Shown here: positions 1 through 63,802 of the stretch, piece by piece
Layout of the letters: each line of letters starts with the position of its first letter
Numbering within the stretch: position 1 is the first letter of the stretch
IMG/VR virus record: IMGVR_UViG_3300042922_000620
Coordinates: 1-63,802 of that record
Direction: 5' to 3' (one strand)
DNA: 63,802 nucleotides
Origin: a virus
Lineage: Duplodnaviria; Caudoviricetes
Notes under the pieces: generated by a model
Seen by the model: the letters and a program-made list of their open reading frames with translations, nothing else
Database searches by the model: none
What the model was told of the DNA's origin: nothing
Position numbers and translations under genes: made by a program

Positions 1-142
1 CCGCCTCGATCTGGTCGACCGGCGCCTCCCACGTGATGACCGCGATGAGGTGCTTCTCGGCGCGGGCCAGGTTGCGGTGCGTGCGTCGCTGCACGTTGGT
101 CATGGGCTTGTCGGGGATGGTCCCGATCAGTGTCTCGTCCAT
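1..142 (-). CDS. Hypothetical protein, cut by window edge (copy of 62930-63127)
   Basis: MDETLIGTIPDKPM..., AGAAGGGA RBS, palindrome upstream. Confidence 0.75.
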   Translation of the reverse strand, partial: MDETLIGTIPDKPMTNVQRRTHRNLARAEKHLIAVITWEAPVDQIEA

Positions 143-176
143 GATGATGTTCCCTTCTGTCCCAGGATTGGGACGG

Positions 177-350
177 TCAGTGCCAGTTGTTGTCGTGGTT
201 GAGGTACGTGCGAGCGAGCACGGCGATGGTGTCGCCGACCTCGACGTCACAGAGGTAGGTGCCGCAGATCTCACAGACCAGACGGAGTTGTCCGTCGACG
301 GACTGCCGGATCTCGGCGCGCTCGAGCAGCGCGTCGGAGGTCTCGTCCAT
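177..350 (-). CDS. Small CxxC protein (cassette A, gene 2)
   Basis: MDETSDALL...VCEICGTYLC..., GGAAGGA RBS; stop abuts palindrome 159. Confidence 0.7.
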   Translation of the reverse strand: MDETSDALLERAEIRQSVDGQLRLVCEICGTYLCDVEVGDTIAVLARTYLNHDNNWH

Positions 351-351
351 G

Positions 352-759
352 TCAGTCCTTCCAGGTGCCGGCGAGGATGCCGTCGAACTCGGCGCGCACT
401 CGGGAGTACTCATACGAGATGTCCTGCGAGCGCTGCGCCTCGTACGCGGCTCTGCACAGATCCAGGGTGTAGTCGAAGTCGAAGTCGACGTCCTCGGAAC
501 CCGCTTCTCCGCGGAGGATCTGCGCGATGGTCGCGCCCTCCCATGAGGCGTCGTAGGGCACACCCAATTCCTCGATGAGGGCTGCGCCGAACAGGCACGA
601 GCCGGTCTGTCCCTCGTCTTCCGAGTAGACACACGTGCCACTGTCCTCGTACTCGACGCCTACCGGGGCCTGGTACACGAAGCCGTCGCCGCGCTTGTCG
701 AGCACGGTGTGCACGGCGTCGATGAACTCCTGGCTGGTGATGATGCGCATGATCTTCAT
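352..759 (-). CDS. Hypothetical protein (cassette A, gene 1)
   Basis: 135-aa ORF with GGAGAGG RBS directly after palindrome 767. Confidence 0.8.
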   Translation of the reverse strand: MKIMRIITSQEFIDAVHTVLDKRGDGFVYQAPVGVEYEDSGTCVYSEDEGQTGSCLFGAALIEELGVPYDASWEGATIAQILRGEAGSEDVDFDFDYTLDLCRAAYEAQRSQDISYEYSRVRAEFDGILAGTWKD

Positions 760-823
760 CCTCTCCGTCCCAAGGTTGGGACGCTCATTGACGGCTGCTG
801 CCGTCGCTCATTGACTAGGTAGA

Positions 824-852
824 ACCCTAGCCTAGGTATATCCCAGGGTCAA
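824..852 (-). promoter_or_regulatory. SigA-type promoter
   Basis: TTGACC-N17-TAGGGT on minus strand; copy at 63525-63553. Confidence 0.8.
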
Positions 853-927
853 GCCTAGGTAGTGACTTGTGCTCACTGAGCCATTCAGAGCACGGGACAA
901 TCTTCGTTGACAGCCGTGCTCACAGTG

Positions 928-1197
928 CTACCTGCGGCGGCGCACCAGGATTCGCCACACGACCGCGCGAGCGTAGTCCCAGTCGTCCCGCGCGAAGTCG
1001 CTACCAGCGTGCCTCGTCTGCATGATCCGCTTCGCACGCTTGGCCTCCCGGAAATCCTCGGGAGTGGCGCCCAGTTCCTGCAGCATGGCCACTTCCCGCT
1101 CGATCGTGTCGACGGATCGGAGTGTGTAGCACGCACCCGCTGGGGTCTCGAGCCACGTCCCAACCTTGGGACGATCTTCGTTGACGGACTCCCTCAT
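928..1197 (-). CDS. Hypothetical protein (MRESVNED...), absent from right-end copy
   Basis: AGGAGG RBS, ATGA overlap with upstream gene. Confidence 0.75.
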   Translation of the reverse strand: MRESVNEDRPKVGTWLETPAGACYTLRSVDTIEREVAMLQELGATPEDFREAKRAKRIMQTRHAGSDFARDDWDYARAVVWRILVRRRR

Positions 1198-1385
1198 CGC
1201 ATCCTCCTGTAGGCGCGGGCCAGGGTCGCCGGCTTGGGGCAGCGGGTGCGACCGAACATGCCCCAGACGTTCTCCTTGATCGTGAGCGGCTTCATCTTCA
1301 CGACCACGTACAGCACGCCGGTCTCGACGTGCTGGAACACGGAACCGAGGGCGATCGGCTGATCTTCGTTGAGCGATTCGGTCAC
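1194..1385 (-). CDS. Hypothetical protein (MTESLNED...)
   Basis: 63-aa ORF with 4-bp overlaps to both neighbours. Confidence 0.7.
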   Translation of the reverse strand: MTESLNEDQPIALGSVFQHVETGVLYVVVKMKPLTIKENVWGMFGRTRCPKPATLARAYRRMR

Positions 1386-1507
1386 AGCGCCACCGCCAGG
1401 AGGGCGACGTACCCGACGACCGCAGCGAGCGCGAGCATGCCGAGGGCGACGCGCATGAGAAGGGCGGGACCGGAGATCCGGCGTCGTTCGTTGAGCGGTT
1501 CATTCAT
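1382..1507 (-). CDS. Small membrane protein (MNEPLNE...)
   Basis: GGAGGA RBS, C-terminal hydrophobic helix. Confidence 0.6.
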   Translation of the reverse strand: MNEPLNERRRISGPALLMRVALGMLALAAVVGYVALLAVAL

Positions 1508-1647
1508 GGCATTCCTCCTGCGATGATGGCGGCGACTACCCAGACCGGGGCGCCGGTGATGAGGGCGAGTGTGGTGCACAGCGCGGACGCCTGCAGCCTG
1601 TCCCACCTGGTTCTGTCCCAGGATTGGGACGATGCCCGGGCGGTCAT
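1504..1647 (-). CDS. Small membrane protein (47 aa, not in ORF track)
   Basis: MTARASSQSWDRTRWDRLQASALCTTLALITGAPVWVVAAIIAGGMP; ATGA overlaps at both ends. Confidence 0.5.
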   Translation of the reverse strand: MTARASSQSWDRTRWDRLQASALCTTLALITGAPVWVVAAIIAGGMP

Positions 1648-1901
1648 GGCGAGACCTCGACGACTCCGTCGACTCCCAGGTCGATGACGTCGTTCCCGCG
1701 CCCGTTACCCATCGTGTCGGCATCCCAGTAGCAACCGGTCGAGTCTTCTGTGGGACACGGGGCGAGTCCGCCCGTGCGGTCATAGATCGCCGCGGCCCAT
1801 GCCAGCATGGCGACGATGACCAGGCAGAGCGCGACGACGACGATGACGCGATCCCAGCGGATCCGGTAGCGGACACTGACGCCGTTCCGATGCATGGCCA
1901 T
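1644..1901 (-). CDS. Membrane protein with CPTEDSTGCYWDA motif
   Basis: TM helix then Cys-containing exported segment. Confidence 0.7.
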   Translation of the reverse strand: MAMHRNGVSVRYRIRWDRVIVVVALCLVIVAMLAWAAAIYDRTGGLAPCPTEDSTGCYWDADTMGNGRGNDVIDLGVDGVVEVSP

Positions 1902-1975
1902 GGCCTCATTCCTCTCTGCATCCCAATCTTGGGACGCCGGTCAACATGCCGACGGTCTGTCAGGCACTAGGTAAT

Positions 1976-2004
1976 ACTCTATCGTAGGTGTGTTCGAGGG
2001 TCAA
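1976..2004 (-). promoter_or_regulatory. SigA-type promoter (leftward)
   Basis: TTGACC-N17-TAGAGT. Confidence 0.8.
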
Positions 2005-2101
2005 TCGCGGATTCCGCGTAATCCCGGGGCGCGCGCATGCCGGCATCGATGGTCGCCGTCCCAATCTTGGGACACCTCGACACGCCCACACCTAGGTAGG
2101 C

Positions 2102-2130
2102 TTGACACCTAGTCCACCTAGGCATAGTGT
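2102..2130 (+). promoter_or_regulatory. SigA-type promoter (rightward, divergent)
   Basis: TTGACA-N17-TAGTGT upstream of ORF 2196. Confidence 0.8.
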
Positions 2131-2195
2131 GTACGTAGTACGACGGATCAGCCGCCGGACACTCACAGCCCGACAGGGCAGAACGGAACGAAGAA

Positions 2196-2960
2196 ATGGC
2201 ACGCAAGAACACCACCCAGGTCGAGACGACGAACTCCCGCGCGGTCGAGGTCACGAAGCGCGGCTTGGGCATCGTCACCTCCCTCGTGAAGACGTTCACC
2301 ACGTCCGACACGATCCACGTGCGCCGGGCCCGCTACGTCGGCGCGCTGGTGGAAGCGGGGTTCTCCGTCTCGCAGATCGACTCCATCGTCCGCGCCCACC
2401 ACGGCGTCGTCCCCGGGCTGAACCGCTCCAGCATCGGTCGCTACCGCGTCGTGTACGTGCAGTCCACGCGCGAGGACGTGAGCGGCGCACTCACCACTGA
2501 CGACGCCCGCGCGGCAGTCGTCGGAGCGTTCGCACGTCTGTCGGTCAAGTCCGCCGAACTGGTCACCCGCGCGGCCGACGAGATCGCGAAAGCGAAAGGA
2601 TCGGCGCACGCCGTCGAGATCGCCGAATCCCACGTCCGCGCGCTCAACGATGCCGAATCGGGCGCGGCCGTCGCGGAACTGCAGGGCGCGGCGAAGGAGA
2701 CCGCGCGCCCCGTCGCCGGAACCGCGGACGTGTCCGCCAAGGGTGAGGCCGACGAGAACACCACGGCAGAACTCGCGAAGGCCGACGTCGCCGCCCCGCT
2801 CAAGGCCGTCGGCACGTCCGCCCTCATCGCGGAACTCGCGAGCCGCTACGCGGGCACCCGCGCCAGCGTGCACCCCGATGACGCGGAAGCGCTCACCGCT
2901 CTGCTCTCGCGCGTCGAGGCTCTCGTGACCGGAGGTCGCGTCGCGAGCAAGCGCCGCTGA
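2196..2960 (+). CDS. Ala-rich hypothetical protein, possible HTH
   Basis: 254-aa ORF between its own promoter and a terminator. Confidence 0.8.
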   Translation: MARKNTTQVETTNSRAVEVTKRGLGIVTSLVKTFTTSDTIHVRRARYVGALVEAGFSVSQIDSIVRAHHGVVPGLNRSSIGRYRVVYVQSTREDVSGALTTDDARAAVVGAFARLSVKSAELVTRAADEIAKAKGSAHAVEIAESHVRALNDAESGAAVAELQGAAKETARPVAGTADVSAKGEADENTTAELAKADVAAPLKAVGTSALIAELASRYAGTRASVHPDDAEALTALLSRVEALVTGGRVASKRR

Positions 2961-2981
2961 CCTCGCGCACGCGCATCACTC

Positions 2982-3012
2982 AGGGGCCCCTGCCACATCG
3001 GTAGGGGCCCCT
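2982..3012 (+). terminator. Hairpin terminator
   Basis: AGGGGCCCCTGCC-ACATC-GGTAGGGGCCCCT followed by CTT. Confidence 0.7.
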
Positions 3013-3499
3013 CTTGCGTGCCAGCACAGCGGCCTACAGACGTGATGTGAGGGGGAGAACGGAGCCCGCCTGTCTCCTCACGTGCCAGCGCCATTCTGTG
3101 ACGTGAGAGGGGCGCTGGACAGTCGCAGGGCGCACGCCGTGCACATGGTGCGGGAGGGGGGTACCCTGCCCGTTTCGGTTCGGTTGCCCTGTAGGGGACG
3201 CTCTCCGTCGCCGTGCATGGGCGGAGGTGGGGTGCACCATCGTATGACAGTGATCGGGGTCTACCACCGTATGACAGAAAAAAAGTGAGCATCACAGCGC
3301 TGCCGGACCCCCAGGAGGAAGGTGAAGTTAGGGGGACAGGACAGACAAGGGAAAGATTCACCGTATACGGGTCCTTTCGGGGGCCTGACCAGGGCTTTTG
3401 TCCCGAAACAGACCTTATCCGTTTGGAATACACCGTGTACTCCGGATGGATAACAAGTATTACCCATATGGAGTAGGAATCTGGGGTATCCTCTAGCGT

Positions 3500-3976
3500 A
3501 TGACAGAGATCACCAGCCCGGAGGTGACCATCACCGCCGAGGACCTCGAATTCGTCCCTGCCCGCCCGTATCTGGCGCGGCACGCCTGCGGCGTGGTCAT
3601 TGCCGGTGTGGGTGCCGACATGCACGACGCGATCGTGGAGCACACGGCCGTCTGCGAAGAAGGGACCGCCGAGTGAGGACCTGCGACGAGCGAGGCTGCA
3701 ACATCCCCGAGCACTGGCTGGTCGCCGGAGACGAGTACGAGCAGCGCTTCGTCCACGTGGGGCCGTGCCCGGTGCCCGCGAATCACCAAGAAGGGAACAC
3801 CGATGGGAACGACTAAGCCACTGCACCCCGACTGCGAGGGCGGCATCTTCTGCCCCGTCGAAGGTCACGTCGAGCGCATCACCAAGGGCGGCGGCCGGTT
3901 TACGATCCGACACATCCCGCTCACGCGCGGCCAGGACAGAGAACTCGACCGCCGACGGGAGGCGAAGAACGAATGA
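3500..3976 (+). CDS. Three small coupled ORFs (3500-3676, 3673-3816, 3803-3976), hypothetical
   Basis: Read by hand; overlapping stop/start; Cys/His-containing peptides. Confidence 0.5.
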
Positions 3977-4308
3977 CTGAGCGACTGCCGGCGACCGTCA
4001 AGGCGGCGATGAGTGGAGCCGACGTGCTCGTGGTCCGCCGCAACCACCAGGTCGCCCGCGACGCGATGAATACCCACCAGCGGATCATCACGTCGCTGGG
4101 TCACGGCGTGACCTTCTCCACCACCCATGGCCAGATGCAGATCCGCTTCCTCAGCGGCGGCCGGATCACCTACATGTCGGCCCATGGCGCCGACGAGCGC
4201 GTGCGCGGCATGTCGGTTGACGTCATCGACGACGCCGGGTGGCTCGACGACCACACCCGCGCCCTCATCCAGAAACGACCGACCCTCTCGAACGGAGCCA
4301 CCTCATGA
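3973..4308 (+). CDS. Hypothetical protein
   Basis: 111 aa, ATGA coupling; RGMSVDVIDDA resembles a P-loop ATPase fragment. Confidence 0.65.
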   Translation: MTERLPATVKAAMSGADVLVVRRNHQVARDAMNTHQRIITSLGHGVTFSTTHGQMQIRFLSGGRITYMSAHGADERVRGMSVDVIDDAGWLDDHTRALIQKRPTLSNGATS

Positions 4309-4493
4309 GCAATGCCAGACAGCAGAGATCCGAAGCCCGCGCTCGCCTGCGCGAGATCTTCGACACCATCGAGCAGCACATCGACGAAGGCGTGATCGAA
4401 GACCCCGAGGTCGTCCCGGCCTACCGCATGCTCATTCAGGATGGCCGTCTGATCGTGCAACACAGCGATCGCAGCGAAGGGAGAATCTGGTGA
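4305..4493 (+). CDS. Hypothetical protein
   Basis: ATGA-coupled ORF. Confidence 0.6.
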   Translation: MSNARQQRSEARARLREIFDTIEQHIDEGVIEDPEVVPAYRMLIQDGRLIVQHSDRSEGRIW

Positions 4494-5083
4494 GCACTAC
4501 CGCCCACCTGGTTGTCCAGGCCGCCGACCTCAAGACGCTGCGCGAGACGCTGTGCATGGCGCAGGGATACATACCTGATCGGCCGCGCGGATGGGCCGCG
4601 CGTGCGCGCAGCGTCGACCGCCTCATCGCTGAGATCGATCGCAACCGACCGCTCGGCCCCGATGGCACCCACGGCGACCGGCACACCGACACCTGCGGCT
4701 GCGAGGACAAGAACGTCGTCGCCACCTCCGACGACTTCGACCCGCCGCTGAGTCGCCGCCAGGCCGAGCAAGTCCAGGAGGTCATCAACGAGTCGCTGCG
4801 TCGCGACCGCGCTTCGCGCGGAGTGACCATCGAGCCCGGCGAGCACGGTGTCGGCCATAACCGCTCGTGCGTCTGCTGGCAGCAGCGGCATGCTTGTGGG
4901 TGCTACCTGTGGGACCGGGACTGCCCGGAGTTCACGCAGGCGTCCCTCGAGAAGCCAACGGTCGTCGCCGAGGCGCTCGACGCCATCGAATCCCGCGACT
5001 ACTACGAGGCGAAGCCGCACAAGGCGGCGCGAGACCTCGAGCACGTTCGCGAGATCCTCGAGCGAGTAGCGGGTGTGTCATGA
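4490..5083 (+). CDS. Hypothetical protein, Cys/His-rich
   Basis: GTGA-coupled start, GGGAGA RBS. Confidence 0.65.
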   Translation: MSTTAHLVVQAADLKTLRETLCMAQGYIPDRPRGWAARARSVDRLIAEIDRNRPLGPDGTHGDRHTDTCGCEDKNVVATSDDFDPPLSRRQAEQVQEVINESLRRDRASRGVTIEPGEHGVGHNRSCVCWQQRHACGCYLWDRDCPEFTQASLEKPTVVAEALDAIESRDYYEAKPHKAARDLEHVREILERVAGVS

Positions 5084-5611
5084 GGTGGGTCGGCAAGCGC
5101 TCACTCAAGGGCGGTCGCCTCGAGATCGGCCGAGTCTGGCTGACCTGGGGCGGATGGAGAGTCGCCTGGCCGCTGCGTGTGCAGTTCCGAATCGGTCGAG
5201 CGCGGGTCTTCTTCGTCGGCCCGATCGCCGTCTTCGTCCAAGGGGGTGCGCGATGAAGGTCCAGCAGATCCGCGACGGCATCCGCATCCGCCGCCGCATG
5301 TTCACGCCGGAGTCCGCTCACCTGAACGTGGACTACCCGGAGTCGGCGCGGCTCGCGCTGTCGGAGGCCATGCATCGCAAGATCGTGCGCAACACCGGGC
5401 CCGCGAAGATGGCGCGGACGCGCGGACCTCGCCTGCGCCGGATGACGGTGAGAGTGCCATGGCTCTGATAGGACTGGCGCTCTCACCGGGCGACGCGGCC
5501 GCACTGCTCACCGCCATCGAGTTCTCTGAGCCGTTCCTCAACGAGGCAGAGGTCGAGCGCGTGGGACGCATCCGCGCAGCACTGCGCGCCGAGATCAACG
5601 ACGCGACGTGA
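5080..5611 (+). CDS. Three small coupled ORFs (5080-5256, 5253-5468, 5459-5611), hypothetical
   Basis: Consecutive overlapping ORFs. Confidence 0.55.
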
Positions 5612-6084
5612 AGCAGCCGGACAATGTCACGTCGATCGCGCGTCTCCGCGGCAAGGTCGACGAGACGGGACAGACCGTATCCATCGACGCGCCTCGCAGG
5701 CGTAAGCGCAAGAAGGGATGGAGGGATCGCGTGGGACTGATCGACCTGGGCCTCATGTCGAGGCTCGACCTGAACGGCTCCGAGTGGCGTGTGCTCTCGA
5801 CCGTCATGGCGTGCGTCCCCGAGAAGGGCGGATCGGAGGCATTCTGCACGCTGCAGGAGATCGCCGACCGCCACGAGATCCCGCTCTCGAGCGTGTCACG
5901 GGCGATGAAGTCGCTGCGCGATCGCCGCATCATCATGAAGAACGACCGCCGCATCGGCCGCTGGCACGTCAACGCCTGGCTGATGTACAACGGCGACTTC
6001 GACTCGTGGAACGTCGAAGCCGAGCAAGACCCCGAGCCGATCTGGTCGCGGGGTGTGGATGCCATGACAGGAGAGATCAAGTGA
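5608..6084 (+). CDS. HTH DNA-binding protein, RepL/MarR-like
   Basis: TLQEIADRHEIPLSSVSRAMKSL HTH followed by WHVNAWLMYNGD. Confidence 0.7.
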   Translation: MKQPDNVTSIARLRGKVDETGQTVSIDAPRRRKRKKGWRDRVGLIDLGLMSRLDLNGSEWRVLSTVMACVPEKGGSEAFCTLQEIADRHEIPLSSVSRAMKSLRDRRIIMKNDRRIGRWHVNAWLMYNGDFDSWNVEAEQDPEPIWSRGVDAMTGEIK

Positions 6085-6542
6085 CCACGTATGCCAGTAA
6101 GACCGACGTCTCGAGCGACCGCAGTCGCAACGAGATCGAGACCACCCTGCGGCGCTACGGCGCCGACGAGTTCGGCTACATGAGCGGCCGCGACCGTGCC
6201 CAGGTGGCGTTCTCGTACAAGAACCTCCGGGTGCGCTTCGTCCTGCCGATGCCCGACCCGCAGGACCGGGAGTTCACCCACCACAGCCGCGGCGTGCGTA
6301 CGGCGTCGGCGCGGGATGCCGCGTACGAGCAGGCGGTGCGGCAGAAGTGGCGCGCGCTCGCCCTCGTGGTGAAGGCGAAGTTGGAGGCGGTCGAGTCCGG
6401 CATCTCCACCTTCGAGGAGGAGTTCTTCGCGCACCTGGTGCTGCCCGGCGGCCAGACGGTGTTCGAGTCCGTCGCTGGCCAGGTGGACAGCATGATCGCC
6501 AGCGGCCGCCCGGGCTCGCTCATGATCGAGGCGGCGTCATGA
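6081..6542 (+). CDS. Conserved phage hypothetical protein
   Basis: YASKTDVSSDRSRNEIE...LVVKAKLEAVESGISTFEEEF, a familiar phage family. Confidence 0.75.
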   Translation: MTTYASKTDVSSDRSRNEIETTLRRYGADEFGYMSGRDRAQVAFSYKNLRVRFVLPMPDPQDREFTHHSRGVRTASARDAAYEQAVRQKWRALALVVKAKLEAVESGISTFEEEFFAHLVLPGGQTVFESVAGQVDSMIASGRPGSLMIEAAS

Positions 6543-6853
6543 CCGACTTCGAGCCAGACCTCACAGTCGCCGCCGACGGCAGTGTGAGTGCCAACACGCC
6601 TGCTGGCGCGAAGATCCTGGGTGAGCAATTCGAGGAGATCACTGTGCCGCGCGGTGGCATCGCATTCGCTGGTGGATGGTGCGCACCGTCGAGCGACATC
6701 TATAACCTGCTCGACACGAAGCCGCTGACGAAGAAGCAGTTGCAGAAGCGGCTGGACGAGACGCAGCGTGCTCTCACGCGCGAGCGAGAGAAGACCCGCC
6801 GCCTGACTCGCAAGGTGGACCGCCTGCTCAAGATCATCCGGAGGATGGCATGA
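6539..6853 (+). CDS. Small coiled-coil protein with major-capsid-like motifs
   Basis: EITVPRGGIAFAGGWCAPSSDIYNL then basic coiled coil. Confidence 0.75.
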   Translation: MTDFEPDLTVAADGSVSANTPAGAKILGEQFEEITVPRGGIAFAGGWCAPSSDIYNLLDTKPLTKKQLQKRLDETQRALTREREKTRRLTRKVDRLLKIIRRMA

Positions 6854-7281
6854 CCGACCGCAATGGCTGGACGCCGCCGGGCGCGTGGATCGACGAGACG
6901 CACGGGCTGATCCTGCCGAAGGTCCCGAAGTCCATGGCGCCGTTCGACTTCCGTTCGGCGCTCATCTCCGACTCGCCCGTGACGGATGCGATCACGATCG
7001 AGATCGACCGGCTCGTGCGGGACACGATCAGTCAGGAGCGCGACGCTATGGAGTCGCTGTGCTGGCAGGCCCTCAGTGACCCCGGTCGCCGCGGCATCGT
7101 CGTCATCGAACGTCCGCTCGAGTGGGACTTCGGGGACGAGTCGGCGAACACCTACACCGCCAGCGTGACGCAGCACGTCGAGATGCGCCTCGACCATCGT
7201 GTGCCCAGCATGACCATCTACCGATTCCCGAGCCGCGAGGCGTACGACGAGTGGGTGGAGCGGGGGTGCCCGCATGACTGA
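6850..7281 (+). CDS. Hypothetical protein
   Basis: ATGA-coupled 143-aa ORF. Confidence 0.7.
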   Translation: MTDRNGWTPPGAWIDETHGLILPKVPKSMAPFDFRSALISDSPVTDAITIEIDRLVRDTISQERDAMESLCWQALSDPGRRGIVVIERPLEWDFGDESANTYTASVTQHVEMRLDHRVPSMTIYRFPSREAYDEWVERGCPHD

Positions 7282-7436
7282 GGGCGGCAAGGTCTGGGTC
7301 ATCTCATGCCGGTGCGGATGGTCGCGCATGGTCCCGCGTTCCACCCCCACGGCGCGCCGTCTGCAGATCCTCAAGAACCACCGGGCCGAGGCCCACGGCG
7401 ATACCCTTCCCCCTGACGACCAACGAGAGGACTGAC

Positions 7437-7784
7437 ATGGACCTGGCATACGAAAAGGGCGGCCTGCGGGTGTACGAGCACTCCGACGGCGTGACGATCA
7501 GCACGGTCTACGCGGAGCGCCGCCACCACCGAATCCTGGCGCCGATCGACTACTTCGAGTTGGTCGAGGCTCCGTACCACGCGGCGCTGCAGATCCTCGT
7601 CGACGCCGACATCACCGCGGCCGGCGGCGAGCCCTTCGGTGACTACGAGTTCGAGATGCCCGAGGACCTGGTCAGCGCCACAGTCGACCCCAGCGGCGAC
7701 TACCAGTGGGTCGTCGTCTCCCGCTCATACTGGCCCGCCCCGCCGACCGAGCCCGAGCCAGAGGAGCCTGAGGGCGGTGTCTGA
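7437..7784 (+). CDS. Acidic hypothetical protein
   Basis: GAGAGGA RBS, 115 aa. Confidence 0.7.
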   Translation: MDLAYEKGGLRVYEHSDGVTISTVYAERRHHRILAPIDYFELVEAPYHAALQILVDADITAAGGEPFGDYEFEMPEDLVSATVDPSGDYQWVVVSRSYWPAPPTEPEPEEPEGGV

Positions 7785-8172
7785 GATCACCGAGGTCTCG
7801 GGCCCCATGCTCGGGGTCTACCGCCTGCAGGCGATGTACTTCTGGCAGTGGGACGGGAAGAAGGTCTCGGCGCAGCGGATCAACGCCGAGATCGTCACCA
7901 TGGCAGAGGCGCATGGAGCATCCGTGGTCAGTTCGCACTACGAGGCCCGCCTCTCTGCCCTGTCGCCGGAACTCCTCATGACCATCGAGCGGCACGACGG
8001 CACGGCGGCTTGGCACATCGAGGTCGCTCGAGGCGAGTGGCTCGCGATCTGGACCGAGGGCGCGCGGATCATCGCGATCGACCAGTACGACGAGCGGGAC
8101 GGGGCTGACCGCTTCACGCGGGTCGCGCCCGTGCACGTGCTCCGTCCCAATGTTGGGACGCTCGAGTCGTAG
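7777..8172 (+). CDS. Hypothetical protein
   Basis: GTG start overlapping previous gene; ends across palindrome 8144. Confidence 0.65.
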   Translation: MSEITEVSGPMLGVYRLQAMYFWQWDGKKVSAQRINAEIVTMAEAHGASVVSSHYEARLSALSPELLMTIERHDGTAAWHIEVARGEWLAIWTEGARIIAIDQYDERDGADRFTRVAPVHVLRPNVGTLES

Positions 8173-8195
8173 GTCCGATGTGATACGGTGCTCGC

Positions 8196-8360
8196 ATGCC
8201 ACGGGGATCGAAGCCGGTAGAGGGCGAGGTGCGTGACGCCACCGTCTGCGTCCGCTTCACAGGCAAGACCGCGAAGGCCATGGACGCCAGGCGGGGGTCG
8301 CTCTCTCGGTCGGACTACGTGCGCGCAGCCGTCAACGAGAAGAATGCCCGCGAGAAGTGA
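8196..8360 (+). CDS. Ribbon-helix-helix DNA-binding protein (54 aa, not in ORF track)
   Basis: TVCVRFTGKTAKAMDARRGSLSRSDYVRAAV: strand plus two helices with S-x-Y-V-R. Confidence 0.7.
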   Translation: MPRGSKPVEGEVRDATVCVRFTGKTAKAMDARRGSLSRSDYVRAAVNEKNAREK

Positions 8361-9124
8361 ACGAGCGCGACGACGAAGACGACCGCCTGAACCCGCTGGT
8401 CCTGGACCTGTCGGCGTTCGATCCGACCACGGAGGCCGGGCGCAAGGGTATGCGCGACGCCCTGCGGGGTGGACGCGGCCGCGGGCAGTCGGGCACGCAC
8501 CCGTGGGACGAGGATGAACCCAAGGACGAGCCCATCCCGTCGGCGCCGAAGAAGGAACTCGACATCGTCCCGGGCCGACAGCGCGGCGGGATCACCGACC
8601 GGGCGCGCGCGGCCGCCAACCTCAAGGTCGACGGCTTCTCCTACCAAGAGATCGCCGAGACGCTCGAGTTTAAGGACGCCCGGGAGGCCAAGCGCGAGGT
8701 CGAGCGGGTGCTCGCGCTGACCCACTCCACCGACGACTACGAGACGCTGCGCATCCTGGCGGCCTCCCGCGCCGAGCAGCGCCTGCGGCTGTCCTCGATC
8801 ATGGCCGGCACCGACTTCCTGATCGTCACGGACGACGAGGGCAACGAGGTCCGCATCCCCAACGACAAGAAGTTCCAGTGGCACCAGCAGGCTGGCGTCG
8901 ATCTCATGAACTGGGCGACCATCACCGGCGCCAAGGCACCCACGAAGATCGAACTGAACCCCGACGTGGAGGCCATGGAGGCTCTCGTCAGCCGCATCGC
9001 CGCCGCCGCGGGCCACGAGGACGTGCTCGAGGCCGAGGTGATAGACCTGGACGTGGTGCCGGACGGTCCCATGACCGGGGATTACGGCCCCGTCGGGGAG
9101 GATGACGACGATGAGGAGCCGTAA
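8357..9124 (+). CDS. HTH protein, possible terminase small subunit
   Basis: LKVDGFSYQEIAETL HTH; upstream of terminase large subunit. Confidence 0.6.
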   Translation: MNERDDEDDRLNPLVLDLSAFDPTTEAGRKGMRDALRGGRGRGQSGTHPWDEDEPKDEPIPSAPKKELDIVPGRQRGGITDRARAAANLKVDGFSYQEIAETLEFKDAREAKREVERVLALTHSTDDYETLRILAASRAEQRLRLSSIMAGTDFLIVTDDEGNEVRIPNDKKFQWHQQAGVDLMNWATITGAKAPTKIELNPDVEAMEALVSRIAAAAGHEDVLEAEVIDLDVVPDGPMTGDYGPVGEDDDDEEP

Positions 9125-9485
9125 GGGACCCAAGATCGACCCGCACGACGTCGTCAAGGCCGGGATCGCCGCCCTGCCAGCGAAATCCGTCGGCGACGCG
9201 CGCGATGTGATCGCCGTGGACGTCGATTTCCGCCGGCCGACGTACGGAATGGTCATCGAGGCCGCCAAAGCGCGCCGTCTGAGCGTCCCGGCGTACATCC
9301 GGCGCGCGGTGTACGCCTTCGCGGCGCACGATCTCGAGATTCCGCTGCAGGATGCCCTCGATCGAGACCCGCGGGTGACCCGCGACACTGGATACAGCCT
9401 GCAGGACCCCACCGGGACGCTGTTTGGGCACTGGGAGATCGCCAGGCTCGTCGGCGAGGAGGTGCCGGATGAGCCTGTCGCTTGA
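9111..9485 (+). CDS. Ribbon-helix-helix-like protein
   Basis: VDVDFRRPTYGMVIEAAKARRLSVPAYIRRAV. Confidence 0.6.
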   Translation: MRSRKGPKIDPHDVVKAGIAALPAKSVGDARDVIAVDVDFRRPTYGMVIEAAKARRLSVPAYIRRAVYAFAAHDLEIPLQDALDRDPRVTRDTGYSLQDPTGTLFGHWEIARLVGEEVPDEPVA

Positions 9486-10956
9486 TCTGCCCTCCAACGA
9501 CGGCGAACTCGAGGAGTACATCCGGAAACTGAGCCCGTCGGCCAAGAAGGACCTCGCCGCGCGTCTGGATGCACGCATGAAGGCGACCAAGCAGGTCTGG
9601 TTCTGCGGCGACCGGCGCTGTGATGGTGAACCCCACGGTCGATTCCCGTACAAGCACGCGCGCGGCTCGAAGCGGGAGGACGGTCGCGGCTCGCAGTACC
9701 CGCCGCTCGGGATCGACTGGCTGGTCTGGCTTATGCTCGCCGGCCGTGGTGCTGGGAAGTCCGCGACGGGGTCGGGCTACTCCTCCACCATCGTCAAGAA
9801 GATCCCGTCGATCGCCCTCATCGGGCCGACGATGCCCGCTGTGCGCCGATTCATGATCGAGGGTGACTCGGGTCTCATCAAGGCGTGCGAGCGCCGTGGA
9901 GAGCCGGGCAACTACGAGCCGTCGAAGCAGCGCTTCACGTTCCACAACGGCGCCGTGGCCGAACTGTTCAGCGCCGAGGAGCCCGACCGTCTCCGAGGCG
10001 GCAACTTCGGATTCGTCTGGGCTGACGAGAACGCCCACTGGGCCGACGCGGCGTACGTGTGGAAGCAGATGCTGCTGACGCTGCGCGTCGGTCTGCGGCC
10101 GCACGTGTTCGCGTCGACGACGCCGATCCCGTCGGACTACATGAAGGAACTCCGCAGCAAGCCGACCACCCGCGTGGTGGCTGGGTCGACCTACGACAAT
10201 CGGTCGAACCTCTCGCCGGTCTACTTCCAGACCCTCATGGACGAGTTCGAGGGCACGTACCTCGGACGCCAGGAGATCTACGGCGAGATCATCGACGACC
10301 GCCAGGGCGCGCTGTGGACCAGCCTGCAATTCCAGGAGGAGGACTTCTACTTCACCGACGAGGTCATCCCCTCCCTGGACCGCGTGCTCGTGGGGATCGA
10401 CCCGGCGGGCTCGAACAACAAGCGCTCGGACGAAACGGGCATCATCGTCGGCGGCAAGCGCGGCGAGATCCTCCACGCCCTGGATGACTTCACCGGCAAG
10501 TTCTCTCCCGCCGGCTGGGCCCGAGCGTCGATCAACGCCTACGAGAAGTACAGCGCCGACGCCATCGTCGTCGAGCGCAACTACGGCGGCGACATGGTGC
10601 GCACCGTCCTCAAGGCCGAAGGCTTCGACGGGCGCATCATCGAAGCGCAGGCGACCGAGTCCAAGCGGGTGCGCGCCGAGCCGATCGCAGCCAAGTATGA
10701 GCAGCACAAGGTGCGCCACCGCCGCGGTGGGATGCTAGCCAAACTCGAGTCCGAGCAGGTCTCGTGGATCCCCGGCGAGGGGAAGTCACCGAACCGGCTG
10801 GACGCCTGGGTCTGGGTAGCGACAGCGCTGACCAAGCGCGGCGGCCCGATGCAGATGCCCAACGCCCGTGGCCTCAGCACGTCCATCGGGCCACAGCCGT
10901 ACCAGGGGCCCGGATCGCGGGCATCCCGCAAGCGAGCACAGAGGGGAATCCGATGA
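9469..10956 (+). CDS. terL: Terminase large subunit
   Basis: Walker A GRGAGKS, LRG..WADE Walker B, STTP coupling motif, GIDP...DETG and PNRLDA nuclease motifs. Confidence 0.95.
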   Translation: MSLSLDLPSNDGELEEYIRKLSPSAKKDLAARLDARMKATKQVWFCGDRRCDGEPHGRFPYKHARGSKREDGRGSQYPPLGIDWLVWLMLAGRGAGKSATGSGYSSTIVKKIPSIALIGPTMPAVRRFMIEGDSGLIKACERRGEPGNYEPSKQRFTFHNGAVAELFSAEEPDRLRGGNFGFVWADENAHWADAAYVWKQMLLTLRVGLRPHVFASTTPIPSDYMKELRSKPTTRVVAGSTYDNRSNLSPVYFQTLMDEFEGTYLGRQEIYGEIIDDRQGALWTSLQFQEEDFYFTDEVIPSLDRVLVGIDPAGSNNKRSDETGIIVGGKRGEILHALDDFTGKFSPAGWARASINAYEKYSADAIVVERNYGGDMVRTVLKAEGFDGRIIEAQATESKRVRAEPIAAKYEQHKVRHRRGGMLAKLESEQVSWIPGEGKSPNRLDAWVWVATALTKRGGPMQMPNARGLSTSIGPQPYQGPGSRASRKRAQRGIR

Positions 10957-11330
10957 CCGAACTGATCGAAGCCGTGGGGATCTGGTGGTGGCCACTGGCC
11001 ATCGTCGTGCTGATCCTCGGGCCCGCACGACTGAGCCGCATCGTGGTGCACGACCTGTTCCCGCCCGCCGCGTGGCTGCGCCAGCGCTGGTCGGACTGGG
11101 TGGTCAAGCACAACCACGAGTCCTGGGGACCGCTACTGTTCTGCTTCTGGTGCTTCACCCCGTGGGTGACGCTGGTCGCACTCGGGTGGTTCGTGCTCGG
11201 CCTGTACGTGACCTGGATCCTGTGGTTCTGGTGGTTCTTCTGGGGCTGGCTCGCGATCGCCTACGTCGGCTCGATCGTGCTGGCGTATGACTCCCCGCAG
11301 GAAGACGAGACGCAGGAGGACGAGTCGTGA
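10953..11330 (+). CDS. Trp-rich membrane protein (CFWC)
   Basis: Multiple TM helices; DUF1360-like family often found next to terminase. Confidence 0.7.
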   Translation: MTELIEAVGIWWWPLAIVVLILGPARLSRIVVHDLFPPAAWLRQRWSDWVVKHNHESWGPLLFCFWCFTPWVTLVALGWFVLGLYVTWILWFWWFFWGWLAIAYVGSIVLAYDSPQEDETQEDES

Positions 11331-11601
11331 CCGGGATGGTGCACTTCGGCTCACCTGAGGGTGTGTCCTACGACGATCCGCCCGAGCCCGATCCGAAGCC
11401 CATGCTCCACTTCGGATCTCCGGAGGTGAAGTCGTGAAGTTCTGGCTCGGAGTGGGCGCCGGCATCCTCGCGGCGTGGGGCGCGTTCGCGGTGATGATGT
11501 GGGGCGAGGCGCACTACTACCGCCTGCAGGCCGAGGGCCCGAAGAAGCCGAGCGTGCCGCCGACCCCGCGGCCACAGACCTACCGGAAGCGCCTGGCATG
11601 A
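11327..11601 (+). CDS. Two micro-ORFs: 11327-11437 (36 aa) and 11434-11601 (55 aa, membrane)
   Basis: Read by hand; GTGA/ATGA coupling fills the gap exactly. Confidence 0.55.
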
Positions 11602-11981
11602 CTCCCCTCGCGTGGTCCTTCCTGCTGTCGGCCATCGGCATCGTCGGCATCCTGCTGGCCGGCTCGAAGCGTAAGGTCGGCTGGGTCGTCGGCTTCTTCG
11701 TCCAGCCGCTATGGATCATCTTCGCGGTCACGACCGAGCAGTACGGGTTCATCCTGAACGCGGTGATCTACGCCGCCGTCTACGGGCGCAACTGGATACT
11801 GTGGCGGCGTGATGAACGAATCGAGCGGGAGGCCGCGACCACGGTCCTCCGGGCGCTCAGCGACGGCGGCCCATTGCCACCCCACCCCAAGGAGCGGCGC
11901 ACTGCGCCCCCCACGGCAGGACCGAAGGGTCCGGCAGGCAACTCCGGCGCGGCGAGCCGTTACTTCGGTGGCGGGAGATAG
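11598..11981 (+). CDS. PnuC-like small membrane protein
   Basis: Three TM helices, KRKVGW..QPLW..EQYG..RNW pattern. Confidence 0.6.
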   Translation: MTPLAWSFLLSAIGIVGILLAGSKRKVGWVVGFFVQPLWIIFAVTTEQYGFILNAVIYAAVYGRNWILWRRDERIEREAATTVLRALSDGGPLPPHPKERRTAPPTAGPKGPAGNSGAASRYFGGGR

Positions 11982-12042
11982 CCGCGCTATGATGCGACAC
12001 AGGGCGCACGCCCTACTCGACCTTGCCGTGAAGGGGTAGCAG

Positions 12043-13893
12043 ATGCCGAGGGGTGGTCCGGTCTTCCGCAGCGAGGTGGTCAAGGCCCCCAAGGCGCCCG
12101 GCGCCCTCACCGCAGCAGCCAAGGTCTATCAGAATGGACCCGGCGCGCAGTCGATCCGAAAGCAGGGCCGACGCGCCCGCTCGATCGAGTATCAGAACGA
12201 CCTCTGGGACTTCTACGACACGGTGCCGGAGTTCCGGTTCGCTTGCTCGTGGGTGGGCAGTCTGCTGTCCAAGGTGCGGCTGAACGTCACCTACAAGGGC
12301 AAGCCCACCACCAATCAGGCGGCGCTCGACGCTCTCGCATCACTGTTCGGCGGACCCGAGGGCCAGGCCGAGATGATGCGGCTGCTCGGCATCAACTTCA
12401 CGGTGTGCGGCGAGGCGTTCGTCGTCGGCAAGCCGGACCCCTCATCCCACCAGGACGACTGGCAGGTGATCGCGTCGGTCGAGGTGTCGAACAACGGCAC
12501 GACGCTGACCATCGAGCAAGAGCCCATCGACGACGAGACGCTGGCGATCCGCCTGTGGCGCGTCCACCCTCGCCGCTCGTCCGAAGCCGACTCGCCCTCG
12601 CGCGCGCTCATGCCGGTCCTGGCCGAGATCGTGATGCTGACCCAGGTCGTGAACGCCCAGGGCTCGTCCCGCCTCACATCCTCCGGCATCCTCTGGATCC
12701 CGTCCGAGATCGAGATGCCGGCACTCCCCGTCACTGAGGAGAGCATCGACCCCGACGCGGAGATCTCGTCGATCCAGGAGGCGGGCAACGCCGCCGATGC
12801 CGTGACGACGCGACTCGTGAAGATCGCATCCATCGCCATCGGGGACCGCTCGTCGGCCGCCGCGAACGTGCCGTTCGTCATCGCCGCCCCGGGCGAGCAC
12901 CTCGAGAAGATCCAGAAGACCGAGTTCTGGTCCGGCTTCGACGAGCACGCCAAGACTCTCCGCGACGAGGCGATCCGCCGCGTCGGCGTCGGCATGGACA
13001 TGCCGCCCGAGGTGCTCACCGGCACCGGCGAGATCAACCACTGGGGCGCGTGGTCGGTCGAGGAGGCGGCGATCAAGTCGCACACCGAGCCCCTCATCGA
13101 CATCATCGTCAACTCGCTGTCCACCGGCTACCTCCACGCATGGCTCGAGTCCGAGGGTGTCGAGGACTGGGAGAACTACGCGTTCGACGCCGACACCACG
13201 GAACTGCGCCTGCGCCCCAACCGCTCGAAGGAAGCGATGGAACTGTGGGACCGCGGCGCGATCTCCATCGAGACGCTGCTGCGCGAGAACGGCTTCGACC
13301 CCGACACCGACCGCCCCGACGAGGCGGAGCGCATCATGTTCTTCCTCATGAAGGTGGCCGAGAAGACCTCCGCCACACCGCAGCAACTGGCGGCCGCACT
13401 GCAGCAACTCGGCGTGAAGGGCATCCCGGCGGGCGAGGACGCGCGCGGGGCCATCGAGCCGCGGCGCTCGCTCGAGGATCATCCGTCGCAGGACATCCCC
13501 GTCCAGGAGGAGTCCGAGGCGGGCAACCCGCGCGGGCTGAACGCCTCGGGCCAGCCGGTCATCATCGACCCGCTCGTGCTGGCCTGCGAGGCGCACGTGC
13601 ACCGCGCTCTCGAGCGCGCCGGCAACCGGCTCAAGAACAGGGTCGACGGCCGCGTGGGTCGAGTCGCCGCGGATCTCTACCTCACGGCACCACAGATGGA
13701 CTTCAAGGAGTGCGAGGCGCTGCTCGAGGACGCCTGGGGCATGTTGGACCGCTTCGAGTACCCGGGCATCTCGACCGAGCGGCTGCGGGAGGCGCTGAAC
13801 GAGTACACCCTGTTCCTGCTGCGCACCCAGAAGCCCATGTCGCGCGCCACCCTCGCCCGGCATCTGATGCTGGAGTTGGCGGATGCAGCCTGA
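12043..13893 (+). CDS. Portal protein
   Basis: 616 aa after terminase; WDFYDTVPEFRF, GMDMPPEVLTG..NHW motifs of actinophage portals. Confidence 0.9.
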   Translation: MPRGGPVFRSEVVKAPKAPGALTAAAKVYQNGPGAQSIRKQGRRARSIEYQNDLWDFYDTVPEFRFACSWVGSLLSKVRLNVTYKGKPTTNQAALDALASLFGGPEGQAEMMRLLGINFTVCGEAFVVGKPDPSSHQDDWQVIASVEVSNNGTTLTIEQEPIDDETLAIRLWRVHPRRSSEADSPSRALMPVLAEIVMLTQVVNAQGSSRLTSSGILWIPSEIEMPALPVTEESIDPDAEISSIQEAGNAADAVTTRLVKIASIAIGDRSSAAANVPFVIAAPGEHLEKIQKTEFWSGFDEHAKTLRDEAIRRVGVGMDMPPEVLTGTGEINHWGAWSVEEAAIKSHTEPLIDIIVNSLSTGYLHAWLESEGVEDWENYAFDADTTELRLRPNRSKEAMELWDRGAISIETLLRENGFDPDTDRPDEAERIMFFLMKVAEKTSATPQQLAAALQQLGVKGIPAGEDARGAIEPRRSLEDHPSQDIPVQEESEAGNPRGLNASGQPVIIDPLVLACEAHVHRALERAGNRLKNRVDGRVGRVAADLYLTAPQMDFKECEALLEDAWGMLDRFEYPGISTERLREALNEYTLFLLRTQKPMSRATLARHLMLELADAA

Positions 13894-16800
13894 GGCGTTC
13901 GCAGCGGCACGGCGGGAGCAGTTGCTCCTCGCCGACGAGAGGCTGGGTCCTGCCGTCGAGTTGGGGCTCATGCGCTACCTCAACGGCGAGGATGGCTGGG
14001 CGAGCATCATCCGCGACACGGCGGGCCAGATCTGGCTCGAGCACTACGTGGCCGAGTCGCCGGGGCGCGACTACGACCGTGCGCTCGCACGCTTCCGGGA
14101 GGCCGTGGGTGAGGCGCTCTCGCGCACCTCGCAGCCGACCGGCGATGTGACGCAGGCGCAGGTAGGCCGCATCGTCCGCTGGCTGTCCACCTACAGCGTG
14201 AACGCCGGGACGATCTCCGGCGCGTACGGGCGCGGCATCCGGTTCAAGCGCTGGACGACCATGAACGACGCCGACGTGCGCGAGATCCACGAGCACCTCG
14301 ACGGGCAGATCCGCCCCATCGGCGGGACCTTCGACGTCGCCGGGCACCGCCTGCCCTACCCTGCGGTGCCCGTGGGTCCGCCGGAGGTGTGGATCGAGTG
14401 CCGCTGCGTGGCGCAGCCGGCATCCCGCGAGGGCGAGACGATGAGCGCGAACACGTTCACCATCGGCCCGGAGTACGAGATCGACGAGGAGCACGAGATC
14501 GTGAGCAACAACATTACTGCGGCCGGTGACCTGGCCAACCCTGACGGGACGCCGTACACCGGCGCGCTCGTGGTGCTCGTGCCGGCCGACTCGGACCCTG
14601 TCGTGGCGGCGTCGAGCGAGCCCGCCCACGTGACGACGGTGTGGTTCGGCGAACTAGCCGACCTCCCTGTGGATGTCGAAGAACTCGAGCAGGCGGTGCG
14701 CCTCTACGCCCAGGGTCTCGACGGCCCTGTCGTAGTTCCCGTCCGCGAGCGCGGCACGCTTGGCGACGACGACGCAGACGTCGTGTTCCTCGAGCCGACA
14801 GATTCGCTGCTGGCGCTGCGCGACGGTCTGCTGGTGAATGAGCCGATCAAGACGGCGTATGACGCCGCGGAGCAGTTCCCCGAGTGGACCCCGCACGTCA
14901 CGCTCGGCTATCCCGAGCGGCCCGCGAAGGCCGAGTACGATGCGACAGAGGTGACGTTCGACCGGATCAGCCTGTGGCTGGGCGGCGAGCACTACGACTA
15001 CCCGATGGGAGGGACCGCCGTGACTGCGGATGCTGCGATCGCAGACGAGGATGTCGTCGCCGAGGACATCCCCATGGACGAGCCCGAAGACGACGAGGAC
15101 CTCATCACCGAGATCCCCATCCACGGCGTGCTCGCGCCCGAGGGGATCCTGACCGGAGATGGCCGCGGCTTCCGCGAGGGCGCGCTGTCCACGCGGCCGC
15201 TACCCGTGCCGTACCGATACGAGTACGTGTCGTCACACGGCGGCAATCAGACTTCCGAGGTGGCCACCGTCGGCCGCATCGACCAGGCGTGGAAGCACGA
15301 GGAGACGGGCATGTGGCGCTTCATCGGCGCGATTGTGCTCGACAAGCCGTACGCCGCGGCGGCGATCTCCTCGATCATCGACGGCACCGGCTCGGGCGTC
15401 TCCATCGACGCCGACGACATGGTCCAGGACTTCTCCGACATCCTCGACGAGGAGGGCAACTACATCGAGAAGCCCTTCGACCTGGCCGAGGTGGGCAAGC
15501 AGGAGGAGATGTGGTTCTCGCAGGCGCGCGTGGCGGGCCTGACCCAGGTGCCGATCCCCGCCTTCCACCAGGCGTACGTCGCCCTGGGTGACGAGTTCGT
15601 GGAGGACATGACCGAGGAGCAGGCGCTCGCAGCGTCCGCCGCTCTCGAGGACTGCGGCTGCGACGGCGAGGTGGCGCTGGCTGCCGCCGGCGTGGACTTC
15701 CGCGACGTCTCGACGAAGGAGCGCAAGCGCCTGGCCGACGAGGGCAACGCGATGCCCGACGGCTCATACCCGATCGCCAATGAGGAGGACCTCCGCAACG
15801 CGATCCAGGCTATCGGTCGGGCCAAGGACCCGGATGCCGTCAAGGCGCACATCAAGAAGCGGGCGCGTGCACTCGGCAAGGAAGACCTGATCCCCGAGGG
15901 CTGGTCGCTCGCGCGCGGCGGGTTCGTCACCGCCGGCACCTTCGCTCTTGCTGGCGAGACCGGCATCCCCGAGTACATCGTCCCGCTCACAGTGGCGGGC
16001 GACAACCAGGAACTGCTCGCCCGGATCGCACGAGGCGACGTGTCGTTCGCACCCGGGACCAAGGACGGCCCGGGGTGGATCACCCACCCGGTCGCCACCT
16101 CGCGCATCCGCCGCTACTGGGTGCGCGGCACCGGCGCCGGCAAGATCGGCTGGGGCCGCGGCGGGGACTTCTATCGCTGCCGGAACCAACTGCGCAAGTA
16201 TGTCGCCAACCCCGACTGGCTGGACGGTCTGTGCGCAAACATGCACAAGGAGGCGACCGGCATCTGGCCCGGACAGCACGACGCCCACTCGATCCGCCAG
16301 GGCCTGGTAGCCGCCGGTACCATCACCGCCGAGCCCGCGCCGCTCGCCCGCCTGGTCGCGAGCGCGTCGCGCAAGTTCCCCGCCGCCGCGTTCGCCGAGC
16401 CCGAGGACCTGGGCCGCGCGTACGCGATGCGCATCGACCGCGAGACACGCCGGATCTGGGGCTTCGCCGCAGACTGGACCACCTGCCACATCGGCATCAC
16501 CGGCATGTGCCAGGAGCCGCCGAAGTCGCACTCGAACTACTCGTACTTCCGCAAGGGCCTGGTCGAGACCGACGCCGGCGAGCAGTCGGTGGGCCTGCTG
16601 ACGATGGGCATCGGTCACGCCGGGGAACGCGTCTCGGCTGCTGCCGCGACGGCGCACTACGACCGCACCGAGGCCGTCAAGGCGTATATCAACATCGGCG
16701 AGAACGCCTATGGGATCTGGTACGCCGGAGTGCTCGCACCCTGGGTCACCGACGACGACATCGACGCGATGCTCGCCATCCGGCGCGTCTCTGGCGACTG

Positions 16801-17128
16801 GCGTAACTGGTCGGGCCGGTACGGCGACCTCGAGATGGTGGGCCTGGTGGTCGTCAACACTGAGGGCTTCCAACTCGCGGCATCCGGCGCGCTCGACGGC
16901 ATGGTCGAAGGCGTACAGACGGCGGCGATCGGCATCGGATCCGTCGACGTCAAGGACGACGAGCCGGTGACGTCGAAAGACGTGGGCGAGACGCACGAGC
17001 AGTTCGTGCAGCGCCTGGCGGTCGAGGTGGCACGAGTCACCGCGTTCAAGGCTCGCGAGCAGGCCGCTCGTGAGCGCATCCACGCGCTGCGCGTCGCCGA
17101 CGCGCGCGCACGACTCGAGAGGATCTGA
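13883..17128 (+). CDS. MuF-like / capsid maturation protease multidomain fusion
   Basis: KRWTTMNDADVREIH...IECRC (MuF); two HVT motifs (2H); EGILTGDGR...VGRID..GVSID (protease-like); SGDWR C-terminal domain. Confidence 0.85.
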   Translation: MQPEAFAAARREQLLLADERLGPAVELGLMRYLNGEDGWASIIRDTAGQIWLEHYVAESPGRDYDRALARFREAVGEALSRTSQPTGDVTQAQVGRIVRWLSTYSVNAGTISGAYGRGIRFKRWTTMNDADVREIHEHLDGQIRPIGGTFDVAGHRLPYPAVPVGPPEVWIECRCVAQPASREGETMSANTFTIGPEYEIDEEHEIVSNNITAAGDLANPDGTPYTGALVVLVPADSDPVVAASSEPAHVTTVWFGELADLPVDVEELEQAVRLYAQGLDGPVVVPVRERGTLGDDDADVVFLEPTDSLLALRDGLLVNEPIKTAYDAAEQFPEWTPHVTLGYPERPAKAEYDATEVTFDRISLWLGGEHYDYPMGGTAVTADAAIADEDVVAEDIPMDEPEDDEDLITEIPIHGVLAPEGILTGDGRGFREGALSTRPLPVPYRYEYVSSHGGNQTSEVATVGRIDQAWKHEETGMWRFIGAIVLDKPYAAAAISSIIDGTGSGVSIDADDMVQDFSDILDEEGNYIEKPFDLAEVGKQEEMWFSQARVAGLTQVPIPAFHQAYVALGDEFVEDMTEEQALAASAALEDCGCDGEVALAAAGVDFRDVSTKERKRLADEGNAMPDGSYPIANEEDLRNAIQAIGRAKDPDAVKAHIKKRARALGKEDLIPEGWSLARGGFVTAGTFALAGETGIPEYIVPLTVAGDNQELLARIARGDVSFAPGTKDGPGWITHPVATSRIRRYWVRGTGAGKIGWGRGGDFYRCRNQLRKYVANPDWLDGLCANMHKEATGIWPGQHDAHSIRQGLVAAGTITAEPAPLARLVASASRKFPAAAFAEPEDLGRAYAMRIDRETRRIWGFAADWTTCHIGITGMCQEPPKSHSNYSYFRKGLVETDAGEQSVGLLTMGIGHAGERVSAAAATAHYDRTEAVKAYINIGENAYGIWYAGVLAPWVTDDDIDAMLAIRRVSGDWRNWSGRYGDLEMVGLVVVNTEGFQLAASGALDGMVEGVQTAAIGIGSVDVKDDEPVTSKDVGETHEQFVQRLAVEVARVTAFKAREQAARERIHALRVADARARLERI

Positions 17129-17130
17129 GC

Positions 17131-17286
17131 ATGTGCAGTTGCGGGAAGAAGAAGGGCACCACGCAGAACTTCACCCACACCTTCAAGGACGAGACTGGGA
17201 CCACCCAGCAGAAGACCTACTCGTCGGAGATGGACGCTCGCCAGGCGGCGTCCCGGCTCGGTGGAACGGTGCGCGCCGCCGCCTAA
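17131..17286 (+). CDS. Small head-region protein MCSCGKKK... (51 aa)
   Basis: Read by hand; CxC-basic start typical of the gene before the capsid in related phages. Confidence 0.7.
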   Translation: MCSCGKKKGTTQNFTHTFKDETGTTQQKTYSSEMDARQAASRLGGTVRAAA

Positions 17287-17304
17287 GCCCCACTGACGAG
17301 ACGA

Positions 17305-17339
17305 CGAGAGCCCCCATCGACTAGCGGTGGGGGCTCTCG
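17305..17339. terminator. Hairpin terminator, probably bidirectional
   Basis: CGAGAGCCCCCATCG/CGGTGGGGGCTCTCG between convergent units. Confidence 0.75.
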
Positions 17340-17395
17340 CTGCCCGGTCTCCGACGCCCTGGCCAGTAACGTCGCCCTCTACTCCGGAAGGTTTG

Positions 17396-17468
17396 CGGGC
17401 CGACCAGGGATCGAACCTGGAACCTGCGGTTTTGGAGACCGCCGCGCTGCCAATTGCGCCATCTGCCC
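17396..17468 (-). tRNA. tRNA-Trp(CCA)
   Basis: GGGCAGA..GCGC-D-GCGC..GCGGT-CTCCAAA-ACCGC..CCAGG-TTCGATC-CCTGG-TCGGCCC-G; one acceptor mismatch, no encoded CCA end. Confidence 0.9.
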
Positions 17469-17503
17469 TGGCGACCCCACGGGACCGCGGAGCCGGGGCC
17501 AGT

Positions 17504-17605
17504 CTACTCACCTCGGCGGCGCTTGTCCCACTGCACGATAGCGAACAGGATCAGCGCCACAGCAGGCATCGAGCCGACCAGCACGTAGAACCACCAGGGC
17601 ATCAT
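17504..17605 (-). CDS. 33-aa membrane peptide
   Basis: MMPWWFYVLVGSMPAVALILFAIVQWDKRRRGE. Confidence 0.5.
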   Translation of the reverse strand: MMPWWFYVLVGSMPAVALILFAIVQWDKRRRGE

Positions 17606-17772
17606 GAGCCGAGAGTATCGGCGTGTCGCGGGAAAATGTTGCAATCTGCTCAGCCTGTGTGGCACGATTCCACCAGATGTAGTGACCTCTCGGCCGTAGG
17701 CGGAGGGACACCCTGACAGCAAGAACGTCGAGGGGTGACCTTTGCCACCCCCGAACCCCGAGAGGAACGATC

Positions 17773-19584
17773 ATGGCCGACAAGGCTCCCAAGAAGTTCG
17801 AGGTTCCGGTCAACGACGCGGGCGAGATCACGCTTGCCGAAGACCTCACCCTCGAGTCGATCTCCGAGACGCGTGACGCCGCGAAGGCGTACCTCAAGGA
17901 GGTCGACATCGCCAACGCCGAGGAACTCGACGCGGCAACCCTCGAGCACATCGAGCAGGTGCTCTCGTACGTGGACGCCCTGGACGCCCGCGACGGCGAG
18001 ATCACCGCCGAGCAGGAGGCGCTCGACGCCCGCCTGACCGCAGCCCGTGACCGCGCGGCCGCACTCAACAAGACCGCCGAGGAGTCCGCCGAGGGCGAAG
18101 GCGGCGAGGGTGAGGGCGAAGGTGACGGAGAGGGTGAGTCCGTCGAGGGCGAGCCCGCCGAGCAGGAGGCCGTCCTGGCATCCGGCCGTCGGCGCCCGAC
18201 CGTCGCCCGGGCCGCCCGCAAGGCGCCCGAGGTGATCCTCCCCAAGGACGAGAAGGCGGGTCGCAAGACCGTCGTGCTCGCTGCGGCGAACGTCCCGGAC
18301 TTCAACCAGAACCAGGAGATCGACTCGCTCGACACCCTGGCCGACGCCTTCCTCTCGCTCACCGGTGCGTTCGGTGCTCGCGGTGTCGACCACTTCGGTC
18401 GCGGCGCGGCGAAGACCACGCACCGTGAACTGACGAAGAACGCGGCGCGCAAGGGCGTGGCCCGCATCAAGCGCGACGAGAACCAGTTCTCCGTCGACCG
18501 CGACATGTCGGCGGCCGAGCAGATGCAGATCATCCTCGACGCCTCGGACGAGGTGAAGCGCTTCGGCTCGTTCGGTGGCCTCACCGCCGCCGGTGGCTGG
18601 TGCGCCCCCTCGGAGACGATCTACGACCTGTTCTCGTACCACACGGGCGCGGGCACGTTCGACATCGCCGAGGTCACGGCACGCCGTGGTGGCATCTCGT
18701 TCACCAAGGGCCCGGACTTCATGACGATCTTCGCCGACCCCGACGCGGGCTGGTCGATGACCGAGGCGCAGGCCGAGGCCGGCACCTTCACGAAGCCCTG
18801 CTTCGCGCTCGAGTGCCCCCCGTTCGAGGAGGTCCGCCTGGACGCGATCGGCTTCTGCGCCACGGCGCCGCTGCTGACCGAGGCCGGCTACCCGGAACTG
18901 GTCCGCATGGTGCTGTCGATGCTGGCCGCTGGTCACGAGCGTCGCAAGAGCGCCGCGACCATCGCGCGCATCTCCACCATGATCGGAGCGGCCACCGTGT
19001 TCGCGCCGGTCGGGGCAGCGGGCAGCCAGTCCGGCTACGCCGACACCCTCGCCGCGCTCGAACTGGACGCCAACCGCATCCGGCAGACGCTGGCGATGGA
19101 CCCCAACGCCACGGTCGAGGCGGTCTTCCCGTACTGGGCCTACGGCGTGTTCCGCACGGAACTGTCGCGCCGCCTGGGTCTGGACAACCCGTTCCGCATC
19201 ACGAACTCGGACATCGACTCGCACTTCGCCCTCCGCGGCATCCGTGCGCAGTTCGTGTACGACTACCAGATGCTCAGCACGGGCGCGGCTGGCACCGCCG
19301 GTGGCACCGCGGCATGGACGGCGTGGCCGACCACGCTCGAGTACATGATCTGGCCCGCCGGTGCGTTCACCCGCCTGGTGAACGACGTCATCAACCTCGA
19401 CGCGGTCTACGACCACGACCTGCTCACGCAGAACGAGTACACGGCGGCGTTCATGGAGGAGGGCTTCGCGGTCGCCAACACGCGCGGCTTCGGCCTCAAG
19501 CGCACCGTGGCCCTGAACCCCGAGGGCTCCTCGGGCTTCCCGGCCATCGGCGCTGGCGCAGACGTCACCTTCGCCACGGTCTGA
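17773..19584 (+). CDS. Major capsid (hexamer) protein with N-terminal scaffold-like region
   Basis: Acidic coiled-coil N-terminus, LTAAGGWCAPSETIYD, NEYTAAFMEEG. Confidence 0.9.
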   Translation: MADKAPKKFEVPVNDAGEITLAEDLTLESISETRDAAKAYLKEVDIANAEELDAATLEHIEQVLSYVDALDARDGEITAEQEALDARLTAARDRAAALNKTAEESAEGEGGEGEGEGDGEGESVEGEPAEQEAVLASGRRRPTVARAARKAPEVILPKDEKAGRKTVVLAAANVPDFNQNQEIDSLDTLADAFLSLTGAFGARGVDHFGRGAAKTTHRELTKNAARKGVARIKRDENQFSVDRDMSAAEQMQIILDASDEVKRFGSFGGLTAAGGWCAPSETIYDLFSYHTGAGTFDIAEVTARRGGISFTKGPDFMTIFADPDAGWSMTEAQAEAGTFTKPCFALECPPFEEVRLDAIGFCATAPLLTEAGYPELVRMVLSMLAAGHERRKSAATIARISTMIGAATVFAPVGAAGSQSGYADTLAALELDANRIRQTLAMDPNATVEAVFPYWAYGVFRTELSRRLGLDNPFRITNSDIDSHFALRGIRAQFVYDYQMLSTGAAGTAGGTAAWTAWPTTLEYMIWPAGAFTRLVNDVINLDAVYDHDLLTQNEYTAAFMEEGFAVANTRGFGLKRTVALNPEGSSGFPAIGAGADVTFATV

Positions 19585-19591
19585 TCTCGCA

Positions 19592-19626
19592 GCCCTGGGG
19601 CTCGGCTAACCACCGGGCCCCAGGGC
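19592..19626 (+). terminator. Hairpin between the two capsid genes
   Basis: GCCCTGGGGCTCGG/CCGGGCCCCAGGGC. Confidence 0.6.
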
Positions 19627-19648
19627 ACCAAACCGGAGAGGAGGAGGC

Positions 19649-20389
19649 ATGGCCATCCTGGTTCAGGCCCCGCCCCGCACGCCCCGCGAGGGCGGGATCA
19701 AGTCCGTCGCGAGTCCCTTCATCACCGTCCCCCGGCTCGGACTGCCGGAGGGCGATCTCGTCTGGGAGGACTCCACCTGCGGGTTCACCGACGAGACCTG
19801 GGTCGACTGCGTCCGCCCGCTGGACGCCGAACTCAAGACCGGCGCTGGCGTCACCCAGTACGAGGTCCAGGTCCCCGCGTTCGCCCGCTACAAGGGCGTC
19901 TCATGCTTCATCGGCGGTGACGGTGTAGGCCCGTCGTTCCAGGAGCAGGCAGAGTCTGCCCTGGCCGCCGGTGAGGATCGTCCGATCGAGGCCGCACTGT
20001 GGGCCTGGGCGGCTCTCGCGCCGACACCTGGCGCCGCGGCGACCATCGCCGAGGCCATCGCCGCCGCCGAGGATTACGCCGACACGAACTACGTCGGCCG
20101 CCCCATCCTGCTGATCTCCCGGGAGGACGCGGAACTCGCGTACACTGCCGGCGCACTGGACTTCGTGAACGGGAACCTGGTCACGGGGAACAAGACCCCG
20201 GTGCTCGCCTCGGGAGAGATCCCGTCGGGCTCCATCGCTGTTGTCGGCGGCATCGCCGTCTACGTCACCGACGTCGTAGCCAAGGCCGCGGCCGAGTACG
20301 AGGACAACATCATCCTGGCTGTCGCGGAGCGCAAGTATGCCATCGGCATCGACTGCGCCTTCCGCTACGTCGTCACCGTCACGCCGTAA
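19649..20389 (+). CDS. Major capsid pentamer protein
   Basis: Follows hexamer gene; NLVTGNKTPV, NIILAVAER..DC motifs. Confidence 0.75.
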   Translation: MAILVQAPPRTPREGGIKSVASPFITVPRLGLPEGDLVWEDSTCGFTDETWVDCVRPLDAELKTGAGVTQYEVQVPAFARYKGVSCFIGGDGVGPSFQEQAESALAAGEDRPIEAALWAWAALAPTPGAAATIAEAIAAAEDYADTNYVGRPILLISREDAELAYTAGALDFVNGNLVTGNKTPVLASGEIPSGSIAVVGGIAVYVTDVVAKAAAEYEDNIILAVAERKYAIGIDCAFRYVVTVTP

Positions 20390-20403
20390 CGAGAGGAATC
20401 ATC

Positions 20404-20868
20404 ATGGCGAATGTGATCCCGGAGGGCTACGAACTTCTCGTCGGCCGCTCCCGAGACAAGGCCCGCGAGGCCATCGAGACCGCACAGGAGCGCGGCTTCC
20501 CCGTCGAGTCCGTGCTCACCCAGCGGGATGGCTACCTCATCCCGCTGGACCCGAACGCCGAGCCCGCGACCGCCGAGGCGCAGGAGATCGTACTCCCGAA
20601 GGACTCGGACAACCACCAGGCGATCGACGACTTCGCCGAGAAGTACGGCCTGTCCTACGACGGCATCGAGGCGAAGGATCCCACGAAGCCGACGAAGGTC
20701 GAGAAGATCGCCCACCTCGCCAAGGCGCTCGAGGCCAAGGCGGCGGAGAACGACGCTCACCTCGAAGCGACCGGCGAGGCCACTCCCGTTGGCGAGGACG
20801 CGGGCGACCAGACCGACGACCAGAGCACCGACACGGCACCCGCCGACGACCAGAGCAAGGAGGACTAA
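20404..20868 (+). CDS. Hypothetical virion-region protein
   Basis: GAGAGGA RBS, acidic tail. Confidence 0.75.
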   Translation: MANVIPEGYELLVGRSRDKAREAIETAQERGFPVESVLTQRDGYLIPLDPNAEPATAEAQEIVLPKDSDNHQAIDDFAEKYGLSYDGIEAKDPTKPTKVEKIAHLAKALEAKAAENDAHLEATGEATPVGEDAGDQTDDQSTDTAPADDQSKED

Positions 20869-20871
20869 GCC

Positions 20872-21822
20872 ATGCCTCGCACCGCATCCCGCCTCAAGGC
20901 TGTCCGCGGCCACGCGATGCGCGCCACGCGCGTCGACAACTGCGGCCGCCTCGTCATCGGCGAGTACAACCAGGCCGTCTCCGAGGGTGTGGTCACCACG
21001 ACCTTCACCCCGCGCACCATCGAGACGCCGGAGATCAACGTCCCGAACTTCGCCGGCAAGCGCTGCGTCTACGAGGCGTCGTCCGTCGACCTCGCCGGGT
21101 ACGACGTGACGATCGAGTTCTGCGACGTCGACTTCGAGATGTTCGAGATCATCACCAAGCAGCCGCTCGTGCTCGACGCGTCCGGCCGAGTGGTGGGTCT
21201 CGAGATCGACACCGCGATCAAACTGACCGACGGCTTCGCCCTCGAGACGTGGACGGGCGCCCAGGGCTCCGACGCGTGCGAGGACCCCGACGCCGAGGGC
21301 CAGTGGGGCTACCTGCTCATGCCGCACCTCAAGGGCGGCATCGTGGGCGACATCACGGTGGCCAACGACGCGGTGAACTTCACGATCACCGGCGCCGGTA
21401 CTCGCGAGGGCAACTACTGGGCCAACGGCCCGTACGCCGTCGAACTCGACGAGAACGGCGTGCCCGCCGCGCTGGCACAGGCCGTGTCGCGCACGGCCGC
21501 GCTGCGCATCGAGGTCGTCTCGGTCGCGCCGCCGACCGAACTGGTGGGCGCACGTCCGGTGCTCGACCCGGCGCTCCCGGCGCTGACGTCGATCGCCGCC
21601 ACGGAGGACGCCGGGGATGTCACGGGCATGACCGCGGACTTCGCGACCACGCCCGCCGCCACCGGCCCCGTGTGGTGGGACTTCGGCGACGGAGACTGGG
21701 ACCTCGTGGTCGCTCCCGGCGCCGCATCGCACCAGTACACCGACCCGGGCACCTACACGGTGCGCGCGTCCCAGAACGGCATCGCCTGGCCGACGACCAC
21801 GGTCGTCGTCCCTTTCCCGTAG
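20872..21822 (+). CDS. Major tail protein with C-terminal PKD/Ig domain
   Basis: RATRVDNCG, FCDVD, FALETW, WDFGDG...HQYTDPGTYTV. Confidence 0.85.
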   Translation: MPRTASRLKAVRGHAMRATRVDNCGRLVIGEYNQAVSEGVVTTTFTPRTIETPEINVPNFAGKRCVYEASSVDLAGYDVTIEFCDVDFEMFEIITKQPLVLDASGRVVGLEIDTAIKLTDGFALETWTGAQGSDACEDPDAEGQWGYLLMPHLKGGIVGDITVANDAVNFTITGAGTREGNYWANGPYAVELDENGVPAALAQAVSRTAALRIEVVSVAPPTELVGARPVLDPALPALTSIAATEDAGDVTGMTADFATTPAATGPVWWDFGDGDWDLVVAPGAASHQYTDPGTYTVRASQNGIAWPTTTVVVPFP

Positions 21823-21874
21823 GCCCCACCACTGGGTTCGGGTATGGCCCGTTCGGTCATGGAGCATTCGGCCA

Positions 21875-21910
21875 CGGCCCCGCCTGAACTCAGTGGTTCA
21901 GGCGGGGCCG
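21875..21910 (+). terminator. Hairpin terminator
   Basis: 15-bp perfect stem CGGCCCCGCCTGAAC/GTTCAGGCGGGGCCG. Confidence 0.75.
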
Positions 21911-21929
21911 TTCCCCTCAGAGGAGATGA

Positions 21930-23315
21930 GTGATGCCCTTCACGACTGACATTCCCGCGGAGAACACCGACCCGTGGTACGCGGAGATGGCCGCGGCGTG
22001 GGAGTCCCTCAGGGTGTTCATCGATGGGCTCGAGAGCGACATCGCACTCCCTCCCGACCTGTCGATCTACACCCGGTTCGTGTTCGTGACCGACGGCAAC
22101 CCGAGCCCGGCACGACCTGGCCCTCCGGGTGGGCTCGTGCTCTGGATCGACACCCGTACCACCCAGAGCACGGATCCGCCGGCGATGGGTTCGCAGGACA
22201 TCATCATCGGCGGGGCACCGGCGCCCGCGCCCGAGCCACCCACGATCATCACGACCGCGTTCAACTCGATGGTGATGAACTCTCCCTTCACGCAGCAGAT
22301 CGTCGTGGTCGGCGATCCGCCGCTCACCTTCGGAGCGACCGACCTGCCCGCGGGCCTGACGATGGGTGCCACCGGCATCGTCTCCGGCACGCCGACAGTC
22401 GCTGGCTCTGGCAGTGCATCGGTGACCGTCGAGAATGTGGCGGGCAGCGACGAGCAGGTCATCCCCTGGACGGTGGCCGCCTCGCTGTCGCCGCCTGTTC
22501 TCGGGCCGCCCACGCTCAACGAGATGACCCAGAACCAGGCGTTCACGCAGACGCTGACCAATACGGGCGGCCCCATCGCGTCGGTCAGCACACTCGGCAC
22601 CGTTCCCCCAGGACTCTCGGTGTCGCTCAATGGTGGACTGCCTGTCGTGGCCGGTACTCCCACGGGGTCGGGGGCATACTCGTTCACCGTGCGCGCGACG
22701 AACGCCGCCGGATCCGACGACCAGTTGTACACCGGCACGATCACCGCCGCCCCGCCGACCGGCTCCGCCTCCGTCTTCGGCTCGGCGAGCCCTGGTGCGG
22801 CCGACATCTACACCGACGGTGGTGGATCGCTGCGACAGGGCAACCGGTTCCAGACTGACCTGGCCGTGGTCGTCACGGGCCTCAAGTTGTGGAACCCACC
22901 GGCGGCGGACCCGACGCTGCTCGGCACCGACGTCACGGCGTACGCCTACCTGAACGACTACCAGGGCGCGCAGTTGGCCGGCTCCATCACCTGGGGCTCA
23001 ACTCCGGTGGCGACGAAGGTGCACACCGCGACGCGCGTGGCCGGGGAGTGGACGGAGATCCTGTTCGACGAGCCGATCACGCTGCCCGCGCTGACCACCA
23101 CTCCGGGCGAGAACGACGTACTCACCCTCGCGGTGCAGTACGCGGGCGGCCAGTACTACATCATCGTCCCGGGCCTGCTGGCCGATCCGATCTTCTCGGC
23201 CGCGGGGCATGTGTCGCTTTCGCAGGCGAGCGACCCCGGTCGTGGCGTGAACACGCTCATCACCGGCACCACGACTGCCTACTACGCCATCGACATCATC
23301 TTCGAGGTGCCCTGA
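21930..23315 (+). CDS. Virion accessory protein with putative Ig repeats and DUF4082-like domain
   Basis: LPAGLT..TGIVSGTPT and VPPGLS..GTPT..YSFTVRATN repeats; GEWTEILFDEPITL. Confidence 0.7.
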   Translation: MMPFTTDIPAENTDPWYAEMAAAWESLRVFIDGLESDIALPPDLSIYTRFVFVTDGNPSPARPGPPGGLVLWIDTRTTQSTDPPAMGSQDIIIGGAPAPAPEPPTIITTAFNSMVMNSPFTQQIVVVGDPPLTFGATDLPAGLTMGATGIVSGTPTVAGSGSASVTVENVAGSDEQVIPWTVAASLSPPVLGPPTLNEMTQNQAFTQTLTNTGGPIASVSTLGTVPPGLSVSLNGGLPVVAGTPTGSGAYSFTVRATNAAGSDDQLYTGTITAAPPTGSASVFGSASPGAADIYTDGGGSLRQGNRFQTDLAVVVTGLKLWNPPAADPTLLGTDVTAYAYLNDYQGAQLAGSITWGSTPVATKVHTATRVAGEWTEILFDEPITLPALTTTPGENDVLTLAVQYAGGQYYIIVPGLLADPIFSAAGHVSLSQASDPGRGVNTLITGTTTAYYAIDIIFEVP

Positions 23316-24646
23316 TGAGACTGCTCTCCCTGCGACCTGACGGCACGTTCCCACCCTCCGCGATCCCCGGAGGCTCGGTGGGTGGCACCTTCTACCCGGA
23401 GGACTATGGCGCGGTCGGCGACGGCGTGACCGACGACACGGCGGCATGGAAGGCATGCATCGCCGCAGCGATCGCGGCCGCGCCGGACCACAACTACGCC
23501 GTCACCGTGCAGGCGCAGCCCGCCGAGTACCTCATCGCGGGCGACCCGGTGCCTGGCCACGAGTACGGCAACGCACAGATCCCCATCCCGCACAACATCG
23601 GCACGAACCGCAAGATCGTCCTCACCATCCGTGGTGCAGCCGACGCCGGGGCGTTCCTGTACTGGAACCAGAACGCGCCGCAGTCGATGGGCACCGTCCT
23701 CAAGTCCACACTCGCAGACGGTGTGGACGACGCCGAGTTCGGCACCCCCTCTGTCATCGGCGGCCCGACGAACCTGGCGGACGCCCCGCAGGACACCTAC
23801 GCGACGCTTTCCAACATGCTCGTGGTTTTCGACGGCATTCAGATCCAGGTGCCCTACGCCGCCACCGCGCTCATCGGCATCGACCTCCGGCTCGTCGCGA
23901 ACGCCAGCCTGGTCACTGCGTCCGTCTTCGCGGATCGCTCGCTGAACACCGTGCCGGCCATCGGCGCCCCGACCGAGATCACCACCGCGGGCGTCTACAT
24001 GCCGCGCACCGGGAACAACGTCCGCAACACCATCGGGGCGTACACCTCCGAGGGACTCGGGATCGGGATCGCCCTCGGCGAGCACACGCAGGCGGCGTTC
24101 ATCGGCCTGGTCTACTGCAACCGCGGCGTCGTCATCCAGGGCACCGGCGGCCCGCAGTGGCCGGACGGTACGCAGCGCTACACCACACACGGTTTCCAGA
24201 TCGACCACCTGCTGGTCGAGGCGACCTACGTCTGGCTGTACAACAACGGCGCCAACGCCCAGGTGGTCATCGATCTCATGGGCGGCGAGGGCGTCACGGC
24301 GTTCACCGAGCACGTCTACGACCCCAACGACCGGCTCGTCGGCCGGATCAACTTGCTCGACATCTACCAGCAGTTCCTGACCATCAACGGGGCTGCCGGC
24401 ATGCGGATCATCAACGACCAGATCGCGCCGGGACCGCGCGCCGACCAGCCCGCCCTGACGCCCGGCGTGGAGGTGGTGAACCCGTACTACCGCGACGCGC
24501 TGGTCGGGATCACCGGCGCCGTGACGGACGTCACGATCGGCGGCGTGTCGATGGGCGCGACCCCGGGGCAGTACCTGGTTCCCAGTGGCTCGAGCATCGA
24601 GGTCGCCTCGGCGGGGACACCGGACTGGGAATGGCTGCTGCTGTGA
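23315..24646 (+). CDS. Beta-helix tailspike/depolymerase-like protein
   Basis: EDYGAVGDGVTDDTAA (pectate lyase 3-like N-terminus). Confidence 0.75.
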   Translation: MRLLSLRPDGTFPPSAIPGGSVGGTFYPEDYGAVGDGVTDDTAAWKACIAAAIAAAPDHNYAVTVQAQPAEYLIAGDPVPGHEYGNAQIPIPHNIGTNRKIVLTIRGAADAGAFLYWNQNAPQSMGTVLKSTLADGVDDAEFGTPSVIGGPTNLADAPQDTYATLSNMLVVFDGIQIQVPYAATALIGIDLRLVANASLVTASVFADRSLNTVPAIGAPTEITTAGVYMPRTGNNVRNTIGAYTSEGLGIGIALGEHTQAAFIGLVYCNRGVVIQGTGGPQWPDGTQRYTTHGFQIDHLLVEATYVWLYNNGANAQVVIDLMGGEGVTAFTEHVYDPNDRLVGRINLLDIYQQFLTINGAAGMRIINDQIAPGPRADQPALTPGVEVVNPYYRDALVGITGAVTDVTIGGVSMGATPGQYLVPSGSSIEVASAGTPDWEWLLL

Positions 24647-24680
24647 CCGAGACGGGTATCCTGAGCCCGAGGAGGTCGCG

Positions 24681-25493
24681 ATGACGATCTGTTACCCATC
24701 GACCACCGACTGGTCCTGCGCCTTCGACCAGGCCGAACTGCAGGCCCTGCGGGACGTGCCGGCATCGGCGCACAACCTCGCGGTGTCCGAGGCGTTCGCC
24801 TGGTATCTGCTGGCCTCCCTCACGGGATACCGCATTGGCGTCTGCCCGGTCACTGTGCGCCCGTGTGCGTCCCGCTGCGCCCCCAGTGGGACCTGGCTCG
24901 TCGCACCCGTTTCTCGCGCGTCCACGGCGGCCCTGGGCGGCCGCATCGGTCTGCTGAACCCCTTCATCTCGGGCGGCGTCTGGTACAACGCCTGCGGATG
25001 CCGCGATCAGTGCGAGTGCACCAACCTGCCCGCCGTGGACCTGCCCGGCCCGGTCGGCAAGATCGAGAGCGTGATGCTCGAGGGTGTCGAACTGGATCCG
25101 ACCGCATACCGCGTCGAGGACGGCTCGCGGCTGGTCCGCACGGACGGCGAGCCCTGGCCGGCATGCAACGACGGCACCTTCGAGGTGACCTACTACCGCG
25201 GGGCCGCGCCGAACATCATGATCGAGCGCGCCGCGGGCATCCTCGCCCACGAGTTCTACCTCTCCTGCGAGGGTGGCGCGTGCCGTCTGCCCAGCAACGT
25301 CGTACGCGCCTCGCGCGGAGGCGAGTCGTACGAGTTCCAGCCGACCGACTTCCCAGACGGACAGACCGACATCCCCGAGGTGAACGCGGTCATCCGCATC
25401 TACAACCCGAACGGCCTCAAGATGCCAGTCACCATGGCCTCGCCTGAGACGGTCGGCACTGGCGGAAGGATGACGACGTGGCGGCGCCGCTGA
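24681..25493 (+). CDS. Head-to-tail adaptor
   Basis: CPVTVRPC, LPGPV, LVRTDGEPWPAC, CRLP motifs. Confidence 0.8.
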   Translation: MTICYPSTTDWSCAFDQAELQALRDVPASAHNLAVSEAFAWYLLASLTGYRIGVCPVTVRPCASRCAPSGTWLVAPVSRASTAALGGRIGLLNPFISGGVWYNACGCRDQCECTNLPAVDLPGPVGKIESVMLEGVELDPTAYRVEDGSRLVRTDGEPWPACNDGTFEVTYYRGAAPNIMIERAAGILAHEFYLSCEGGACRLPSNVVRASRGGESYEFQPTDFPDGQTDIPEVNAVIRIYNPNGLKMPVTMASPETVGTGGRMTTWRRR

Positions 25494-26017
25494 TCGATCT
25501 CGTCGATGACGCGAAGTTCTGGCCGATGCTGCAGTCGCTCGTCGACTGCATGTGCACGAGCCTGGCCGAGGCGAAGGGTCCCGCCCTCTGCTACTGCGGG
25601 CTCTACGTGGGCGACACGCAGCCGCCGCTGGGCGTCATGGACTGCAGTGGCCAGGCGTGCGGGATCGCGTGGGTGCGCCCCGTTTCGTCGTACCCCTCCT
25701 CGGCCTTCCCGGCGGCCGAGGAGGGGACGCTCGCCTCGTGCTCCGCGCCGCTGGCGATGCAGGTGGAGATCGGCGTCGCGCGCTGCATGCCGCGACCGAC
25801 TGGCAAGCAGGTGCTCGCCGACCCGCAGGAGATGTTCGACGCGGCCCGGCTGTACATGAGCGACCTACAGGCGGTCAGGAAGGCGATCGCGTGCTGCTTC
25901 GGTGACCTGCGCAAGGACCCGGCCAAGCGCTCATGGCAGCACTCGCTGGCCGAGTGGCAGCCCGTCCCCTCCGGCGCCGGCGTCTCCGGCGGCATGTGGA
26001 ACCTGTTCATCGGGTGA
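25478..26017 (+). CDS. Tail terminator/neck protein
   Basis: Position; Cys-rich EIGVARC motif. Confidence 0.6.
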   Translation: MAAPLIDLVDDAKFWPMLQSLVDCMCTSLAEAKGPALCYCGLYVGDTQPPLGVMDCSGQACGIAWVRPVSSYPSSAFPAAEEGTLASCSAPLAMQVEIGVARCMPRPTGKQVLADPQEMFDAARLYMSDLQAVRKAIACCFGDLRKDPAKRSWQHSLAEWQPVPSGAGVSGGMWNLFIG

Positions 26018-26021
26018 TGGC

Positions 26022-26450
26022 ATGCCGCTCTCGTACCGCGTGCACGTACTGCGGCGGAACCTGACCGCGCAGTTCCAGTCGACCGGCCAGGCGGGGCGCT
26101 GGCTCGACCGCCTCGGCACCCGGATGTTCCGCGCTGCCCAGATCGAGGCGGGTCGTATCAGCCGCACCGGCACGCTGGTGCGCGGTCACCGCATGGACCC
26201 CGTGCGCGGCATCAACCAGTTCGCCTGCGACGTCCACATCTACAACATCGCTGAGCATGCCGCCTGGGTGCACGGTGGGACGATGACGCCCATCGAACCG
26301 ACGACGGCCAACAACCTGTCCGTCCCTATTGCCCGCGGCTCGACCGTGCGGCATCTCCGCAAATCAGTGCGGGGCCAGACGGCCAATCCCTGGCTGGATC
26401 GCGCGTGCGCGCGCGTGGCGCGCTCGGTCGGCGCGGTCGACTACGGATGA
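26022..26450 (+). CDS. HK97 gp10-like neck protein
   Basis: RTGTL, HAAWVHGGT, VRGQTANPWL. Confidence 0.7.
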   Translation: MPLSYRVHVLRRNLTAQFQSTGQAGRWLDRLGTRMFRAAQIEAGRISRTGTLVRGHRMDPVRGINQFACDVHIYNIAEHAAWVHGGTMTPIEPTTANNLSVPIARGSTVRHLRKSVRGQTANPWLDRACARVARSVGAVDYG

Positions 26451-26516
26451 GCCGTCCCAATCTTGGGATGGAACGCCGTCTAACAGTGGTACGCTGACCC
26501 CGACGAAAGGGGACTC

Positions 26517-26969
26517 ATGCTCGAGTTCACGAAGGCAGTCGAGGCGAAGGTCCGCGAGGAGGCCGATCCCGACGAGGATGTCGTGGAGGTGAACCTCTGG
26601 GGCCTCAAGGTCCAGGCTCGCCGCATGACCACCACCCAGGCCGCCCTGCTCATGGGCTCCGGCGCTCGGCCGATGAGCGAGCAGACCGCCGCGATTCTCG
26701 GCACCATCGAGGCGATGATGGGCATCCGGGCGCGACGCCACGTCCAGGAACTCATCTTCGCCGGCCAGATCGAGATGTCGGACCTGTTGGGCGGGAACGA
26801 CAGGACCGAGATGGGCGTCATCGATGCCGTGATCGAGGAGTTCACTGGCCGCCCTACCCAGCCGTCTACCGTCTCTTCGCCATCGCGGGCCACTGGTGGG
26901 CGGAGATCGACGGGCCGCTCGCCGGGCAAAGGGTCGACGCGCTCGACCTCCCCCTCCACCGATTCCTGA
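26517..26969 (+). CDS. Tail assembly chaperone (G)
   Basis: Upstream of tape measure; EEFTGRPT then Ser/Thr-rich tail. Confidence 0.75.
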   Translation: MLEFTKAVEAKVREEADPDEDVVEVNLWGLKVQARRMTTTQAALLMGSGARPMSEQTAAILGTIEAMMGIRARRHVQELIFAGQIEMSDLLGGNDRTEMGVIDAVIEEFTGRPTQPSTVSSPSRATGGRRSTGRSPGKGSTRSTSPSTDS

Positions 26970-27145
26970 ACCTGATCTACTCGTGGGCCGCTCAGCGGAT
27001 CGACCCCGAGCAGTACTCGAGTGTGTCGCTGTGGCGCGCAGATCTTGAGGCGCCGCTAAACGGGCGCAGACGCAAGGTCAGCGATAGAGTGGCGGCGGAA
27101 GACTTCGCCATGTTCCAGCAGGCACAGGCGGCTCTGAACGGCTGA
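26843..27145 (+). CDS. Tail assembly chaperone frameshift extension (T), -1 frame
   Basis: Open -1 frame PYPAVYRLFAIAGHWWAEIDG...LPLHRFLNLIYSW... ending just before tape measure. Confidence 0.7.
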   Translation, partial: HWPPYPAVYRLFAIAGHWWAEIDGPLAGQRVDALDLPLHRFLNLIYSWAAQRIDPEQYSSVSLWRADLEAPLNGRRRKVSDRVAAEDFAMFQQAQAALNG

Positions 27146-27158
27146 GAGGGGTCGGCGG

Positions 27159-30100
27159 GTGTCGAATCTAGTCGGGCGCGTGGACTTCACGGCACGCATC
27201 GACGGACGACGCACGCCGAAGGACGCCGAGAATATCGGCCGCCAGATGGGTTCGTCGGCCTCCGACGGCTTCGACGACACCTGGTCCAAGGGCTTCCGCG
27301 AATCGCTCGACAAGAACGCGCGCGCGGCGTTCGATCGCTGGCAGAAGTCCGGCAAGCAGTCCGGTGGGGCGTACGGCACCGCGTTCAGGAACTCGTACGT
27401 GCCCTACCTGCGCGACGCCGAGAAGGCGTTCGGCCGACTCCGCCTAGACCCCGGCTTCCTCGATGACCTGAACGAGAAGTTCGGGGACGCCGGGCTCGCG
27501 GCGCGCTACATGCAGGAGCGCCTGGTCGACCTCGACCGTGAGGGCAAGATCACCAACGCGACCTTCGGCGTCGCGCAGCGCCAGGTCAACGACTGGGCTG
27601 AGGCGCAGCGCCAGGCCGCGATCAACGCGAACGACCACCGCGATGCGATCGCACGGCTCCGGCTGGACGTGGAGGCGTCCGCGCAGGCGTTCCGCGACGT
27701 CGACCAGGTGCTGCAGCAGCGCGGGCAGGCACAGTACGCCGCGCAGCAGGAACGGCTCAACGCGCTGTTCCGCGACTCGGAGCGCTACACGAAGGACTTC
27801 CGAGCCGAGGTCGACGCGATGGATGCCGCGTTCGTGCGCGCATCGCAGTCGACCGACCGCTGGGCACTGTCGTGGGACTCGCTCTCGCACAACCAGCGCC
27901 AGTGGACGGCCATCATCGGCGCAGTCATCGGCGGCGCGTCCGACATCGCCGCGCTCGGCTCGCTCGCCGGCGCCGGTCTGATCGCCCTCGGCGGTGCGGC
28001 GACATCCGCCGTCGTCGGCGTCGGCACGCTCATCCCGATCATCGCGACCCTTGCGCGCGACGTCGAGGATCTGCCGGAGGATCTGCAGGGGGCAGCCACC
28101 GAGGCCCGCCAACTGGGCAGCGCCTTCCGTGTGCTCGGTGAGGAGATCACGCGCGGTGCGGTGCAGCAGGCCGGAGGCGCGTTCGTCTCGCTGCAGGGAA
28201 CCATCGCGGCACTCACCCCCGAACTGCAGGACGTCGGCGGCGTGATGGGTCGCCTGTTCGGAGATCTCGCCGAGAATCTCGAGCCCGGCGCGGAGGCATT
28301 CGAGGTCATCCGGAGCACCGCGGCCAACGCCGCACCTCAGATCGACTCGCTCGCTCGCTCCGCGGGCACCCTCGGCGTATCGCTGCTGCGCTCGTTCGAC
28401 CGAGCGAACCCCCTGGTCGAGGACTTCATCGGCTACATCGACACGCTCGTGGGCCGCTTCGACGACTTCTCGCGCTCGACCGCCTTCGACGACTGGGTCG
28501 CCCGCAGCCGCACGTCGTGGGGCGCCTTCGGCGACCTGCTGGACGAGACGGGGCGCATGCTCAACGATCTCGTCACGCCGGAGGCCATGAACCGGCTCAA
28601 CGCCTTCCTGGGCAACCTCGAAGCGTTCATGCCGCACCTCGGGCAACTGCTGGACGTCGCGGGGCGACTGGATATCTTCGGCCTCATCGCGCAGGGGCTC
28701 GCGCAACTGGGCGAGGCGCTCGAACCGCTCGCGGATCCCGTCGGAGATCTCGCCGAGGCCGTGTCGGGTGGTCTGTCGATCGCCATCGAGACCCTGGCGG
28801 ACGGCATCACCATCGTGGCCGCCGTCACGGCGCCCGCTGTCGACCTGCTCGCGGCCTTCGTGGACGTCGCCGGGGAGTCGGGTGTCATCGAGGGTGCTGC
28901 GATCGCTGTAGGGACCCTGGCGGGCGCGTTCCTGCTGCTGCGCGGCGGCGGAGCGCTCGCGGGCGCATTCGCCGCGCTGGACACCTTCACGACCAAGACC
29001 TCCTCCCTGCCGGGCGTGCTCGGCCGCGCCGAAACGAGCGTGCGCACCTTCGCTGGCCGAGCCGGAGCGCTCGGCGTGGTCGCTGGCGTGTCCGTGGCGG
29101 CCGCGTCGGGCATCCAGGCCCTCATCGAGGAACTCACGCAGTTCGATGCCAAGGCGACAGAGGCCGTCGGCGCCGGTCGCGGGCTCGTGGATGCCGGTCG
29201 GGAGATCTACGGCACGTTCCAGTTCATGGGGACCACGCTCGAGGGCACATCGGTCACCACGCAGAACCTCGCGGAGTCCCTCGATCAACTCGGCCGGCAG
29301 GGCGGCGGTCTGTGGAACCAGTTCACAGCCGGATTCCGTGGGGTCGCCGCCGAGAGTGACGCCCTGGCGCAGTCTGCAGCCGATCTGGGCGCCGTTCTGG
29401 GCCAGATGGACGCGCCACTGGCTGACCTCGCGAACTCGAACCTCCCGGCCGCTCAGGAGCAACTGCGCGCGTTCGCCGTGGAGGCTCGCGCATCGGACAC
29501 CGAGATCCTGGCGATGCTCGACTCGATGCCGAAACTCAAGGACGCGCTGATCCAGCAGGTGGAGTCCACCGGCCAGGTCGCCACGTCGCAGAACCTGCTC
29601 GCCGCGGCGCTCGGAGAGACCGACACCGCGACGCGCTCGGTCGACGAGGCCATGGCGGGTATCGAGGGGCGCAGCATCACCGCCGGGGAAGCCATCGACG
29701 GACTCGCCGACAAGATCCGCGGCTTCGGCTCGGCCACGCTGTCGACGCGGGATGCCGAGCGCGAGTTCCAGGCGTCCATCGACGACGCCACGGCGGCGCT
29801 CGCGGAGAACGGCGCGACCCTCGACATCAACACCGAGCAGGGCCGGGCCAACCAGGCAGCCATCGACGAGATCGCGCAGTCGGCGCTGGACTTCGCCGCA
29901 GCCACGTACGAGGAGACTGGCAGCATCCAGGGTGCGACGGCCGCGATCTCCGCAGGCCGAGAAGCGCTCATCCTGCAACTGCAGGCGATGGGCTACACCC
30001 GGGAGGAGGCCGAGCGATACGCCGACTCGCTGAACCTCATCCCGGAGAACATCGAGACCATCGTGAAGGCCGACACTGGGCCAGCGCAGGGCTCGGTCGA

Positions 30101-30482
30101 GGACTTCATCCGCCGCAACGCTGGCCGCCGGTTCAACATCTACATCGATGCGATCAACTCGGGCGGCGGCGGCGGGCGCAGCCAGCAGTTCATGGCGTCC
30201 GGTGGCGTCCTGACGAGCCCGACCAGCGTGGTCGCCGGTGAGGCGGGCCCGGAGGCATTCGTGCCGCTGGATCGCCCGCTGTCGCAGGTAGATCCGTCGG
30301 TGCGCTGGCTGTCGGCCATCGCACAGGGCAAGGGAGGCTACATGGCCTCCGGTGGCGTGGTCACTCGGAGTGGTCCCCAGATCACCGTGGCCGAGGGCGC
30401 TATCGTAATCAGCGGCATCCGCGACGAGCGCCGCGCCGCCAACGAGGTCATCCAGCGTCTCATCGAAGACGTCGTGGCATAG
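27159..30482 (+). CDS. Tape measure protein
   Basis: 1107 aa, Ala/Gly-rich helical, TLDINTEQGRAN, ASGG..GEAGPE motif. Confidence 0.92.
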   Translation: MSNLVGRVDFTARIDGRRTPKDAENIGRQMGSSASDGFDDTWSKGFRESLDKNARAAFDRWQKSGKQSGGAYGTAFRNSYVPYLRDAEKAFGRLRLDPGFLDDLNEKFGDAGLAARYMQERLVDLDREGKITNATFGVAQRQVNDWAEAQRQAAINANDHRDAIARLRLDVEASAQAFRDVDQVLQQRGQAQYAAQQERLNALFRDSERYTKDFRAEVDAMDAAFVRASQSTDRWALSWDSLSHNQRQWTAIIGAVIGGASDIAALGSLAGAGLIALGGAATSAVVGVGTLIPIIATLARDVEDLPEDLQGAATEARQLGSAFRVLGEEITRGAVQQAGGAFVSLQGTIAALTPELQDVGGVMGRLFGDLAENLEPGAEAFEVIRSTAANAAPQIDSLARSAGTLGVSLLRSFDRANPLVEDFIGYIDTLVGRFDDFSRSTAFDDWVARSRTSWGAFGDLLDETGRMLNDLVTPEAMNRLNAFLGNLEAFMPHLGQLLDVAGRLDIFGLIAQGLAQLGEALEPLADPVGDLAEAVSGGLSIAIETLADGITIVAAVTAPAVDLLAAFVDVAGESGVIEGAAIAVGTLAGAFLLLRGGGALAGAFAALDTFTTKTSSLPGVLGRAETSVRTFAGRAGALGVVAGVSVAAASGIQALIEELTQFDAKATEAVGAGRGLVDAGREIYGTFQFMGTTLEGTSVTTQNLAESLDQLGRQGGGLWNQFTAGFRGVAAESDALAQSAADLGAVLGQMDAPLADLANSNLPAAQEQLRAFAVEARASDTEILAMLDSMPKLKDALIQQVESTGQVATSQNLLAAALGETDTATRSVDEAMAGIEGRSITAGEAIDGLADKIRGFGSATLSTRDAEREFQASIDDATAALAENGATLDINTEQGRANQAAIDEIAQSALDFAAATYEETGSIQGATAAISAGREALILQLQAMGYTREEAERYADSLNLIPENIETIVKADTGPAQGSVEDFIRRNAGRRFNIYIDAINSGGGGGRSQQFMASGGVLTSPTSVVAGEAGPEAFVPLDRPLSQVDPSVRWLSAIAQGKGGYMASGGVVTRSGPQITVAEGAIVISGIRDERRAANEVIQRLIEDVVA

Positions 30483-30493
30483 GAGGGAGACAC

Positions 30494-33007
30494 GTGCTCG
30501 ATCACTACCTCACCCTGGGTGGCAACGAGGTCGTCAACAGCGCTCGAGCGTTCGGCTACGCCACGACCGGCAACTGCCGGGCGTCGTGGCTGCGCGACCC
30601 CGACTGCGACACGATTTTCGACGCGCAGGGTGACGAGCAGTACGAGTACGCGAACATCACGCAGGCGCCCTGGTATGACCCGGACGACCCGGACGTCACC
30701 AGTCGCTTCCTCGGCCTGTACGGCGTGGACATCCGAAACCTCTCGGACTCCACCCGCGAGGCGACCAACACGGAGAAGACCACCGCGGGCTCTCAGGTCT
30801 CCGGCTACCGCCACGCATCCCGCGAGGTCCGCGTCCGCGGCTGGATGACGGCGCGCGGGGGTGACGCGCTCGAGGCGGGGATGACCTGGCTGCGCAACGT
30901 GCTCGAGCCGAATGCCTGCGGTATCCACGGCGGCGCGTGTGGCGAGTCGGACTCGGCGTTCTTCGTGGACTGCCCGCCACAGCGCCGCGACTACACGTAC
31001 TACACGGACTGGGTGACGTGGACGAACCGCATCACCAACCCGTCCTTCGAGACGGTCATCCCTGGCTCGTTCGCTGAGGTGCGCCGGAACCGGTTCACCG
31101 ACCCCGCGGCGACGGGCCTCACGGCGTTCGGCGCGACGGCTGGGCAGTCCACGCTGAGCCAGGTGGGAGGAGTCCCCCACTGGGCGATCGAGACCGATCA
31201 GCCGGTCGGCATCCGTACCATCGGGACCCCCGTCTTCGTCGTCGGCCAGAGTTATCGGATCCTCCTTCGGGCCCGAGCGAACCGGACTCTCACCGGGAAC
31301 CTCCGCCTGGGCAGCACCAATGGGCCGCCGATCGCCATCACGAGCGAGTGGCAGTGGTTCGAGACCACTCAGCCGGCGGGAACGACCGCCGTCACGAACA
31401 CCGGGATCGTCCTCACCACCGCCGGCGGCCACGTCGCCGGTGACTGGGTGGAGATTGACCGGGTCCTCATCGCCGATGGCGGCGACAAGGGGGACTGGTT
31501 CAGTGGAGCCTCCCCGACCACCGACTCCGACCTGGACTACGTCTGGGTGGGCGCCGCCAACGCCAGCGCGAGCGTGCTGCAAGGCGCTAGGGTGGCCGGG
31601 CAGCCGTCCAGCGCTCAGCAGTGCGCGGCGGTGTGGTCCACTCAGTGGGCGGCGAGCCGCGCGGCCTCTGTGCGCGTCATCCCGACAGGGTCGGGGAACA
31701 ACTCCACGTACTACGCCACGCTGGCCACCCTCGGCCTGGAGACGGGCAAGACCTACACCGCCCTCGTGACCGCCAGGCTTGCGGCCCCTCAGATCGGATC
31801 CCTCAACCCCCGTGCCCGCTCGCTGTCGCTCAATGTCGGCGACGTCGTATCCCAGGCGCCCAACACTGCAGGCACTCACCCCCTCCGCATCACGTTCACC
31901 ATCGATGGCACCATCATCACAACCGCGGCAACCCTGTCGCTCTACAACGGAGCGGCGGCAGGTAACGGGGAGGTCTGGTTCGACGACTTCCTGATCGTCG
32001 AAGGTGAGTATCTCGACGGCTACTTCGACGGCGACACACCGGATGACCCCGGCACCGACGGCCTCGAGCCGCTCTACCGCTATGCCTGGACCGGCGCAGT
32101 GGACGCCTCCACCTCGACGTACGAGGAGCGCGTGTTCTACATCGGGCCCGAGCCGGACGAGACGTACTATCCGTTCGTCGACGAGTGGCGCCGATACCTG
32201 CACAGCGTCCGATGCATCTCCGGCCCGTTCACGGTCCAGGAGGCGGTGTCGGAGGATGGCATGCACGTCGGGCGCCTGGTCGAGTTCACCCTGCTCGCGG
32301 AGGTGCCATGGGTGTTCGGCATCACGAAGGAGATCGAGGTCCCACCGACCGTGCCGGGCGTGATGCAGGACATCGCCTACAACCTGTTCCCGTTCCCCAG
32401 CATGGAACTCACGGCAGGGGCCGCGTTCCCGGTGGCCATCAACTACGCGACGAACCCGAGCCTCGAAACGAACGCCACGCAGTGGTCAGCGTCCGTGGGT
32501 CTCAACTCCGGGAGTGCTCCTGACGCTTACTTCACCAGCGGCCGCGTCACCGGCGAACTCGCCGCCGCCGGCGCCGGGGTGGCATCCATGCGCGCCCGGA
32601 TCCTCGGCAACGGGTCGACGGCCGCCAGCGGTCAGGCGCGCATGCAGATCTACATGACCCAGAGCCTCGCGGCCATCGACCCCGAGGAGCGCCCATCGTT
32701 CAGTATCTGGGTGGCAGGCGTCTCGGTCGGAGGTGCGACGGGCGCACAGATCGTCTCGATCAAGGGATCCGTCGAACTGGGGACAGGGGACCCCACCCCC
32801 GATCTCATCCTCGATATGGGCACGATCACCAGCCCTACCGATATCGCAGGCCACGTCTTCACCGCGCCGTCGACCGAGATCCCGGCCGGGGTTACGCAGG
32901 CGGTCATCTACATCACGGCCACCGTGAACTGGTCCTCGAGCGCGACGCCCGCCAGCAACTCGGACATCCGCATCTATGCTGATGCCGTGGCCATCACCGT
33001 GCCGTAA
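30494..33007 (+). CDS. Minor tail protein (distal-tail-like N-part with inserted CBM-like domains)
   Basis: Follows TMP; APWYDP, TNPSFE/TNPSLE repeats. Confidence 0.85.
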   Translation: MLDHYLTLGGNEVVNSARAFGYATTGNCRASWLRDPDCDTIFDAQGDEQYEYANITQAPWYDPDDPDVTSRFLGLYGVDIRNLSDSTREATNTEKTTAGSQVSGYRHASREVRVRGWMTARGGDALEAGMTWLRNVLEPNACGIHGGACGESDSAFFVDCPPQRRDYTYYTDWVTWTNRITNPSFETVIPGSFAEVRRNRFTDPAATGLTAFGATAGQSTLSQVGGVPHWAIETDQPVGIRTIGTPVFVVGQSYRILLRARANRTLTGNLRLGSTNGPPIAITSEWQWFETTQPAGTTAVTNTGIVLTTAGGHVAGDWVEIDRVLIADGGDKGDWFSGASPTTDSDLDYVWVGAANASASVLQGARVAGQPSSAQQCAAVWSTQWAASRAASVRVIPTGSGNNSTYYATLATLGLETGKTYTALVTARLAAPQIGSLNPRARSLSLNVGDVVSQAPNTAGTHPLRITFTIDGTIITTAATLSLYNGAAAGNGEVWFDDFLIVEGEYLDGYFDGDTPDDPGTDGLEPLYRYAWTGAVDASTSTYEERVFYIGPEPDETYYPFVDEWRRYLHSVRCISGPFTVQEAVSEDGMHVGRLVEFTLLAEVPWVFGITKEIEVPPTVPGVMQDIAYNLFPFPSMELTAGAAFPVAINYATNPSLETNATQWSASVGLNSGSAPDAYFTSGRVTGELAAAGAGVASMRARILGNGSTAASGQARMQIYMTQSLAAIDPEERPSFSIWVAGVSVGGATGAQIVSIKGSVELGTGDPTPDLILDMGTITSPTDIAGHVFTAPSTEIPAGVTQAVIYITATVNWSSSATPASNSDIRIYADAVAITVP

Positions 33008-33021
33008 GGGGGAGATCTGAC

Positions 33022-35148
33022 ATGGTAACGATCGGCCCTCTGAATAAGACGCAGCCGGCCACCCAGTTCTGGATGGACGCCTACGCCTCCTCATCGAACA
33101 GCAGTGGCACCAATGTGCACATCGTGCTGCGCGCGTACAACGGACCTGGCGGCACCACTGGATCGCAGTACAACGGCTCCGGTGAGCATGTCGGCACGAT
33201 CGATGGTGTCGGTGGGGCGGTGGTCCGGGCGAGCACCCCCTTCCTGCCCGGCGGCTACCAGAACGGGCAACTGCGCTGGGAGCACCACGGCGATATCTTC
33301 GTGGGGCATGCCGGGGCTATCGACGTCACGGTGCGCATGCGCACGACGTACGGCAACGTCAACGAGTCGCACACCGCCACGCTTAGCCTGGCGGCCGTCG
33401 CCAGCGTCCCCCCGGCGCCCACTCAGCACCAGCCCTCGAACATCACGCCGACCTCGATGCGGGTCACATTCAGTGGCAACGGCGACGGTGGGCGGCCGAT
33501 CATCGGGTGGGAACTCTGGCGGGCGACCGACCCGAACTTCACCCAGAACGTCGTCAGCATCACCTCGAGCGGCACCTCGGATGTCGGCGGCCTGACGCCT
33601 GGCACCACGTACTACTGGAAGTCTCGGGGCCGCAACGAACTGGGCCTGGGTCCGTTCTCGAACACGGTGTCGCAAGCGACGCTGCCCGCGGTCGCGCCAG
33701 GCGTGACGATCACGCCGTCGCTGTCTGGGACATCGGCGACGATCACCCTGACACCGCCGGGTGGCGCGACCGGCGTCACCAAGTACCGCGTTGAGCGCCG
33801 CATTGGCTCGGGCGCGGTCACGGCCGTCGAGCAGGCGAACTCGCCGATCGTGATCCCTGGCCTCTCGCCGGGTCAGACCTACCAGTGGCGCGCGAGCGCA
33901 TTCTTCGGGACCTATCAGAGCCCGATGTCGGACTGGACGCCGGTCCAGCAGCCGAACCCGAACACGAACCCCGGCGACTACTTCGACGGCAACTCGGCCC
34001 CTCGCACGGACATCACCTTCGGGTGGCTTGGCACGGCAAACCTGTCCGCATCTCGCGCGCTCGGCGTGCCGGTGCGAGGGTGGTACGGCCCCGGGGGGCC
34101 AGTTCAGCGCGTCACCGGTGGCCGCTCCGGCGGGTTCTACGGCCGCTACACGTTCCTGGCGGATCAGAGCGGACCTGGCGGCGCCTCCTCCAACATCTCC
34201 CCCGACGTCGGCGTCTTCGTCCCCGTGGAGGAGAACGCCACTTACGTCGCCAGCATGTATGTGCGCCCGTCACGCACCCAGCGGCTCGTGATGGACATCC
34301 TGTGGTGGGACGAGTTCGACGTCTTCGTGAGCCTCTCGACAGGCATCCCGGCCGTCGTGGATGACACGACAGGGTGGACTCGCGTCTGGGTCTCCGACCG
34401 CGCACCGCTCGGGGCGGCGAAGATGAGTTTCCGCCTCTACGACACGGCAGGTGATGATTGGTCCGCGTGGCTCTCGGGCGACACGCTGGACATCGACGAC
34501 GCCATGGTGTCACTGGCCACCCTGTTCCCGTACTTCTCTGGCGATACACCCGACTCCACCGAGTTCGACTACGAGTGGCTCGGGCTGCCGAACGAGTCGG
34601 TCTCGGCGCGCAACGAACTGCCCGCTCAGTTCGTCGACCTGCTGGCCGATCCGGACTGCCCCCCGCTGCCGCAGCCGCCCTCCCTGCCGTCGATCCCGAA
34701 CGAGTGCATCGACGAGACGGGGACCTGGCGCCGTTACCTGCTGACCATCCCGGCCACGGAGGTGCGGTTGTGGTCCTCGACGCTGCCGACGCTGCTGCTG
34801 CGCACCGGCAGCCAGGCCGAGCGCCAGGTCCGCATCCGCTACTACGCCAACCCGGACGGCCTGGCGCCGGAGGAGGTCATTGAGGACGGCTGGGAGTCGG
34901 AGCAGATCCTGACCTATATCCCGCCGCTGACCGAGATCCGCCTCGACGGCGTCACGCAGCGCGTGACCGCGGCCGTCGGCGGCAACGCGCCCGTCTCGGG
35001 CAACCGGCTGCTGTACGGCACCGGCGGCGTGCCGGCGACCTGGCCGGAACTTCGCTGCGGCATCGGCTACGCCCTTACGCTGGACGTACCCCTGGATGCC
35101 CCCGCCGGAAACCTCGAGACGCGCATCCTCGTCACCCAGAGGATGTGA
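33022..35148 (+). CDS. Minor tail protein with two fibronectin-III domains
   Basis: GLTPGTTYYWKSRGRN and GLSPGQTYQWRASA. Confidence 0.85.
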   Translation: MVTIGPLNKTQPATQFWMDAYASSSNSSGTNVHIVLRAYNGPGGTTGSQYNGSGEHVGTIDGVGGAVVRASTPFLPGGYQNGQLRWEHHGDIFVGHAGAIDVTVRMRTTYGNVNESHTATLSLAAVASVPPAPTQHQPSNITPTSMRVTFSGNGDGGRPIIGWELWRATDPNFTQNVVSITSSGTSDVGGLTPGTTYYWKSRGRNELGLGPFSNTVSQATLPAVAPGVTITPSLSGTSATITLTPPGGATGVTKYRVERRIGSGAVTAVEQANSPIVIPGLSPGQTYQWRASAFFGTYQSPMSDWTPVQQPNPNTNPGDYFDGNSAPRTDITFGWLGTANLSASRALGVPVRGWYGPGGPVQRVTGGRSGGFYGRYTFLADQSGPGGASSNISPDVGVFVPVEENATYVASMYVRPSRTQRLVMDILWWDEFDVFVSLSTGIPAVVDDTTGWTRVWVSDRAPLGAAKMSFRLYDTAGDDWSAWLSGDTLDIDDAMVSLATLFPYFSGDTPDSTEFDYEWLGLPNESVSARNELPAQFVDLLADPDCPPLPQPPSLPSIPNECIDETGTWRRYLLTIPATEVRLWSSTLPTLLLRTGSQAERQVRIRYYANPDGLAPEEVIEDGWESEQILTYIPPLTEIRLDGVTQRVTAAVGGNAPVSGNRLLYGTGGVPATWPELRCGIGYALTLDVPLDAPAGNLETRILVTQRM

Positions 35149-36320
35149 GCATGGCCACGAGCGCGAACTGCGTGCAGCACCACTCGGCGTTCATCTACGA
35201 CAGGGGTGGCTCCCGGCTCGTGGATGAGGTGGTGGATCTCTCCCAGGTGCAGTGGTCCCGCGTGCGCGACAACGTCAGCGAGGCGATGATCCGCATCGAG
35301 GGTGAGTCGTGCGGCGCGAACGCGGCTATCCTCAACCAGGCGCGGTCGCACCGACACGAGATGGTGATCTTCCGTGGGACTGAGCGCGTGTGGGAGGGAC
35401 CCCTACACCGGATCTCCTCGCACTCCACGTTCGCCGAGTTCCACGCCAAGGACGTGCTCTCGTATGTCAACGCTCAGCCCCTCACGCAGGTCTACTCCAA
35501 CCGGACGGTCGACGGCGTCGACCACTCCGACACAGTGACAGGCCGCATCGAGAAGATCCTGCAGTACGAACTGGCCAACGGGCGCACCATGACGGTGCCC
35601 GGCGGCGGCTCCGTGGTGCTTCCCGGGTGGGAGGAACTCGACCCGCCGATCAACGTCCTGCCCCACCTGGACGTGCGCCACTTCGTCAACGAGGCGCGCA
35701 CCGCCATGGAGACCGGCGCGTACGAGATGTCGGTGGGCATGCACCTGCAGAACCTCGCACGCTCCTCCGGGATCGACTTCACGGTCATCGGCCGGCGCAT
35801 CATCATCTGGGACGTGTCGCGCCATATCGGCGTTCTGAACACGATGACGCGCGAGGACTTCTCCGGCGACGTGATCGTGACCGAGTACGGTGCGGACCAC
35901 ACGCAGGCGGCCTACTCGATCGGTCAGGACGGCTCCTACGGTCAGGCGCTCAACACTGACAACCTCGACTTCTACGGGCCGTGGACGTCGATGTACACGG
36001 TCTACAACGAGGAGGGAACCGACGCTCCCTCACAGTCCGAACTGGACTCGCAGGCCAGCCGCAACCTCACTGGCCGCAGCCCGGCGCCCATCGAGGTGCG
36101 GGTGCCTGACAATTCGACGATCTTCCTCTCGGAGGACATCCCCATCAACCGGCTCGTCCCGGGCGTCCAGGTGCCGCTGCGTGCCACGCTCAACGCGCGC
36201 TCGCTGGCGCAGCAGCAGAAGATCGACATCGTCCGCGTGACCGAGACGGCCACGAACGAGAATGTGCAGATCACGCTCACCCCGGCGACCAAGCCCGACA
36301 GCGATGTGGAGGAGCCGTGA
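35145..36320 (+). CDS. Minor tail protein (hub-like)
   Basis: VQWSRVRDNVSEA, IFRGTERVWEGP. Confidence 0.85.
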   Translation: MSMATSANCVQHHSAFIYDRGGSRLVDEVVDLSQVQWSRVRDNVSEAMIRIEGESCGANAAILNQARSHRHEMVIFRGTERVWEGPLHRISSHSTFAEFHAKDVLSYVNAQPLTQVYSNRTVDGVDHSDTVTGRIEKILQYELANGRTMTVPGGGSVVLPGWEELDPPINVLPHLDVRHFVNEARTAMETGAYEMSVGMHLQNLARSSGIDFTVIGRRIIIWDVSRHIGVLNTMTREDFSGDVIVTEYGADHTQAAYSIGQDGSYGQALNTDNLDFYGPWTSMYTVYNEEGTDAPSQSELDSQASRNLTGRSPAPIEVRVPDNSTIFLSEDIPINRLVPGVQVPLRATLNARSLAQQQKIDIVRVTETATNENVQITLTPATKPDSDVEEP

Positions 36321-37117
36321 CCGATCCATTCGCCCGCACTCCCAACGGGTTCCTCGAGCGCCTGGTGCAGCGGGTGGGCTCGCTCGAGCACCGCATCGCT
36401 CGGGGCCTCTCGCTGCCAAATCGCTTGGTCGATATCGGGCGCGGTACCACGGCCGAGCGGGACGCGTTGTTCGGTGATGTCGCACTGTTCACGACCCCCG
36501 AGAAGATCGCGCTGGCGAATCGGAGGGTCATCTGGTTCAACATCGACAAGGACTGGGAGGAGTCGTTCTACGCGCCTGTCGGCTGGGCCAGTCAAGGTCT
36601 CGTCGTGCCGGGTCTCACCGGCGGTGCGACTTCCGGGTGGTATCCCACCGGGTTCGGTCCTGAGATCGTTCTCGAGCCGTCCGCCACCGCCAATGCCAAC
36701 TCTGGCGTGCTCATCGGTGGGTGGAATGGTGTGGTACGCGAGCGTGGCGGGGCCGACTGGTTCACGTCCGACACCAACGGGGTGCGGTTCCTCCGGTACG
36801 GCTACTACGACCTGTCGTGGTGGACCCTGCAGGCCACTGGAACGGGGGCCGCGGACTATCACACACAGATCAGGAATTCGACCGACGCCACCATCGAGTG
36901 GCGATCCAACGTCGGGGGCCAGCCGCTTAGCACGATCTTCACCAGCGTGGGCGCCGAGTATTCATCCGTCTTCGTCGCTGCAACCGAACGCTTCCGGGTG
37001 CAGTGTGTGACTGGGGCTCTGGTGGTTCACCAGGTGACCGGCGGGACACCCCGTCCTGCTACGCGGGGCCAGATGTTGGTGAGGTATGTGCGCCCTCCGG
37101 TCGTCCCGATCCCGTAG
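36317..37117 (+). CDS. Minor tail protein
   Basis: Coiled N-terminus, beta-rich C-terminus, last tail gene. Confidence 0.7.
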   Translation: MTDPFARTPNGFLERLVQRVGSLEHRIARGLSLPNRLVDIGRGTTAERDALFGDVALFTTPEKIALANRRVIWFNIDKDWEESFYAPVGWASQGLVVPGLTGGATSGWYPTGFGPEIVLEPSATANANSGVLIGGWNGVVRERGGADWFTSDTNGVRFLRYGYYDLSWWTLQATGTGAADYHTQIRNSTDATIEWRSNVGGQPLSTIFTSVGAEYSSVFVAATERFRVQCVTGALVVHQVTGGTPRPATRGQMLVRYVRPPVVPIP

Positions 37118-37208
37118 GGCCACCAAAGTGCTTCGCCGACACGGCGAACGGGCAGCATGTTGATAACCCGGAGCCCGTGGCAGAATAGGCCCGACCAGAG
37201 GGGCGACC

Positions 37209-39068
37209 ATGTACGCACTGCCGACCATCACCGACTACGTCTCATGCTCGAGGCAGTGTCACATCGATCGGCCGACACCGAGTAGTGAGCCCGGCACCGA
37301 CTACGGCGTCGCGTACGGCTCGCCGCTGTTCGCCGTCGAGAGCGGCCGCGTCACCTACACGCGCACCGGCAACCACGGGCCGACCGGCCGGTACATCGAG
37401 TACGTGCTCGATGACGGCCGCACCACCCGTTCACTGCACCTGGCTGAGGTGTGGGTGAAGCCCGGCGATCGCGTGGCCCGCGGCCAGCAGATCGGCAAGA
37501 CCGGCGCATCCGGCAACGGCTCGGACTGGGGCTACGGCGCACACGTGCACCAGACCCTCTGGCCCGGAGCGGCGTGGGCGGCGCCGACGCTCGACTTCGA
37601 GAAGTACGTCGGGGGCGGGCCCATCGCTGGCAACCAGCGCATCGTGGGGCCGAACGGCGTCAAGGGTCGCGCGGACGCCACCACGGCATCCGCTGAGGTC
37701 GACTTCCTCAAGGCGGGCGTGGTCGGCACGTTCGATGGGTGGAAGAACGGTGAGAACGTCGACGGCAACCCGGTGTGGTTCCGCGGCATCTCGGGCAACT
37801 GGTTCTGGTCGGGCGGCTTCACCGACGCCGGCACTCATGACCTGACCGACCTCAACCCGCCGCCGCCTCCGGTTATCCAGCCCTACCAGCGCAAGGCGGG
37901 CCCGAACGGTGCGAACGCCCGCCTGCAGCCGTCGGCCGCTGGCGAGGCGCTGCCCTCGAGCATCGGACCCGGTGTCGTTGGCGACTTCAACGGCTGGATC
38001 AACGGCGAGGTCGTGGAGGGCAACGGCGTCTGGTTCCGCGGCTCGATCTCCGGCAACTACTTCTGGTCGGGCGGGTTCGAGGACAAGGGCACGCACGACC
38101 TCGCGGACCTGAACCCACCGAAGCCGCCACAGAAGATCACGCGCACGGTGGGCGAGAACCCCTCGAACGTGCGCGGCAAGCCGTACACGAGCGTTGCATC
38201 CGTCGCCGTCGAGGCCGCCGGCGCCGTCATCGAGATGAAGGCGTTCGCGCACAGCCAGGACGTGGAGGGCCAGGACGTCTGGTTCCAGCGCGCCGTCGAC
38301 GGCCTGTGGCAGTGGGCGGGTGGCTTCACCGACCAGTCCACGACGGGCCTGCCTGAGGTGGAGGCACCGCCGGACGGCACGGACCCGGACGACGACGAGT
38401 ACACGCCCGACATCGTCACGCCGACGGCGGAGGACTTCCCGGCGTGGATCACGTACGACGAGCGACTCGACCCGGATGCGCTCAAGCCCGATCTCAACAA
38501 GGCGGCGTACGAGTATTACGGCGTGAAGTACGACCCGATCGAGTCGCACACGCACTGGTGGAACCTGCCCGGCCAGGGCGGCACGCACGACGGGAACGTG
38601 AACTACATCCTCGGCAAGGCGGGGCTGTCGGTGAACTACGTGCTGTCGGCGGGCCGCGTGACGCTCATGGTGCCGCTGCACCTGATCGCGGCCACCACTG
38701 GGCAACGCAATCCGTTCGCGTGGAAGTCGGAGAACGACCCGCTTATCACGGTCCCGGGCTCCGATCTCGGCTACAAGACGTCGGGCTATCTGCATTACAT
38801 CGTGGAGAAGTTGAACCCGCGCCTGCGCGAGGAGGCCATCCGGCTGCACAAGGAGTTCTACGAGACGTCGTGCTCTGACATCAACACCGCGAAGGTGCGC
38901 GAATTCGCCGAGATGTTCCACTCCGGCGCGCTCGACCCCGCTACCGGGCAGCCGCCGGTGGGCCCTGAACCCGAGACCGTGACGATCAGCCACGCCGACG
39001 CCGAGGAGGTGCTGGCCGCAGCCGAGTACACCGCGACGGTCATGCGCGGTGCGCTCGGAGCGAAGTGA
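37209..39068 (+). CDS. Endolysin: M23 peptidase, three cell-wall-binding repeats, amidase-like domain
   Basis: GTDY..LHL..GQQIGKTG..AHVH (M23); 3x VWF..WxGGFxD; HTHWW...SVNY...LHKEFYETSC. Confidence 0.9.
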   Translation: MYALPTITDYVSCSRQCHIDRPTPSSEPGTDYGVAYGSPLFAVESGRVTYTRTGNHGPTGRYIEYVLDDGRTTRSLHLAEVWVKPGDRVARGQQIGKTGASGNGSDWGYGAHVHQTLWPGAAWAAPTLDFEKYVGGGPIAGNQRIVGPNGVKGRADATTASAEVDFLKAGVVGTFDGWKNGENVDGNPVWFRGISGNWFWSGGFTDAGTHDLTDLNPPPPPVIQPYQRKAGPNGANARLQPSAAGEALPSSIGPGVVGDFNGWINGEVVEGNGVWFRGSISGNYFWSGGFEDKGTHDLADLNPPKPPQKITRTVGENPSNVRGKPYTSVASVAVEAAGAVIEMKAFAHSQDVEGQDVWFQRAVDGLWQWAGGFTDQSTTGLPEVEAPPDGTDPDDDEYTPDIVTPTAEDFPAWITYDERLDPDALKPDLNKAAYEYYGVKYDPIESHTHWWNLPGQGGTHDGNVNYILGKAGLSVNYVLSAGRVTLMVPLHLIAATTGQRNPFAWKSENDPLITVPGSDLGYKTSGYLHYIVEKLNPRLREEAIRLHKEFYETSCSDINTAKVREFAEMFHSGALDPATGQPPVGPEPETVTISHADAEEVLAAAEYTATVMRGALGAK

Positions 39069-39439
39069 TGGCAGTAGGGGATGACGGCATCCCGCCCTGG
39101 GTCGACTTCGTCCTGGATCGGGTAGATAAGCAGTTCGACAACACCAATTCCCGGATCGACCGCCTGGTCACGCAGGACGCGTTCCGGCAAGAGCAAGACC
39201 GAGTGAACCAGCGACTCACGACGCACGATCGAGAACTCGGCGAGAGCAAGGCGGCCATCCAGGCAGAGGCCAACGCTCGAGCCACCGAAAACCGCCTGCG
39301 GGCCGAGCAGGAGAACGCACAGAAGGACAGGATCATCGCCACCCAAAAGCAGACCCAGTGGCAGTGGCTGCTCATCATCGCGGGGCCCATCATCGGGTGG
39401 GTCGTCGGGGGTATCCTGCCGCCCATTGGAGGGCCGTGA
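39068..39439 (+). CDS. Lysis-region membrane protein
   Basis: Coiled coil plus C-terminal TM helix. Confidence 0.75.
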
Positions 39440-40179
39440 TGACCGAGGATGAGCAGACGTCGGAGGTGATCCAGGCGGTCACCCCCGGCTCGATCACGAT
39501 CCCCACCATCGTCGAACCGCGGCGGCCACCGTGGGTCCTCTATCTCGCTACCGCCGCCCTGCTTGTGGTGGCGTTCGTGGTCATGTTCGGCTGGGTGTCG
39601 AACCTCGTCGACCGCAATGAGCGTCTCAATGCCATGGTCAGTAAGCAGGCTGACGTGATCGCCGCGAACGACATACAGATCTCGGACCTGATCGACGATC
39701 TGATCGCCTCCAATGAGAACGCTCAGCGCCTCTACGATCAACTCCTGGCCGAGGGCGTGCAGCCCGACGGTGTGCCGCCGGACGTTCTTACGCCAGACGC
39801 GGGACCCCGCGGTCCCGCCGGTGAGATAGGTCCTGCTGGCCGCCCGCCCACCGACGCCGAGGTGCAGGCTGCCGTCGAGCGGTTCTGTGCCGCCGTCGGC
39901 GGATGCCAGGGCCGGGATGGCGTCGATGGCGCGCCCGGCCCAGCCGGCGCGAACGGGGTTGATGGCGCCAGTGGGACCGATGGCGCGCCCGGACCCGCCG
40001 GACCCCAAGGCGAGCAGGGACCCGCTGGCCCACAGGGTCCCCCTGGGCCCGCATGCCCCGAGGGCTATACCATCCAGATAACGTGGGTCGCGATCTCCGA
40101 CGAGGAGTTTGGCGTCTACACACCCCAGCCGGTGCCCCTGTGCCGGCCGACCGCACCAGTAACGGAGGGAACGCAATGA
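39436..40179 (+). CDS. Membrane-anchored collagen-like protein
   Basis: TM helix, coiled coil, Gly-X-Y run ending GPACPEGY. Confidence 0.8.
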
Positions 40180-40670
40180 TCCTGAACAAGTACGCCGCCG
40201 GTCTGCTCACGCTCGTGGGCACGCTGGTCTACGCGCTGCAGTTGGCGCTGGCCGACAACGTCTTCACCCCGCAGGAGCAGTGGGAGTTCGGCGGCCTGGC
40301 CGCGGGCTCGGCGGTGGCGATCTTCGTCCCGCTGCTCAAGACCGGGTGGGCTGCCCTGCTCAAGGTCGGCGGTAACGTCATCGTCGCCGTCGCTGGCGCG
40401 ATCGTCGGTGTCATCGTGGCCGGTGGCGAGTGGCAGACCTCGACGACCATGGCGATCATCTTCGCGGGCGTGAACGCGCTGCTCACGCAGTTGGGCGTCT
40501 CGATGCGAACCGACTCGGCTAAGCAGGCCCTGGCGGCGCCGGACGTCTCCGACCGCATCCCCGTTAAGGTCGACGGACAGGCCGTCAAGGTCGTCCTCGC
40601 GCACGACCCGTCGGCGGCCAGCGGGCCGGGTCTGTCGCAGCATGACGACGGTCGCGCGGTGGTAGGCTGA
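40176..40670 (+). CDS. Holin-like membrane protein
   Basis: Four TM helices at end of lysis cassette. Confidence 0.65.
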
Positions 40671-40702
40671 CACCGTTCCCTTCGTCCCAATCTTGGGACA
40701 GC

Positions 40703-40740
40703 GAGAGGCCCGTGACCGGGGGGTTGGTCACGGGCCTCTC
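40703..40740. terminator. Bidirectional terminator between genome arms
   Basis: GAGAGGCCCGTGACC/GGTCACGGGCCTCTC at convergence point. Confidence 0.85.
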
Positions 40741-40751
40741 TGTTGCCCAGG

Positions 40752-41885
40752 TTACTCCTGGGCGGTCCGGCGCCGAGCGATAGCGAACGCTGCGCCACCT
40801 GCGGTCAGCAGCAGCAGGGCTGCTCCGAGCGCGAGGGGTGAGACGTCTTCACTGCCGGTTGCCGCGAGCGCTGCTGGGGGGGCAGGCGTCGCGGGCGCTG
40901 CGGGGACAGCGGGCGCCGGGGTTGTGGGTTCGGGCTCAGGCTCCGGCTCCGGAGCGGGCTCCACGAACGTGTAGGTGGTGCATCCGATGGTGAACGACTC
41001 GACCGTGGTGGTCGACGCCTCCGGGTGCGTGTAGAGCAGGCGGATGCCCGACACCGTCACATCGCCGTTGAACTCGATGTAGTCCGAGATCGAGCCGAAG
41101 GCCGGGTAGCCCATGCCAGCCTCGACGCCCTCCCAGGCGCTCTGGCTCCACAGGTTCCCGCCGTAGGACGGCTCCTCCTCGAACGAGATCGTGCCCTCGG
41201 GGGTGTCGATGTGAAGGCCGACGTACTGGATCGGGTCGGCCTGGATGTCCAGGACCGTTCCGATGTCAGCGAGCGTGCCCGAGAACGGGACCGCGATCGA
41301 CTCCGACTCCCAGCCACCGGGGACCGAGATCACGCCGTCGCCGACGATCGTCTGGTAGTCGAGCACCGTGGTGCACGACGGCTGGTAGACGGTCGGCTCC
41401 TCCTCGCAGACCACCGCGTCGTGCTCGATGGTCTCAGTCCACGGCTCGACGTAGTCCGGGTTCGGGATCGTCATCGTCGGCTCGCCCACCGGGTCGGTAG
41501 CGGCGACGTTCTCGCGGTAGAACCATGAGCCGTGCCCCTCGCCCTGCTGGTAGACGCCGGTCTGGTCCTGACCCGGGCCGCCCTCGGTGTGGGGTCCCTG
41601 CCAGGTGCCGCGCTCGTCGAGCGGGAACGTGGGCGCGCCCTCGAGCGGACCCTGATCCTTGTTCGGCGAGAAGTTCCACCACGTGGTCGACGCCGGCACG
41701 CCAGGGACGTACTCGGGGTTGTCGACGGTGATGGTCGGCTCACCAACGGCGGGGCGCTCGATGGTCTCCGTCCAGGCATCGGACGGCACACACGGCTCCG
41801 GCGTGGCGTTGGCAGCGGGGGCCGCGAATGCGATCCCTGCCGCGACAAGCAGAGCGGCGAGCGCCCCGCTGGCGAACTTCTTCAT
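40752..41885 (-). CDS. Secreted sortase-anchored surface protein (LAATG)
   Basis: Signal peptide ending ANA; Pro/Glu linker; LAATG + TM + RRR tail. Confidence 0.8.
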   Translation of the reverse strand: MKKFASGALAALLVAAGIAFAAPAANATPEPCVPSDAWTETIERPAVGEPTITVDNPEYVPGVPASTTWWNFSPNKDQGPLEGAPTFPLDERGTWQGPHTEGGPGQDQTGVYQQGEGHGSWFYRENVAATDPVGEPTMTIPNPDYVEPWTETIEHDAVVCEEEPTVYQPSCTTVLDYQTIVGDGVISVPGGWESESIAVPFSGTLADIGTVLDIQADPIQYVGLHIDTPEGTISFEEEPSYGGNLWSQSAWEGVEAGMGYPAFGSISDYIEFNGDVTVSGIRLLYTHPEASTTTVESFTIGCTTYTFVEPAPEPEPEPEPTTPAPAVPAAPATPAPPAALAATGSEDVSPLALGAALLLLTAGGAAFAIARRRTAQE

Positions 41886-42913
41886 GCGTTCTCCTTCTGT
41901 GTTCCCCCGGTGTTGCCCGGGTGGTCTTGTGATGAATCGCTCGGTTCAGCCAGGCGATCCCACAACTGTCCTGGCGTGCGCTCGGGGTGACCGCCGAGCA
42001 CGTTCACTGCAATCTCGTCGGCGCGCAGTCGCCTGTCGCCGTCCGCCCACATCTGGCACCACTTCTCCATCAACTCAGCGGGTATCGGTGAGCCTGCCTC
42101 GGTGAGGACCTTGGCGGTCATCGGCCGAGTTCCGCGACGATGACGTCGGCGAGGTGCTCGCGATGGCCAACGGTTCCTGACCCCTCCCAGCCCAGGCAGT
42201 AGCAGCGCCTGCCGCCCAGGTCGGAGATCATGCGGTGGTGATCGAGCAGGTTCACCAGTTCGACGCGGTCGATCTGCGGCCGGTTCGGGCGGAACGGCAG
42301 CGTCTCGCGCCCGGCGACGAACTCGGGCAGGACGTAGACGTGGCTGCGGTCGCGACGCTCGACGAGCCGGACGAGCCGCCCCTCCTTGTGGAGATTCGTC
42401 AGCGCGCTCGACATCTTGCCGTGGTGCAGCGAGCCCTTCGACTCGCGCAGTTCGACGATCGTGATGCCGCGCACGTGCTGCTGCGCGGCGAGGATCAGCG
42501 TCAGCCGCTGCGCCTTCGCCGTCACGCCCTCGACGAGGTCGTTGTACGCGGCCTCGCGGCTCGTGTCGCTCTGGCTGTTGTAGCCGCTCGTGCCGTTGTA
42601 GCCGAGGCTAGGACCCGGCTCGTCCGCGCTGGGATCCGGTGTGTCGTTCGACCTCCCGGTATCCGGGCTGGGGCGGTGGTCCTCCGGGGTGCTTTCCTGT
42701 GACGCCATCCCATACTCCGTTCTCTTGGTCTTCTCGCGCGGTGTCCCGCAGTTCTCGGCCGAGGAGCCGGTGTCCTTCGTCGGTGACGTGGACTTTGCCG
42801 TCGGCCCGGTATTCGGCGTACTGGCGGCCCATGATTGTGAGGCCGTGGGCGGTCGGGATGCCGTCGATCTCGCGACGGCGATCCCCCTCTGGTACGGATT
42901 TGCTCCTGGCCAC
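41882..42913 (-). CDS. Three hypothetical ORFs (41882-42121, 42118-42708 winged-HTH-like, 42608-42913)
   Basis: Overlapping leftward ORFs; GITIVEL..SSALTNLHKEGRLVRL. Confidence 0.55.
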
Positions 42914-43004
42914 GGCTACGCGCCTCGCCTGCGAGCGAACAGGGCCGCGCCGGTGTCAGCGGACCCGGCGCCGATCCTGACGCGCGAGAGGGGCGCACAG
43001 CGCT

Positions 43005-43463
43005 TCATGCCGCCTCCAATACCCGAGCCGCGACCAACTGCCTGTCGGTCGGTGGTGCGAACGAGTAGTGCAGGGCCAGCAGGGTGGAGTTGTTGAAGAT
43101 GCTCGGCCACACCTCGCTCCACTCCCGGCGGACATCCGGAGCACCCGCGGGCCGTCGGTGTCTCACGACATTCGGCGACACCTTGAACTCCTCGGCGATC
43201 CACGCCGCCGGCACACCCTCTCTGCACAAGACCTGGATGCGCTCCTCGGCCTCGGGGGTGAGTTGCGCATGCACCGGCGGGCGACGGATGCCGAAGTCCT
43301 CGCGCAGCACCCGCCACACGCTGTCGACGTGGACGCGGGTGGTGGCCGCGAACTCGGCCACCACCTCACGGTCGATGCCGTTCTCCTCGACGAGACGGGC
43401 CAGCCGGGTCAGGTCGATCTTGCGCGTCCCGACCCGGTGAGCGACCTCAGTGCTCTGTGCCAT
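43005..43463 (-). CDS. HTH-like protein
   Basis: EGVPAAWIAEEFKVSPNVVR. Confidence 0.6.
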   Translation of the reverse strand: MAQSTEVAHRVGTRKIDLTRLARLVEENGIDREVVAEFAATTRVHVDSVWRVLREDFGIRRPPVHAQLTPEAEERIQVLCREGVPAAWIAEEFKVSPNVVRHRRPAGAPDVRREWSEVWPSIFNNSTLLALHYSFAPPTDRQLVAARVLEAA

Positions 43464-44496
43464 CGCCGTCCTCCACGACCTCAGCGTCGACCACGTTCGG
43501 GTCGTCTTCATGTGCCTGCTCTGCGGCCGCCTCAGCGAAGACCATGGCCTCCGCTTCGGCGGCGTCCTTCTCCTCCTCGGCCTTGGCCAGACGCTCGCCG
43601 ATCTCGACGATCCACGGGCCGAGGACCCGCTTGGGCTGGCGGCCGCGGCGGATCTCCATGTCGAGTACGCCCTGGTTCTTCGCCGCCTGCCAGAGGGAGC
43701 GGGCGTCGTCCGAGGTCTCGAGGTTGTCGACCGCCTTCTTCCAGTCGAACGCCTTCACCTCACCCGTCTCGGGGTCCGCTGCGACGTCCTCGTCCGTCTG
43801 CTGCGGCGGCGTGTCGACGATGGGGGCGGCGGCCGCGGGCGTCGATGTTTCACGTGAAACATTCGGGTGCTTGTCGGGGACCTGCTCGAGGTTGATGGGC
43901 TCGCCCATCTCGTCGGTGTTGGCGCCGAGTTCGTCAGGCGAGTACGTCGCACCCATGAGCACCTCGGGGCACGCCTCGCGCACGCACTCGGTGATCGAGC
44001 GCGCCTTGAGCATGGACCGCCGGTACTTCTTCCAGTTGTCCTTGTTGTCCACCCCCGCAGCCCTGGACTCCGCAGCGCCCCACTCCACACGGAAGGTGAA
44101 GTCCGGGTCATCAGAGCGGACGATCTCACAGATCGCCTTGAGGTTCGGGCCGGTGCCCTCGGTCCACACGCGCAGCCGGTGACCCGCCTCGCGCACGAGC
44201 GCCGCCTGCAGGTTAGCCGAGAGGCTCGGCTTGCCCTCGATGATGTGGATGTTCGTGAGCCCGACCATCGGGTTCACGCCGACCATCGCCGCCGTCTCGA
44301 GCATGTAGAGGATGGCGCCGGGGTTGGGCCGGGGCGGCACCATCACGCCGTCGACGTTCTCCGGCTTGGTCCAGAAGTTCTTGGGCACCAGTTCGCCGGC
44401 GCGTGAGAGTGCGACGGCGTACTGCTGCTTCTCGGTCAGCGACGAGCGGCCGTACGTGCCGACGCGTGCGAGATCCTTGCCAGGCTGTTCGGTCAT
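43447..44496 (-). CDS. recT: RecT-like ssDNA annealing protein
   Basis: IHIIEGKPSLSA, KDNWKKYRRSMLKARSITECVREACPEVL; next to exonuclease. Confidence 0.8.
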   Translation of the reverse strand: MTEQPGKDLARVGTYGRSSLTEKQQYAVALSRAGELVPKNFWTKPENVDGVMVPPRPNPGAILYMLETAAMVGVNPMVGLTNIHIIEGKPSLSANLQAALVREAGHRLRVWTEGTGPNLKAICEIVRSDDPDFTFRVEWGAAESRAAGVDNKDNWKKYRRSMLKARSITECVREACPEVLMGATYSPDELGANTDEMGEPINLEQVPDKHPNVSRETSTPAAAAPIVDTPPQQTDEDVAADPETGEVKAFDWKKAVDNLETSDDARSLWQAAKNQGVLDMEIRRGRQPKRVLGPWIVEIGERLAKAEEEKDAAEAEAMVFAEAAAEQAHEDDPNVVDAEVVEDGDGTEH

Positions 44497-44795
44497 AGTG
44501 AATGGTCCTCCACGAGGTCGTAGGTCTGATCGAAGATGTCGGGCTTGCACGGGTAGAACTCGCCCTGCACGCCGCGAATGACGACGTCACCGATCGTCAC
44601 AGCCATGTCGCCCTCAAGGGTGCGGATGTAGAACAGCACGCTGTCGTCGATGTGGTCGGGTCGGTCCTCGGCGTCGATGCTCGGCAGAACTCCACCGCAC
44701 CACGCGAGCACAGCGAGGTCCTCGTCGTAGCCAAGGCCGGTGCGCATGAACTGCTTCTCGACGGGGCGGGAGCGGGCAAGCCCGGGATGGGTCAC
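44493..44795 (-). CDS. Conserved phage protein (GEFYPCKPDIF family)
   Basis: IRTLEGDM..GDVVIRGVQGEFYPCKPDIFDQTY. Confidence 0.8.
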   Translation of the reverse strand: MTHPGLARSRPVEKQFMRTGLGYDEDLAVLAWCGGVLPSIDAEDRPDHIDDSVLFYIRTLEGDMAVTIGDVVIRGVQGEFYPCKPDIFDQTYDLVEDHSL

Positions 44796-45895
44796 GGCTT
44801 CACTTCCTTCGGGGTGATGGTCATGCGGCGGCTGAACTTGCCGGCCTTGACGACCTTGCGGACCTTGGTGTGCTTCTCGATGAGCGCCTGTGCGCGCTCG
44901 TACTGCTGCTTCTCGCGAGCGTTCATCCCGTCGATGTCGAGGTAGGACTCGTTGGTGCTGGTCGTGCGACCCTCCGACGAAGACACCGACAGCGTGGCGA
45001 ACCCGAGGTCGTGCTTGCAGTCCGGGGCCTCCGGGTGCAGGTAGACGGCGGCCAGCGCGTCCCACGACTTCTCCCGTGCCGCCTCCGCGGCGGCCGCGGC
45101 ATCCCGTGCCTTGAGCACCTCCTGCACCCACACGGCATGCTCGGTCGGGAAGTCGCTGACCGGCGGCAGTTCGTCCGTGCGCAGCGCGAGCGCCCGGTCG
45201 ATCTCAGCCAGCGCCCTGGGAGCGACCTTCTCGACGAGCGCGTCGATGAGGTCCTGGTTGCGCGGCACCCACACGAACTGAGGCGGCCCGATCGGCGTGA
45301 ACGTCCCCGACTCCGGGTCGATCTTGTCGTCGTGCTGCTCCCAGACGAACAGCGTGCGATCCGCGTTCATCACATACATCTGCCACTGCATCTGCGTGTA
45401 GTAGTTCGAGCGGTCGAAGTGCGAACCCGGCACGATGTCCACCAGCACACGAGCCTCGTCGATGGTGCCGGGGTGCAGGTCATGCTTGCTCGTCTTGATC
45501 TCGGCGAGCACGGCTTGCGGCACGCCGACGTACAGTTCGCCGGTGAACGGGTCTCGCGAGATCCCGTCCGGGCTGGCCAGGTGGCGCGAGTTCTCCGGGT
45601 GGGCGTACGTGGACTCGCACGGGGTGATGCCGAACTTGCTCTCGATCCACGCGCTGATCGCGGGCTCGCGGATGTTGCCGTGGTTCACGTACGGCAGGTG
45701 TGAGAGGTCCTCGAAGTTGCCAGTGACCTTCTCCTCGATGATCTGCCGACGCTTGGAGGCGGTGCCCCAGTCGCGGATCTGCGTGGCGGTCAGGCCAGGG
45801 CGGCGGAAGTCGAGCCACGGTTGACGCGTCTCCGGCCGCTGCTTGTCGTAGCGGGGGCCCTCAATGGGCACCTGCAGCGTGAGGGTCGAGGTCAT
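44792..45895 (-). CDS. YqaJ/RecE-like exonuclease
   Basis: GLTATQI, HGNIREP, ASPDG, EIKT, YYTQMQWQMYV. Confidence 0.9.
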   Translation of the reverse strand: MTSTLTLQVPIEGPRYDKQRPETRQPWLDFRRPGLTATQIRDWGTASKRRQIIEEKVTGNFEDLSHLPYVNHGNIREPAISAWIESKFGITPCESTYAHPENSRHLASPDGISRDPFTGELYVGVPQAVLAEIKTSKHDLHPGTIDEARVLVDIVPGSHFDRSNYYTQMQWQMYVMNADRTLFVWEQHDDKIDPESGTFTPIGPPQFVWVPRNQDLIDALVEKVAPRALAEIDRALALRTDELPPVSDFPTEHAVWVQEVLKARDAAAAAEAAREKSWDALAAVYLHPEAPDCKHDLGFATLSVSSSEGRTTSTNESYLDIDGMNAREKQQYERAQALIEKHTKVRKVVKAGKFSRRMTITPKEVKP

Positions 45896-46422
45896 GCTGT
45901 TCCCTGCTTCCTGGCGAGATACCTCGCCTGCTGTTCGCGCGGGCACTCGAGGCACCTGCGTCGTCCGTTCTTGCGCTTGACCAGCACGTGCCCCTTCGGG
46001 CAGTGCGTCTTGCGCCTGTTGATCTCTGTGGGCGACGGCCGCCCCGTCTCCCGGGCCAGCCGGCGCTCTGCGCGGCAAGTCTGGCAGCGGTGTCCGACAC
46101 CCTCCACCCAGTCGTCAGGGCCGTACTCGTGGCCCTTCGGGCACTCGGCTCGCGCTGCGGGTCCGGGCACCACGGTCCACAGGTAGGGGTTCACGTTGCG
46201 CGCGTGGGTTCCGGGCTTTCGGGCCAGCCCGGAACCCCGCGGTATTGCCCCGAGGATCTGCTCGTACAGGTGGACGACCAGCCGGACGGGCATCTGGTCG
46301 ACGTAGATCCACGGCGTGTCCTCGCCCTTCCAGTACGCCCAGTCCGGCAGGAGCAACTCCCGGTCGGGGTTGGCCTCGATGGTCTGGACGATCACCTGCT
46401 CGATCTCGGGGCTGTACTTCAC
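45892..46422 (-). CDS. Degenerate HNH-like protein with two CPKGH zinc repeats
   Basis: RNVNPYL remnant; CPKGHEY..CQTC and THCPKGH..CLEC. Confidence 0.6.
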   Translation of the reverse strand: MKYSPEIEQVIVQTIEANPDRELLLPDWAYWKGEDTPWIYVDQMPVRLVVHLYEQILGAIPRGSGLARKPGTHARNVNPYLWTVVPGPAARAECPKGHEYGPDDWVEGVGHRCQTCRAERRLARETGRPSPTEINRRKTHCPKGHVLVKRKNGRRRCLECPREQQARYLARKQGTA

Positions 46423-46649
46423 CGCTCGCCACCTCCGACGTGCCTTGTCGCGATGCGGTGGATCCCGAAGATGACCACGACGAACGGCCAGAACAGCGCG
46501 AGGATGAACGACAGAAAGCCCATTATCAAGATGATCTCGATGGGCCCCATGAACTTGTCCTTCTCGTTGCGATAGAGAATGCCGTAGGACGCGATCCAGG
46601 TGACGAGAAGCCCGACGATGTACACGGCCAGGATCAGCCACCCGATCAC
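46419..46649 (-). CDS. Membrane protein
   Basis: Two TM helices, FWP motif. Confidence 0.7.
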   Translation of the reverse strand: MIGWLILAVYIVGLLVTWIASYGILYRNEKDKFMGPIEIILIMGFLSFILALFWPFVVVIFGIHRIATRHVGGGER

Positions 46650-47104
46650 GGCGCCTTCTCCATCCCGCCCGGAACTCCGGGCCATTGCTCGCCGAGACGA
46701 GTGCGGTGGTGAGACATGTCGCGCGGGCCGGTGGTGAACTCGCGCGGCCCGAAGATGCACGGCTCGCCAACGCCAGCCCCGCACTGTGGGCATGGAATCG
46801 ACCTAATCTCCTGGACCTTGGTGGGCACCTTGCCGACCCACTCCCCGCCGCCGCTCACGGCGCCGTCGAAGTACGGACCAGGGGTGTCATCCTGGAACAG
46901 GCCCATGTCAGCGAATGCGGCAGTGCCCTCCTTGTCCGCGACTTGGAAGCGGAACGAGAGGCGATACCACTGCCCCAGTGGGAGTCCCGCCATCTGGTGT
47001 GTGATGTGGTGCGGCAGGCGCAGCGTGACATTCACGCGGTTCTCGCGCTCGTCCCGCAGCGCCGCCTCGAGTTCGGCGATCCGCTTCGCCTTACGCCCGA
47101 ACAT
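46646..47104 (-). CDS. Hypothetical protein with C-terminal zinc finger
   Basis: CPQCGAGVGEPC...HHRTR; GGAGGAGG RBS after palindrome. Confidence 0.7.
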   Translation of the reverse strand: MFGRKAKRIAELEAALRDERENRVNVTLRLPHHITHQMAGLPLGQWYRLSFRFQVADKEGTAAFADMGLFQDDTPGPYFDGAVSGGGEWVGKVPTKVQEIRSIPCPQCGAGVGEPCIFGPREFTTGPRDMSHHRTRLGEQWPGVPGGMEKAP

Positions 47105-47510
47105 CGGACACCTCCTCCATCCCAAGATTGGGACGCTCGCCACCCAGGATCACGATCAGGTCGTCGAGCGTCATGAGGACCAACTGCTCCCCCATCCGCG
47201 TCTCGCCGATGCCGACTCGCTTCGCGATGACGCACGTCGCTGCAGCGTCGTCGTTCACGCGCTCGATCTCGGCTTCTTTCAGGAAGCCGGCTACCGTCAA
47301 CTTCGTGGTGTTCTTCACCTCGATCGTGAGTGGGCGGCCGTCGGGCAGGCGGACGTTCGCGATGTCGCCGCGGTCGGCCCTTCCCGTCTTCGTCCGCCGC
47401 TGGATGAACTCGGCGAAAGGGAGCCGGGCCAGGCCGGCACGCAGGTAGGAGACGGACTGCGTCTCCATCCACGTGCCAGCCTGCCGGGCCGTCCGGTGCG
47501 ATCGCGCCAT
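47091..47510 (-). CDS. Holliday junction resolvase (PD-(D/E)xK)
   Basis: AGTWME, DRGDI, TIEVKN, EAEIERVN. Confidence 0.8.
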   Translation of the reverse strand: MARSHRTARQAGTWMETQSVSYLRAGLARLPFAEFIQRRTKTGRADRGDIANVRLPDGRPLTIEVKNTTKLTVAGFLKEAEIERVNDDAAATCVIAKRVGIGETRMGEQLVLMTLDDLIVILGGERPNLGMEEVSDVRA

Positions 47511-47973
47511 CAGGATTCCTCCGCCACGTTCTCGACCTGCTGGCGTAGTGCCGCGACGCGGCGGCGGGCGATGGAGATGCGCGTCGATTGCATCTGTGTC
47601 CGCTCGGCCAGTACGTCCTCGATCTGGGCGAGCGCCGCGAGAACCACCTCGGCGTTGACTGTGCGTGCCATCAGAACTTTCTCCCCGTGTCCGTCTCGCC
47701 GTGAAGCACAACCTCCCCGGTCGAGAAGGTGTAGTGAATGGACCGGATGAGCCCTGAGTACATGAGCACGCGACCTCGCCGGATCTCGACGTAGGAGCGC
47801 ATCGCCTGTACTGCGCTCACCCTGCCGCGCTGCCACCAGCGCACCTTGTGGAAGCGCACGTCGATCCAGCGGTGGTCGCGTACGTCGATGCTGTCGACGT
47901 GGCGGAGGGTGACGGGGAGGCTCGTGGGGTTCACGAGCCTCACCGCCCACCTCGGCTTAGAATGGGGTGTCAT
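47510..47973 (-). CDS. Two hypothetical ORFs (47510-47671, 47671-47973)
   Basis: TGATG-coupled ORFs. Confidence 0.55.
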
Positions 47974-48448
47974 CGCCGTACGCCCCCGGTGCCGCCCAGG
48001 CGTCGCTGTCGCCAGCACCCGGCGTAGCCCACGGTTCGTCACTCACCGTGGTGCGCGGGGCGGATGCCGTGCCCGTGCTGTTGCCGGCGGCACGGATGAC
48101 CTGCGCCGTGGCGTAGCGCAGGCTCGGGCCAATCTCGTCGACCTCGAGTTCGATCGCGGTGCGGTTGTTGCCCTCGCGGTCCTGGTAGGAGCGCTGCTTG
48201 AGGCGGCCGGTCGCGATGACCCGCATGCCCTTAGTCAGCGAACCGGCCACGTGCTCGGCGAACTCGCGCCACACCGAGGCTCGGAGGAACAGCGCTTCGC
48301 CGTCCTTCCACTCGTTGGACTGGCGGTCGAAGTTGCGCGGCGTCGACGCGATCGTGAAGTTCGCGACGGGCAGGCCGTTCTGCGTGTACCGCAGTTCGGG
48401 GTCGGCGGTGAGGTTGCCGACGACGGTGATGAGGGTCTCGCCCGCCAT
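47957..48448 (-). CDS. ssb: Single-stranded DNA-binding protein
   Basis: [22 protein letters not shown]...[10 protein letters not shown]...DDTPF. Confidence 0.97.
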
Positions 48449-49262
48449 CAGAAGTCCTCCAGGTCCAGGTCGTCGTCCTTGGAGTCCTTGGCCGCCCGCT
48501 GCTTCGCGTCCGTATCGACGTCGACGCCGCGGGCGATCAGGCGGCGTGATGCGATGACCGACGCATCGAGCGGGTAGAGGGTCTCGTGCCGGTTCCCTGC
48601 TGCGCCCTCGCTCCACTTCGGGTGGAGGAACGCGACGCCGTCGAAGATGTACGCCGCGCCGGTTCCGTCATCGAATGTCAGCGCCCACACGTCGCCGGGC
48701 TGCGGCTCTACCACCTCCTGCGGAACGTCGTCGGCCGGTATCCCCTTCGGGACGATGAGCAGCCCGCTGGATCCTGAGTCCTGCACATCGATCTGGTCGA
48801 GGTACTGCTCGGGCACGCGGACGATGGCCGGAGAGTCGACGACCTTGGCGTCGATGACGTCCTGGTCGAACGACTTGCGGTAGATCTCTGCGATCTCCGG
48901 CAGCATCGCTGCGATGTCGCCGCCGGTGGTCTCGCGCAGGTCGACCTCGATGCGCTGCGTGTCACCGGGATCGGTGCCGCCGACGAGCGCTCCGGCGAAC
49001 CCGCCCTTCGGGGGTCCCTGCTTCTCGCTCTCGATACGGATGGTGGCTTCCATGATTCTCCTCAGAGGTTGGCCAGGTTGACGGCTTCGACGAGCCATGC
49101 AACTGCTTCGGGGTCGGGTTCGTGGCGCCCCTCCGGCGCCTTGACGTGGGCTTTGAGCGCGCCGGTGATCGCGTCCTTGGAGACGAGCACGGCGCACATG
49201 CGCTCGTCTTCCGCGCTGGCTTCGTCGAAGACGACGAACTTGGTCTGGCGTGTGGTGGCCAT
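48448..49262 (-). CDS. Two hypothetical ORFs (48448-49053, 49062-49262)
   Basis: RBS-preceded ORFs downstream of promoter 49298-49326. Confidence 0.65.
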
Positions 49263-49297
49263 GGTTCCCTTCGTTGATGACCTGTTCAACGTATTAC

Positions 49298-49326
49298 AGT
49301 CTAGTGCCTCCACAGTCGAGGGTCAA
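49298..49326 (-). promoter_or_regulatory. SigA-type promoter for recombination operon
   Basis: TTGACC-N17-TAGACT. Confidence 0.8.
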
Positions 49327-49335
49327 TGACTGTGC

Positions 49336-50507
49336 TCACGTTCCGTGCACCGTCACCATCGCGCTGCACACCCGGCACTCGATGTCGTCACCGTTGGGTT
49401 CGACGTCGGGCGGTTCGCACTCCTGGACCTCGCCGCACTCGGGGCAGTTCCAGACGTACCAGACGTACGCCTGGGCCTCCGGGTCCTCATCGCTCATCGC
49501 AGGATGCACCCCCGGTGCGGCATCACGTGCCGCTCGCACCTCGCGCAACACCGGCTGTCGTGCTTGGCCAGCGCTTCGGCCACGTCCGGACTGTCGGAGT
49601 CCATGCGCAGCAGCGCCACCACCGTGGCGTGGCGAGTGGGCTGCGCGAGCGCATCGCGGAACTCGTCGAGGATCTTCTGGTCGTGCGGCGAGATCGGCCG
49701 CGGGTCGGTGTCCTCGAAGCGCACGGTCATGAGTAACCACCCTTCTCTCCCTGGACCATCGGAATGCCGGCTGCAACCGATCGCGCCGTGTGGTAGCCGA
49801 GGTTCGGGTCACACGGCTGACCGTGCTTCGCGCCGCACTTCGGGCAATCCACCTTCCCCGGGCAGACGCCTCCGTTTGGGTGCCAGTGTGGCGCAAGGGC
49901 AGCCTCCTCGGGGAACTGGCTGAGGTGACAGGCGCACACGCACATGTCGACGCACGCGACCCGGCGTCGAGCCGCCGACGCCACTCCGCGGTGGGACCGG
50001 CGGGCCATCACAGCACACCCCACAGTTCAAGGATGACCCAGAACAGCAAGATCACGATGGCGACAATGGCGAGCGTGGCACCCACGACCCGAGCCGCCAT
50101 GCCCGGGCCGTCGACCCGCCAGATGATGACGAATATCACGCCGAACACGATGGCGACAAAGGTGGCGAGGGCACCGATCCCGCGCCAGAGTTCCGCGTCC
50201 ATCAGTCAGTCCGCTTCTCGAAGCGAGCACGGCGCATGGCCATTGCTGCAGCCACGGCTCGGTACTCATCCGTCCCTGGCTCGGGGTCCTCGCCCACCCA
50301 GATCGACTCGAGAGCGTAGTTCATGTTCTCGTCCCACATCTCCACCGTGATGCGCGCTCGCACGCTCGGCGTCAGGCCCGGCCAACCGGGGATGACCTCG
50401 CTGTTGCCGTGCATCTCGGCGACCTTCTCGGCGATGATCTTGTTGGGCTGCGGGTAGATGGCGCCGGTCAGGGTGTCGCGCACGGACCACTTGCCGTCGT
50501 CACTCAT
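49336..50507 (-). CDS. Five small ORFs (49336-49497, 49494-49730, 49727-50008, 50008-50202, 50202-50507), three Cys-rich, one membrane
   Basis: Coupled starts/stops; CPEC..CRVC; CARC; CPKCGAKHGQPC. Confidence 0.6.
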
Positions 50508-50899
50508 CAGATCGTCCCTCTCGCTCCAAATTGCGGCAGCACTCGGCGCCCGTCAGGCCTGCCCCACAGGTGCAGCACATGCTCGTTGATGTTGATGTGG
50601 TCGGCCGGCGCGGCGAACACCTGGTAGGCGTAGCCCTCCGGCCACACCGCACGGTGCAGCATCTGCAGTTCGTCGTACGTCGGCATCCGTTCGATGTGCG
50701 AGATCGACGCGTGCCGCCACCACTCCTCGAGCGGGTCGACGTCCGGCGGCAGCGGGGCGTCGGTGATGATGATCCGCTGCTGGTCGTTGTAGTTGTCGAT
50801 CACCCAGCCGGAGGGGCCGTACTCGATCGGTGGCCGCCAGTTGTCGCGGCCGAGCCGCTTCATGATGGCGAGGATGGGGATGGTGTTGGTCGTGGTCAT
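50507..50899 (-). CDS. Conserved phage hypothetical protein
   Basis: RHASISH..MPTYDEL..HININEHVLHLW. Confidence 0.75.
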   Translation of the reverse strand: MTTTNTIPILAIMKRLGRDNWRPPIEYGPSGWVIDNYNDQQRIIITDAPLPPDVDPLEEWWRHASISHIERMPTYDELQMLHRAVWPEGYAYQVFAAPADHININEHVLHLWGRPDGRRVLPQFGARGTI

Positions 50900-51521
50900 G
50901 CGATGGCTCCTGCGTTGATAGCGGTGAAGAAGATGCCGAGGGCGGTAGCGATGGTGGTCAGCAAACCGGCGACGAATCCGACGGTGATCCACGTCCAGAT
51001 CTCGCCCCGGTTTATCCGACGCCACGTGGGGTTGGAGTCGGTGCCCGTCATCCGGAACTCGGGCGGCAGGCTGGCGATGGGTAGGTGGATGCCGCCGGAG
51101 TAGTCCGCGAGCATGTCGGCCGCTCGCTTGTCGGCCTTCCCATACAGGTCGAGGATCTCGCGGTCGACGATGATGATCGGGATCCCGCTGGACTCGTAGT
51201 ACGGGTCGCGCCAGGCTTCGTCGCCGAGACCATCAGCCTCAAGCCGGCGGATGATGTACTGGCGTTCGCTCGTGGTGAGCGGGGCAGTCTGCTTCATGCT
51301 GCTGTTCCCTTCATGAGCGGCCGATGCACGCCCGGGATGGGGCGGCGTCGGCCGTCGTGGATCTTGCGGAGGAGGCGCTCGGTCTCCTGGTCGTAGCGGC
51401 GCTCAGCCTGCAGCGTCTGATCGGCGCGCCGCGGCAGTCCCTCGACCATGACGCGCAGGCGCTGGGGCTTGCGGCTGCAGCGGGCGAGGAAGTCGGCGAA
51501 CCATTCGTCGGCCAGGCTCAT
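50896..51521 (-). CDS. Two hypothetical ORFs (50896-51297 with C-terminal TM, 51294-51521)
   Basis: ATGA-coupled. Confidence 0.6.
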
Positions 51522-52162
51522 GATGAGCCGAGCCCGAGATCGTCGATGTACTTCTGGACCTCGAGTGGTGACCTCGCGATCGCGGTCTGGACGTAGCGCA
51601 TCGGCGCCTGCGGGCGTGCCTTCGCTTTGTCGAGGATCCACAGCGCGACATTGAGACGTTCCTCAAGGCTGAGGAACCGGCGGCACCACGCCTCGATCGA
51701 GTCGCCGAGGTTATACAGATCCATCTCTGACAGACCCGCCCGGCTGGCGACACCCCTCATCGTCGGCGACAACACTGAGTCAGTCCTGTCGCTCGCCGCT
51801 ATGGGACTGGACTGACTCGGAATGTCTTGGTCAAGTCCTTCTATTGAGGGTTCTTGGGGCGGAAGCAATTTGCCGGGGGCCCCGGAAGTATATTCCGCCC
51901 CCACTGCGAGCGTGTATACGTTCGACGTCTGGCTCCCGTTCGGCCGTAGCCGCACCTGGGTGTGCACAAGTCCGGCGTCCTCGAGACCGCGGATGATGGT
52001 GCGCACGCTGCGCGCGGTGAGCGAGGACTTATCGGCGAGAGTCTCCATCGACGGCCAGCACTCGTGCCGCTCCCCGGCGAAGTCGGCGAGCGCGAGCAGG
52101 ACGATCTTCTCGGCGGGACGCAGGTGCTGCTTGAACGCCCACGTCATGGCTTCGAGGCTCAT
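51518..52162 (-). CDS. RepA-like HTH replication initiator
   Basis: MSLEAMTWA..EKIVLLALAD..CWPSMETLA..RSVRTIIRGLEDAGLV..QTSNVY. Confidence 0.8.
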   Translation of the reverse strand: MSLEAMTWAFKQHLRPAEKIVLLALADFAGERHECWPSMETLADKSSLTARSVRTIIRGLEDAGLVHTQVRLRPNGSQTSNVYTLAVGAEYTSGAPGKLLPPQEPSIEGLDQDIPSQSSPIAASDRTDSVLSPTMRGVASRAGLSEMDLYNLGDSIEAWCRRFLSLEERLNVALWILDKAKARPQAPMRYVQTAIARSPLEVQKYIDDLGLGSS

Positions 52163-52791
52163 AGCGTGCCGCCGCGGATGCCGCGGGCCGACAGGATGTG
52201 GTAGTGCACGCCAGGCTTGAGGCCCGTGATCTCGACCGGCTCACCCGAGGAGTGGATCTCCATCAGGACCGGCACGGCATCCGGATCGCCGGGGTCGATA
52301 CCCAATATGCAGGGCACGCGCGGCTCGTTGCCACCAAATGTTGTGGTCATGTGTACTCCCAAGGGTTGCGGGGAACGCCGCACCCAGGGATACTGGTCAC
52401 GGCGACTGGCATCGTTCAGCGTAGGCCCCCGAGTTGGATCTGTCTAGGATCCCCGGGGGCCTCGCTTTGTCCCAAGATTGGGACGGGCTCACACCTCGGT
52501 GATGATGCCGCGCGGCTCGATGTCCGGCAGGTGCATCACCATGTCGACCACCTTGAGGCGCGAGGCCAGAGCAGCGGACTCCGCGGTGTGAGCCGGGTCC
52601 GCCCAGGGGTTGACGCGAACCTCCTGCTGCACCAGGTCGGTGCGCGTCAGCGCCTCGGCGGCGGCGACGATGAGCCCCACCACCGTGTCGGTGTCCAGCC
52701 CGTCGGCGTGCACCGACAGGTTCGCACCATCCAGGCTCTCGACGAAGCCGGCGTCGGAGGGCACCTCGATGGTGAGGGTGATCGTCTTCAC
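52159..52791 (-). CDS. Two hypothetical ORFs (52159-52350, 52489-52791)
   Basis: ORFs separated by an intergenic gap containing palindrome 52469. Confidence 0.55.
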
Positions 52792-53105
52792 GCGTCATCC
52801 CCCATCGCTGCCTCGATGGCCGAGGCGATCGTCACGCCCTGAGTGCGCACGCGCTTGGCGAACCGAGCGTAGGCGTCGATGTTCACCCAGACGGTGACGC
52901 GCTTAGTGGTGCGCTCTCGAGCGGGAGGCGTGGTGCCGGAGGCATACGCCTCCATGTACTCGCGCACCAACTCCGACACGCTCATGCCATTGGCATCGGC
53001 GTGCGCCTTGATCCGCTCGTGGACCGACTCCGGCAGGTATATCGACTTGATCCGCTCGTCTGCCGTGGAGTCCTTCTTCTTCGGCCGTGCTCGAGTAGCC
53101 GTCAT
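52788..53105 (-). CDS. Tandem ribbon-helix-helix protein
   Basis: KSIYLPESVHERIKAHADANGMSVSELVREYM and RVTVWVNIDAYARF..QGVTIASAI. Confidence 0.8.
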   Translation of the reverse strand: MTATRARPKKKDSTADERIKSIYLPESVHERIKAHADANGMSVSELVREYMEAYASGTTPPARERTTKRVTVWVNIDAYARFAKRVRTQGVTIASAIEAAMGDDA

Positions 53106-54065
53106 GCAGCGACCTCGCTCTCTTTGTTCGTGATGTGGATGCCGACGAAGTCGTCGACGCGGGACACCCGCTCGAGCACCGTCTCTGCTGCGAGGATCAG
53201 CGCTGACTCGTCGGCCGTGGTGTCCTCGTATCCGAGCAGCCTGGTCCACGAGTTGATGATGCGCTTGCTCGAGGTGTTCGTGCGCTGGCGCAACTCGATG
53301 CGCACGGGCGTGGTCTTCTTGGTGGGCTGGTGCTTGATCTCCCAGAACCGCAGGGGTCCAGCGTCGGGGAGTTTCAGGTCAGTCAAGGTTGTTCCCTTCT
53401 TGGACCCAGCGCACGAAACAGTCGAACCGCTTCACGCCCAGGTCGTCGATCGCTTCGGCCCCACGAGCGAACTCGTAGTGGCCATCCTTCGTTGATCGCA
53501 GCGCACGCACGCGCCGCCGCATGTGGTGGAGGGTGTCGAGGGTGATAGCCACGAGGTCAGGGTGCAGGCGCCAGACACCGCCCGCACCCTGTGCCATCGT
53601 TGCGATCTCCTCCCAGCGGTAGCGCCGGCGCGCACTCATCCCCGCCACCCGAGGGCGCGGGCACGGGCCGCGGCCTCTTGTCGCTGCTCGCCGATGTCGT
53701 ACGCGCGCTGGAGCGCGTCTGATTCGAGCCGCTCGAGCCGGTAGTACTCAGCAATAGCCTCGTCCATGGTGATGGGTTCACCGCGCTTGAGGCGTTCCCA
53801 GGTGGAGGACCAGTGCTGGATCTCACCGGGCTCGATCTGGCCCAGGTCGAGGGCGTCGTCAGGACTTGGCTGCGTCATCCTCGTCGTCACCCTTCGGTGC
53901 CGCCGCCGCCTTCGCCTCAGCGATCTTCTTCTCGACGCGGGTGAGCGCATCGTTCTTGCGGCCGAGCGTGTCCTGCGCGCTCGCCTGCGCCGAGCGCAGC
54001 GCCTCGCTGACGTGCGCCTCTTCCGTTGCGGAGAGCGTGATCTGCAGGCCGGTGGTCTTCGCCAT
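53102..54065 (-). CDS. Four small hypothetical ORFs (53102-53386, 53379-53639, 53636-53878, 53859-54065)
   Basis: Overlapping leftward ORFs with RBSs. Confidence 0.6.
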
Positions 54066-54177
54066 GATGTGTCCTTTCAGAGACGGTCGTCGTCCTCGTC
54101 CACGTCTACCCAGCCGGGCAGACCATGGGGCGAGGCATGTGTTGAAGTATGCCCTAGGTGCTCGGGCCCAGCAACAC

Positions 54178-54636
54178 TCACGGGTTCGTGCACTTCGTGT
54201 AGTCCGCGTCGATCGCCAGCGTGCGCGCGGTCAGCGACTCGGTCGCCGCCGTCACACCCTGCACGATGGCCGTGGCGCGCTCGATCTCCGACACGTCGAA
54301 CGTCGAGAACGCGTCGACCAGGATCATCGTCGCCTCGTTCTGCGGGATGGCCACCTCGTGGGTCATCTCGTTGAGCATGTCCATGAGTTCGTAGGCCACC
54401 TCCTTGCACGTGGTGTCGGCGGGACCGGGCACCTCGACGGTGACCGTCTGCGCGGGTGCCGGCTGAGCGGCGCCAGGCGGCACGCTCGTGGCCGAACTGC
54501 CGAGCATGGCGCCGAGGACCAGTCCGGCCACGGCCACGGCCGCATACGGCCACGCACGGCGGAGGAATCCTCGCTTCTTCTCGGGCTCTGCCAGGTTGGT
54601 GCCCGTCAGGGGTGGGTCGAACAGGGGCTTGCTCAT
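54178..54636 (-). CDS. Membrane-anchored exported protein
   Basis: Basic patch, TM helix, PAPAQTVTVE linker, Cys pair. Confidence 0.7.
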   Translation of the reverse strand: MSKPLFDPPLTGTNLAEPEKKRGFLRRAWPYAAVAVAGLVLGAMLGSSATSVPPGAAQPAPAQTVTVEVPGPADTTCKEVAYELMDMLNEMTHEVAIPQNEATMILVDAFSTFDVSEIERATAIVQGVTAATESLTARTLAIDADYTKCTNP

Positions 54637-56515
54637 TGCTGATCTCCTTCGGTTACTGTCCCAAGGTTGGGACGGGGGTCGTACTTCTCCCACACCCAGT
54701 CGCGTGTGGTGATGCTGCCGTCGTTCAGTCCGGCCTCGGCGTACTCGAGGCGGCGCTTGAGTTCGAGGGGATCCTCGTACCCATGGAAGACAGCGATCTC
54801 GTTCTTCTTGGTGTCGAGGATGCCGATGTCGCGACCAAAGTCAGCGATGGTGAAGCGCGCCTCAGTCATCGATCCACTCCGGCCGGGGAAGCGGGCCCTC
54901 CACATTCGGGAGCAACTGGTAGCGGCGCACCGGGAGGTAGGAGTAGTCCTCCACCCACCCCATGCACCACTCCGACATGCACCCACAACGCAGGACCCGG
55001 TTACCCTCGCGTGTCGCTCGTCGCTCGGTGAACTCCTCGAGAGTGAGGCGGTTCATCCCGATCTCCGCTCGTCGTGGGCACACGATCCGCACACCCACCG
55101 CTGCTTCTTCTTCGTCTGGTAGGCGTGCATGTCGTCGGTCATGATGTCCTCGTCGCACCGCGAGCAGCGCGCCGTCTCCTCGCACGACAGGCACTCGTCC
55201 TGCGAGTTCAGGATGGAGACTTCATCACCGCACCTTGAGCACTCACGCTTATCCGACTCGTCGCCGCCCACCCAGTCCGCGACCTCCTGCTCGGTGAGCG
55301 GATCGGTGAACATGTCGTAGGTGTGGTCGTCATGCATCCGGTCGCGGCCCACCTCGTTGCCAGCCGCGTCGTAGTACACGACCTCGGTGTACTGCATGGT
55401 GTGCGTGACCTTGTACGGTGCGTCAGCCATGATGACTCCGTTCTGTCCCAATCCTGGGACGGTCAGTTGATCTCGACGATCGGGTCCTCGACGTTGTCCA
55501 TGGCGTTGACCTGGACAACGTCGATCTGGCTGTGCCCGTCGATGTGCACAGTGAGCACGCCGTCGACCCGGCTCACCCACACGGTGACGTCCGTCGCGTT
55601 CTCGTCGTTGTTGAAGTCGACCCGCCCGTAGCGGTCAGGGTCGTGCTCCTCGGGCCGGCGACGGTCGGGCAGTACCCACACCGCGGGCTCGAGCCGCTCG
55701 CCCGTGTCGTATGGGGTGAGCGGCGGCCACTGCTCCGTCTCGAGGACGGGCGTGCCGTCCGCGTGGCGGATGATCTCCACCCTGTAGCCATCGTCGACGA
55801 TCGAGACAGCCATCTCTCCGACGACGTGCGACGAGCGGAAGTACGCGCTCTTGCTGTTGATCTTCGTGAGCACGAGGTTCGGCAGCGTGTTCGTCAGGCC
55901 GCCCTGCGTGGTGACTCGGATGCGCGGCCGCTTGCCGGCGGGGTATCTGGTCTCAGTCATTTCTTGTCCTCGATGTGTTTGGCGGACCGGACGTCGACGC
56001 GGCGGGCGACTTCCCACAGCGCCCAGGTGTCGATGTGTGGGCCGAACGGACGGCGACCGCGGAGCGTGAATGTCTCACGCGCCTCGTGCTCCCAGTACCC
56101 CTTGTACAGGCCGAAGATCATCTGGATGATCTCACTGTCGGTGGCGTGCTCAGACGGGTACGCCTTGCCGCCGTACCCATAGCCGAACTCGCCAGTGATG
56201 ACGTCCTGCCGCCAGCACTGGATCTGCACGAAGACGCGGCCCTCGGCGGAGTCCCGGCCGATGCGAACGTCGCAGCGCATGCCCAGTTCGATCTCGCCGA
56301 CGATCCCTTCGAGCCGGTCGATCAGTGTCGTGTCAGCCATTGCTCGGTGCCTCCGTGTACGTGTAGTTCTCTGCCGGGAGCCACGTCGTGATGTACCCCA
56401 GGATGTCGAGGCGGATCTGCGTCCCGTCCTCGCTCACCTCGGCGACGCGGCGCGGGTCGAGCCCGCCCTTGTGCCATGCGATCCGGTCCACGACCGGCTT
56501 CTTCTTGTGCTTCAC
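54633..56515 (-). CDS. Six small hypothetical ORFs (54633-54869, 54862-55056, 55053-55430, 55463-55960, 55957-56340, 56333-56515)
   Basis: Coupled leftward ORFs; 55053-55430 has several CxxC pairs. Confidence 0.6.
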
Positions 56516-57123
56516 GCCCACTGGTCTGCCCCCTCGAGCATCGTCTGTCCGTTGTAGTCGTTGACTCCCGGACGCCACCAACGCTGACGCCACGTGAGCC
56601 AGGTGATCGCCTGGAAATCGTGCACCGATTCGCCGACGATCTTCGCGCCGCGCGCCATGAGGACGGCGGCCTCTCGGTACTGCTTGTTGGTCGGCGGCGG
56701 CACGTCACGGCTGCCGGTCAGCATGGACCAGGCGTGCACGTCGATCACTGCAGGCCCGTCACCCTCGCCGCCCGTGAGGATGGCGTCGTAGAACGCGCGG
56801 GTCTTCGGTCCCTTCATTACAGCCAGCGGGTCCTCGCCGGCATAGATCCGGCGAGCCTGCGCGAGCGAGCGACCGAGGCACCCCTGGTCGAGTGTGCCCT
56901 TCGATGCGAGCATGCGCTCGGCGAACATGACGTTGGAGCCCCACCCCATGCGAGGCGAGAGCGCAGCCAGGATGCCGGACGCCTGCTCGATCGACACGCC
57001 GTACTCGACGACGTGGTTCAGTGCGATCGCGTTGGCGTCCCGATACCAGGCGCGGCCCCGCTCGATGTGAGTCGGGGCCGCGCGCCGGTACTCGGCGGTG
57101 GCTCTGCGAGTGAGCGGGGTCAT
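56512..57123 (-). CDS. Conserved early phage protein (DUF7178-like, possible glycosylase-like fold)
   Basis: GRAWY, GILAALSP, GPKTRAFY, VIDVHA, QAITW. Confidence 0.65.
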   Translation of the reverse strand: MTPLTRRATAEYRRAAPTHIERGRAWYRDANAIALNHVVEYGVSIEQASGILAALSPRMGWGSNVMFAERMLASKGTLDQGCLGRSLAQARRIYAGEDPLAVMKGPKTRAFYDAILTGGEGDGPAVIDVHAWSMLTGSRDVPPPTNKQYREAAVLMARGAKIVGESVHDFQAITWLTWRQRWWRPGVNDYNGQTMLEGADQWA

Positions 57124-57972
57124 TGGTCATCCTCCACGCCGATGATGTTCGGCTCGGCGTGCTCAGAGAACACCTCGGGTCCGTCCTCGTAGTCCTCCTC
57201 GACCTCCGTCAGGCGCCCGGCCTCATCCATTGAGGACAGCAGGGCGTAGACCTCGGGTTGCCAGTCGTTCTGTTCGGCATCCCGAAGCAGGAGGATCTCG
57301 TCGGGGGTTGCGTCCTTGATCTCGAACGTGACGTATCGGCGGACGTTGTGTCCTATCTGCACGGTCACCACAGCCACAGCCCTGCCTTCCTTGAGATCTC
57401 GTCGATGGTCTTCCAGCCCCACTCCGTGTAGGTGTCGCGGTCGTAGGCGCGGCTGTTCTTGCCGTGCGCGATCTTCGCTGCGCGCTCGGTGCGGTGGAAG
57501 CGGTAGTGCCAGACATCCTCACCCTTGACGCGTCGCCAGGAGACAGCGACGGCGTCGTGCCAGATCTCCTGCGGCGCGACTCGTACGCGGTCGGTGGCGA
57601 TGACGGGCGACGCAGTCATCAGAGCACCGGCCCGAGGATCGCGTCCTTCGTGGTGGTGGGCACACCCTGCCGCGTGAGGAACGACTTGATCGGCGTGATC
57701 GCGGCGGCAAGTTCGCCCCGCGTGACGCCCCGGTCGGCGTCGATCCCGCCGCTGCGGTAGCGACGCTCGCGCTCCTGCAGCAGCGTCATGAGTTTGGCCG
57801 CGGCCCGCGCCGGCTTCGGCCAATAGGCCCAGCCATCCGAGTTGCGGTCGGCCCACTCGGCGAGGTTGCGCAGCACGAGCGCGCCATTCAGGGCAAGGAT
57901 GTCCTCGGTGTGGATGGTCGCCGAGTGCAACCGGATCGCCTGCTCGATCTCGTAGTCGTTCATGAACAGCAT
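57120..57972 (-). CDS. Three hypothetical ORFs (57120-57377, 57365-57619, 57619-57972)
   Basis: Coupled ORFs; NSDGWAYWPKP motif in the last. Confidence 0.6.
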
Positions 57973-58007
57973 GATGTTCCCTTCGTCCCAAGGTTGGGAT
58001 GGTCAGC

Positions 58008-58059
58008 GGGTGGGGGTGGTCGCCGTGGCTAGCAGGTCCGGCGATACTCACCCCCACCC
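58008..58059. terminator. Long intergenic hairpin (terminator or processing site)
   Basis: GGGTGGGGGTG-GTCGCCG...CGGCGAT-ACT-CACCCCCACCC. Confidence 0.55.
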
Positions 58060-58071
58060 AGTTCGGATAGA

Positions 58072-59094
58072 TCAGACGGACGCCAGCAGGCGCAGCACGT
58101 TGCCGTCGAACTGCTCGCGGTCCCCGTTCAGGGAACGCAGCGCGTTGCGCTCGGCGCGCTTGGCGACGTTCCCCTTCTGCGCGAAGATGTGGTGGTCCGC
58201 CGTGTTGAACGCGGCCAGCACACCCCACGCGGAGTTCTTCCACGGTGCGACGCGCTCGTCCTTCTTCCACAGATCGAGCAGCGCCGTCTCCTTGTTCTCC
58301 GCGATGGTCTTCGAGCGTCCCTCGGGCGCCTTGTCCACGCCGGTGTACGACTTCACCACCTCGCTGAACTTCTGGTCCGAGACGTACTGGGCCGTCAGTT
58401 CCTGGACCATCCGGTCGAACTCGTCGCCGGCGGCCTCGACCTCGAGCGCCAGGCTGCGGCGCACCTCGCCGATGCGGGCCAGCGAGTTGGACGAGTGGCG
58501 CACCTTGTGCTTGAGCGCGTCGGTTTCCCGCATGGCGTAGGCCAGCGTGTTGTCGCACACCCAGATGCGGGTGCCTCGCATGTAGACCGTGGCCATCGAC
58601 CCGTCGCTGGACGTGGCGGCAGTCACGTGCGGCCGGTGCTTGACCGGCTCGGCGCCGCGGCTGCCGCTCGCCTCACGCGTCTCCGGCATCTCGACCTGGA
58701 CCGCGGCGATCGCCCCACCCTTGAGCAGGATCGCCGAGCCGAACTGCAGCCCGCCGTCGAGGATGAGGTCGAGGTTCTGGCGCAGCCACTCGTCGTACTG
58801 GTGGATCTGGTAGCCGCCCTTGAAGTAGTTGAAGACCTGGCCGGTGTCGGTGCGGACGATGGCCTTGCGGGTGGGGTCCTCGATCTGACGCGGCGCCCCG
58901 TTCTCGTCGTAGATCGTGACGGTCACGACGCCCTCGGTCAGCGGCACGTCGAGCAGTGACATGACCCGCTCGACCGGGATCGCTCCCTCGAAGTGGTTGT
59001 CGTAGCCTTCGAGGTAGTGCCACGCGTTGCCGCGGTTCTCGGTGAAGCCGATGAGCGAGTTCTGGTTGAGCCATTCGAGTGTCTCAGCGGACAT
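58072..59094 (-). CDS. DUF932/TIGR03299-family phage-plasmid protein
   Basis: NAWH, AIVRTDTG, YQIHQ, TSSDGS, RIWVCDNT, KVRHSSNS, SAWGVLAA. Confidence 0.85.
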   Translation of the reverse strand: MSAETLEWLNQNSLIGFTENRGNAWHYLEGYDNHFEGAIPVERVMSLLDVPLTEGVVTVTIYDENGAPRQIEDPTRKAIVRTDTGQVFNYFKGGYQIHQYDEWLRQNLDLILDGGLQFGSAILLKGGAIAAVQVEMPETREASGSRGAEPVKHRPHVTAATSSDGSMATVYMRGTRIWVCDNTLAYAMRETDALKHKVRHSSNSLARIGEVRRSLALEVEAAGDEFDRMVQELTAQYVSDQKFSEVVKSYTGVDKAPEGRSKTIAENKETALLDLWKKDERVAPWKNSAWGVLAAFNTADHHIFAQKGNVAKRAERNALRSLNGDREQFDGNVLRLLASV

Positions 59095-59164
59095 GATGTT
59101 CCCTTCTTCTGTCCCAAGGTTGGGACGGTGAGTGAGGCGTTCGCCTCCTTGATTGCTAGGTAAG

Positions 59165-59193
59165 ACTATAACCTAGGTCGAGCCGAGGGTCAA
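59165..59193 (-). promoter_or_regulatory. SigA-type promoter
   Basis: TTGACC-N17-TATAGT upstream of palindrome 59111 and DUF932. Confidence 0.85.
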
Positions 59194-60253
59194 GCCCTCA
59201 TGTCGCGCTTCTCCTTGAGCGCTACGTAGAACTCGCCGACGACGGTGCCGATCATGCCGATGCCGACACCACGGATGACCCACACCCACGCGCCGTCGAG
59301 TTCCCCGGCCGGGGTCGTCGTGAAGACGAGGCCGAAGAAGGTCAGCATGCGGATCGCCCAGGGTCGCATCACGCTCTCCCGCCGAGCGAGAGCACGATGA
59401 TGCGGAACTGCTGGCGAGCCAGCCGGATCTTGTCGCCGACCTGCCAGGCGTGCACCTCGCGGACGCCGTCCTCAGTCAGGATGACGTGCTGCGTGACGTA
59501 GCCGCCCTGCCGGTCGTCGTGCACCAGTGAGACCTCGTGACGCTTGCCGTCCTTGACCACGGCGTACTGCTCAGGCACGCCGGCAGTACGCAGGGCGTCG
59601 GGCTTGAGCCACCCATCTGCGTTACGTGGCATCGTCGTCCCCCATCCCGCCGAACATCGTGTCCCAACATTTGGGATGGGTCCCCGTCTTGAGACGCTCC
59701 CGCTCGGGCGCGCTCATCTCCGGGAAGGCGGTCTGGATGTGCGTGCCCCCACGCCAGAACCGGAACGCGTCGGCGTCGACCTCGATCTGCGACACCTTGT
59801 GGCAGATCATGCACGGCTCGGTAGTCACGATGATGGTGCTCACGACTCGCCCTCCGCATCCAGCGCCTCGAGAACGATCTCGGCGTCGGTCATGCCAGAC
59901 GCTCGCTTCCGCTCGATGTACGCCGCCGTCTCCTGGTCGACCACGATCTCGACGGGCTTCCTCAGCACCGGATTCAGGTCCGTGCCGCCGTGCTCGACCG
60001 ACGTGATCCCGTAGAGCGAGCGCAGGTTCGGGTCCCGCATCGTCTGCTCGACGATGAGTTCCGCCGTGCGCAGGATCTCCCGCGCCTTCTGGAGTAGGAC
60101 CTCGGGCCTACCCTCGATGACCAGTCCGTAGTCCTCGAACTGCGAGGTGATACGGATCGCTGCCACTCGGTTGTCGTTGTACGGCCCCGCGATCTCACCG
60201 GGCTTGGCGGTCCCGGTGACGTCGACGTGTGGGGCGCTCAGCCATTCGATCAT
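59190..60253 (-). CDS. Four small hypothetical ORFs (59190-59372, 59369-59632, 59622-59843, 59840-60253)
   Basis: Coupled leftward ORFs. Confidence 0.6.
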
Positions 60254-60903
60254 GCTGCTCGAACCTCCATCTCCTGCTTCTCGTTGAGGACCACGGCCAC
60301 CTGACCGAACGCCTCGGCCGACGCCCGCAGATCCGTGGCCACATCTCCGCCGGCGTACTCGGTGAACCCCATGCCGGAGCCGACGCGGGAGAACGCGAAG
60401 TCCCCACCGATCGCCTCCCACGTACGGTTCACGACCTGCATGTAGATCCGCAGGTCCTCGATGTTCTGCGTGACAAAGTCCGTCACCTCGTCACCCGTGC
60501 TGGTCTGCGCTTCCTCGGTCCATGAGTGACCGGCGCCGTCGAACCCGGCGTGCCACTCGAGCGCTCGCCGGTAGCCGGAGATCGCCTGCACGATCTGCTG
60601 CTCGCTGACGTCGGCGACGCCCAGGTCGTGAGCCTGCTGCAGTTCGACGATGCGCCGGTCCCGCTTGCTGACCGCGTCGAATGGCAGCACCGTGACGAAG
60701 CCCTCGTTCGAGACGTGGAGGATGAGCCACGGCGTGCCGTAGTGGGTCAGGGCATCCTGCTCCTCGTTGCTCTGCCACGCCTGCAGGTCGACCGCGGCGA
60801 ACCACCCGACGGGCCCGGAGTCGTCGCCGCCGCTGTCCTGGTAGAACCCGTCGACGCTTTTCTGCCACACGAACTCATCGTGCGGTGACTTGAACTTGCT
60901 CAT
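60250..60903 (-). CDS. Hypothetical early protein
   Basis: GGAAGGA RBS after palindrome 60938; GGDFAFSRVGSGMGF motif. Confidence 0.7.
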   Translation of the reverse strand: MSKFKSPHDEFVWQKSVDGFYQDSGGDDSGPVGWFAAVDLQAWQSNEEQDALTHYGTPWLILHVSNEGFVTVLPFDAVSKRDRRIVELQQAHDLGVADVSEQQIVQAISGYRRALEWHAGFDGAGHSWTEEAQTSTGDEVTDFVTQNIEDLRIYMQVVNRTWEAIGGDFAFSRVGSGMGFTEYAGGDVATDLRASAEAFGQVAVVLNEKQEMEVRAA

Positions 60904-60971
60904 TGTGTTCCTTCCCGCCCCGGATGAGGCGCTGATTGTCCCAATCTTGGGACGCTGAGTGAGGGAATCGC

Positions 60972-61569
60972 TCAGTCCTTGCGTGCTCGTGCCTCCTCGC
61001 CATGGACGTAGCCGAGCAGGTACTCGTCGTCCGATGACTCGATGGGCAGACCGAGCCACCCGTCGAGGTAGCCCTTCTGCTGCGGCGTCGGCTCACTCAT
61101 TGACTGTCCCAACCTTGGGACGAGAGTGCGCTACGACCTTGCCGACGAGCCCCGACGCGATCGCATCCTGCAACTCGCCGTCGATGAACTCGGTGACCAT
61201 GTCGCGCGCCTCGACCGACATGTCGCCCACGTCGATCTGCAGTTCGGCGAGCACGACCGACTCGTCGTCGCTGGCGCCGAGGATGTACTCGTTGTATCGG
61301 GTGACGGCCCATCTCCGGTTGATGGACCAGTCGAACCCGCCGCTGAACTCGTTAGCCCACGCCACGACGTAGACCGGGCGCTTGTCGATGATGACGGCGC
61401 CGAATAGCGAGGCCCCCCGCAGGAAGACGCACGCGCCGCTCTCCTCCACAAGCCACCCGGTGCCGATCCTCTCCTTGAGGGTGAGCACGGCGCCGGGCGC
61501 AGGCAGAGACGTAGCGCCCCAGCCGGAGCCGGTGAGGCGGACCTTCTTGCCGACGAGTGGATCAGCCAT
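60972..61569 (-). CDS. Two hypothetical ORFs (60972-61100, 61093-61569)
   Basis: 42-aa MSEPTPQQKGYLDGW.. lies between palindromes 60938 and 61106. Confidence 0.6.
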
Positions 61570-62392
61570 TGCCCTGCTCCTTGAGCATGCGCTGCACGTC
61601 GCCGGCGCCGGTTACCAGGCGGGCGGTCCCCTCCTGGATGAGCAGGTGGCACCCTGCGGATGCCGCGCTGGTGATTGGACCCGGAACGGCACCGATGGGT
61701 CGCTCCAATCCCGCCGCATGGTTGGCCGCGTTGAGTGAGCCGGAGCGAGCGCCCGCCTCCGCCACGACCATGCCCCGAGCGTGTGCGGCGATCAGCCGGT
61801 TGCGTCGCAGGAACCGCCACCTCGTGGGTGCCTCGCCGGGAGGTGTCTCACTGAGAACAGTCCCGTACTGCGCGATCCGCTTGATGAGGTCGGCGTGCCC
61901 CGCCGGATACGGGCGGTCCACCCCGCCGGCCAGGTACGCGATGGTCGGCCGACCCGTGGCGAGTGCGCCTCGATGAGCAGCCGCGTCGATGCCGTAGGCG
62001 GCACCGGACACGATGGTCATCCCCTCGAGCCCTCCCACGATCTCGCGGGTGATGTGCTCGCCGTACGTCGTGCATGCACGGGCGCCGACGATGGCGATGG
62101 AGGGATCCTCGTTGACGATCCGACGGCCCAGCGCCCACAGCATCGGTGGCGCGTCGGGCAAATCGAGCAGTCCCTTCGGGTACTCGTCGGACGAGCGGTC
62201 GATGATGCGGATCTCGAGCGGGTCGAAGTCCTTCCGGTAACCCGCGTTGATCTCGTCGGCGCGCTGCTGACGAGCGAGGTGTACCCACCTCACGGCTTGC
62301 CGGCTGGTGTCGGTCGCCCGTGTGCACGGGTAGCCGACGGGTGACTGGCATGCGGGGCATGCGATCCCCGTCGCTGCGATCTGGTCAAGCAT
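61562..62392 (-). CDS. dprA: DprA-like DNA processing protein with N-terminal zinc finger
   Basis: AIVGARACTTYG, IVSGAAYGIDAAAHRGAL, FLRRNRLIA, VVAEAGARSGSL, AVPGPITS..GCHLLI. Confidence 0.93.
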   Translation of the reverse strand: MLDQIAATGIACPACQSPVGYPCTRATDTSRQAVRWVHLARQQRADEINAGYRKDFDPLEIRIIDRSSDEYPKGLLDLPDAPPMLWALGRRIVNEDPSIAIVGARACTTYGEHITREIVGGLEGMTIVSGAAYGIDAAAHRGALATGRPTIAYLAGGVDRPYPAGHADLIKRIAQYGTVLSETPPGEAPTRWRFLRRNRLIAAHARGMVVAEAGARSGSLNAANHAAGLERPIGAVPGPITSAASAGCHLLIQEGTARLVTGAGDVQRMLKEQGNG

Positions 62393-63127
62393 TGCTCTGC
62401 CCTCCTGTCCCAACCTTGGGACGATGGATGATGGTGCCGGCGAACGGCATGTACGCGCCGGGCCAGACGGCCCACTCGTACGGATCGTCGCCCCAGGTGA
62501 ACAGTCCAGCGGCATCCTCCGGGCGGTCCTGCCAGATCGCACGCTTGATGACGACGACGTCGCCACGATGGGGCACGTCGGGCTCGACGTGCACGTCGTC
62601 CACCCACGCCTCGCCGGTGAGCACGACGGCGTCGCCCGGCTGGAAGATGACGTCAGCCACGGCGTGCCGCCCTTCGGATCTCGGCCTCGATGAGGTCGAG
62701 CAGGTCCTCTCCGTCGAAGTATTCGTCCTCGCGGTGGAGGAAGCGCACGGTGTCGCTCAGATGCTCGACGACACCCCGGGTGTACTCGCTCTCGCGCCAC
62801 GTCAGCCCGTCGCAGGCAAGCCCGGCGATCGTCAGGATCTCCTGCCCGCGGGGCGAGAGATAGTGGATGATGCCTTCCTCCCGCGTCAGTCGCAGGTAGC
62901 GTCGCGTGATAGGCAGACGCTCGCTAGTCTCAGCCACGGCACGCCGCCTTCCATGCACGAGTCCACCTGTTGACGCGGCGTTCGGCCGCCTCGATCTGGT
63001 CGACCGGCGCCTCCCACGTGATGACCGCGATGAGGTGCTTCTCGGCGCGGGCCAGGTTGCGGTGCGTGCGTCGCTGCACGTTGGTCATGGGCTTGTCGGG
63101 GATGGTCCCGATGAGCGTCTCGTCCAT
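62385..63127 (-). CDS. Three hypothetical ORFs (62385-62660, 62653-62937, 62930-63127)
   Basis: Overlapping leftward ORFs. Confidence 0.65.
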
Positions 63128-63802
63128 GATGATGTTCCCTTCTGTCCCAGGTTTGGGACGGTTAGAAGGTCATGCGGCGAAGTCCGCCGCGCGACCCGAT
63201 GAAGAAGCCGACGCGCGGGGTGCGGTCGGCGATGCGCTCGGCGAGGTCGTCGCTGTCCCGGAACGGTGGCGCGTCGTCGAAGATCACGACGTGCGCGGCA
63301 TCGCTGAGGAGGATCTGGCCACCGCCGTCAGGTGCTGTCTGCCAGGCGCCGACGTTGACCAGCAGTTCGCGGGCCTCGGCGATGGACGCGGTGCGCCACA
63401 CGATGGGCTCGGCGAGCGAGCCTCCATCGGTGAGGCGGGCGATGTAGGTGTCCATGACTGCCTCTCTGTCCCAAGGTTGGGACGCTCATTGACGGCTGCT
63501 GCCGTCGCTCGTTGACTAGGTAGAACCCTAGCCTAGGTATAGCCCAGGGTCAAGCCTAGGTAGTGACTCGTGCTCACTGAGCCATTCAGAGCACGGGACA
63601 ATCTTCGTTGACAGCCGTGCTCAACGGAGCCGACGGTAGGCGCGGGCCAGGGTCGCCGGCTTGGGGCAGCGGGTGGCGACCGAACATGCCCCAGACGTTC
63701 TCCTTGATCGTGAGCGGCTTCATCTTCACGACCACGTACAGCACGCCGGTCTCGACGTGCTGGAACACGGAACCGAGGGCGATCGGCTGATCTTCGTTGA
63801 GC
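62986..63802. repeat. Imperfect terminal redundancy, right copy
   Basis: Three blocks matching 1-177, 760-922 and 1209-1374. Confidence 0.95.
63162..63455 (-). CDS. Hypothetical protein (cassette B)
   Basis: 97-aa ORF with GAGAGG RBS, filling the space between palindromes 63144 and 63468. Confidence 0.8.
   Translation of the reverse strand: MDTYIARLTDGGSLAEPIVWRTASIAEARELLVNVGAWQTAPDGGGQILLSDAAHVVIFDDAPPFRDSDDLAERIADRTPRVGFFIGSRGGLRRMTF

Follow-up and report, generated by a model that had tools for sequence, protein, structure and literature searches.

An uncultivated soil phage probably exists as two haplotypes that differ in a single tract, directly behind an early promoter, where small alternative ORFs (cassette A or cassette B) stand between two copies of a dispersed dyad. 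Both versions of the tract are found in the window, i.e., the whole stretch of 63,802 nucleotides that was analysed, one at each end. We consider it rather probable that the record is a wrap-around assembly of these two haplotypes, that the cassettes are turned over by homologous recombination, and that the dyad is a gene-start element. That is, the two "ends" would be two haplotypes and not two parts of one molecule. The slot is polymorphic, its limits lie at dyads, and the same pattern is present in relatives.

The window is a metagenomic actinophage record from soil, classed in IMG/VR as a linear virus of 63,802 bp (67% G+C, 100% complete, without end repeats). Rightward genes from ~2196 to 40670 encode the large terminase, a MuF-like fusion protein, tail proteins and an M23 peptidase, and the leftward genes run from 63802 down to 40752 and also from 2311 down to 1. 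Encoded in the leftward early arm are a zinc-finger DprA, DUF932 and DUF7178 proteins, a replication-initiator-like protein, SSB, and RecE-like and RecT-like proteins. The terminase is ~40% identical to those of Microbacterium (Gillianvirus, Squashvirus), Curtobacterium, Arthrobacter and Gordonia phages. A search of cultured-phage DNA with positions 1-3000 gave no match, while the DprA probe gave 0 matches in viral contigs and only matches below 60% identity in phages, and the pattern of dyad plus ribosome binding site (RBS) had no match in viral contigs. In the collections searched there is a single close relative, G001 (62,565 bp), whose DUF932 protein is 80% identical. Searches with the 65-aa protein and with an 18-nt leader, and also a metagenome scan, each recovered G001 and nothing further. 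Against the genome collection, the search with a DUF932 profile was negative, and the 18-nt leader matched 8 times, singly and in unrelated taxa; we regard these matches as chance.

The ends of the window match in three stretches, 1-180 with 62986-63165 (98%), 760-922 with 63461-63623 (98%), and 1248-1374 with 63676-63802 (100%). A reading made earlier from the sequence alone had the ends matching up to and through the palindrome at 159/63144 and again from just before the one at 767/63468, and the alignment confirms this. Base by base, the copies are identical at 1-127 and at 1209-1374, and between them lies one continuous differing tract, wider than the palindrome interval (Table 1). The two versions, L and R, differ at 128, 131, 167, 178, 766, 810, 841, 868, 923 and 924 and in two non-homologous segments. 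The tract is thus a patchwork in which pieces of 98% identity, namely the dyads, the promoter and the beginning of the 65-aa gene, alternate with two pieces that lack homology, the cassettes and an extra ORF. Since the copies are identical beyond the tract, the latest exchange should have had one end inside the 65-aa gene and the other within the last 12 nt of gene X, by ordinary homology. The limits at the dyads appear to be older differences that were carried along inside the exchanged piece.

Table 1 Features of the two ends, the cassette slot and the recombination genes in the window
Feature	Position	Strand	Remarks
Left copy of common stretch	1..180	.	contains 5' part of 65-aa gene (2-142, minus) and dyad 159-174
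Variable tract, haplotype L	128..1208	-	1081 nt; copies identical outside
Variable tract, haplotype R	63113..63635	-	523 nt
Downstream dyad, left copy	159..174	.	2 nt after ORF A1 stop; 16 nt before 65-aa gene start
Cassette A, ORF A1	177..350	-	57 aa; codon position 3 GC 0.88
Cassette A, ORF A2	352..759	-	likely start 750, 132 aa; phrog_572 match, function unknown
Upstream dyad, left copy	767..782	.	41 nt after -10 hexamer; 16 nt before ATG 750
Promoter-like TTGACC-17-TAGGGT	824..852 (right copy 63525-63553)	-	-35 at 852-847, -10 at 829-824; read by eye
Inverted repeat, 8-bp stem GAGCACGG...CCGTGCTC	888..921 (right copy 63589-63622)	.	between upstream gene's stop and promoter
Extra 89-aa ORF	928..1197	-	haplotype L only; dyad 1157-1172 within its first 14 codons
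Gene X, 63 aa	1194..1385	-	right copy 63586-63802 frameshifted by G at 63675
65-aa gene	62930..63127	-	directly downstream of slot; 68% identical in G001
Downstream dyad of slot, right copy	63144..63159	.	
Cassette B	63162..63455	-	97 aa; no family match
Upstream dyad, right copy	63468..63483	.	12 nt before ATG 63455
RecT-like annealing protein	43447..44496	-	phrog_561 E 4.2e-32; Pfam RecT 19.3 bits, below cut-off
RecE-like exonuclease, YqaJ domain	44792..46078	-	phrog_434 E 1.7e-16
Single-strand DNA binding protein (SSB)	47957..48616	-	
DprA with N-terminal phage zinc-finger domain	61562..62392	-	PF02481 E 4.7e-64; PF24623 E 5.6e-6

The indel that carries the extra ORF has neither limit at a dyad. 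In gene X, the right copy has different codons for nearly the same last four residues, which are directly followed by the inverted repeat at 63589-63622. Recombination between two GGGACRATCTTCGTTGAC copies (repeat family D5) was considered for this indel and dropped, the alignment of L and R giving it no support. The right copy of gene X contains an extra G that probably arose in the assembly, as it is missing from the contigs of all four sequencing runs compared (X1-X4, see below). The difference in the 89-aa ORF, the extra G and the continuation of the tract past the palindromes had been missed in the sequence-only reading.

For the slot itself, that reading described two genes in the left copy against one unrelated gene in the right copy, which ORF coordinates and BLASTP confirm; the cassette B protein is unrelated to A1 and A2 (BLASTP E 6.5 for one, no alignment for the other). 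Its placement of the stop codons, beginning 3 nt outside the downstream palindrome, and of the RBS, abutting the upstream one, is true of both copies, where the abutting sequence is the Shine-Dalgarno-like AGAGAGG/GGAGAGG. For A2 the start at 750 is likelier, leaving 9 nt between GGAGAGG and ATG. A1, A2 and B are all coding-like, with codon position 3 GC of 0.87-0.88. They have few known homologues: A1 has none besides itself among 5.8 billion proteins; A2 falls into phage clusters without a name in the protein atlas, which holds nothing usable for B; and B has 4 homologues (59-74% identity) in other metagenomes and none in viral contigs. Neither A2 nor B was found in cultured phages by tblastn. 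The first 11 nt of ORF A1 are identical to those of the 65-aa gene. As for the SigA-type promoter claimed earlier, the site at 824..852 falls below the -10 threshold of our promoter scan and was not reported by it, but its aligned counterpart in G001, TTGACT-18-TACAGT (L009 6243-6272), passes.

To the question of whether the two versions lie on one molecule, the read depth of assembled contigs is informative. Logan contigs of the four runs were compared with positions 60500-63802, and only contig-covered stretches are interpreted. X1 is a soil metagenome and a possible source run; the data of all four runs are contigs, in which linkage along a molecule and rare variants are invisible. In X1 the flank (60500-63151) is covered by a 3424-nt contig at depth 154. 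Cassette B appears in a 376-nt contig (63122-63497, no differences) at depth 64, and another contig, of depth 80, connects 63162 with 63461 through different content, presumably cassette A. The promoter stretch is represented by two 119-nt contigs with depths of 69 and 58 and 0 and 3 differences, respectively, and the depth is 85 for the form that carries the extra ORF and 64 for the one that lacks it. Since the depths of the alleles add up to that of the flank, they should be alternatives in one population, at roughly 55:45. In X1, as judged from contig depths, cassette A appears to be linked with the extra ORF and cassette B with its absence.

With a true repeat on one molecule, each allele would be found at full depth and the common flanks at twice that. 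The observed depths are unlike this, which indicates that the overlap of the record is the assembler's second pass through a bubble. The contig would then be a wrap-around assembly of a genome of roughly 62.4-63.0 kb, in which the region was passed twice and one branch of the polymorphism was taken each time. Direct terminal repeats, by comparison, are identical copies at double depth; here the copies are 98% identical with two indels, and the depths are 64 and ~80 against 154. The fallback offered by the sequence-only reading, coexisting strains joined by the assembler, fits these depths.

The other runs show further combinations. X2, at depth 272, has cassette B with the extra ORF, and X4 has cassette B with the extra ORF absent. 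X3 has a third allele, in which 335 letters replace 63163-63337 and are followed by the 5' third of B at ~91% identity, again with the extra ORF; this allele begins at 63162, 3 nt past the dyad. In both X2 and X3, the extra ORF is represented by 286 letters between the same flanks, the exact length of 923-1208. The slot is thus polymorphic in nature, as had been proposed, with A, B and a third allele, and it is empty in G001.

We have then analysed the dyad, GTCCCA-N4-TGGGAC (16 bp), over the window. It has 20 matches (16 exact and 4 with one mismatch), while 0.32 are expected from 100 shuffles, the highest shuffle count being 3. The centre is 4 nt long in 16/16 exact copies, with varying letters, and none is found at spacings of 0-3 or 5-10. 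Read in the direction of transcription, a dyad typically comes 2-4 nt after a stop codon and is followed by an AGA-purine-rich Shine-Dalgarno sequence and a start. According to our own gene calls, 11 of the 17 early-arm dyads end 12-21 nt before a start and one ends 34 nt before; three fall inside an ORF, in its first 7-41 nt, one follows a stop and precedes a terminator-like hairpin, and one lies between divergent promoters. The dyads inside coding sequences are read in differing frames (RPKVGT and SSQSWD in the window; MSQPGT, RPSLGQ and ASQGGT in G001), which points to a constraint on the nucleotides. A dyad comes ~40 nt after every one of the three early promoter-like sites; the scan reported one such site in 1-2600 and one in 52000-63802, the third was read by eye, and most dyads are without a promoter. 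As dyads occur at ~18 gene starts, inside coding sequences and beside terminators, they are not special to the slot. Judging from its sequence context, the dyad appears to be a gene-start element, either a start-associated stem-loop or an inverted repeat.

In the relative G001 the half-sites are unchanged and the centre is 3 nt long, in 21/21 copies over 21 kb, and its whole genome contains 28 dyads against 1 for the reversed control. Dyads with a 4-nt centre are absent from G001 and those with a 3-nt centre are absent from the window. Since nine dyads adjoin orthologous genes in both phages, with N4 in one and N3 in the other, the spacer should have undergone a concerted change at many sites; one consequence is a shifted reading frame for the last residues of the 91-aa gene. 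At the position of the slot, G001 shows the aligned promoter, a single dyad and the 65-aa gene, with the cassette absent. A homologue of A2 (43% identical) sits elsewhere in G001, again straight after a dyad. In addition, a nucleotide leader around TCAACGAA opens six neighbouring small ORFs, 3 per phage, with the dyad directly next in three, and the bodies of these six ORFs have no similarity to each other. No enriched dyad was found in L010, L011, L014 and L015, which are 57-59% relatives, or in two more distant loci.

A similar pattern is observed in cultured phages. We compared nine Gillianvirus right ends, taken from 17 records matching the right end of OneinaGillian after omitting one duplicate record, one genome matching the coordinates and identity of BirdInFrench, and six weak matches. 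Seven of 63 query proteins (62 from the early arm plus the plus-strand ORF 2196-2960) match the OneinaGillian right arm. The Gillianvirus dyads are positionally conserved over the nine genomes. One slot is empty in 5/9, holds a 150-nt ORF in RobinRose and CandC, and holds an unrelated 117-nt ORF in Pepe25 and Marcie. Each of these ORFs lies between two direct copies of the dyad plus ~14 nt, with its stop overlapping the dyad, while the genomes with an empty slot have a single copy. The collection of palindrome-to-palindrome units from relatives, which the sequence-only reading had proposed as a check, thus yields one slot with alternative ORFs in 4/9 genomes. Three further phages were picked from the terminase list, not systematically, and each has its own dyad before early genes: GATTTCCC-NN-GGGAAATC in Phinky (4 copies), GTTCAG-TGCA-CTGAAC in Kithara (12 copies) and GGTCGG-N4-CCGACC in Rizwana (24 copies). 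A literature search with the letters of the dyad motif returned primer lists only, and one on repeats of Arthrobacter phages found nothing relevant.

What the dyad does at gene starts can be approached through its loop. In the window, the loops have no strand bias (10 pyrimidine-rich against 7 purine-rich centres); in G001, C-rich centres on the transcribed strand make up 17 of the 21 in the early arm; in Rizwana, 22/24 loops are GCAA or GTAA on that strand, i.e., of the GNRA type. The loop bias in the relatives, and the GNRA bias of Rizwana in particular, points to an RNA hairpin, for which a folding energy of ~-9.7 kcal/mol is predicted in the window. We therefore slightly favour an RNA hairpin placed directly 5' of the ribosome binding site over a duplex site for a dimeric protein, which would be a possible but less probable reading of the same letters. 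The invariant arms with a spacer fixed in each genome would equally fit a sequence-specific protein, or homogenisation among the copies.

Repeats of this kind have been described before. Passages on Cluster EG Microbacterium phages, i.e., Gillianvirus, report 8-10 copies of an 18-bp inverted repeat, GATCAACCNNGGTTGATC, with arms 2 bp apart, which lie at the right end, in short intergenic gaps and 14-22 bp before the start codons of leftward genes (Jacobs-Sera et al. 2020, PMC7302621). The repeats of the window are similar in having short inverted arms before the starts of leftward early genes, in a genome of similar size and layout, and differ in sequence (GTCCCAANNTTGGGAC), in number (18 copies per genome) and in lying partly in coding sequences; the main-text passages of that description make no mention of cassette indels. 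For Cluster O mycobacteriophages, the sections concerned describe more than 30 copies of a 17-bp dyad, TGTTCGGNNNCCGAACA, with invariant 7-bp arms and a variable centre, mostly intergenic or near the 5' ends of genes in the leftward arm and of unknown function (Cresawn et al. 2015, PMC4351075). There, indels were put down to recombination of one repeat with another, in one case directly behind a promoter, and the authors prefer a binding site of a dimeric protein and are sceptical of a transcriptional function (PMC4351075). Compared with that account, sequence and host are different here and the phasing to the start codon is tighter. Overall, arms with a fixed centre, copy number, proximity to starts, and segments with two copies against one are shared with Clusters EG and O, but the consensus GTCCCAANNTTGGGAC differs from both GATCAACCNNGGTTGATC and TGTTCGGNNNCCGAACA; that is, the element is of the same kind with another motif.

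Two other systems are comparable in part. PeSLs of T4-type phages, the classic example of regulatory repeats through which early ORFans are shuffled, are composites of a sigma-70 promoter and a terminator stem-loop, which precede ORFans where the early region is hyperplastic (Arbiol et al. 2010, PMC2839356), and small genes are inserted, deleted and replaced between these modules by homologous recombination (PMC2839356; Comeau et al. 2014, PMC4122927). Exchange between adjacent PeSLs also forms mini-circles. The repetition of regulatory modules ahead of early ORFans and the turnover of cassettes between modules are common to both, so that the likeness to phage early-gene cassette shuffling drawn by the sequence-only reading is apt. 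The module here is unlike a PeSL in being a 16-bp dyad with only three promoter-like sites in the early arm, most dyads lacking a promoter, and the homology of PeSLs is much longer. The SAS/ESAS elements of Cluster K, in the parts of the paper that treat them, combine an RBS motif with an upstream inverted repeat, are tied to starts across gene families, and were proposed to act in translation initiation; SAS is a conserved 13-mer, and the ESAS arms are 17 bp, imperfect, with a spacer of 4-13 bp (Pope et al. 2011, PMC3203893). They resemble the dyad as start-associated inverted repeats next to an RBS, but the Shine-Dalgarno region is only loosely conserved here.

Cassettes are probably gained, lost and replaced through ordinary homologous recombination between co-infecting relatives. 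The homology would be provided by the conserved flanks and in part by the modules of dyad plus Shine-Dalgarno sequence that are repeated at many gene starts, and the pathway that we infer is the phage RecE/RecT/SSB or the host RecA. RecE-like, RecT-like and DprA genes, named earlier as candidates, are present according to Pfam and PHROG matches. The resolvase named with them was not recovered: in 82 ORF translations (not every small ORF) searched against Pfam, there is no recombinase, integrase, transposase, HUH or serine recombinase/resolvase family. For phage annealing proteins, relaxed recombination is presented as a source of mosaicism in the passages of PMC3945230.

On the other hand, the dyads may have no role in recombination at all. 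Exchange, illegitimate or driven by the flanks, would then occur anywhere, selection would keep those cuts that fall at gene boundaries, and the dyads would stand at many such boundaries for regulation, their coincidence with the limits of this slot being meaningless. The distribution of breakpoints speaks for this. Among 60 early-arm junctions compared with G001 by our own gene and orthologue calls, 49 have a breakpoint, a saturated comparison, and they are not enriched at dyads (11/13 junctions with a dyad against 38/47 without, Fisher p = 1). Of seven indel or replacement loci in Gillianvirus, grouped by eye from 226 pairwise gaps in the nine right ends, three touch a dyad and four have both limits at least 47 nt from any dyad. 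Hence the modules can bracket cassettes, while gene flux is not dependent on dyads, and compared with G001 the breakpoints do not measurably follow the palindromes. Moreover, the recently exchanged tract passes both dyads, and exact homology between dyad modules in the genome is mostly ~8 nt (median longest in-register run 8 nt, maximum 21 nt, 105 pairs), which is short for annealing-type recombination. Against this explanation stand the Gillianvirus cassettes, whose bracketing direct repeats, reduced to a single copy if the slot is empty, are the signature of recombination between repeats, and also the non-homologous ORFs with a nucleotide-identical 5' leader ending in the dyad; the Cluster O paper, in the passages concerned, describes the same (PMC4351075). 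We consider a complete lack of involvement unlikely, though it deserves serious weight.

A dedicated system has to be considered as well. In an integron, promoterless cassettes lie behind one promoter and the first-position content alternates, the IntI tyrosine recombinase is encoded beside the array, and the cassette ends carry attC-type sites, which are long imperfect palindromes. By analogy, a phage enzyme would recognise the dyad, as duplex or hairpin, and insert or excise cassettes behind the promoter. The slot does come first behind the promoter; both the A/B slot and the Gillianvirus slot have both limits at dyads, the empty site of G001 has one dyad, and the third allele of X3 starts 3 nt after one. 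However, the integrase, transposase, HUH and serine recombinase families are absent from the 82 translations, many breakpoints have no dyad, and the dyads are 16-bp repeats with perfect arms, not attC-like, which occur at ~18 gene starts, in coding sequences in three frames, and next to terminators. Such a system is very unlikely, and the integron analogy of the sequence-only reading falls with the lack of a recombinase family, the generality of the dyads and breakpoints that are not enriched at them. Of its palindrome-delimited slot, one part stands, namely that the limits of the cassettes coincide with two dyads; a mechanism specific to the palindromes does not, considering the same absence and generality and a tract that runs past both. 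A diverged true terminal repeat or duplication with both versions on one molecule is hardly credible: it would suit the presence of both within one contig and the classing of G001 as having direct terminal repeats, but the alleles have depths of 64 and ~80 against flanks of 154 instead of 154 each with doubled flanks, SNPs and two indels separate the copies, and IMG/VR classes the record as linear with no end repeats.

Overall, the turnover by homologous recombination is ordinary phage mosaicism at conserved gene-start modules of a hyperplastic early arm and not integron-like; it is a known type of system, and no new recombination system is revealed. Its value lies in showing, at the level of a population, how early genes of an uncultivated soil phage turn over, with haplotypes at ~55:45 in one sample and further combinations in three other runs, and in the link from start-associated inverted repeats, published but unexplained, to this turnover. 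More useful than the slot may be the observation that distantly related actinophages each maintain an invariant dyad of their own in a matching position ahead of early genes. The conservation of the dyads, together with GNRA loops in one lineage, makes the function of the repeat testable (RNA hairpin against protein site), and the dyads suggest where rapidly gained and lost early genes may be sought.

A wider proposal, which we think rather improbable, is that dyad and RBS form a portable gene-start module with a lineage-specific "dialect" that channels gene exchange among phages of the same dialect. The dialect would be GTCCCA-N4-TGGGAC here, the N3 form in G001 at the 9 orthologous starts, and different sequences in Gillianvirus, Squashvirus, a Curtobacterium phage and an Arthrobacter phage. 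A co-evolving factor or gene conversion would keep the copies within a genome identical, and any ORF could drop in behind the module, even in frame, as the leader TCAACGAAGATC plus dyad in unrelated ORFs might illustrate. Apart from the slot, gene order also differs between the phage of the window and G001, the 46-aa and 158-aa genes standing in opposite order.

The half-sites of the dyad, the inverted repeat dispersed at gene starts in the window (GTCCCA-N4-TGGGAC), are identical in the window and in L009, the early-arm stretch of its close relative G001, and the two phages differ in spacer length. The spacer is exactly 4 nt in the window (16/16) and exactly 3 nt in G001 (21/21 in L009), and this difference covers nine dyad sites that adjoin orthologous genes. 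The spacer change is concerted across the genome. Start-associated dyads, each phage with a version of its own, are also seen in Arthrobacter phage Rizwana, Curtobacterium phage Kithara and Microbacterium phage Phinky. The Rizwana dyad is present in 24 copies, 22 of which show a GNRA loop on the transcribed strand; a literature search on Arthrobacter phage repeats found no relevant report.

Six neighbouring small ORFs of the window and G001 (Table) have at their starts a common nucleotide leader around TCAACGAA(GATC), the codons of which run counter to the GC3 bias of the genome. The bodies of these ORFs are unrelated to each other, and in three of the six the dyad directly follows the leader. 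A TCAAYRA motif lies no more than 16 nt 5' of the dyad in 2 of 15 cases in the window and 5 of 21 in G001. In the Gillianvirus cassette slot, the dyad is followed by CTCAACGAACGGAG. In addition, the first 11 nt (ATGGACGAGAC) are common to ORF A1 of the left copy of the slot, where they lie at 340-350, and the 65-aa gene directly downstream of the slot, where they lie at 132-142 / 63117-63127; this identity could be due either to chance or to a junction that left its trace within the latter gene's 5' end.

In sequencing run X4, a low-depth contig (3.5) omits 469 nt (window 61093-61561), which takes out a 158-aa gene and dyad 61106 together. This contig may derive from a more distant relative, since one flank of the joint is just ~85% identical. 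Another dyad is followed by the RBS-like GAAGGGAAC without an ORF; it adjoins a terminator-like hairpin between convergent arms, and may be the relic of a lost cassette. DprA (window 61562-62392) carries an N-terminal phage zinc-finger domain, which in G001 (L009 7198-7578) is fused to a different C-terminal part, with dyad L009 7320 sitting immediately past the zinc finger.

Between the stop of the upstream gene and the slot promoter lies an inverted repeat, whose loop includes the TCAACGAAGAT motif and which has no T-run. In both phages, TACCTAG / CCTAGGTA words are repeated around and shortly past the -10 of all three early promoter-like sites, and may represent an operator or initial-transcript motif.

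Coordinates of the repeats, small ORFs and zinc-finger proteins in the window and in G001
Feature	Sequence	Position	Strand	Detail
Inverted repeat	window	888-921; 63589-63622		8-bp arms GAGCACGG / CCGTGCTC, 18-nt loop
TACCTAG / CCTAGGTA words	window	783-870; 1940-2110; 59140-59200		
TACCTAG / CCTAGGTA words	L009	4760-4960; 6240-6300; 9890-9960		
Small ORFs with common leader	window	starts 1385, 1197, 1507	minus	
Small ORFs with common leader	G001	starts 21396, 21620, 21886		
Dyad without ORF	window	40684-40699		RBS-like GAAGGGAAC
Two other proteins with the phage zinc-finger domain carried by DprA	window	46646-47143; 49727-50023		
Direct repeat	window	37788-37870; 38046-38128		76% identical, 258 nt apart

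The right copy of gene X, a 63-aa ORF, is frameshifted by one G at 63675 in excess of the left copy. This G is missing from the contigs of all four runs compared and so was probably introduced into the record by mistake. Finally, the direct repeat lies within the M23 peptidase-domain gene (37209-39068) and probably reflects a repeated protein module.

Follow-up and report, generated by a model that had tools for sequence, protein, structure and literature searches.

Entry into a phage procapsid by way of a short peptide is known from the internal proteins of T4, which carry a capsid-targeting sequence, and from the C-terminal tails of HK97-type proteases. In the Gol peptide/Lit and CapRel-SJ46 systems, stretches of the major capsid protein reportedly trigger abortive infection. 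Here we describe a small protein, P0001, of an uncultured soil phage (Caudoviricetes, IMGVR_UViG_3300042922_000620) with a core that resembles the phage's own major capsid protein, P0002. The whole stretch of DNA analyzed, positions 1 to 63,802 of this record (63,802 nucleotides), is called the window. P0001 is similar to T4 internal proteins and protease-loading tails in being a small basic protein or tail, and differs from them in that what would be its tag is copied from the capsid. With Gol/Lit and CapRel-SJ46 it would share a capsid stretch acting alone; there, however, the stretches are parts of the capsid sensed by the host and not separate phage genes.

With regard to assembly, PMC10275583 describes the N-arm of HK97 Prohead I as flexible and, after loss of the scaffold, as lying beneath the capsomer in the space that the scaffold had filled. 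A further likeness is found in CpmB of SaPI1, according to PMC5644958 a small, helical, probably oligomeric protein in which an assembly-interface peptide is copied in short form and competes with the 80alpha scaffold for a capsid site adjoining the N-arm. Like the C-terminal "helix-and-hook" of the 80alpha scaffold, P0001 has an amphipathic C-terminal helix, tipped by hydrophobic and basic residues (…LLKIIRRMA, a likeness seen by eye only). CpmB, however, copies the tail of the scaffold and not the capsid arm, and it is satellite-encoded whereas P0001 is phage-encoded. No sequence relation between P0001 and CpmB was found.

The small gene and its neighborhood

The gene, the parts of its product and the relevant neighbors are the following:

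6081..6542, + strand: upstream neighbor, 153 aa, phrog_17260 (function unknown), E 1.3e-55, GC3 0.95
6539..6853, + strand: mini-protein gene (P0001), accessory, 104 aa, core resembling the phage's own capsid
6539..6634, + strand: N-terminal acidic segment of P0001, residues 1-32, pI 4.1, predicted disordered (pLDDT 47-52)
6635..6667, + strand: motif B copy EITVPRGGIAF, residues 33-43, matches the first beta-hairpin of the capsid; HMM 10.3 bits, iE 7.8e-4
6668..6712, + strand: motif A copy AGGWCAPSSDIYNLL, residues 44-58, matches the N-arm of the capsid; HMM 24.8 bits, iE 1.6e-8
6713..6850, + strand: KPLTKKQL linker and basic amphipathic helix, residues 59-104, pI 11.7
6850..7281, + strand: downstream neighbor, 143 aa, no family; in G003, a relative, its homologue adjoins the small gene
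13883..17128, + strand: MuF-like / 2H-phosphoesterase-like / head-maturation-protease fusion, 1081 aa; phrog_859, phrog_18402; PF04233 and PF13563 below the Pfam cut-off

The frame 6539-6853 is a genuine gene, though an optional one, and is coupled to its neighbors at both ends: its start codon shares the ATGA at 6539-6542 with the stop of the upstream gene, and its stop codon shares 6850-6853 with the ATG of the next gene. The in-frame GC1/2/3 is 0.62/0.47/0.80, with a GC3 of 0.69 in the motif part compared to 0.89-0.95 in the adjacent genes, and the family HMM matches P0001 with E 2.9e-34. A longer, GTG-started frame (6347-6853) was rejected as a gene because its first part overlaps the gene at 6081-6542, which has a GC3 of 0.95 in its own frame. 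No Pfam family was found for P0001.

The gene heads the virion-gene arm, in a same-strand block that also contains terminase, portal, protease and capsid, and lies about 2.9 kb upstream of the terminase. In all genomes with context (4/4) it is located directly upstream of the virion genes and co-oriented with them, and it does not belong to the early minus-strand arm with RecE/RecT and the replication genes. The first-pass annotation had called the product non-structural, a label for which this position in the virion block gives no support. No integrase or repressor was found among the window products tested. One neighboring product resembles winged-helix or MarR proteins, with a score below the Pfam cut-off. 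The MuF-like/protease fusion protein (13883..17128) is a candidate partner of P0001. A C-terminal tag common to both proteins was considered and rejected as evidence, because the family HMM gave no match to the fusion protein (E 9.5); the tails at 53 loci, compared by eye, are alike only in character (basic, helical).

Two capsid segments in the core of P0001

The protein from which the core is copied, and the place of the copied segments in it, can be given as follows:

17773..19584, + strand: major capsid protein P0002, 603 aa, "major capsid hexamer protein" type; phrog_777 E 2.7e-121, NF033847 E 3.5e-134
17773..18567, + strand: capsid scaffold (delta) domain, judged by position, residues 1-265; long helix 54-104, acidic low-complexity stretch 107-140
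18589..18633, + strand: capsid motif A, N-arm equivalent, residues 273-287, in the low-confidence segment 269-286 (pLDDT <50)
18670..18702, + strand: capsid motif B, beta-hairpin, residues 300-310, strands E299-303 and E308-310

P0002 has the HK97 fold according to Foldseek and VIA-align (e.g. 8fqk_D at Z 14.7), and the PDB holds no relative by sequence. Residues 76..383 of HK97 Prohead I align structurally with residues 184..581 of the P0002 model, and model residues 285-290 align with residues 124-128 of HK97 gp5; motif A is therefore regarded as the N-arm just after the scaffold domain. The probable cleavage point of the capsid protein was placed from the same kind of alignment to HK97; in the main text of the Rosebush paper (PMC7150772) the string "cleav" is absent. 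Among 75 capsids G275, W276, C277, P279, R305 and G306 are invariant. The segment copied by P0001 ranks among the most conserved of this capsid family, found in isolate phages of Mycobacterium, Gordonia, Microbacterium and others (851 records).

P0001 carries EEITVPRGGIAF-AGGWCAPSSDIYNL at 6632-6709, i.e. motif B and then motif A with no gap. The order is opposite to that of the capsid, where AGGWCAPSETIYDLF (18589-18633) and EVTARRGGISF (18670-18702) follow each other with 12 residues between them; the capsid segments AAGGWCAPSE and PEVTARRGGIxF are both found in P0001, swapped. HMMs for motif A and motif B were built from the two capsid segments, and 20,000 shuffles of P0001 served as control. 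The score of A was reached by none of the shuffles, that of B by one, and both together by none, which bears out the first-pass claim that both capsid motifs are present in this frame, reversed and directly joined.

That the segments derive from the capsid is supported by BLASTP, by phrog_777 and by the hhalign comparisons of the next section. In BLASTP, P0001 residues 39-58 match P0002 residues 268-287 (13/20 identical, E 5e-8) and residues 33-46 match 300-313 (8/14 identical, E 0.017). The match to the capsid family phrog_777 (E 9.6e-7) covers residues 18-64 only. NCBIfam NF033847 (MCP_Sipho) is matched with E 6.9e-5 and 22.2 bits, under the model cut-off of 75, and the match is limited to residues 31-61 against profile positions 225-255; P0001 is not a full-length member of either capsid family. 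Motif A shares 11/15 residues and 32/45 nucleotides with the capsid, motif B 7/11 residues and 24/33 nucleotides. At 5 of the 11 identical residues of motif A a different codon is used, so the codons have indeed diverged as clearly as the first reading of the sequence had stated.

The best BLAST segment pairs RGGIAF-AGGW collinearly with GGLTA-AGGW of the capsid, because GGLTA directly precedes motif A there. In the relative P0008, which scores 44.8 bits on the motif-B HMM, GLLDVPEVTARRGGIQFTGG is followed at once by GWRAPS. Relatives of this kind show that the piece upstream of motif A in P0001 is truly motif B. Judged by these comparisons, the core of P0001 copies two stretches that adjoin each other in the HK97-fold capsid protein of the same phage, with their order circularly permuted.

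Compared to the phrog_777 / NF033847 capsids of Microbacterium, Gordonia and cluster-B-type Mycobacterium phages, the core is homologous to residues about 268-310, and W, P and RGG are kept. P0001 is, however, capsid-like over about 26 of its 104 residues only, has no A or P domain and contains the pieces in swapped order, and the Cys that is invariant in the capsids is dispensable in the small family. The HK97 fold with its A and P domains and spine helix is not seen in the AF2 model, which consists of one helix and a low-confidence rest; with only 104 aa there is no room for it. This helix (65-103) is the single confident one, with a pLDDT above 90. Residues 59-104 contain 17 K+R and 6 D+E, and the best heptad register of the helix has hydrophobic residues at 8/12 a/d positions, in agreement with the earlier description of a basic coiled coil following the motifs. 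Alignments A1 and A4 show no variation at K61, P62, L63, T64, K65, K66 and L68. The core, roughly 26 residues, is predicted to be disordered alone (pLDDT 47-59) beside the confident helix, as would be typical of a peptide folding on a partner.

A family with two motif orders and a patchy distribution

A profile search returned 26 further metagenomic cluster representatives, with a mutual identity of <=50%, in which the architecture is kept; P0001 itself matches the family profile with E 9.6e-53. Like the other members, it combines motif A and/or B, a KPLTKK-type linker and a basic C-terminal helix (members have about 76-330 aa), and this architecture is common to alignments A2, A5 and A6. The same search also matched a protein of 2052 aa (P0011) in 6 stretches. 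Motif B was found with iE <0.1 in 27/30 proteins and motif A in 28/30, so that homologues, for which the first-pass annotation had suggested a check, do keep the motifs. Retention throughout the family, together with the diverged codons, argues for selection at the protein level, as had been suggested.

The order of the motifs is not fixed. B-A as in P0001 occurs in 13 members and A-B, with both motifs significant, in 7. Members of the A-B class copy capsid residues about 260-321 collinearly, apart from a loop of 11 residues that is deleted. An hhalign comparison of its profile with capsid 260-321 gave a probability of 98.7% and E 1.6e-16 over 49 columns, and in the B-A class motif A was aligned to the capsid (probability 96.9%, E 1.6e-10). 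The antiparallel hairpin puts the end of B beside the start of A, and direct joining should therefore be sterically simple. P0001 is a mosaic: within the family, proteins of A-B order come nearest to its flanks and those of B-A order to its core. The N-terminal segment is in common with the A-B members P0016 and P0010 (local scores 92 and 90, compared to 145 for self). From the alignments it appears that the core is kept in either order and exchanged as one unit between different flanks.

W47 is invariant in the family, G46 and P50 are near-invariant and RGG is kept, while the capsid-invariant Cys is replaced in several of the small proteins (GGWRAPS, GAWRRP, AGWNAL). This pattern of residue conservation fits binding rather than chemistry. 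In the literature searched, most subscription journals lying outside the search, neither a description of such a family nor the string GGWCAP occurs, and we could not find the mini-protein family in print.

Among 32 related IMG/VR phages the small gene is present in 3, and the 29 without it include 100%-complete genomes. The nearest relative (G003) has an A-B member beside homologues of the genes that flank P0001 in the window; A-B and B-A forms occupy the same genomic slot in close relatives. One relative's contig keeps the whole stretch around 6539-6853, in a near relative the slot is filled by other sequence, and in another phage (G016) a 101-aa ORF consists of motif A and an unrelated acidic tail. 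On the 32-row capsid tree at least 3 changes are counted. The small gene is dispensable, patchy and accessory-like.

Among isolate phages, tblastn with P0001 matched the capsid gene of Microbacterium phage SM23 alone, Microbacterium phage Kelcole is without the small gene, and P0022 gave no match. P0019 matched 531 isolate records and P0023 747, with one place per record; among the matches listed (30 + 30), every place is the capsid gene, and there is no second, non-capsid match. The match in Nocardia phage NTR1 is annotated as tape measure, and its place is identical to that matched by the capsid query. No further members or context came from IMG/VR searches with P0001, alignment A1 and P0022. 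The DNA pattern for KPLTKK[QE]L gave 53 loci in IMG/VR with 0 family members by HMM. Nothing was found in JGI metagenome contigs with alignment A4 or P0013, nor in GTDB genomes with alignment A4. Covariation between the motifs of the small protein and those of the cognate capsid gave no clear signal in 4 pairs, a test low in power because the capsid motifs hardly vary.

Possible roles of the small protein

We tentatively favor the possibility that P0001 is a putative trans-acting docking peptide, made of N-arm and hairpin and tethered to a basic coiled coil, which affects procapsid assembly or enters the procapsid. We infer binding, partner and consequences as follows. The core would occupy the place of the capsid's own N-arm/hairpin on capsid subunits, which in HK97-type procapsids lies beneath the capsomer with the N-arm and the scaffold. 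Alternatively, it might dock on another assembly partner that reads the segment, e.g. the maturation protease. The basic helix could oligomerize and face the procapsid interior, meeting there either the delta domain's acidic stretch or DNA. As a net effect, procapsid assembly or maturation might be tuned, or P0001 might be carried inside as a basic internal protein. A self-made copy of an assembly interface could equally harm the phage's own assembly.

Other explanations have to be weighed against this one. The lower GC3 of the motif part (0.69, under the 0.89-0.95 of the neighbors) might be taken as a sign of debris, i.e. of a remnant of a duplicated, decaying capsid gene whose frame is open by chance. 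We regard this as highly improbable in view of the same architecture in 26 further representatives at <=50% mutual identity, the synonymous divergence at 5/11 identical residues, the coupling of start and stop to both neighbors, and the whole stretch retained on a relative's contig. It is very unlikely, too, that the protein is a nucleic-acid-binding or regulatory coiled coil in which the capsid-like stretch is a historical leftover serving as linker only. The basic helix is the sole confidently folded part, a winged-helix or MarR-like protein is encoded nearby (below the Pfam cut-off), and the nearest ESM Atlas neighbors assigned to Pfam resemble bZIP or coiled-coil proteins (0.76-0.77), which are leads only, all neighbors being <0.9. 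The capsid-like residues (W47, G46, P50, RGG) are, however, the best conserved part of the family, the core is retained in both orders and swapped as a unit between flanks, and the ORF of G016 couples motif A to an acidic tail instead of the helix.

Two further readings take the capsid likeness as functional. That P0001 acts as a decoy or blocker, occupying a host immune sensor or chaperone which recognizes the nascent N-arm/hairpin so that capsid synthesis would go unnoticed, seems unlikely to us, given that a faithful copy of a trigger is expected to set off a sensor and not to block it. We know of no host sensor for this capsid family. The first-pass annotation had pointed to CapRel and Lit, an analogy that found no backing; PADLOC matched no defense-related family above noise for P0001 or its neighbors; the gene is also outside the early arm with RecE/RecT and the replication genes, and the conserved basic coiled coil would be left unexplained. 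In favor of a decoy, hardly any part of the capsid family, with its 851 isolate records, varies less than the copied segment, which would therefore be a good sensor target, the segment is flexible and exposed before assembly, and the patchy gene, with other sequence in its slot in a near relative, would be typical of counter-defense genes. Sensors of short aromatic patterns in phage structural proteins do exist: HigC, according to 10.1101/2024.02.24.581848, reads such a pattern in lambda gpV. Interference with co-infecting relatives, in which a dominant-negative copy of the N-arm/hairpin would poison or mis-size the capsids of competitors, we consider quite improbable, even though this interface shows conservation throughout the capsid family and one mimic could therefore affect many competitors. 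The patchy, accessory-like distribution on the capsid tree would suit it, and a satellite precedent is at hand in CpmB, which competes for a capsid-protein site and alters capsid size according to PMC5644958. The carrier's own capsid, however, has the same motifs, so self-poisoning would have to be avoided by means not visible in the sequence; no integrase or repressor was found among the products tested, and thus there is no evident prophage state for excluding others; and the gene is grouped with late genes.

Returning to the docking peptide, a more general form of the proposal is possible but rather doubtful. The N-arm and first hairpin may be a portable, order-independent docking tag of this capsid type, of which the mini-proteins would be free-standing carriers. 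With such a tag, cargo of otherwise unrelated kinds could attach to procapsid subunits at the scaffold/N-arm site, or to any other partner that recognizes the segment. Two cargoes are seen with the putative tag, the basic coiled coil of P0001 and the acidic tail of G016. If this holds true, the core would represent a natural circularly permuted interface peptide that is functional in both topologies, and a pointer to a general, undescribed class of "self-mimic" accessory proteins.

Under the docking and the decoy reading alike, short capsid-like matches in small phage ORFs are not necessarily debris, which is a warning for annotation. If the protein were a decoy, it would indicate an unknown host sensor of a most conserved capsid segment. 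If docking is true, the core would be of practical use as a short peptide to load cargo into, or to perturb, the capsids of hundreds of Mycobacterium, Gordonia and Microbacterium phages. The pairs of A-B and B-A forms represent a natural experiment on the tolerance of an interface peptide to circular permutation. Should the core dock at the site of the capsid arm, P0001 would represent a kind of phage protein not described in the literature searched, one that mimics its own phage's capsid and puts an assembly interface to a second use in trans.

Capsid motifs in a small gene of the virion-gene arm

The complete IMG/VR virus record (63.8 kb, G+C 67%) carries the two genes compared here.

Small-protein and capsid genes of the window
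6539-6853, plus strand: gene of the small protein P0001, 104 residues
17773-19584, plus-strand arm: gene of the major capsid protein P0002, 603 aa

Residues 32-57 of P0001 (6632-6709) read EEITVPRGGIAF-AGGWCAPSSDIYNL; P0002 contains AGGWCAPSETIYDLF (motif A, residues 273-287) and, 12 residues after it, EVTARRGGISF (motif B, residues 300-310). In BLASTP the A piece is identical to P0002 in 13 of 20 residues (E 5e-8) and the B piece in 8 of 14 (E 0.017). On HMMs built from the respective segments in 75 capsids P0001 scored 24.8 bits (A) and 10.3 bits (B); among 20,000 shuffled versions of P0001 the A score was never reached, the B score once, and both together never. The first-pass annotation had reported capsid motifs in reversed order and directly joined, and BLASTP, segment HMMs and shuffling all support the presence of both motifs; its mention of clearly diverged codons holds as well, 5 of the 11 identical motif A residues being encoded differently in the two genes. 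P0001 matches the capsid family phrog_777 (E 9.6e-7), and its nearest sequence relative is the capsid protein itself; it does not qualify as a member of the capsid family NF033847, where its match (E 6.9e-5) lies under the model cut-off.

The stretch 6539-6853 is a gene: it begins with an ATG that overlaps the stop codon of 6081-6542 (phrog_17260) on its upstream side, its own stop codon overlaps the start codon (ATG) of 6850-7281, and its GC1/2/3 of 0.62/0.47/0.80 matches the coding pattern of the genome. GC3 is 0.69 in the capsid-like core (6632-6709), 0.89 in the tail and 0.92-0.95 in the neighbour and capsid genes. Further along the same plus-strand arm follow the terminase (9424-10956), portal, MuF/protease fusion, capsid, tail and lysis genes; the minus-strand arm holds RecE/RecT and replication genes, and no integrase was found among the window products tested. 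Since P0001 is encoded on the arm of the virion genes, its earlier designation as non-structural is not established.

The fusion (13883-17128) is a single 1081-aa product with Mu-F-like head-morphogenesis, 2',5'-RNA-ligase/2H-like (residues 244-352; PF13563, 26.9 bits, cut-off 27) and head-maturation-protease (residues about 825-1078) parts. When the protease fusions encoded upstream of the capsid were compared at 53 loci (L060-L139 plus the window), nearly all had a basic amphipathic helix at the C-terminus (e.g. …ARARLERI, …LRSKIKE), which is alike in character to the tail of the small proteins without significant similarity to it.

An undescribed family with two motif orders

With a profile built from P0001 plus two relatives from JGI (A1), a search of 1.84 billion representatives retrieved 30 proteins at E <= 0.001, namely P0001, 26 small proteins (76-329 aa), the capsids P0030 and P0031 and one 2052-aa protein. 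None of 20 members looked up had an NCBI source or a name beyond "hypothetical protein"; no PHROG, Pfam or NCBIfam model specific to the members fits them, and 19 out of 25 match solely phrog_777, at positions about 250-300. The family is not described in the literature searched, where the string GGWCAP was not found either.

Motif order in 30 small proteins scored with capsid-derived A and B HMMs (A-B, capsid order; B-A, swapped order)
B-A, both motifs iE < 0.01 (P0001 included): 13
B-A, weaker B: 2
A-B, both motifs iE < 0.01: 7
A-B, degenerate A: 4
A only: 3
B only: 1

The BLASTp/HHpred-type check suggested by the first-pass annotation has turned up homologues, most of the 30 scored proteins keeping both motifs. 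Members of the A-B class reproduce capsid residues 260-321 collinearly, with the 11-residue loop that separates A from B deleted (hhalign probability 98.7%, E 1.6e-16). The permutation is real, because the B piece of P0008 and similar B-A members fits the capsid consensus across 20 residues and then runs directly into A; such members rule out mis-alignment to the GGLTA pre-sequence of the capsid as its source. The capsid-invariant Cys is often substituted in the small proteins, and W, P and RGG are retained.

In nearly all members the core is followed by KPLTKK-type residues and a basic helix. The AF2 model of P0001 (15 B-A rows) contains one confident helix (65-103), the rest being of low confidence; with 17 K+R, a pI of 11.7 and a plausible heptad pattern the tail supports the basic coiled coil proposed earlier. 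P0004, P0008, P0010, P0013 and P0018 are longer and have a Cys/Trp module (…HDAPCxLSxPxxW…CxC…) between N-terminus and core, which is absent in P0001. The observation is confirmed and extended: this is an undescribed family with two topologies.

Mosaicism and distribution among relatives

In its N-terminal 29 residues P0001 comes closest to P0016 and P0010, both of them A-B; the nearest matches of its core are the B-A proteins P0004, P0003 and P0007, and those of its tail P0013, P0005, P0022 and P0015; at the level of sequence P0001 is a mosaic of family members. The family HMM found the small gene in 3 of 32 related IMG/VR genomes (G020, G002, G003), always A-B, on the strand of the capsid gene and about 7-12 kb upstream of it. 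In G003, whose mature capsid part shares 82% identity with that of the window, it adjoins homologues of the window genes 5608-6084, 6850-7281 and 7274-7435.

A weaker fourth match is a 101-aa ORF in G016 (L153:644-949, minus strand; G016:C1 about 2443-2748). It has motif A (…LFAAAGGWCTPSEVV…) close to the N-terminus and an acidic, unrelated tail without the basic coiled coil, and adjoins an HTH-type gene; its sequence suggests that motif A may be joined to different partners. In a tree built from the capsids of the window and 31 of the 32 loci (L137, with no capsid ORF by the pattern used, was left out) the four carriers require at least 3 changes, three of the carriers falling within one 4-row clade. 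In G029, and likewise in G030, a 919-aa ORF that precedes the capsid gene (L130:5030-7786) matches the motif-A part of the family HMM marginally (E 0.001 in one search and 0.008 in another), probably by chance.

Contigs of public sequencing runs were compared at >=80% likeness, where missing cover is weak evidence. In run X3 the whole stretch is present, with 63 differences over 5600-7794. In X4, a soil-metagenome relative, likeness ends at 6542, where the upstream gene stops; the contig goes on with unlike sequence, and cover resumes from 6865; in X6 the upstream gene and the tail (6704 onward) are covered and the motif part (6556-6703) is not. One run among X4, X6 and X2 contains 6518-6733 in two versions, which show 1 and 26 differences. 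The slot 6542-6865 seems to be an exchange hot spot.

The copied capsid segment and possible functions

The capsid belongs to a type annotated as "major capsid hexamer protein" and present in 851 isolate records, the nearest being that of Microbacterium phage Kelcole (50% identity), and motifs A and B are among the most conserved columns of its family. Directly after the capsid gene lies a 246-aa ORF (19649-20389; phrog_779, function unknown) beginning …PREGGIKSV…, which by eye resembles motif B, motif A being absent; some isolates with this capsid type have a distinct protein annotated as "pentamer", and the Kelcole gene at that place is labelled hypothetical.

The AF2 model of the capsid has an HK97 fold (pLDDT 81). 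As VIA-align places model residues 285-290 on residues 124-128 of HK97 gp5, and residues 76..383 of Prohead I on model residues 184..581, the model assigns residues 1 to about 265 to a predicted scaffold (delta) domain, motif A to the N-arm and motif B to the next hairpin. Motif B forms the strands 299-303 and 308-310, and the motif A region (269-286) has a pLDDT below 50. The HK97 N-arm links scaffold and shell, is invisible in Prohead I, and takes the former place of the scaffold under the capsomer once this is removed (PMC10275583). An acidic E/G-rich low-complexity stretch of the scaffold domain (residues 107-140; 18091-18192; pLDDT < 50) is opposite in charge to the P0001 tail.

The nearest functional analogue in print would be SaPI1 CpmB, a competitor of the 80alpha scaffold for binding next to the N-arm of the capsid protein (PMC5644958). 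CpmB is encoded by a satellite and is a copy of scaffold sequence; P0001 is encoded by the phage itself and copies the capsid. As the likeliest of several readings, we tentatively propose that the P0001 core might dock in trans at the site used by the capsid's own copied segment; once docked, P0001 could tune procapsid assembly or maturation or, alternatively, be loaded into the procapsid. That P0001 serves as a decoy for host sensors we consider unlikely, and interference with related phages seems a little less likely again. Slightly lower still in our estimation stands a nucleic-acid-binding protein whose capsid-like linker would be incidental, and it is very improbable that the gene is debris; part of the probability is assigned to none of these readings. 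As far as sequences can tell, the data show that a capsid interface segment has been copied, that the copy is under selection, mobile and indifferent to motif order, and that it is encoded in the virion-gene arm as one protein with a basic helix.
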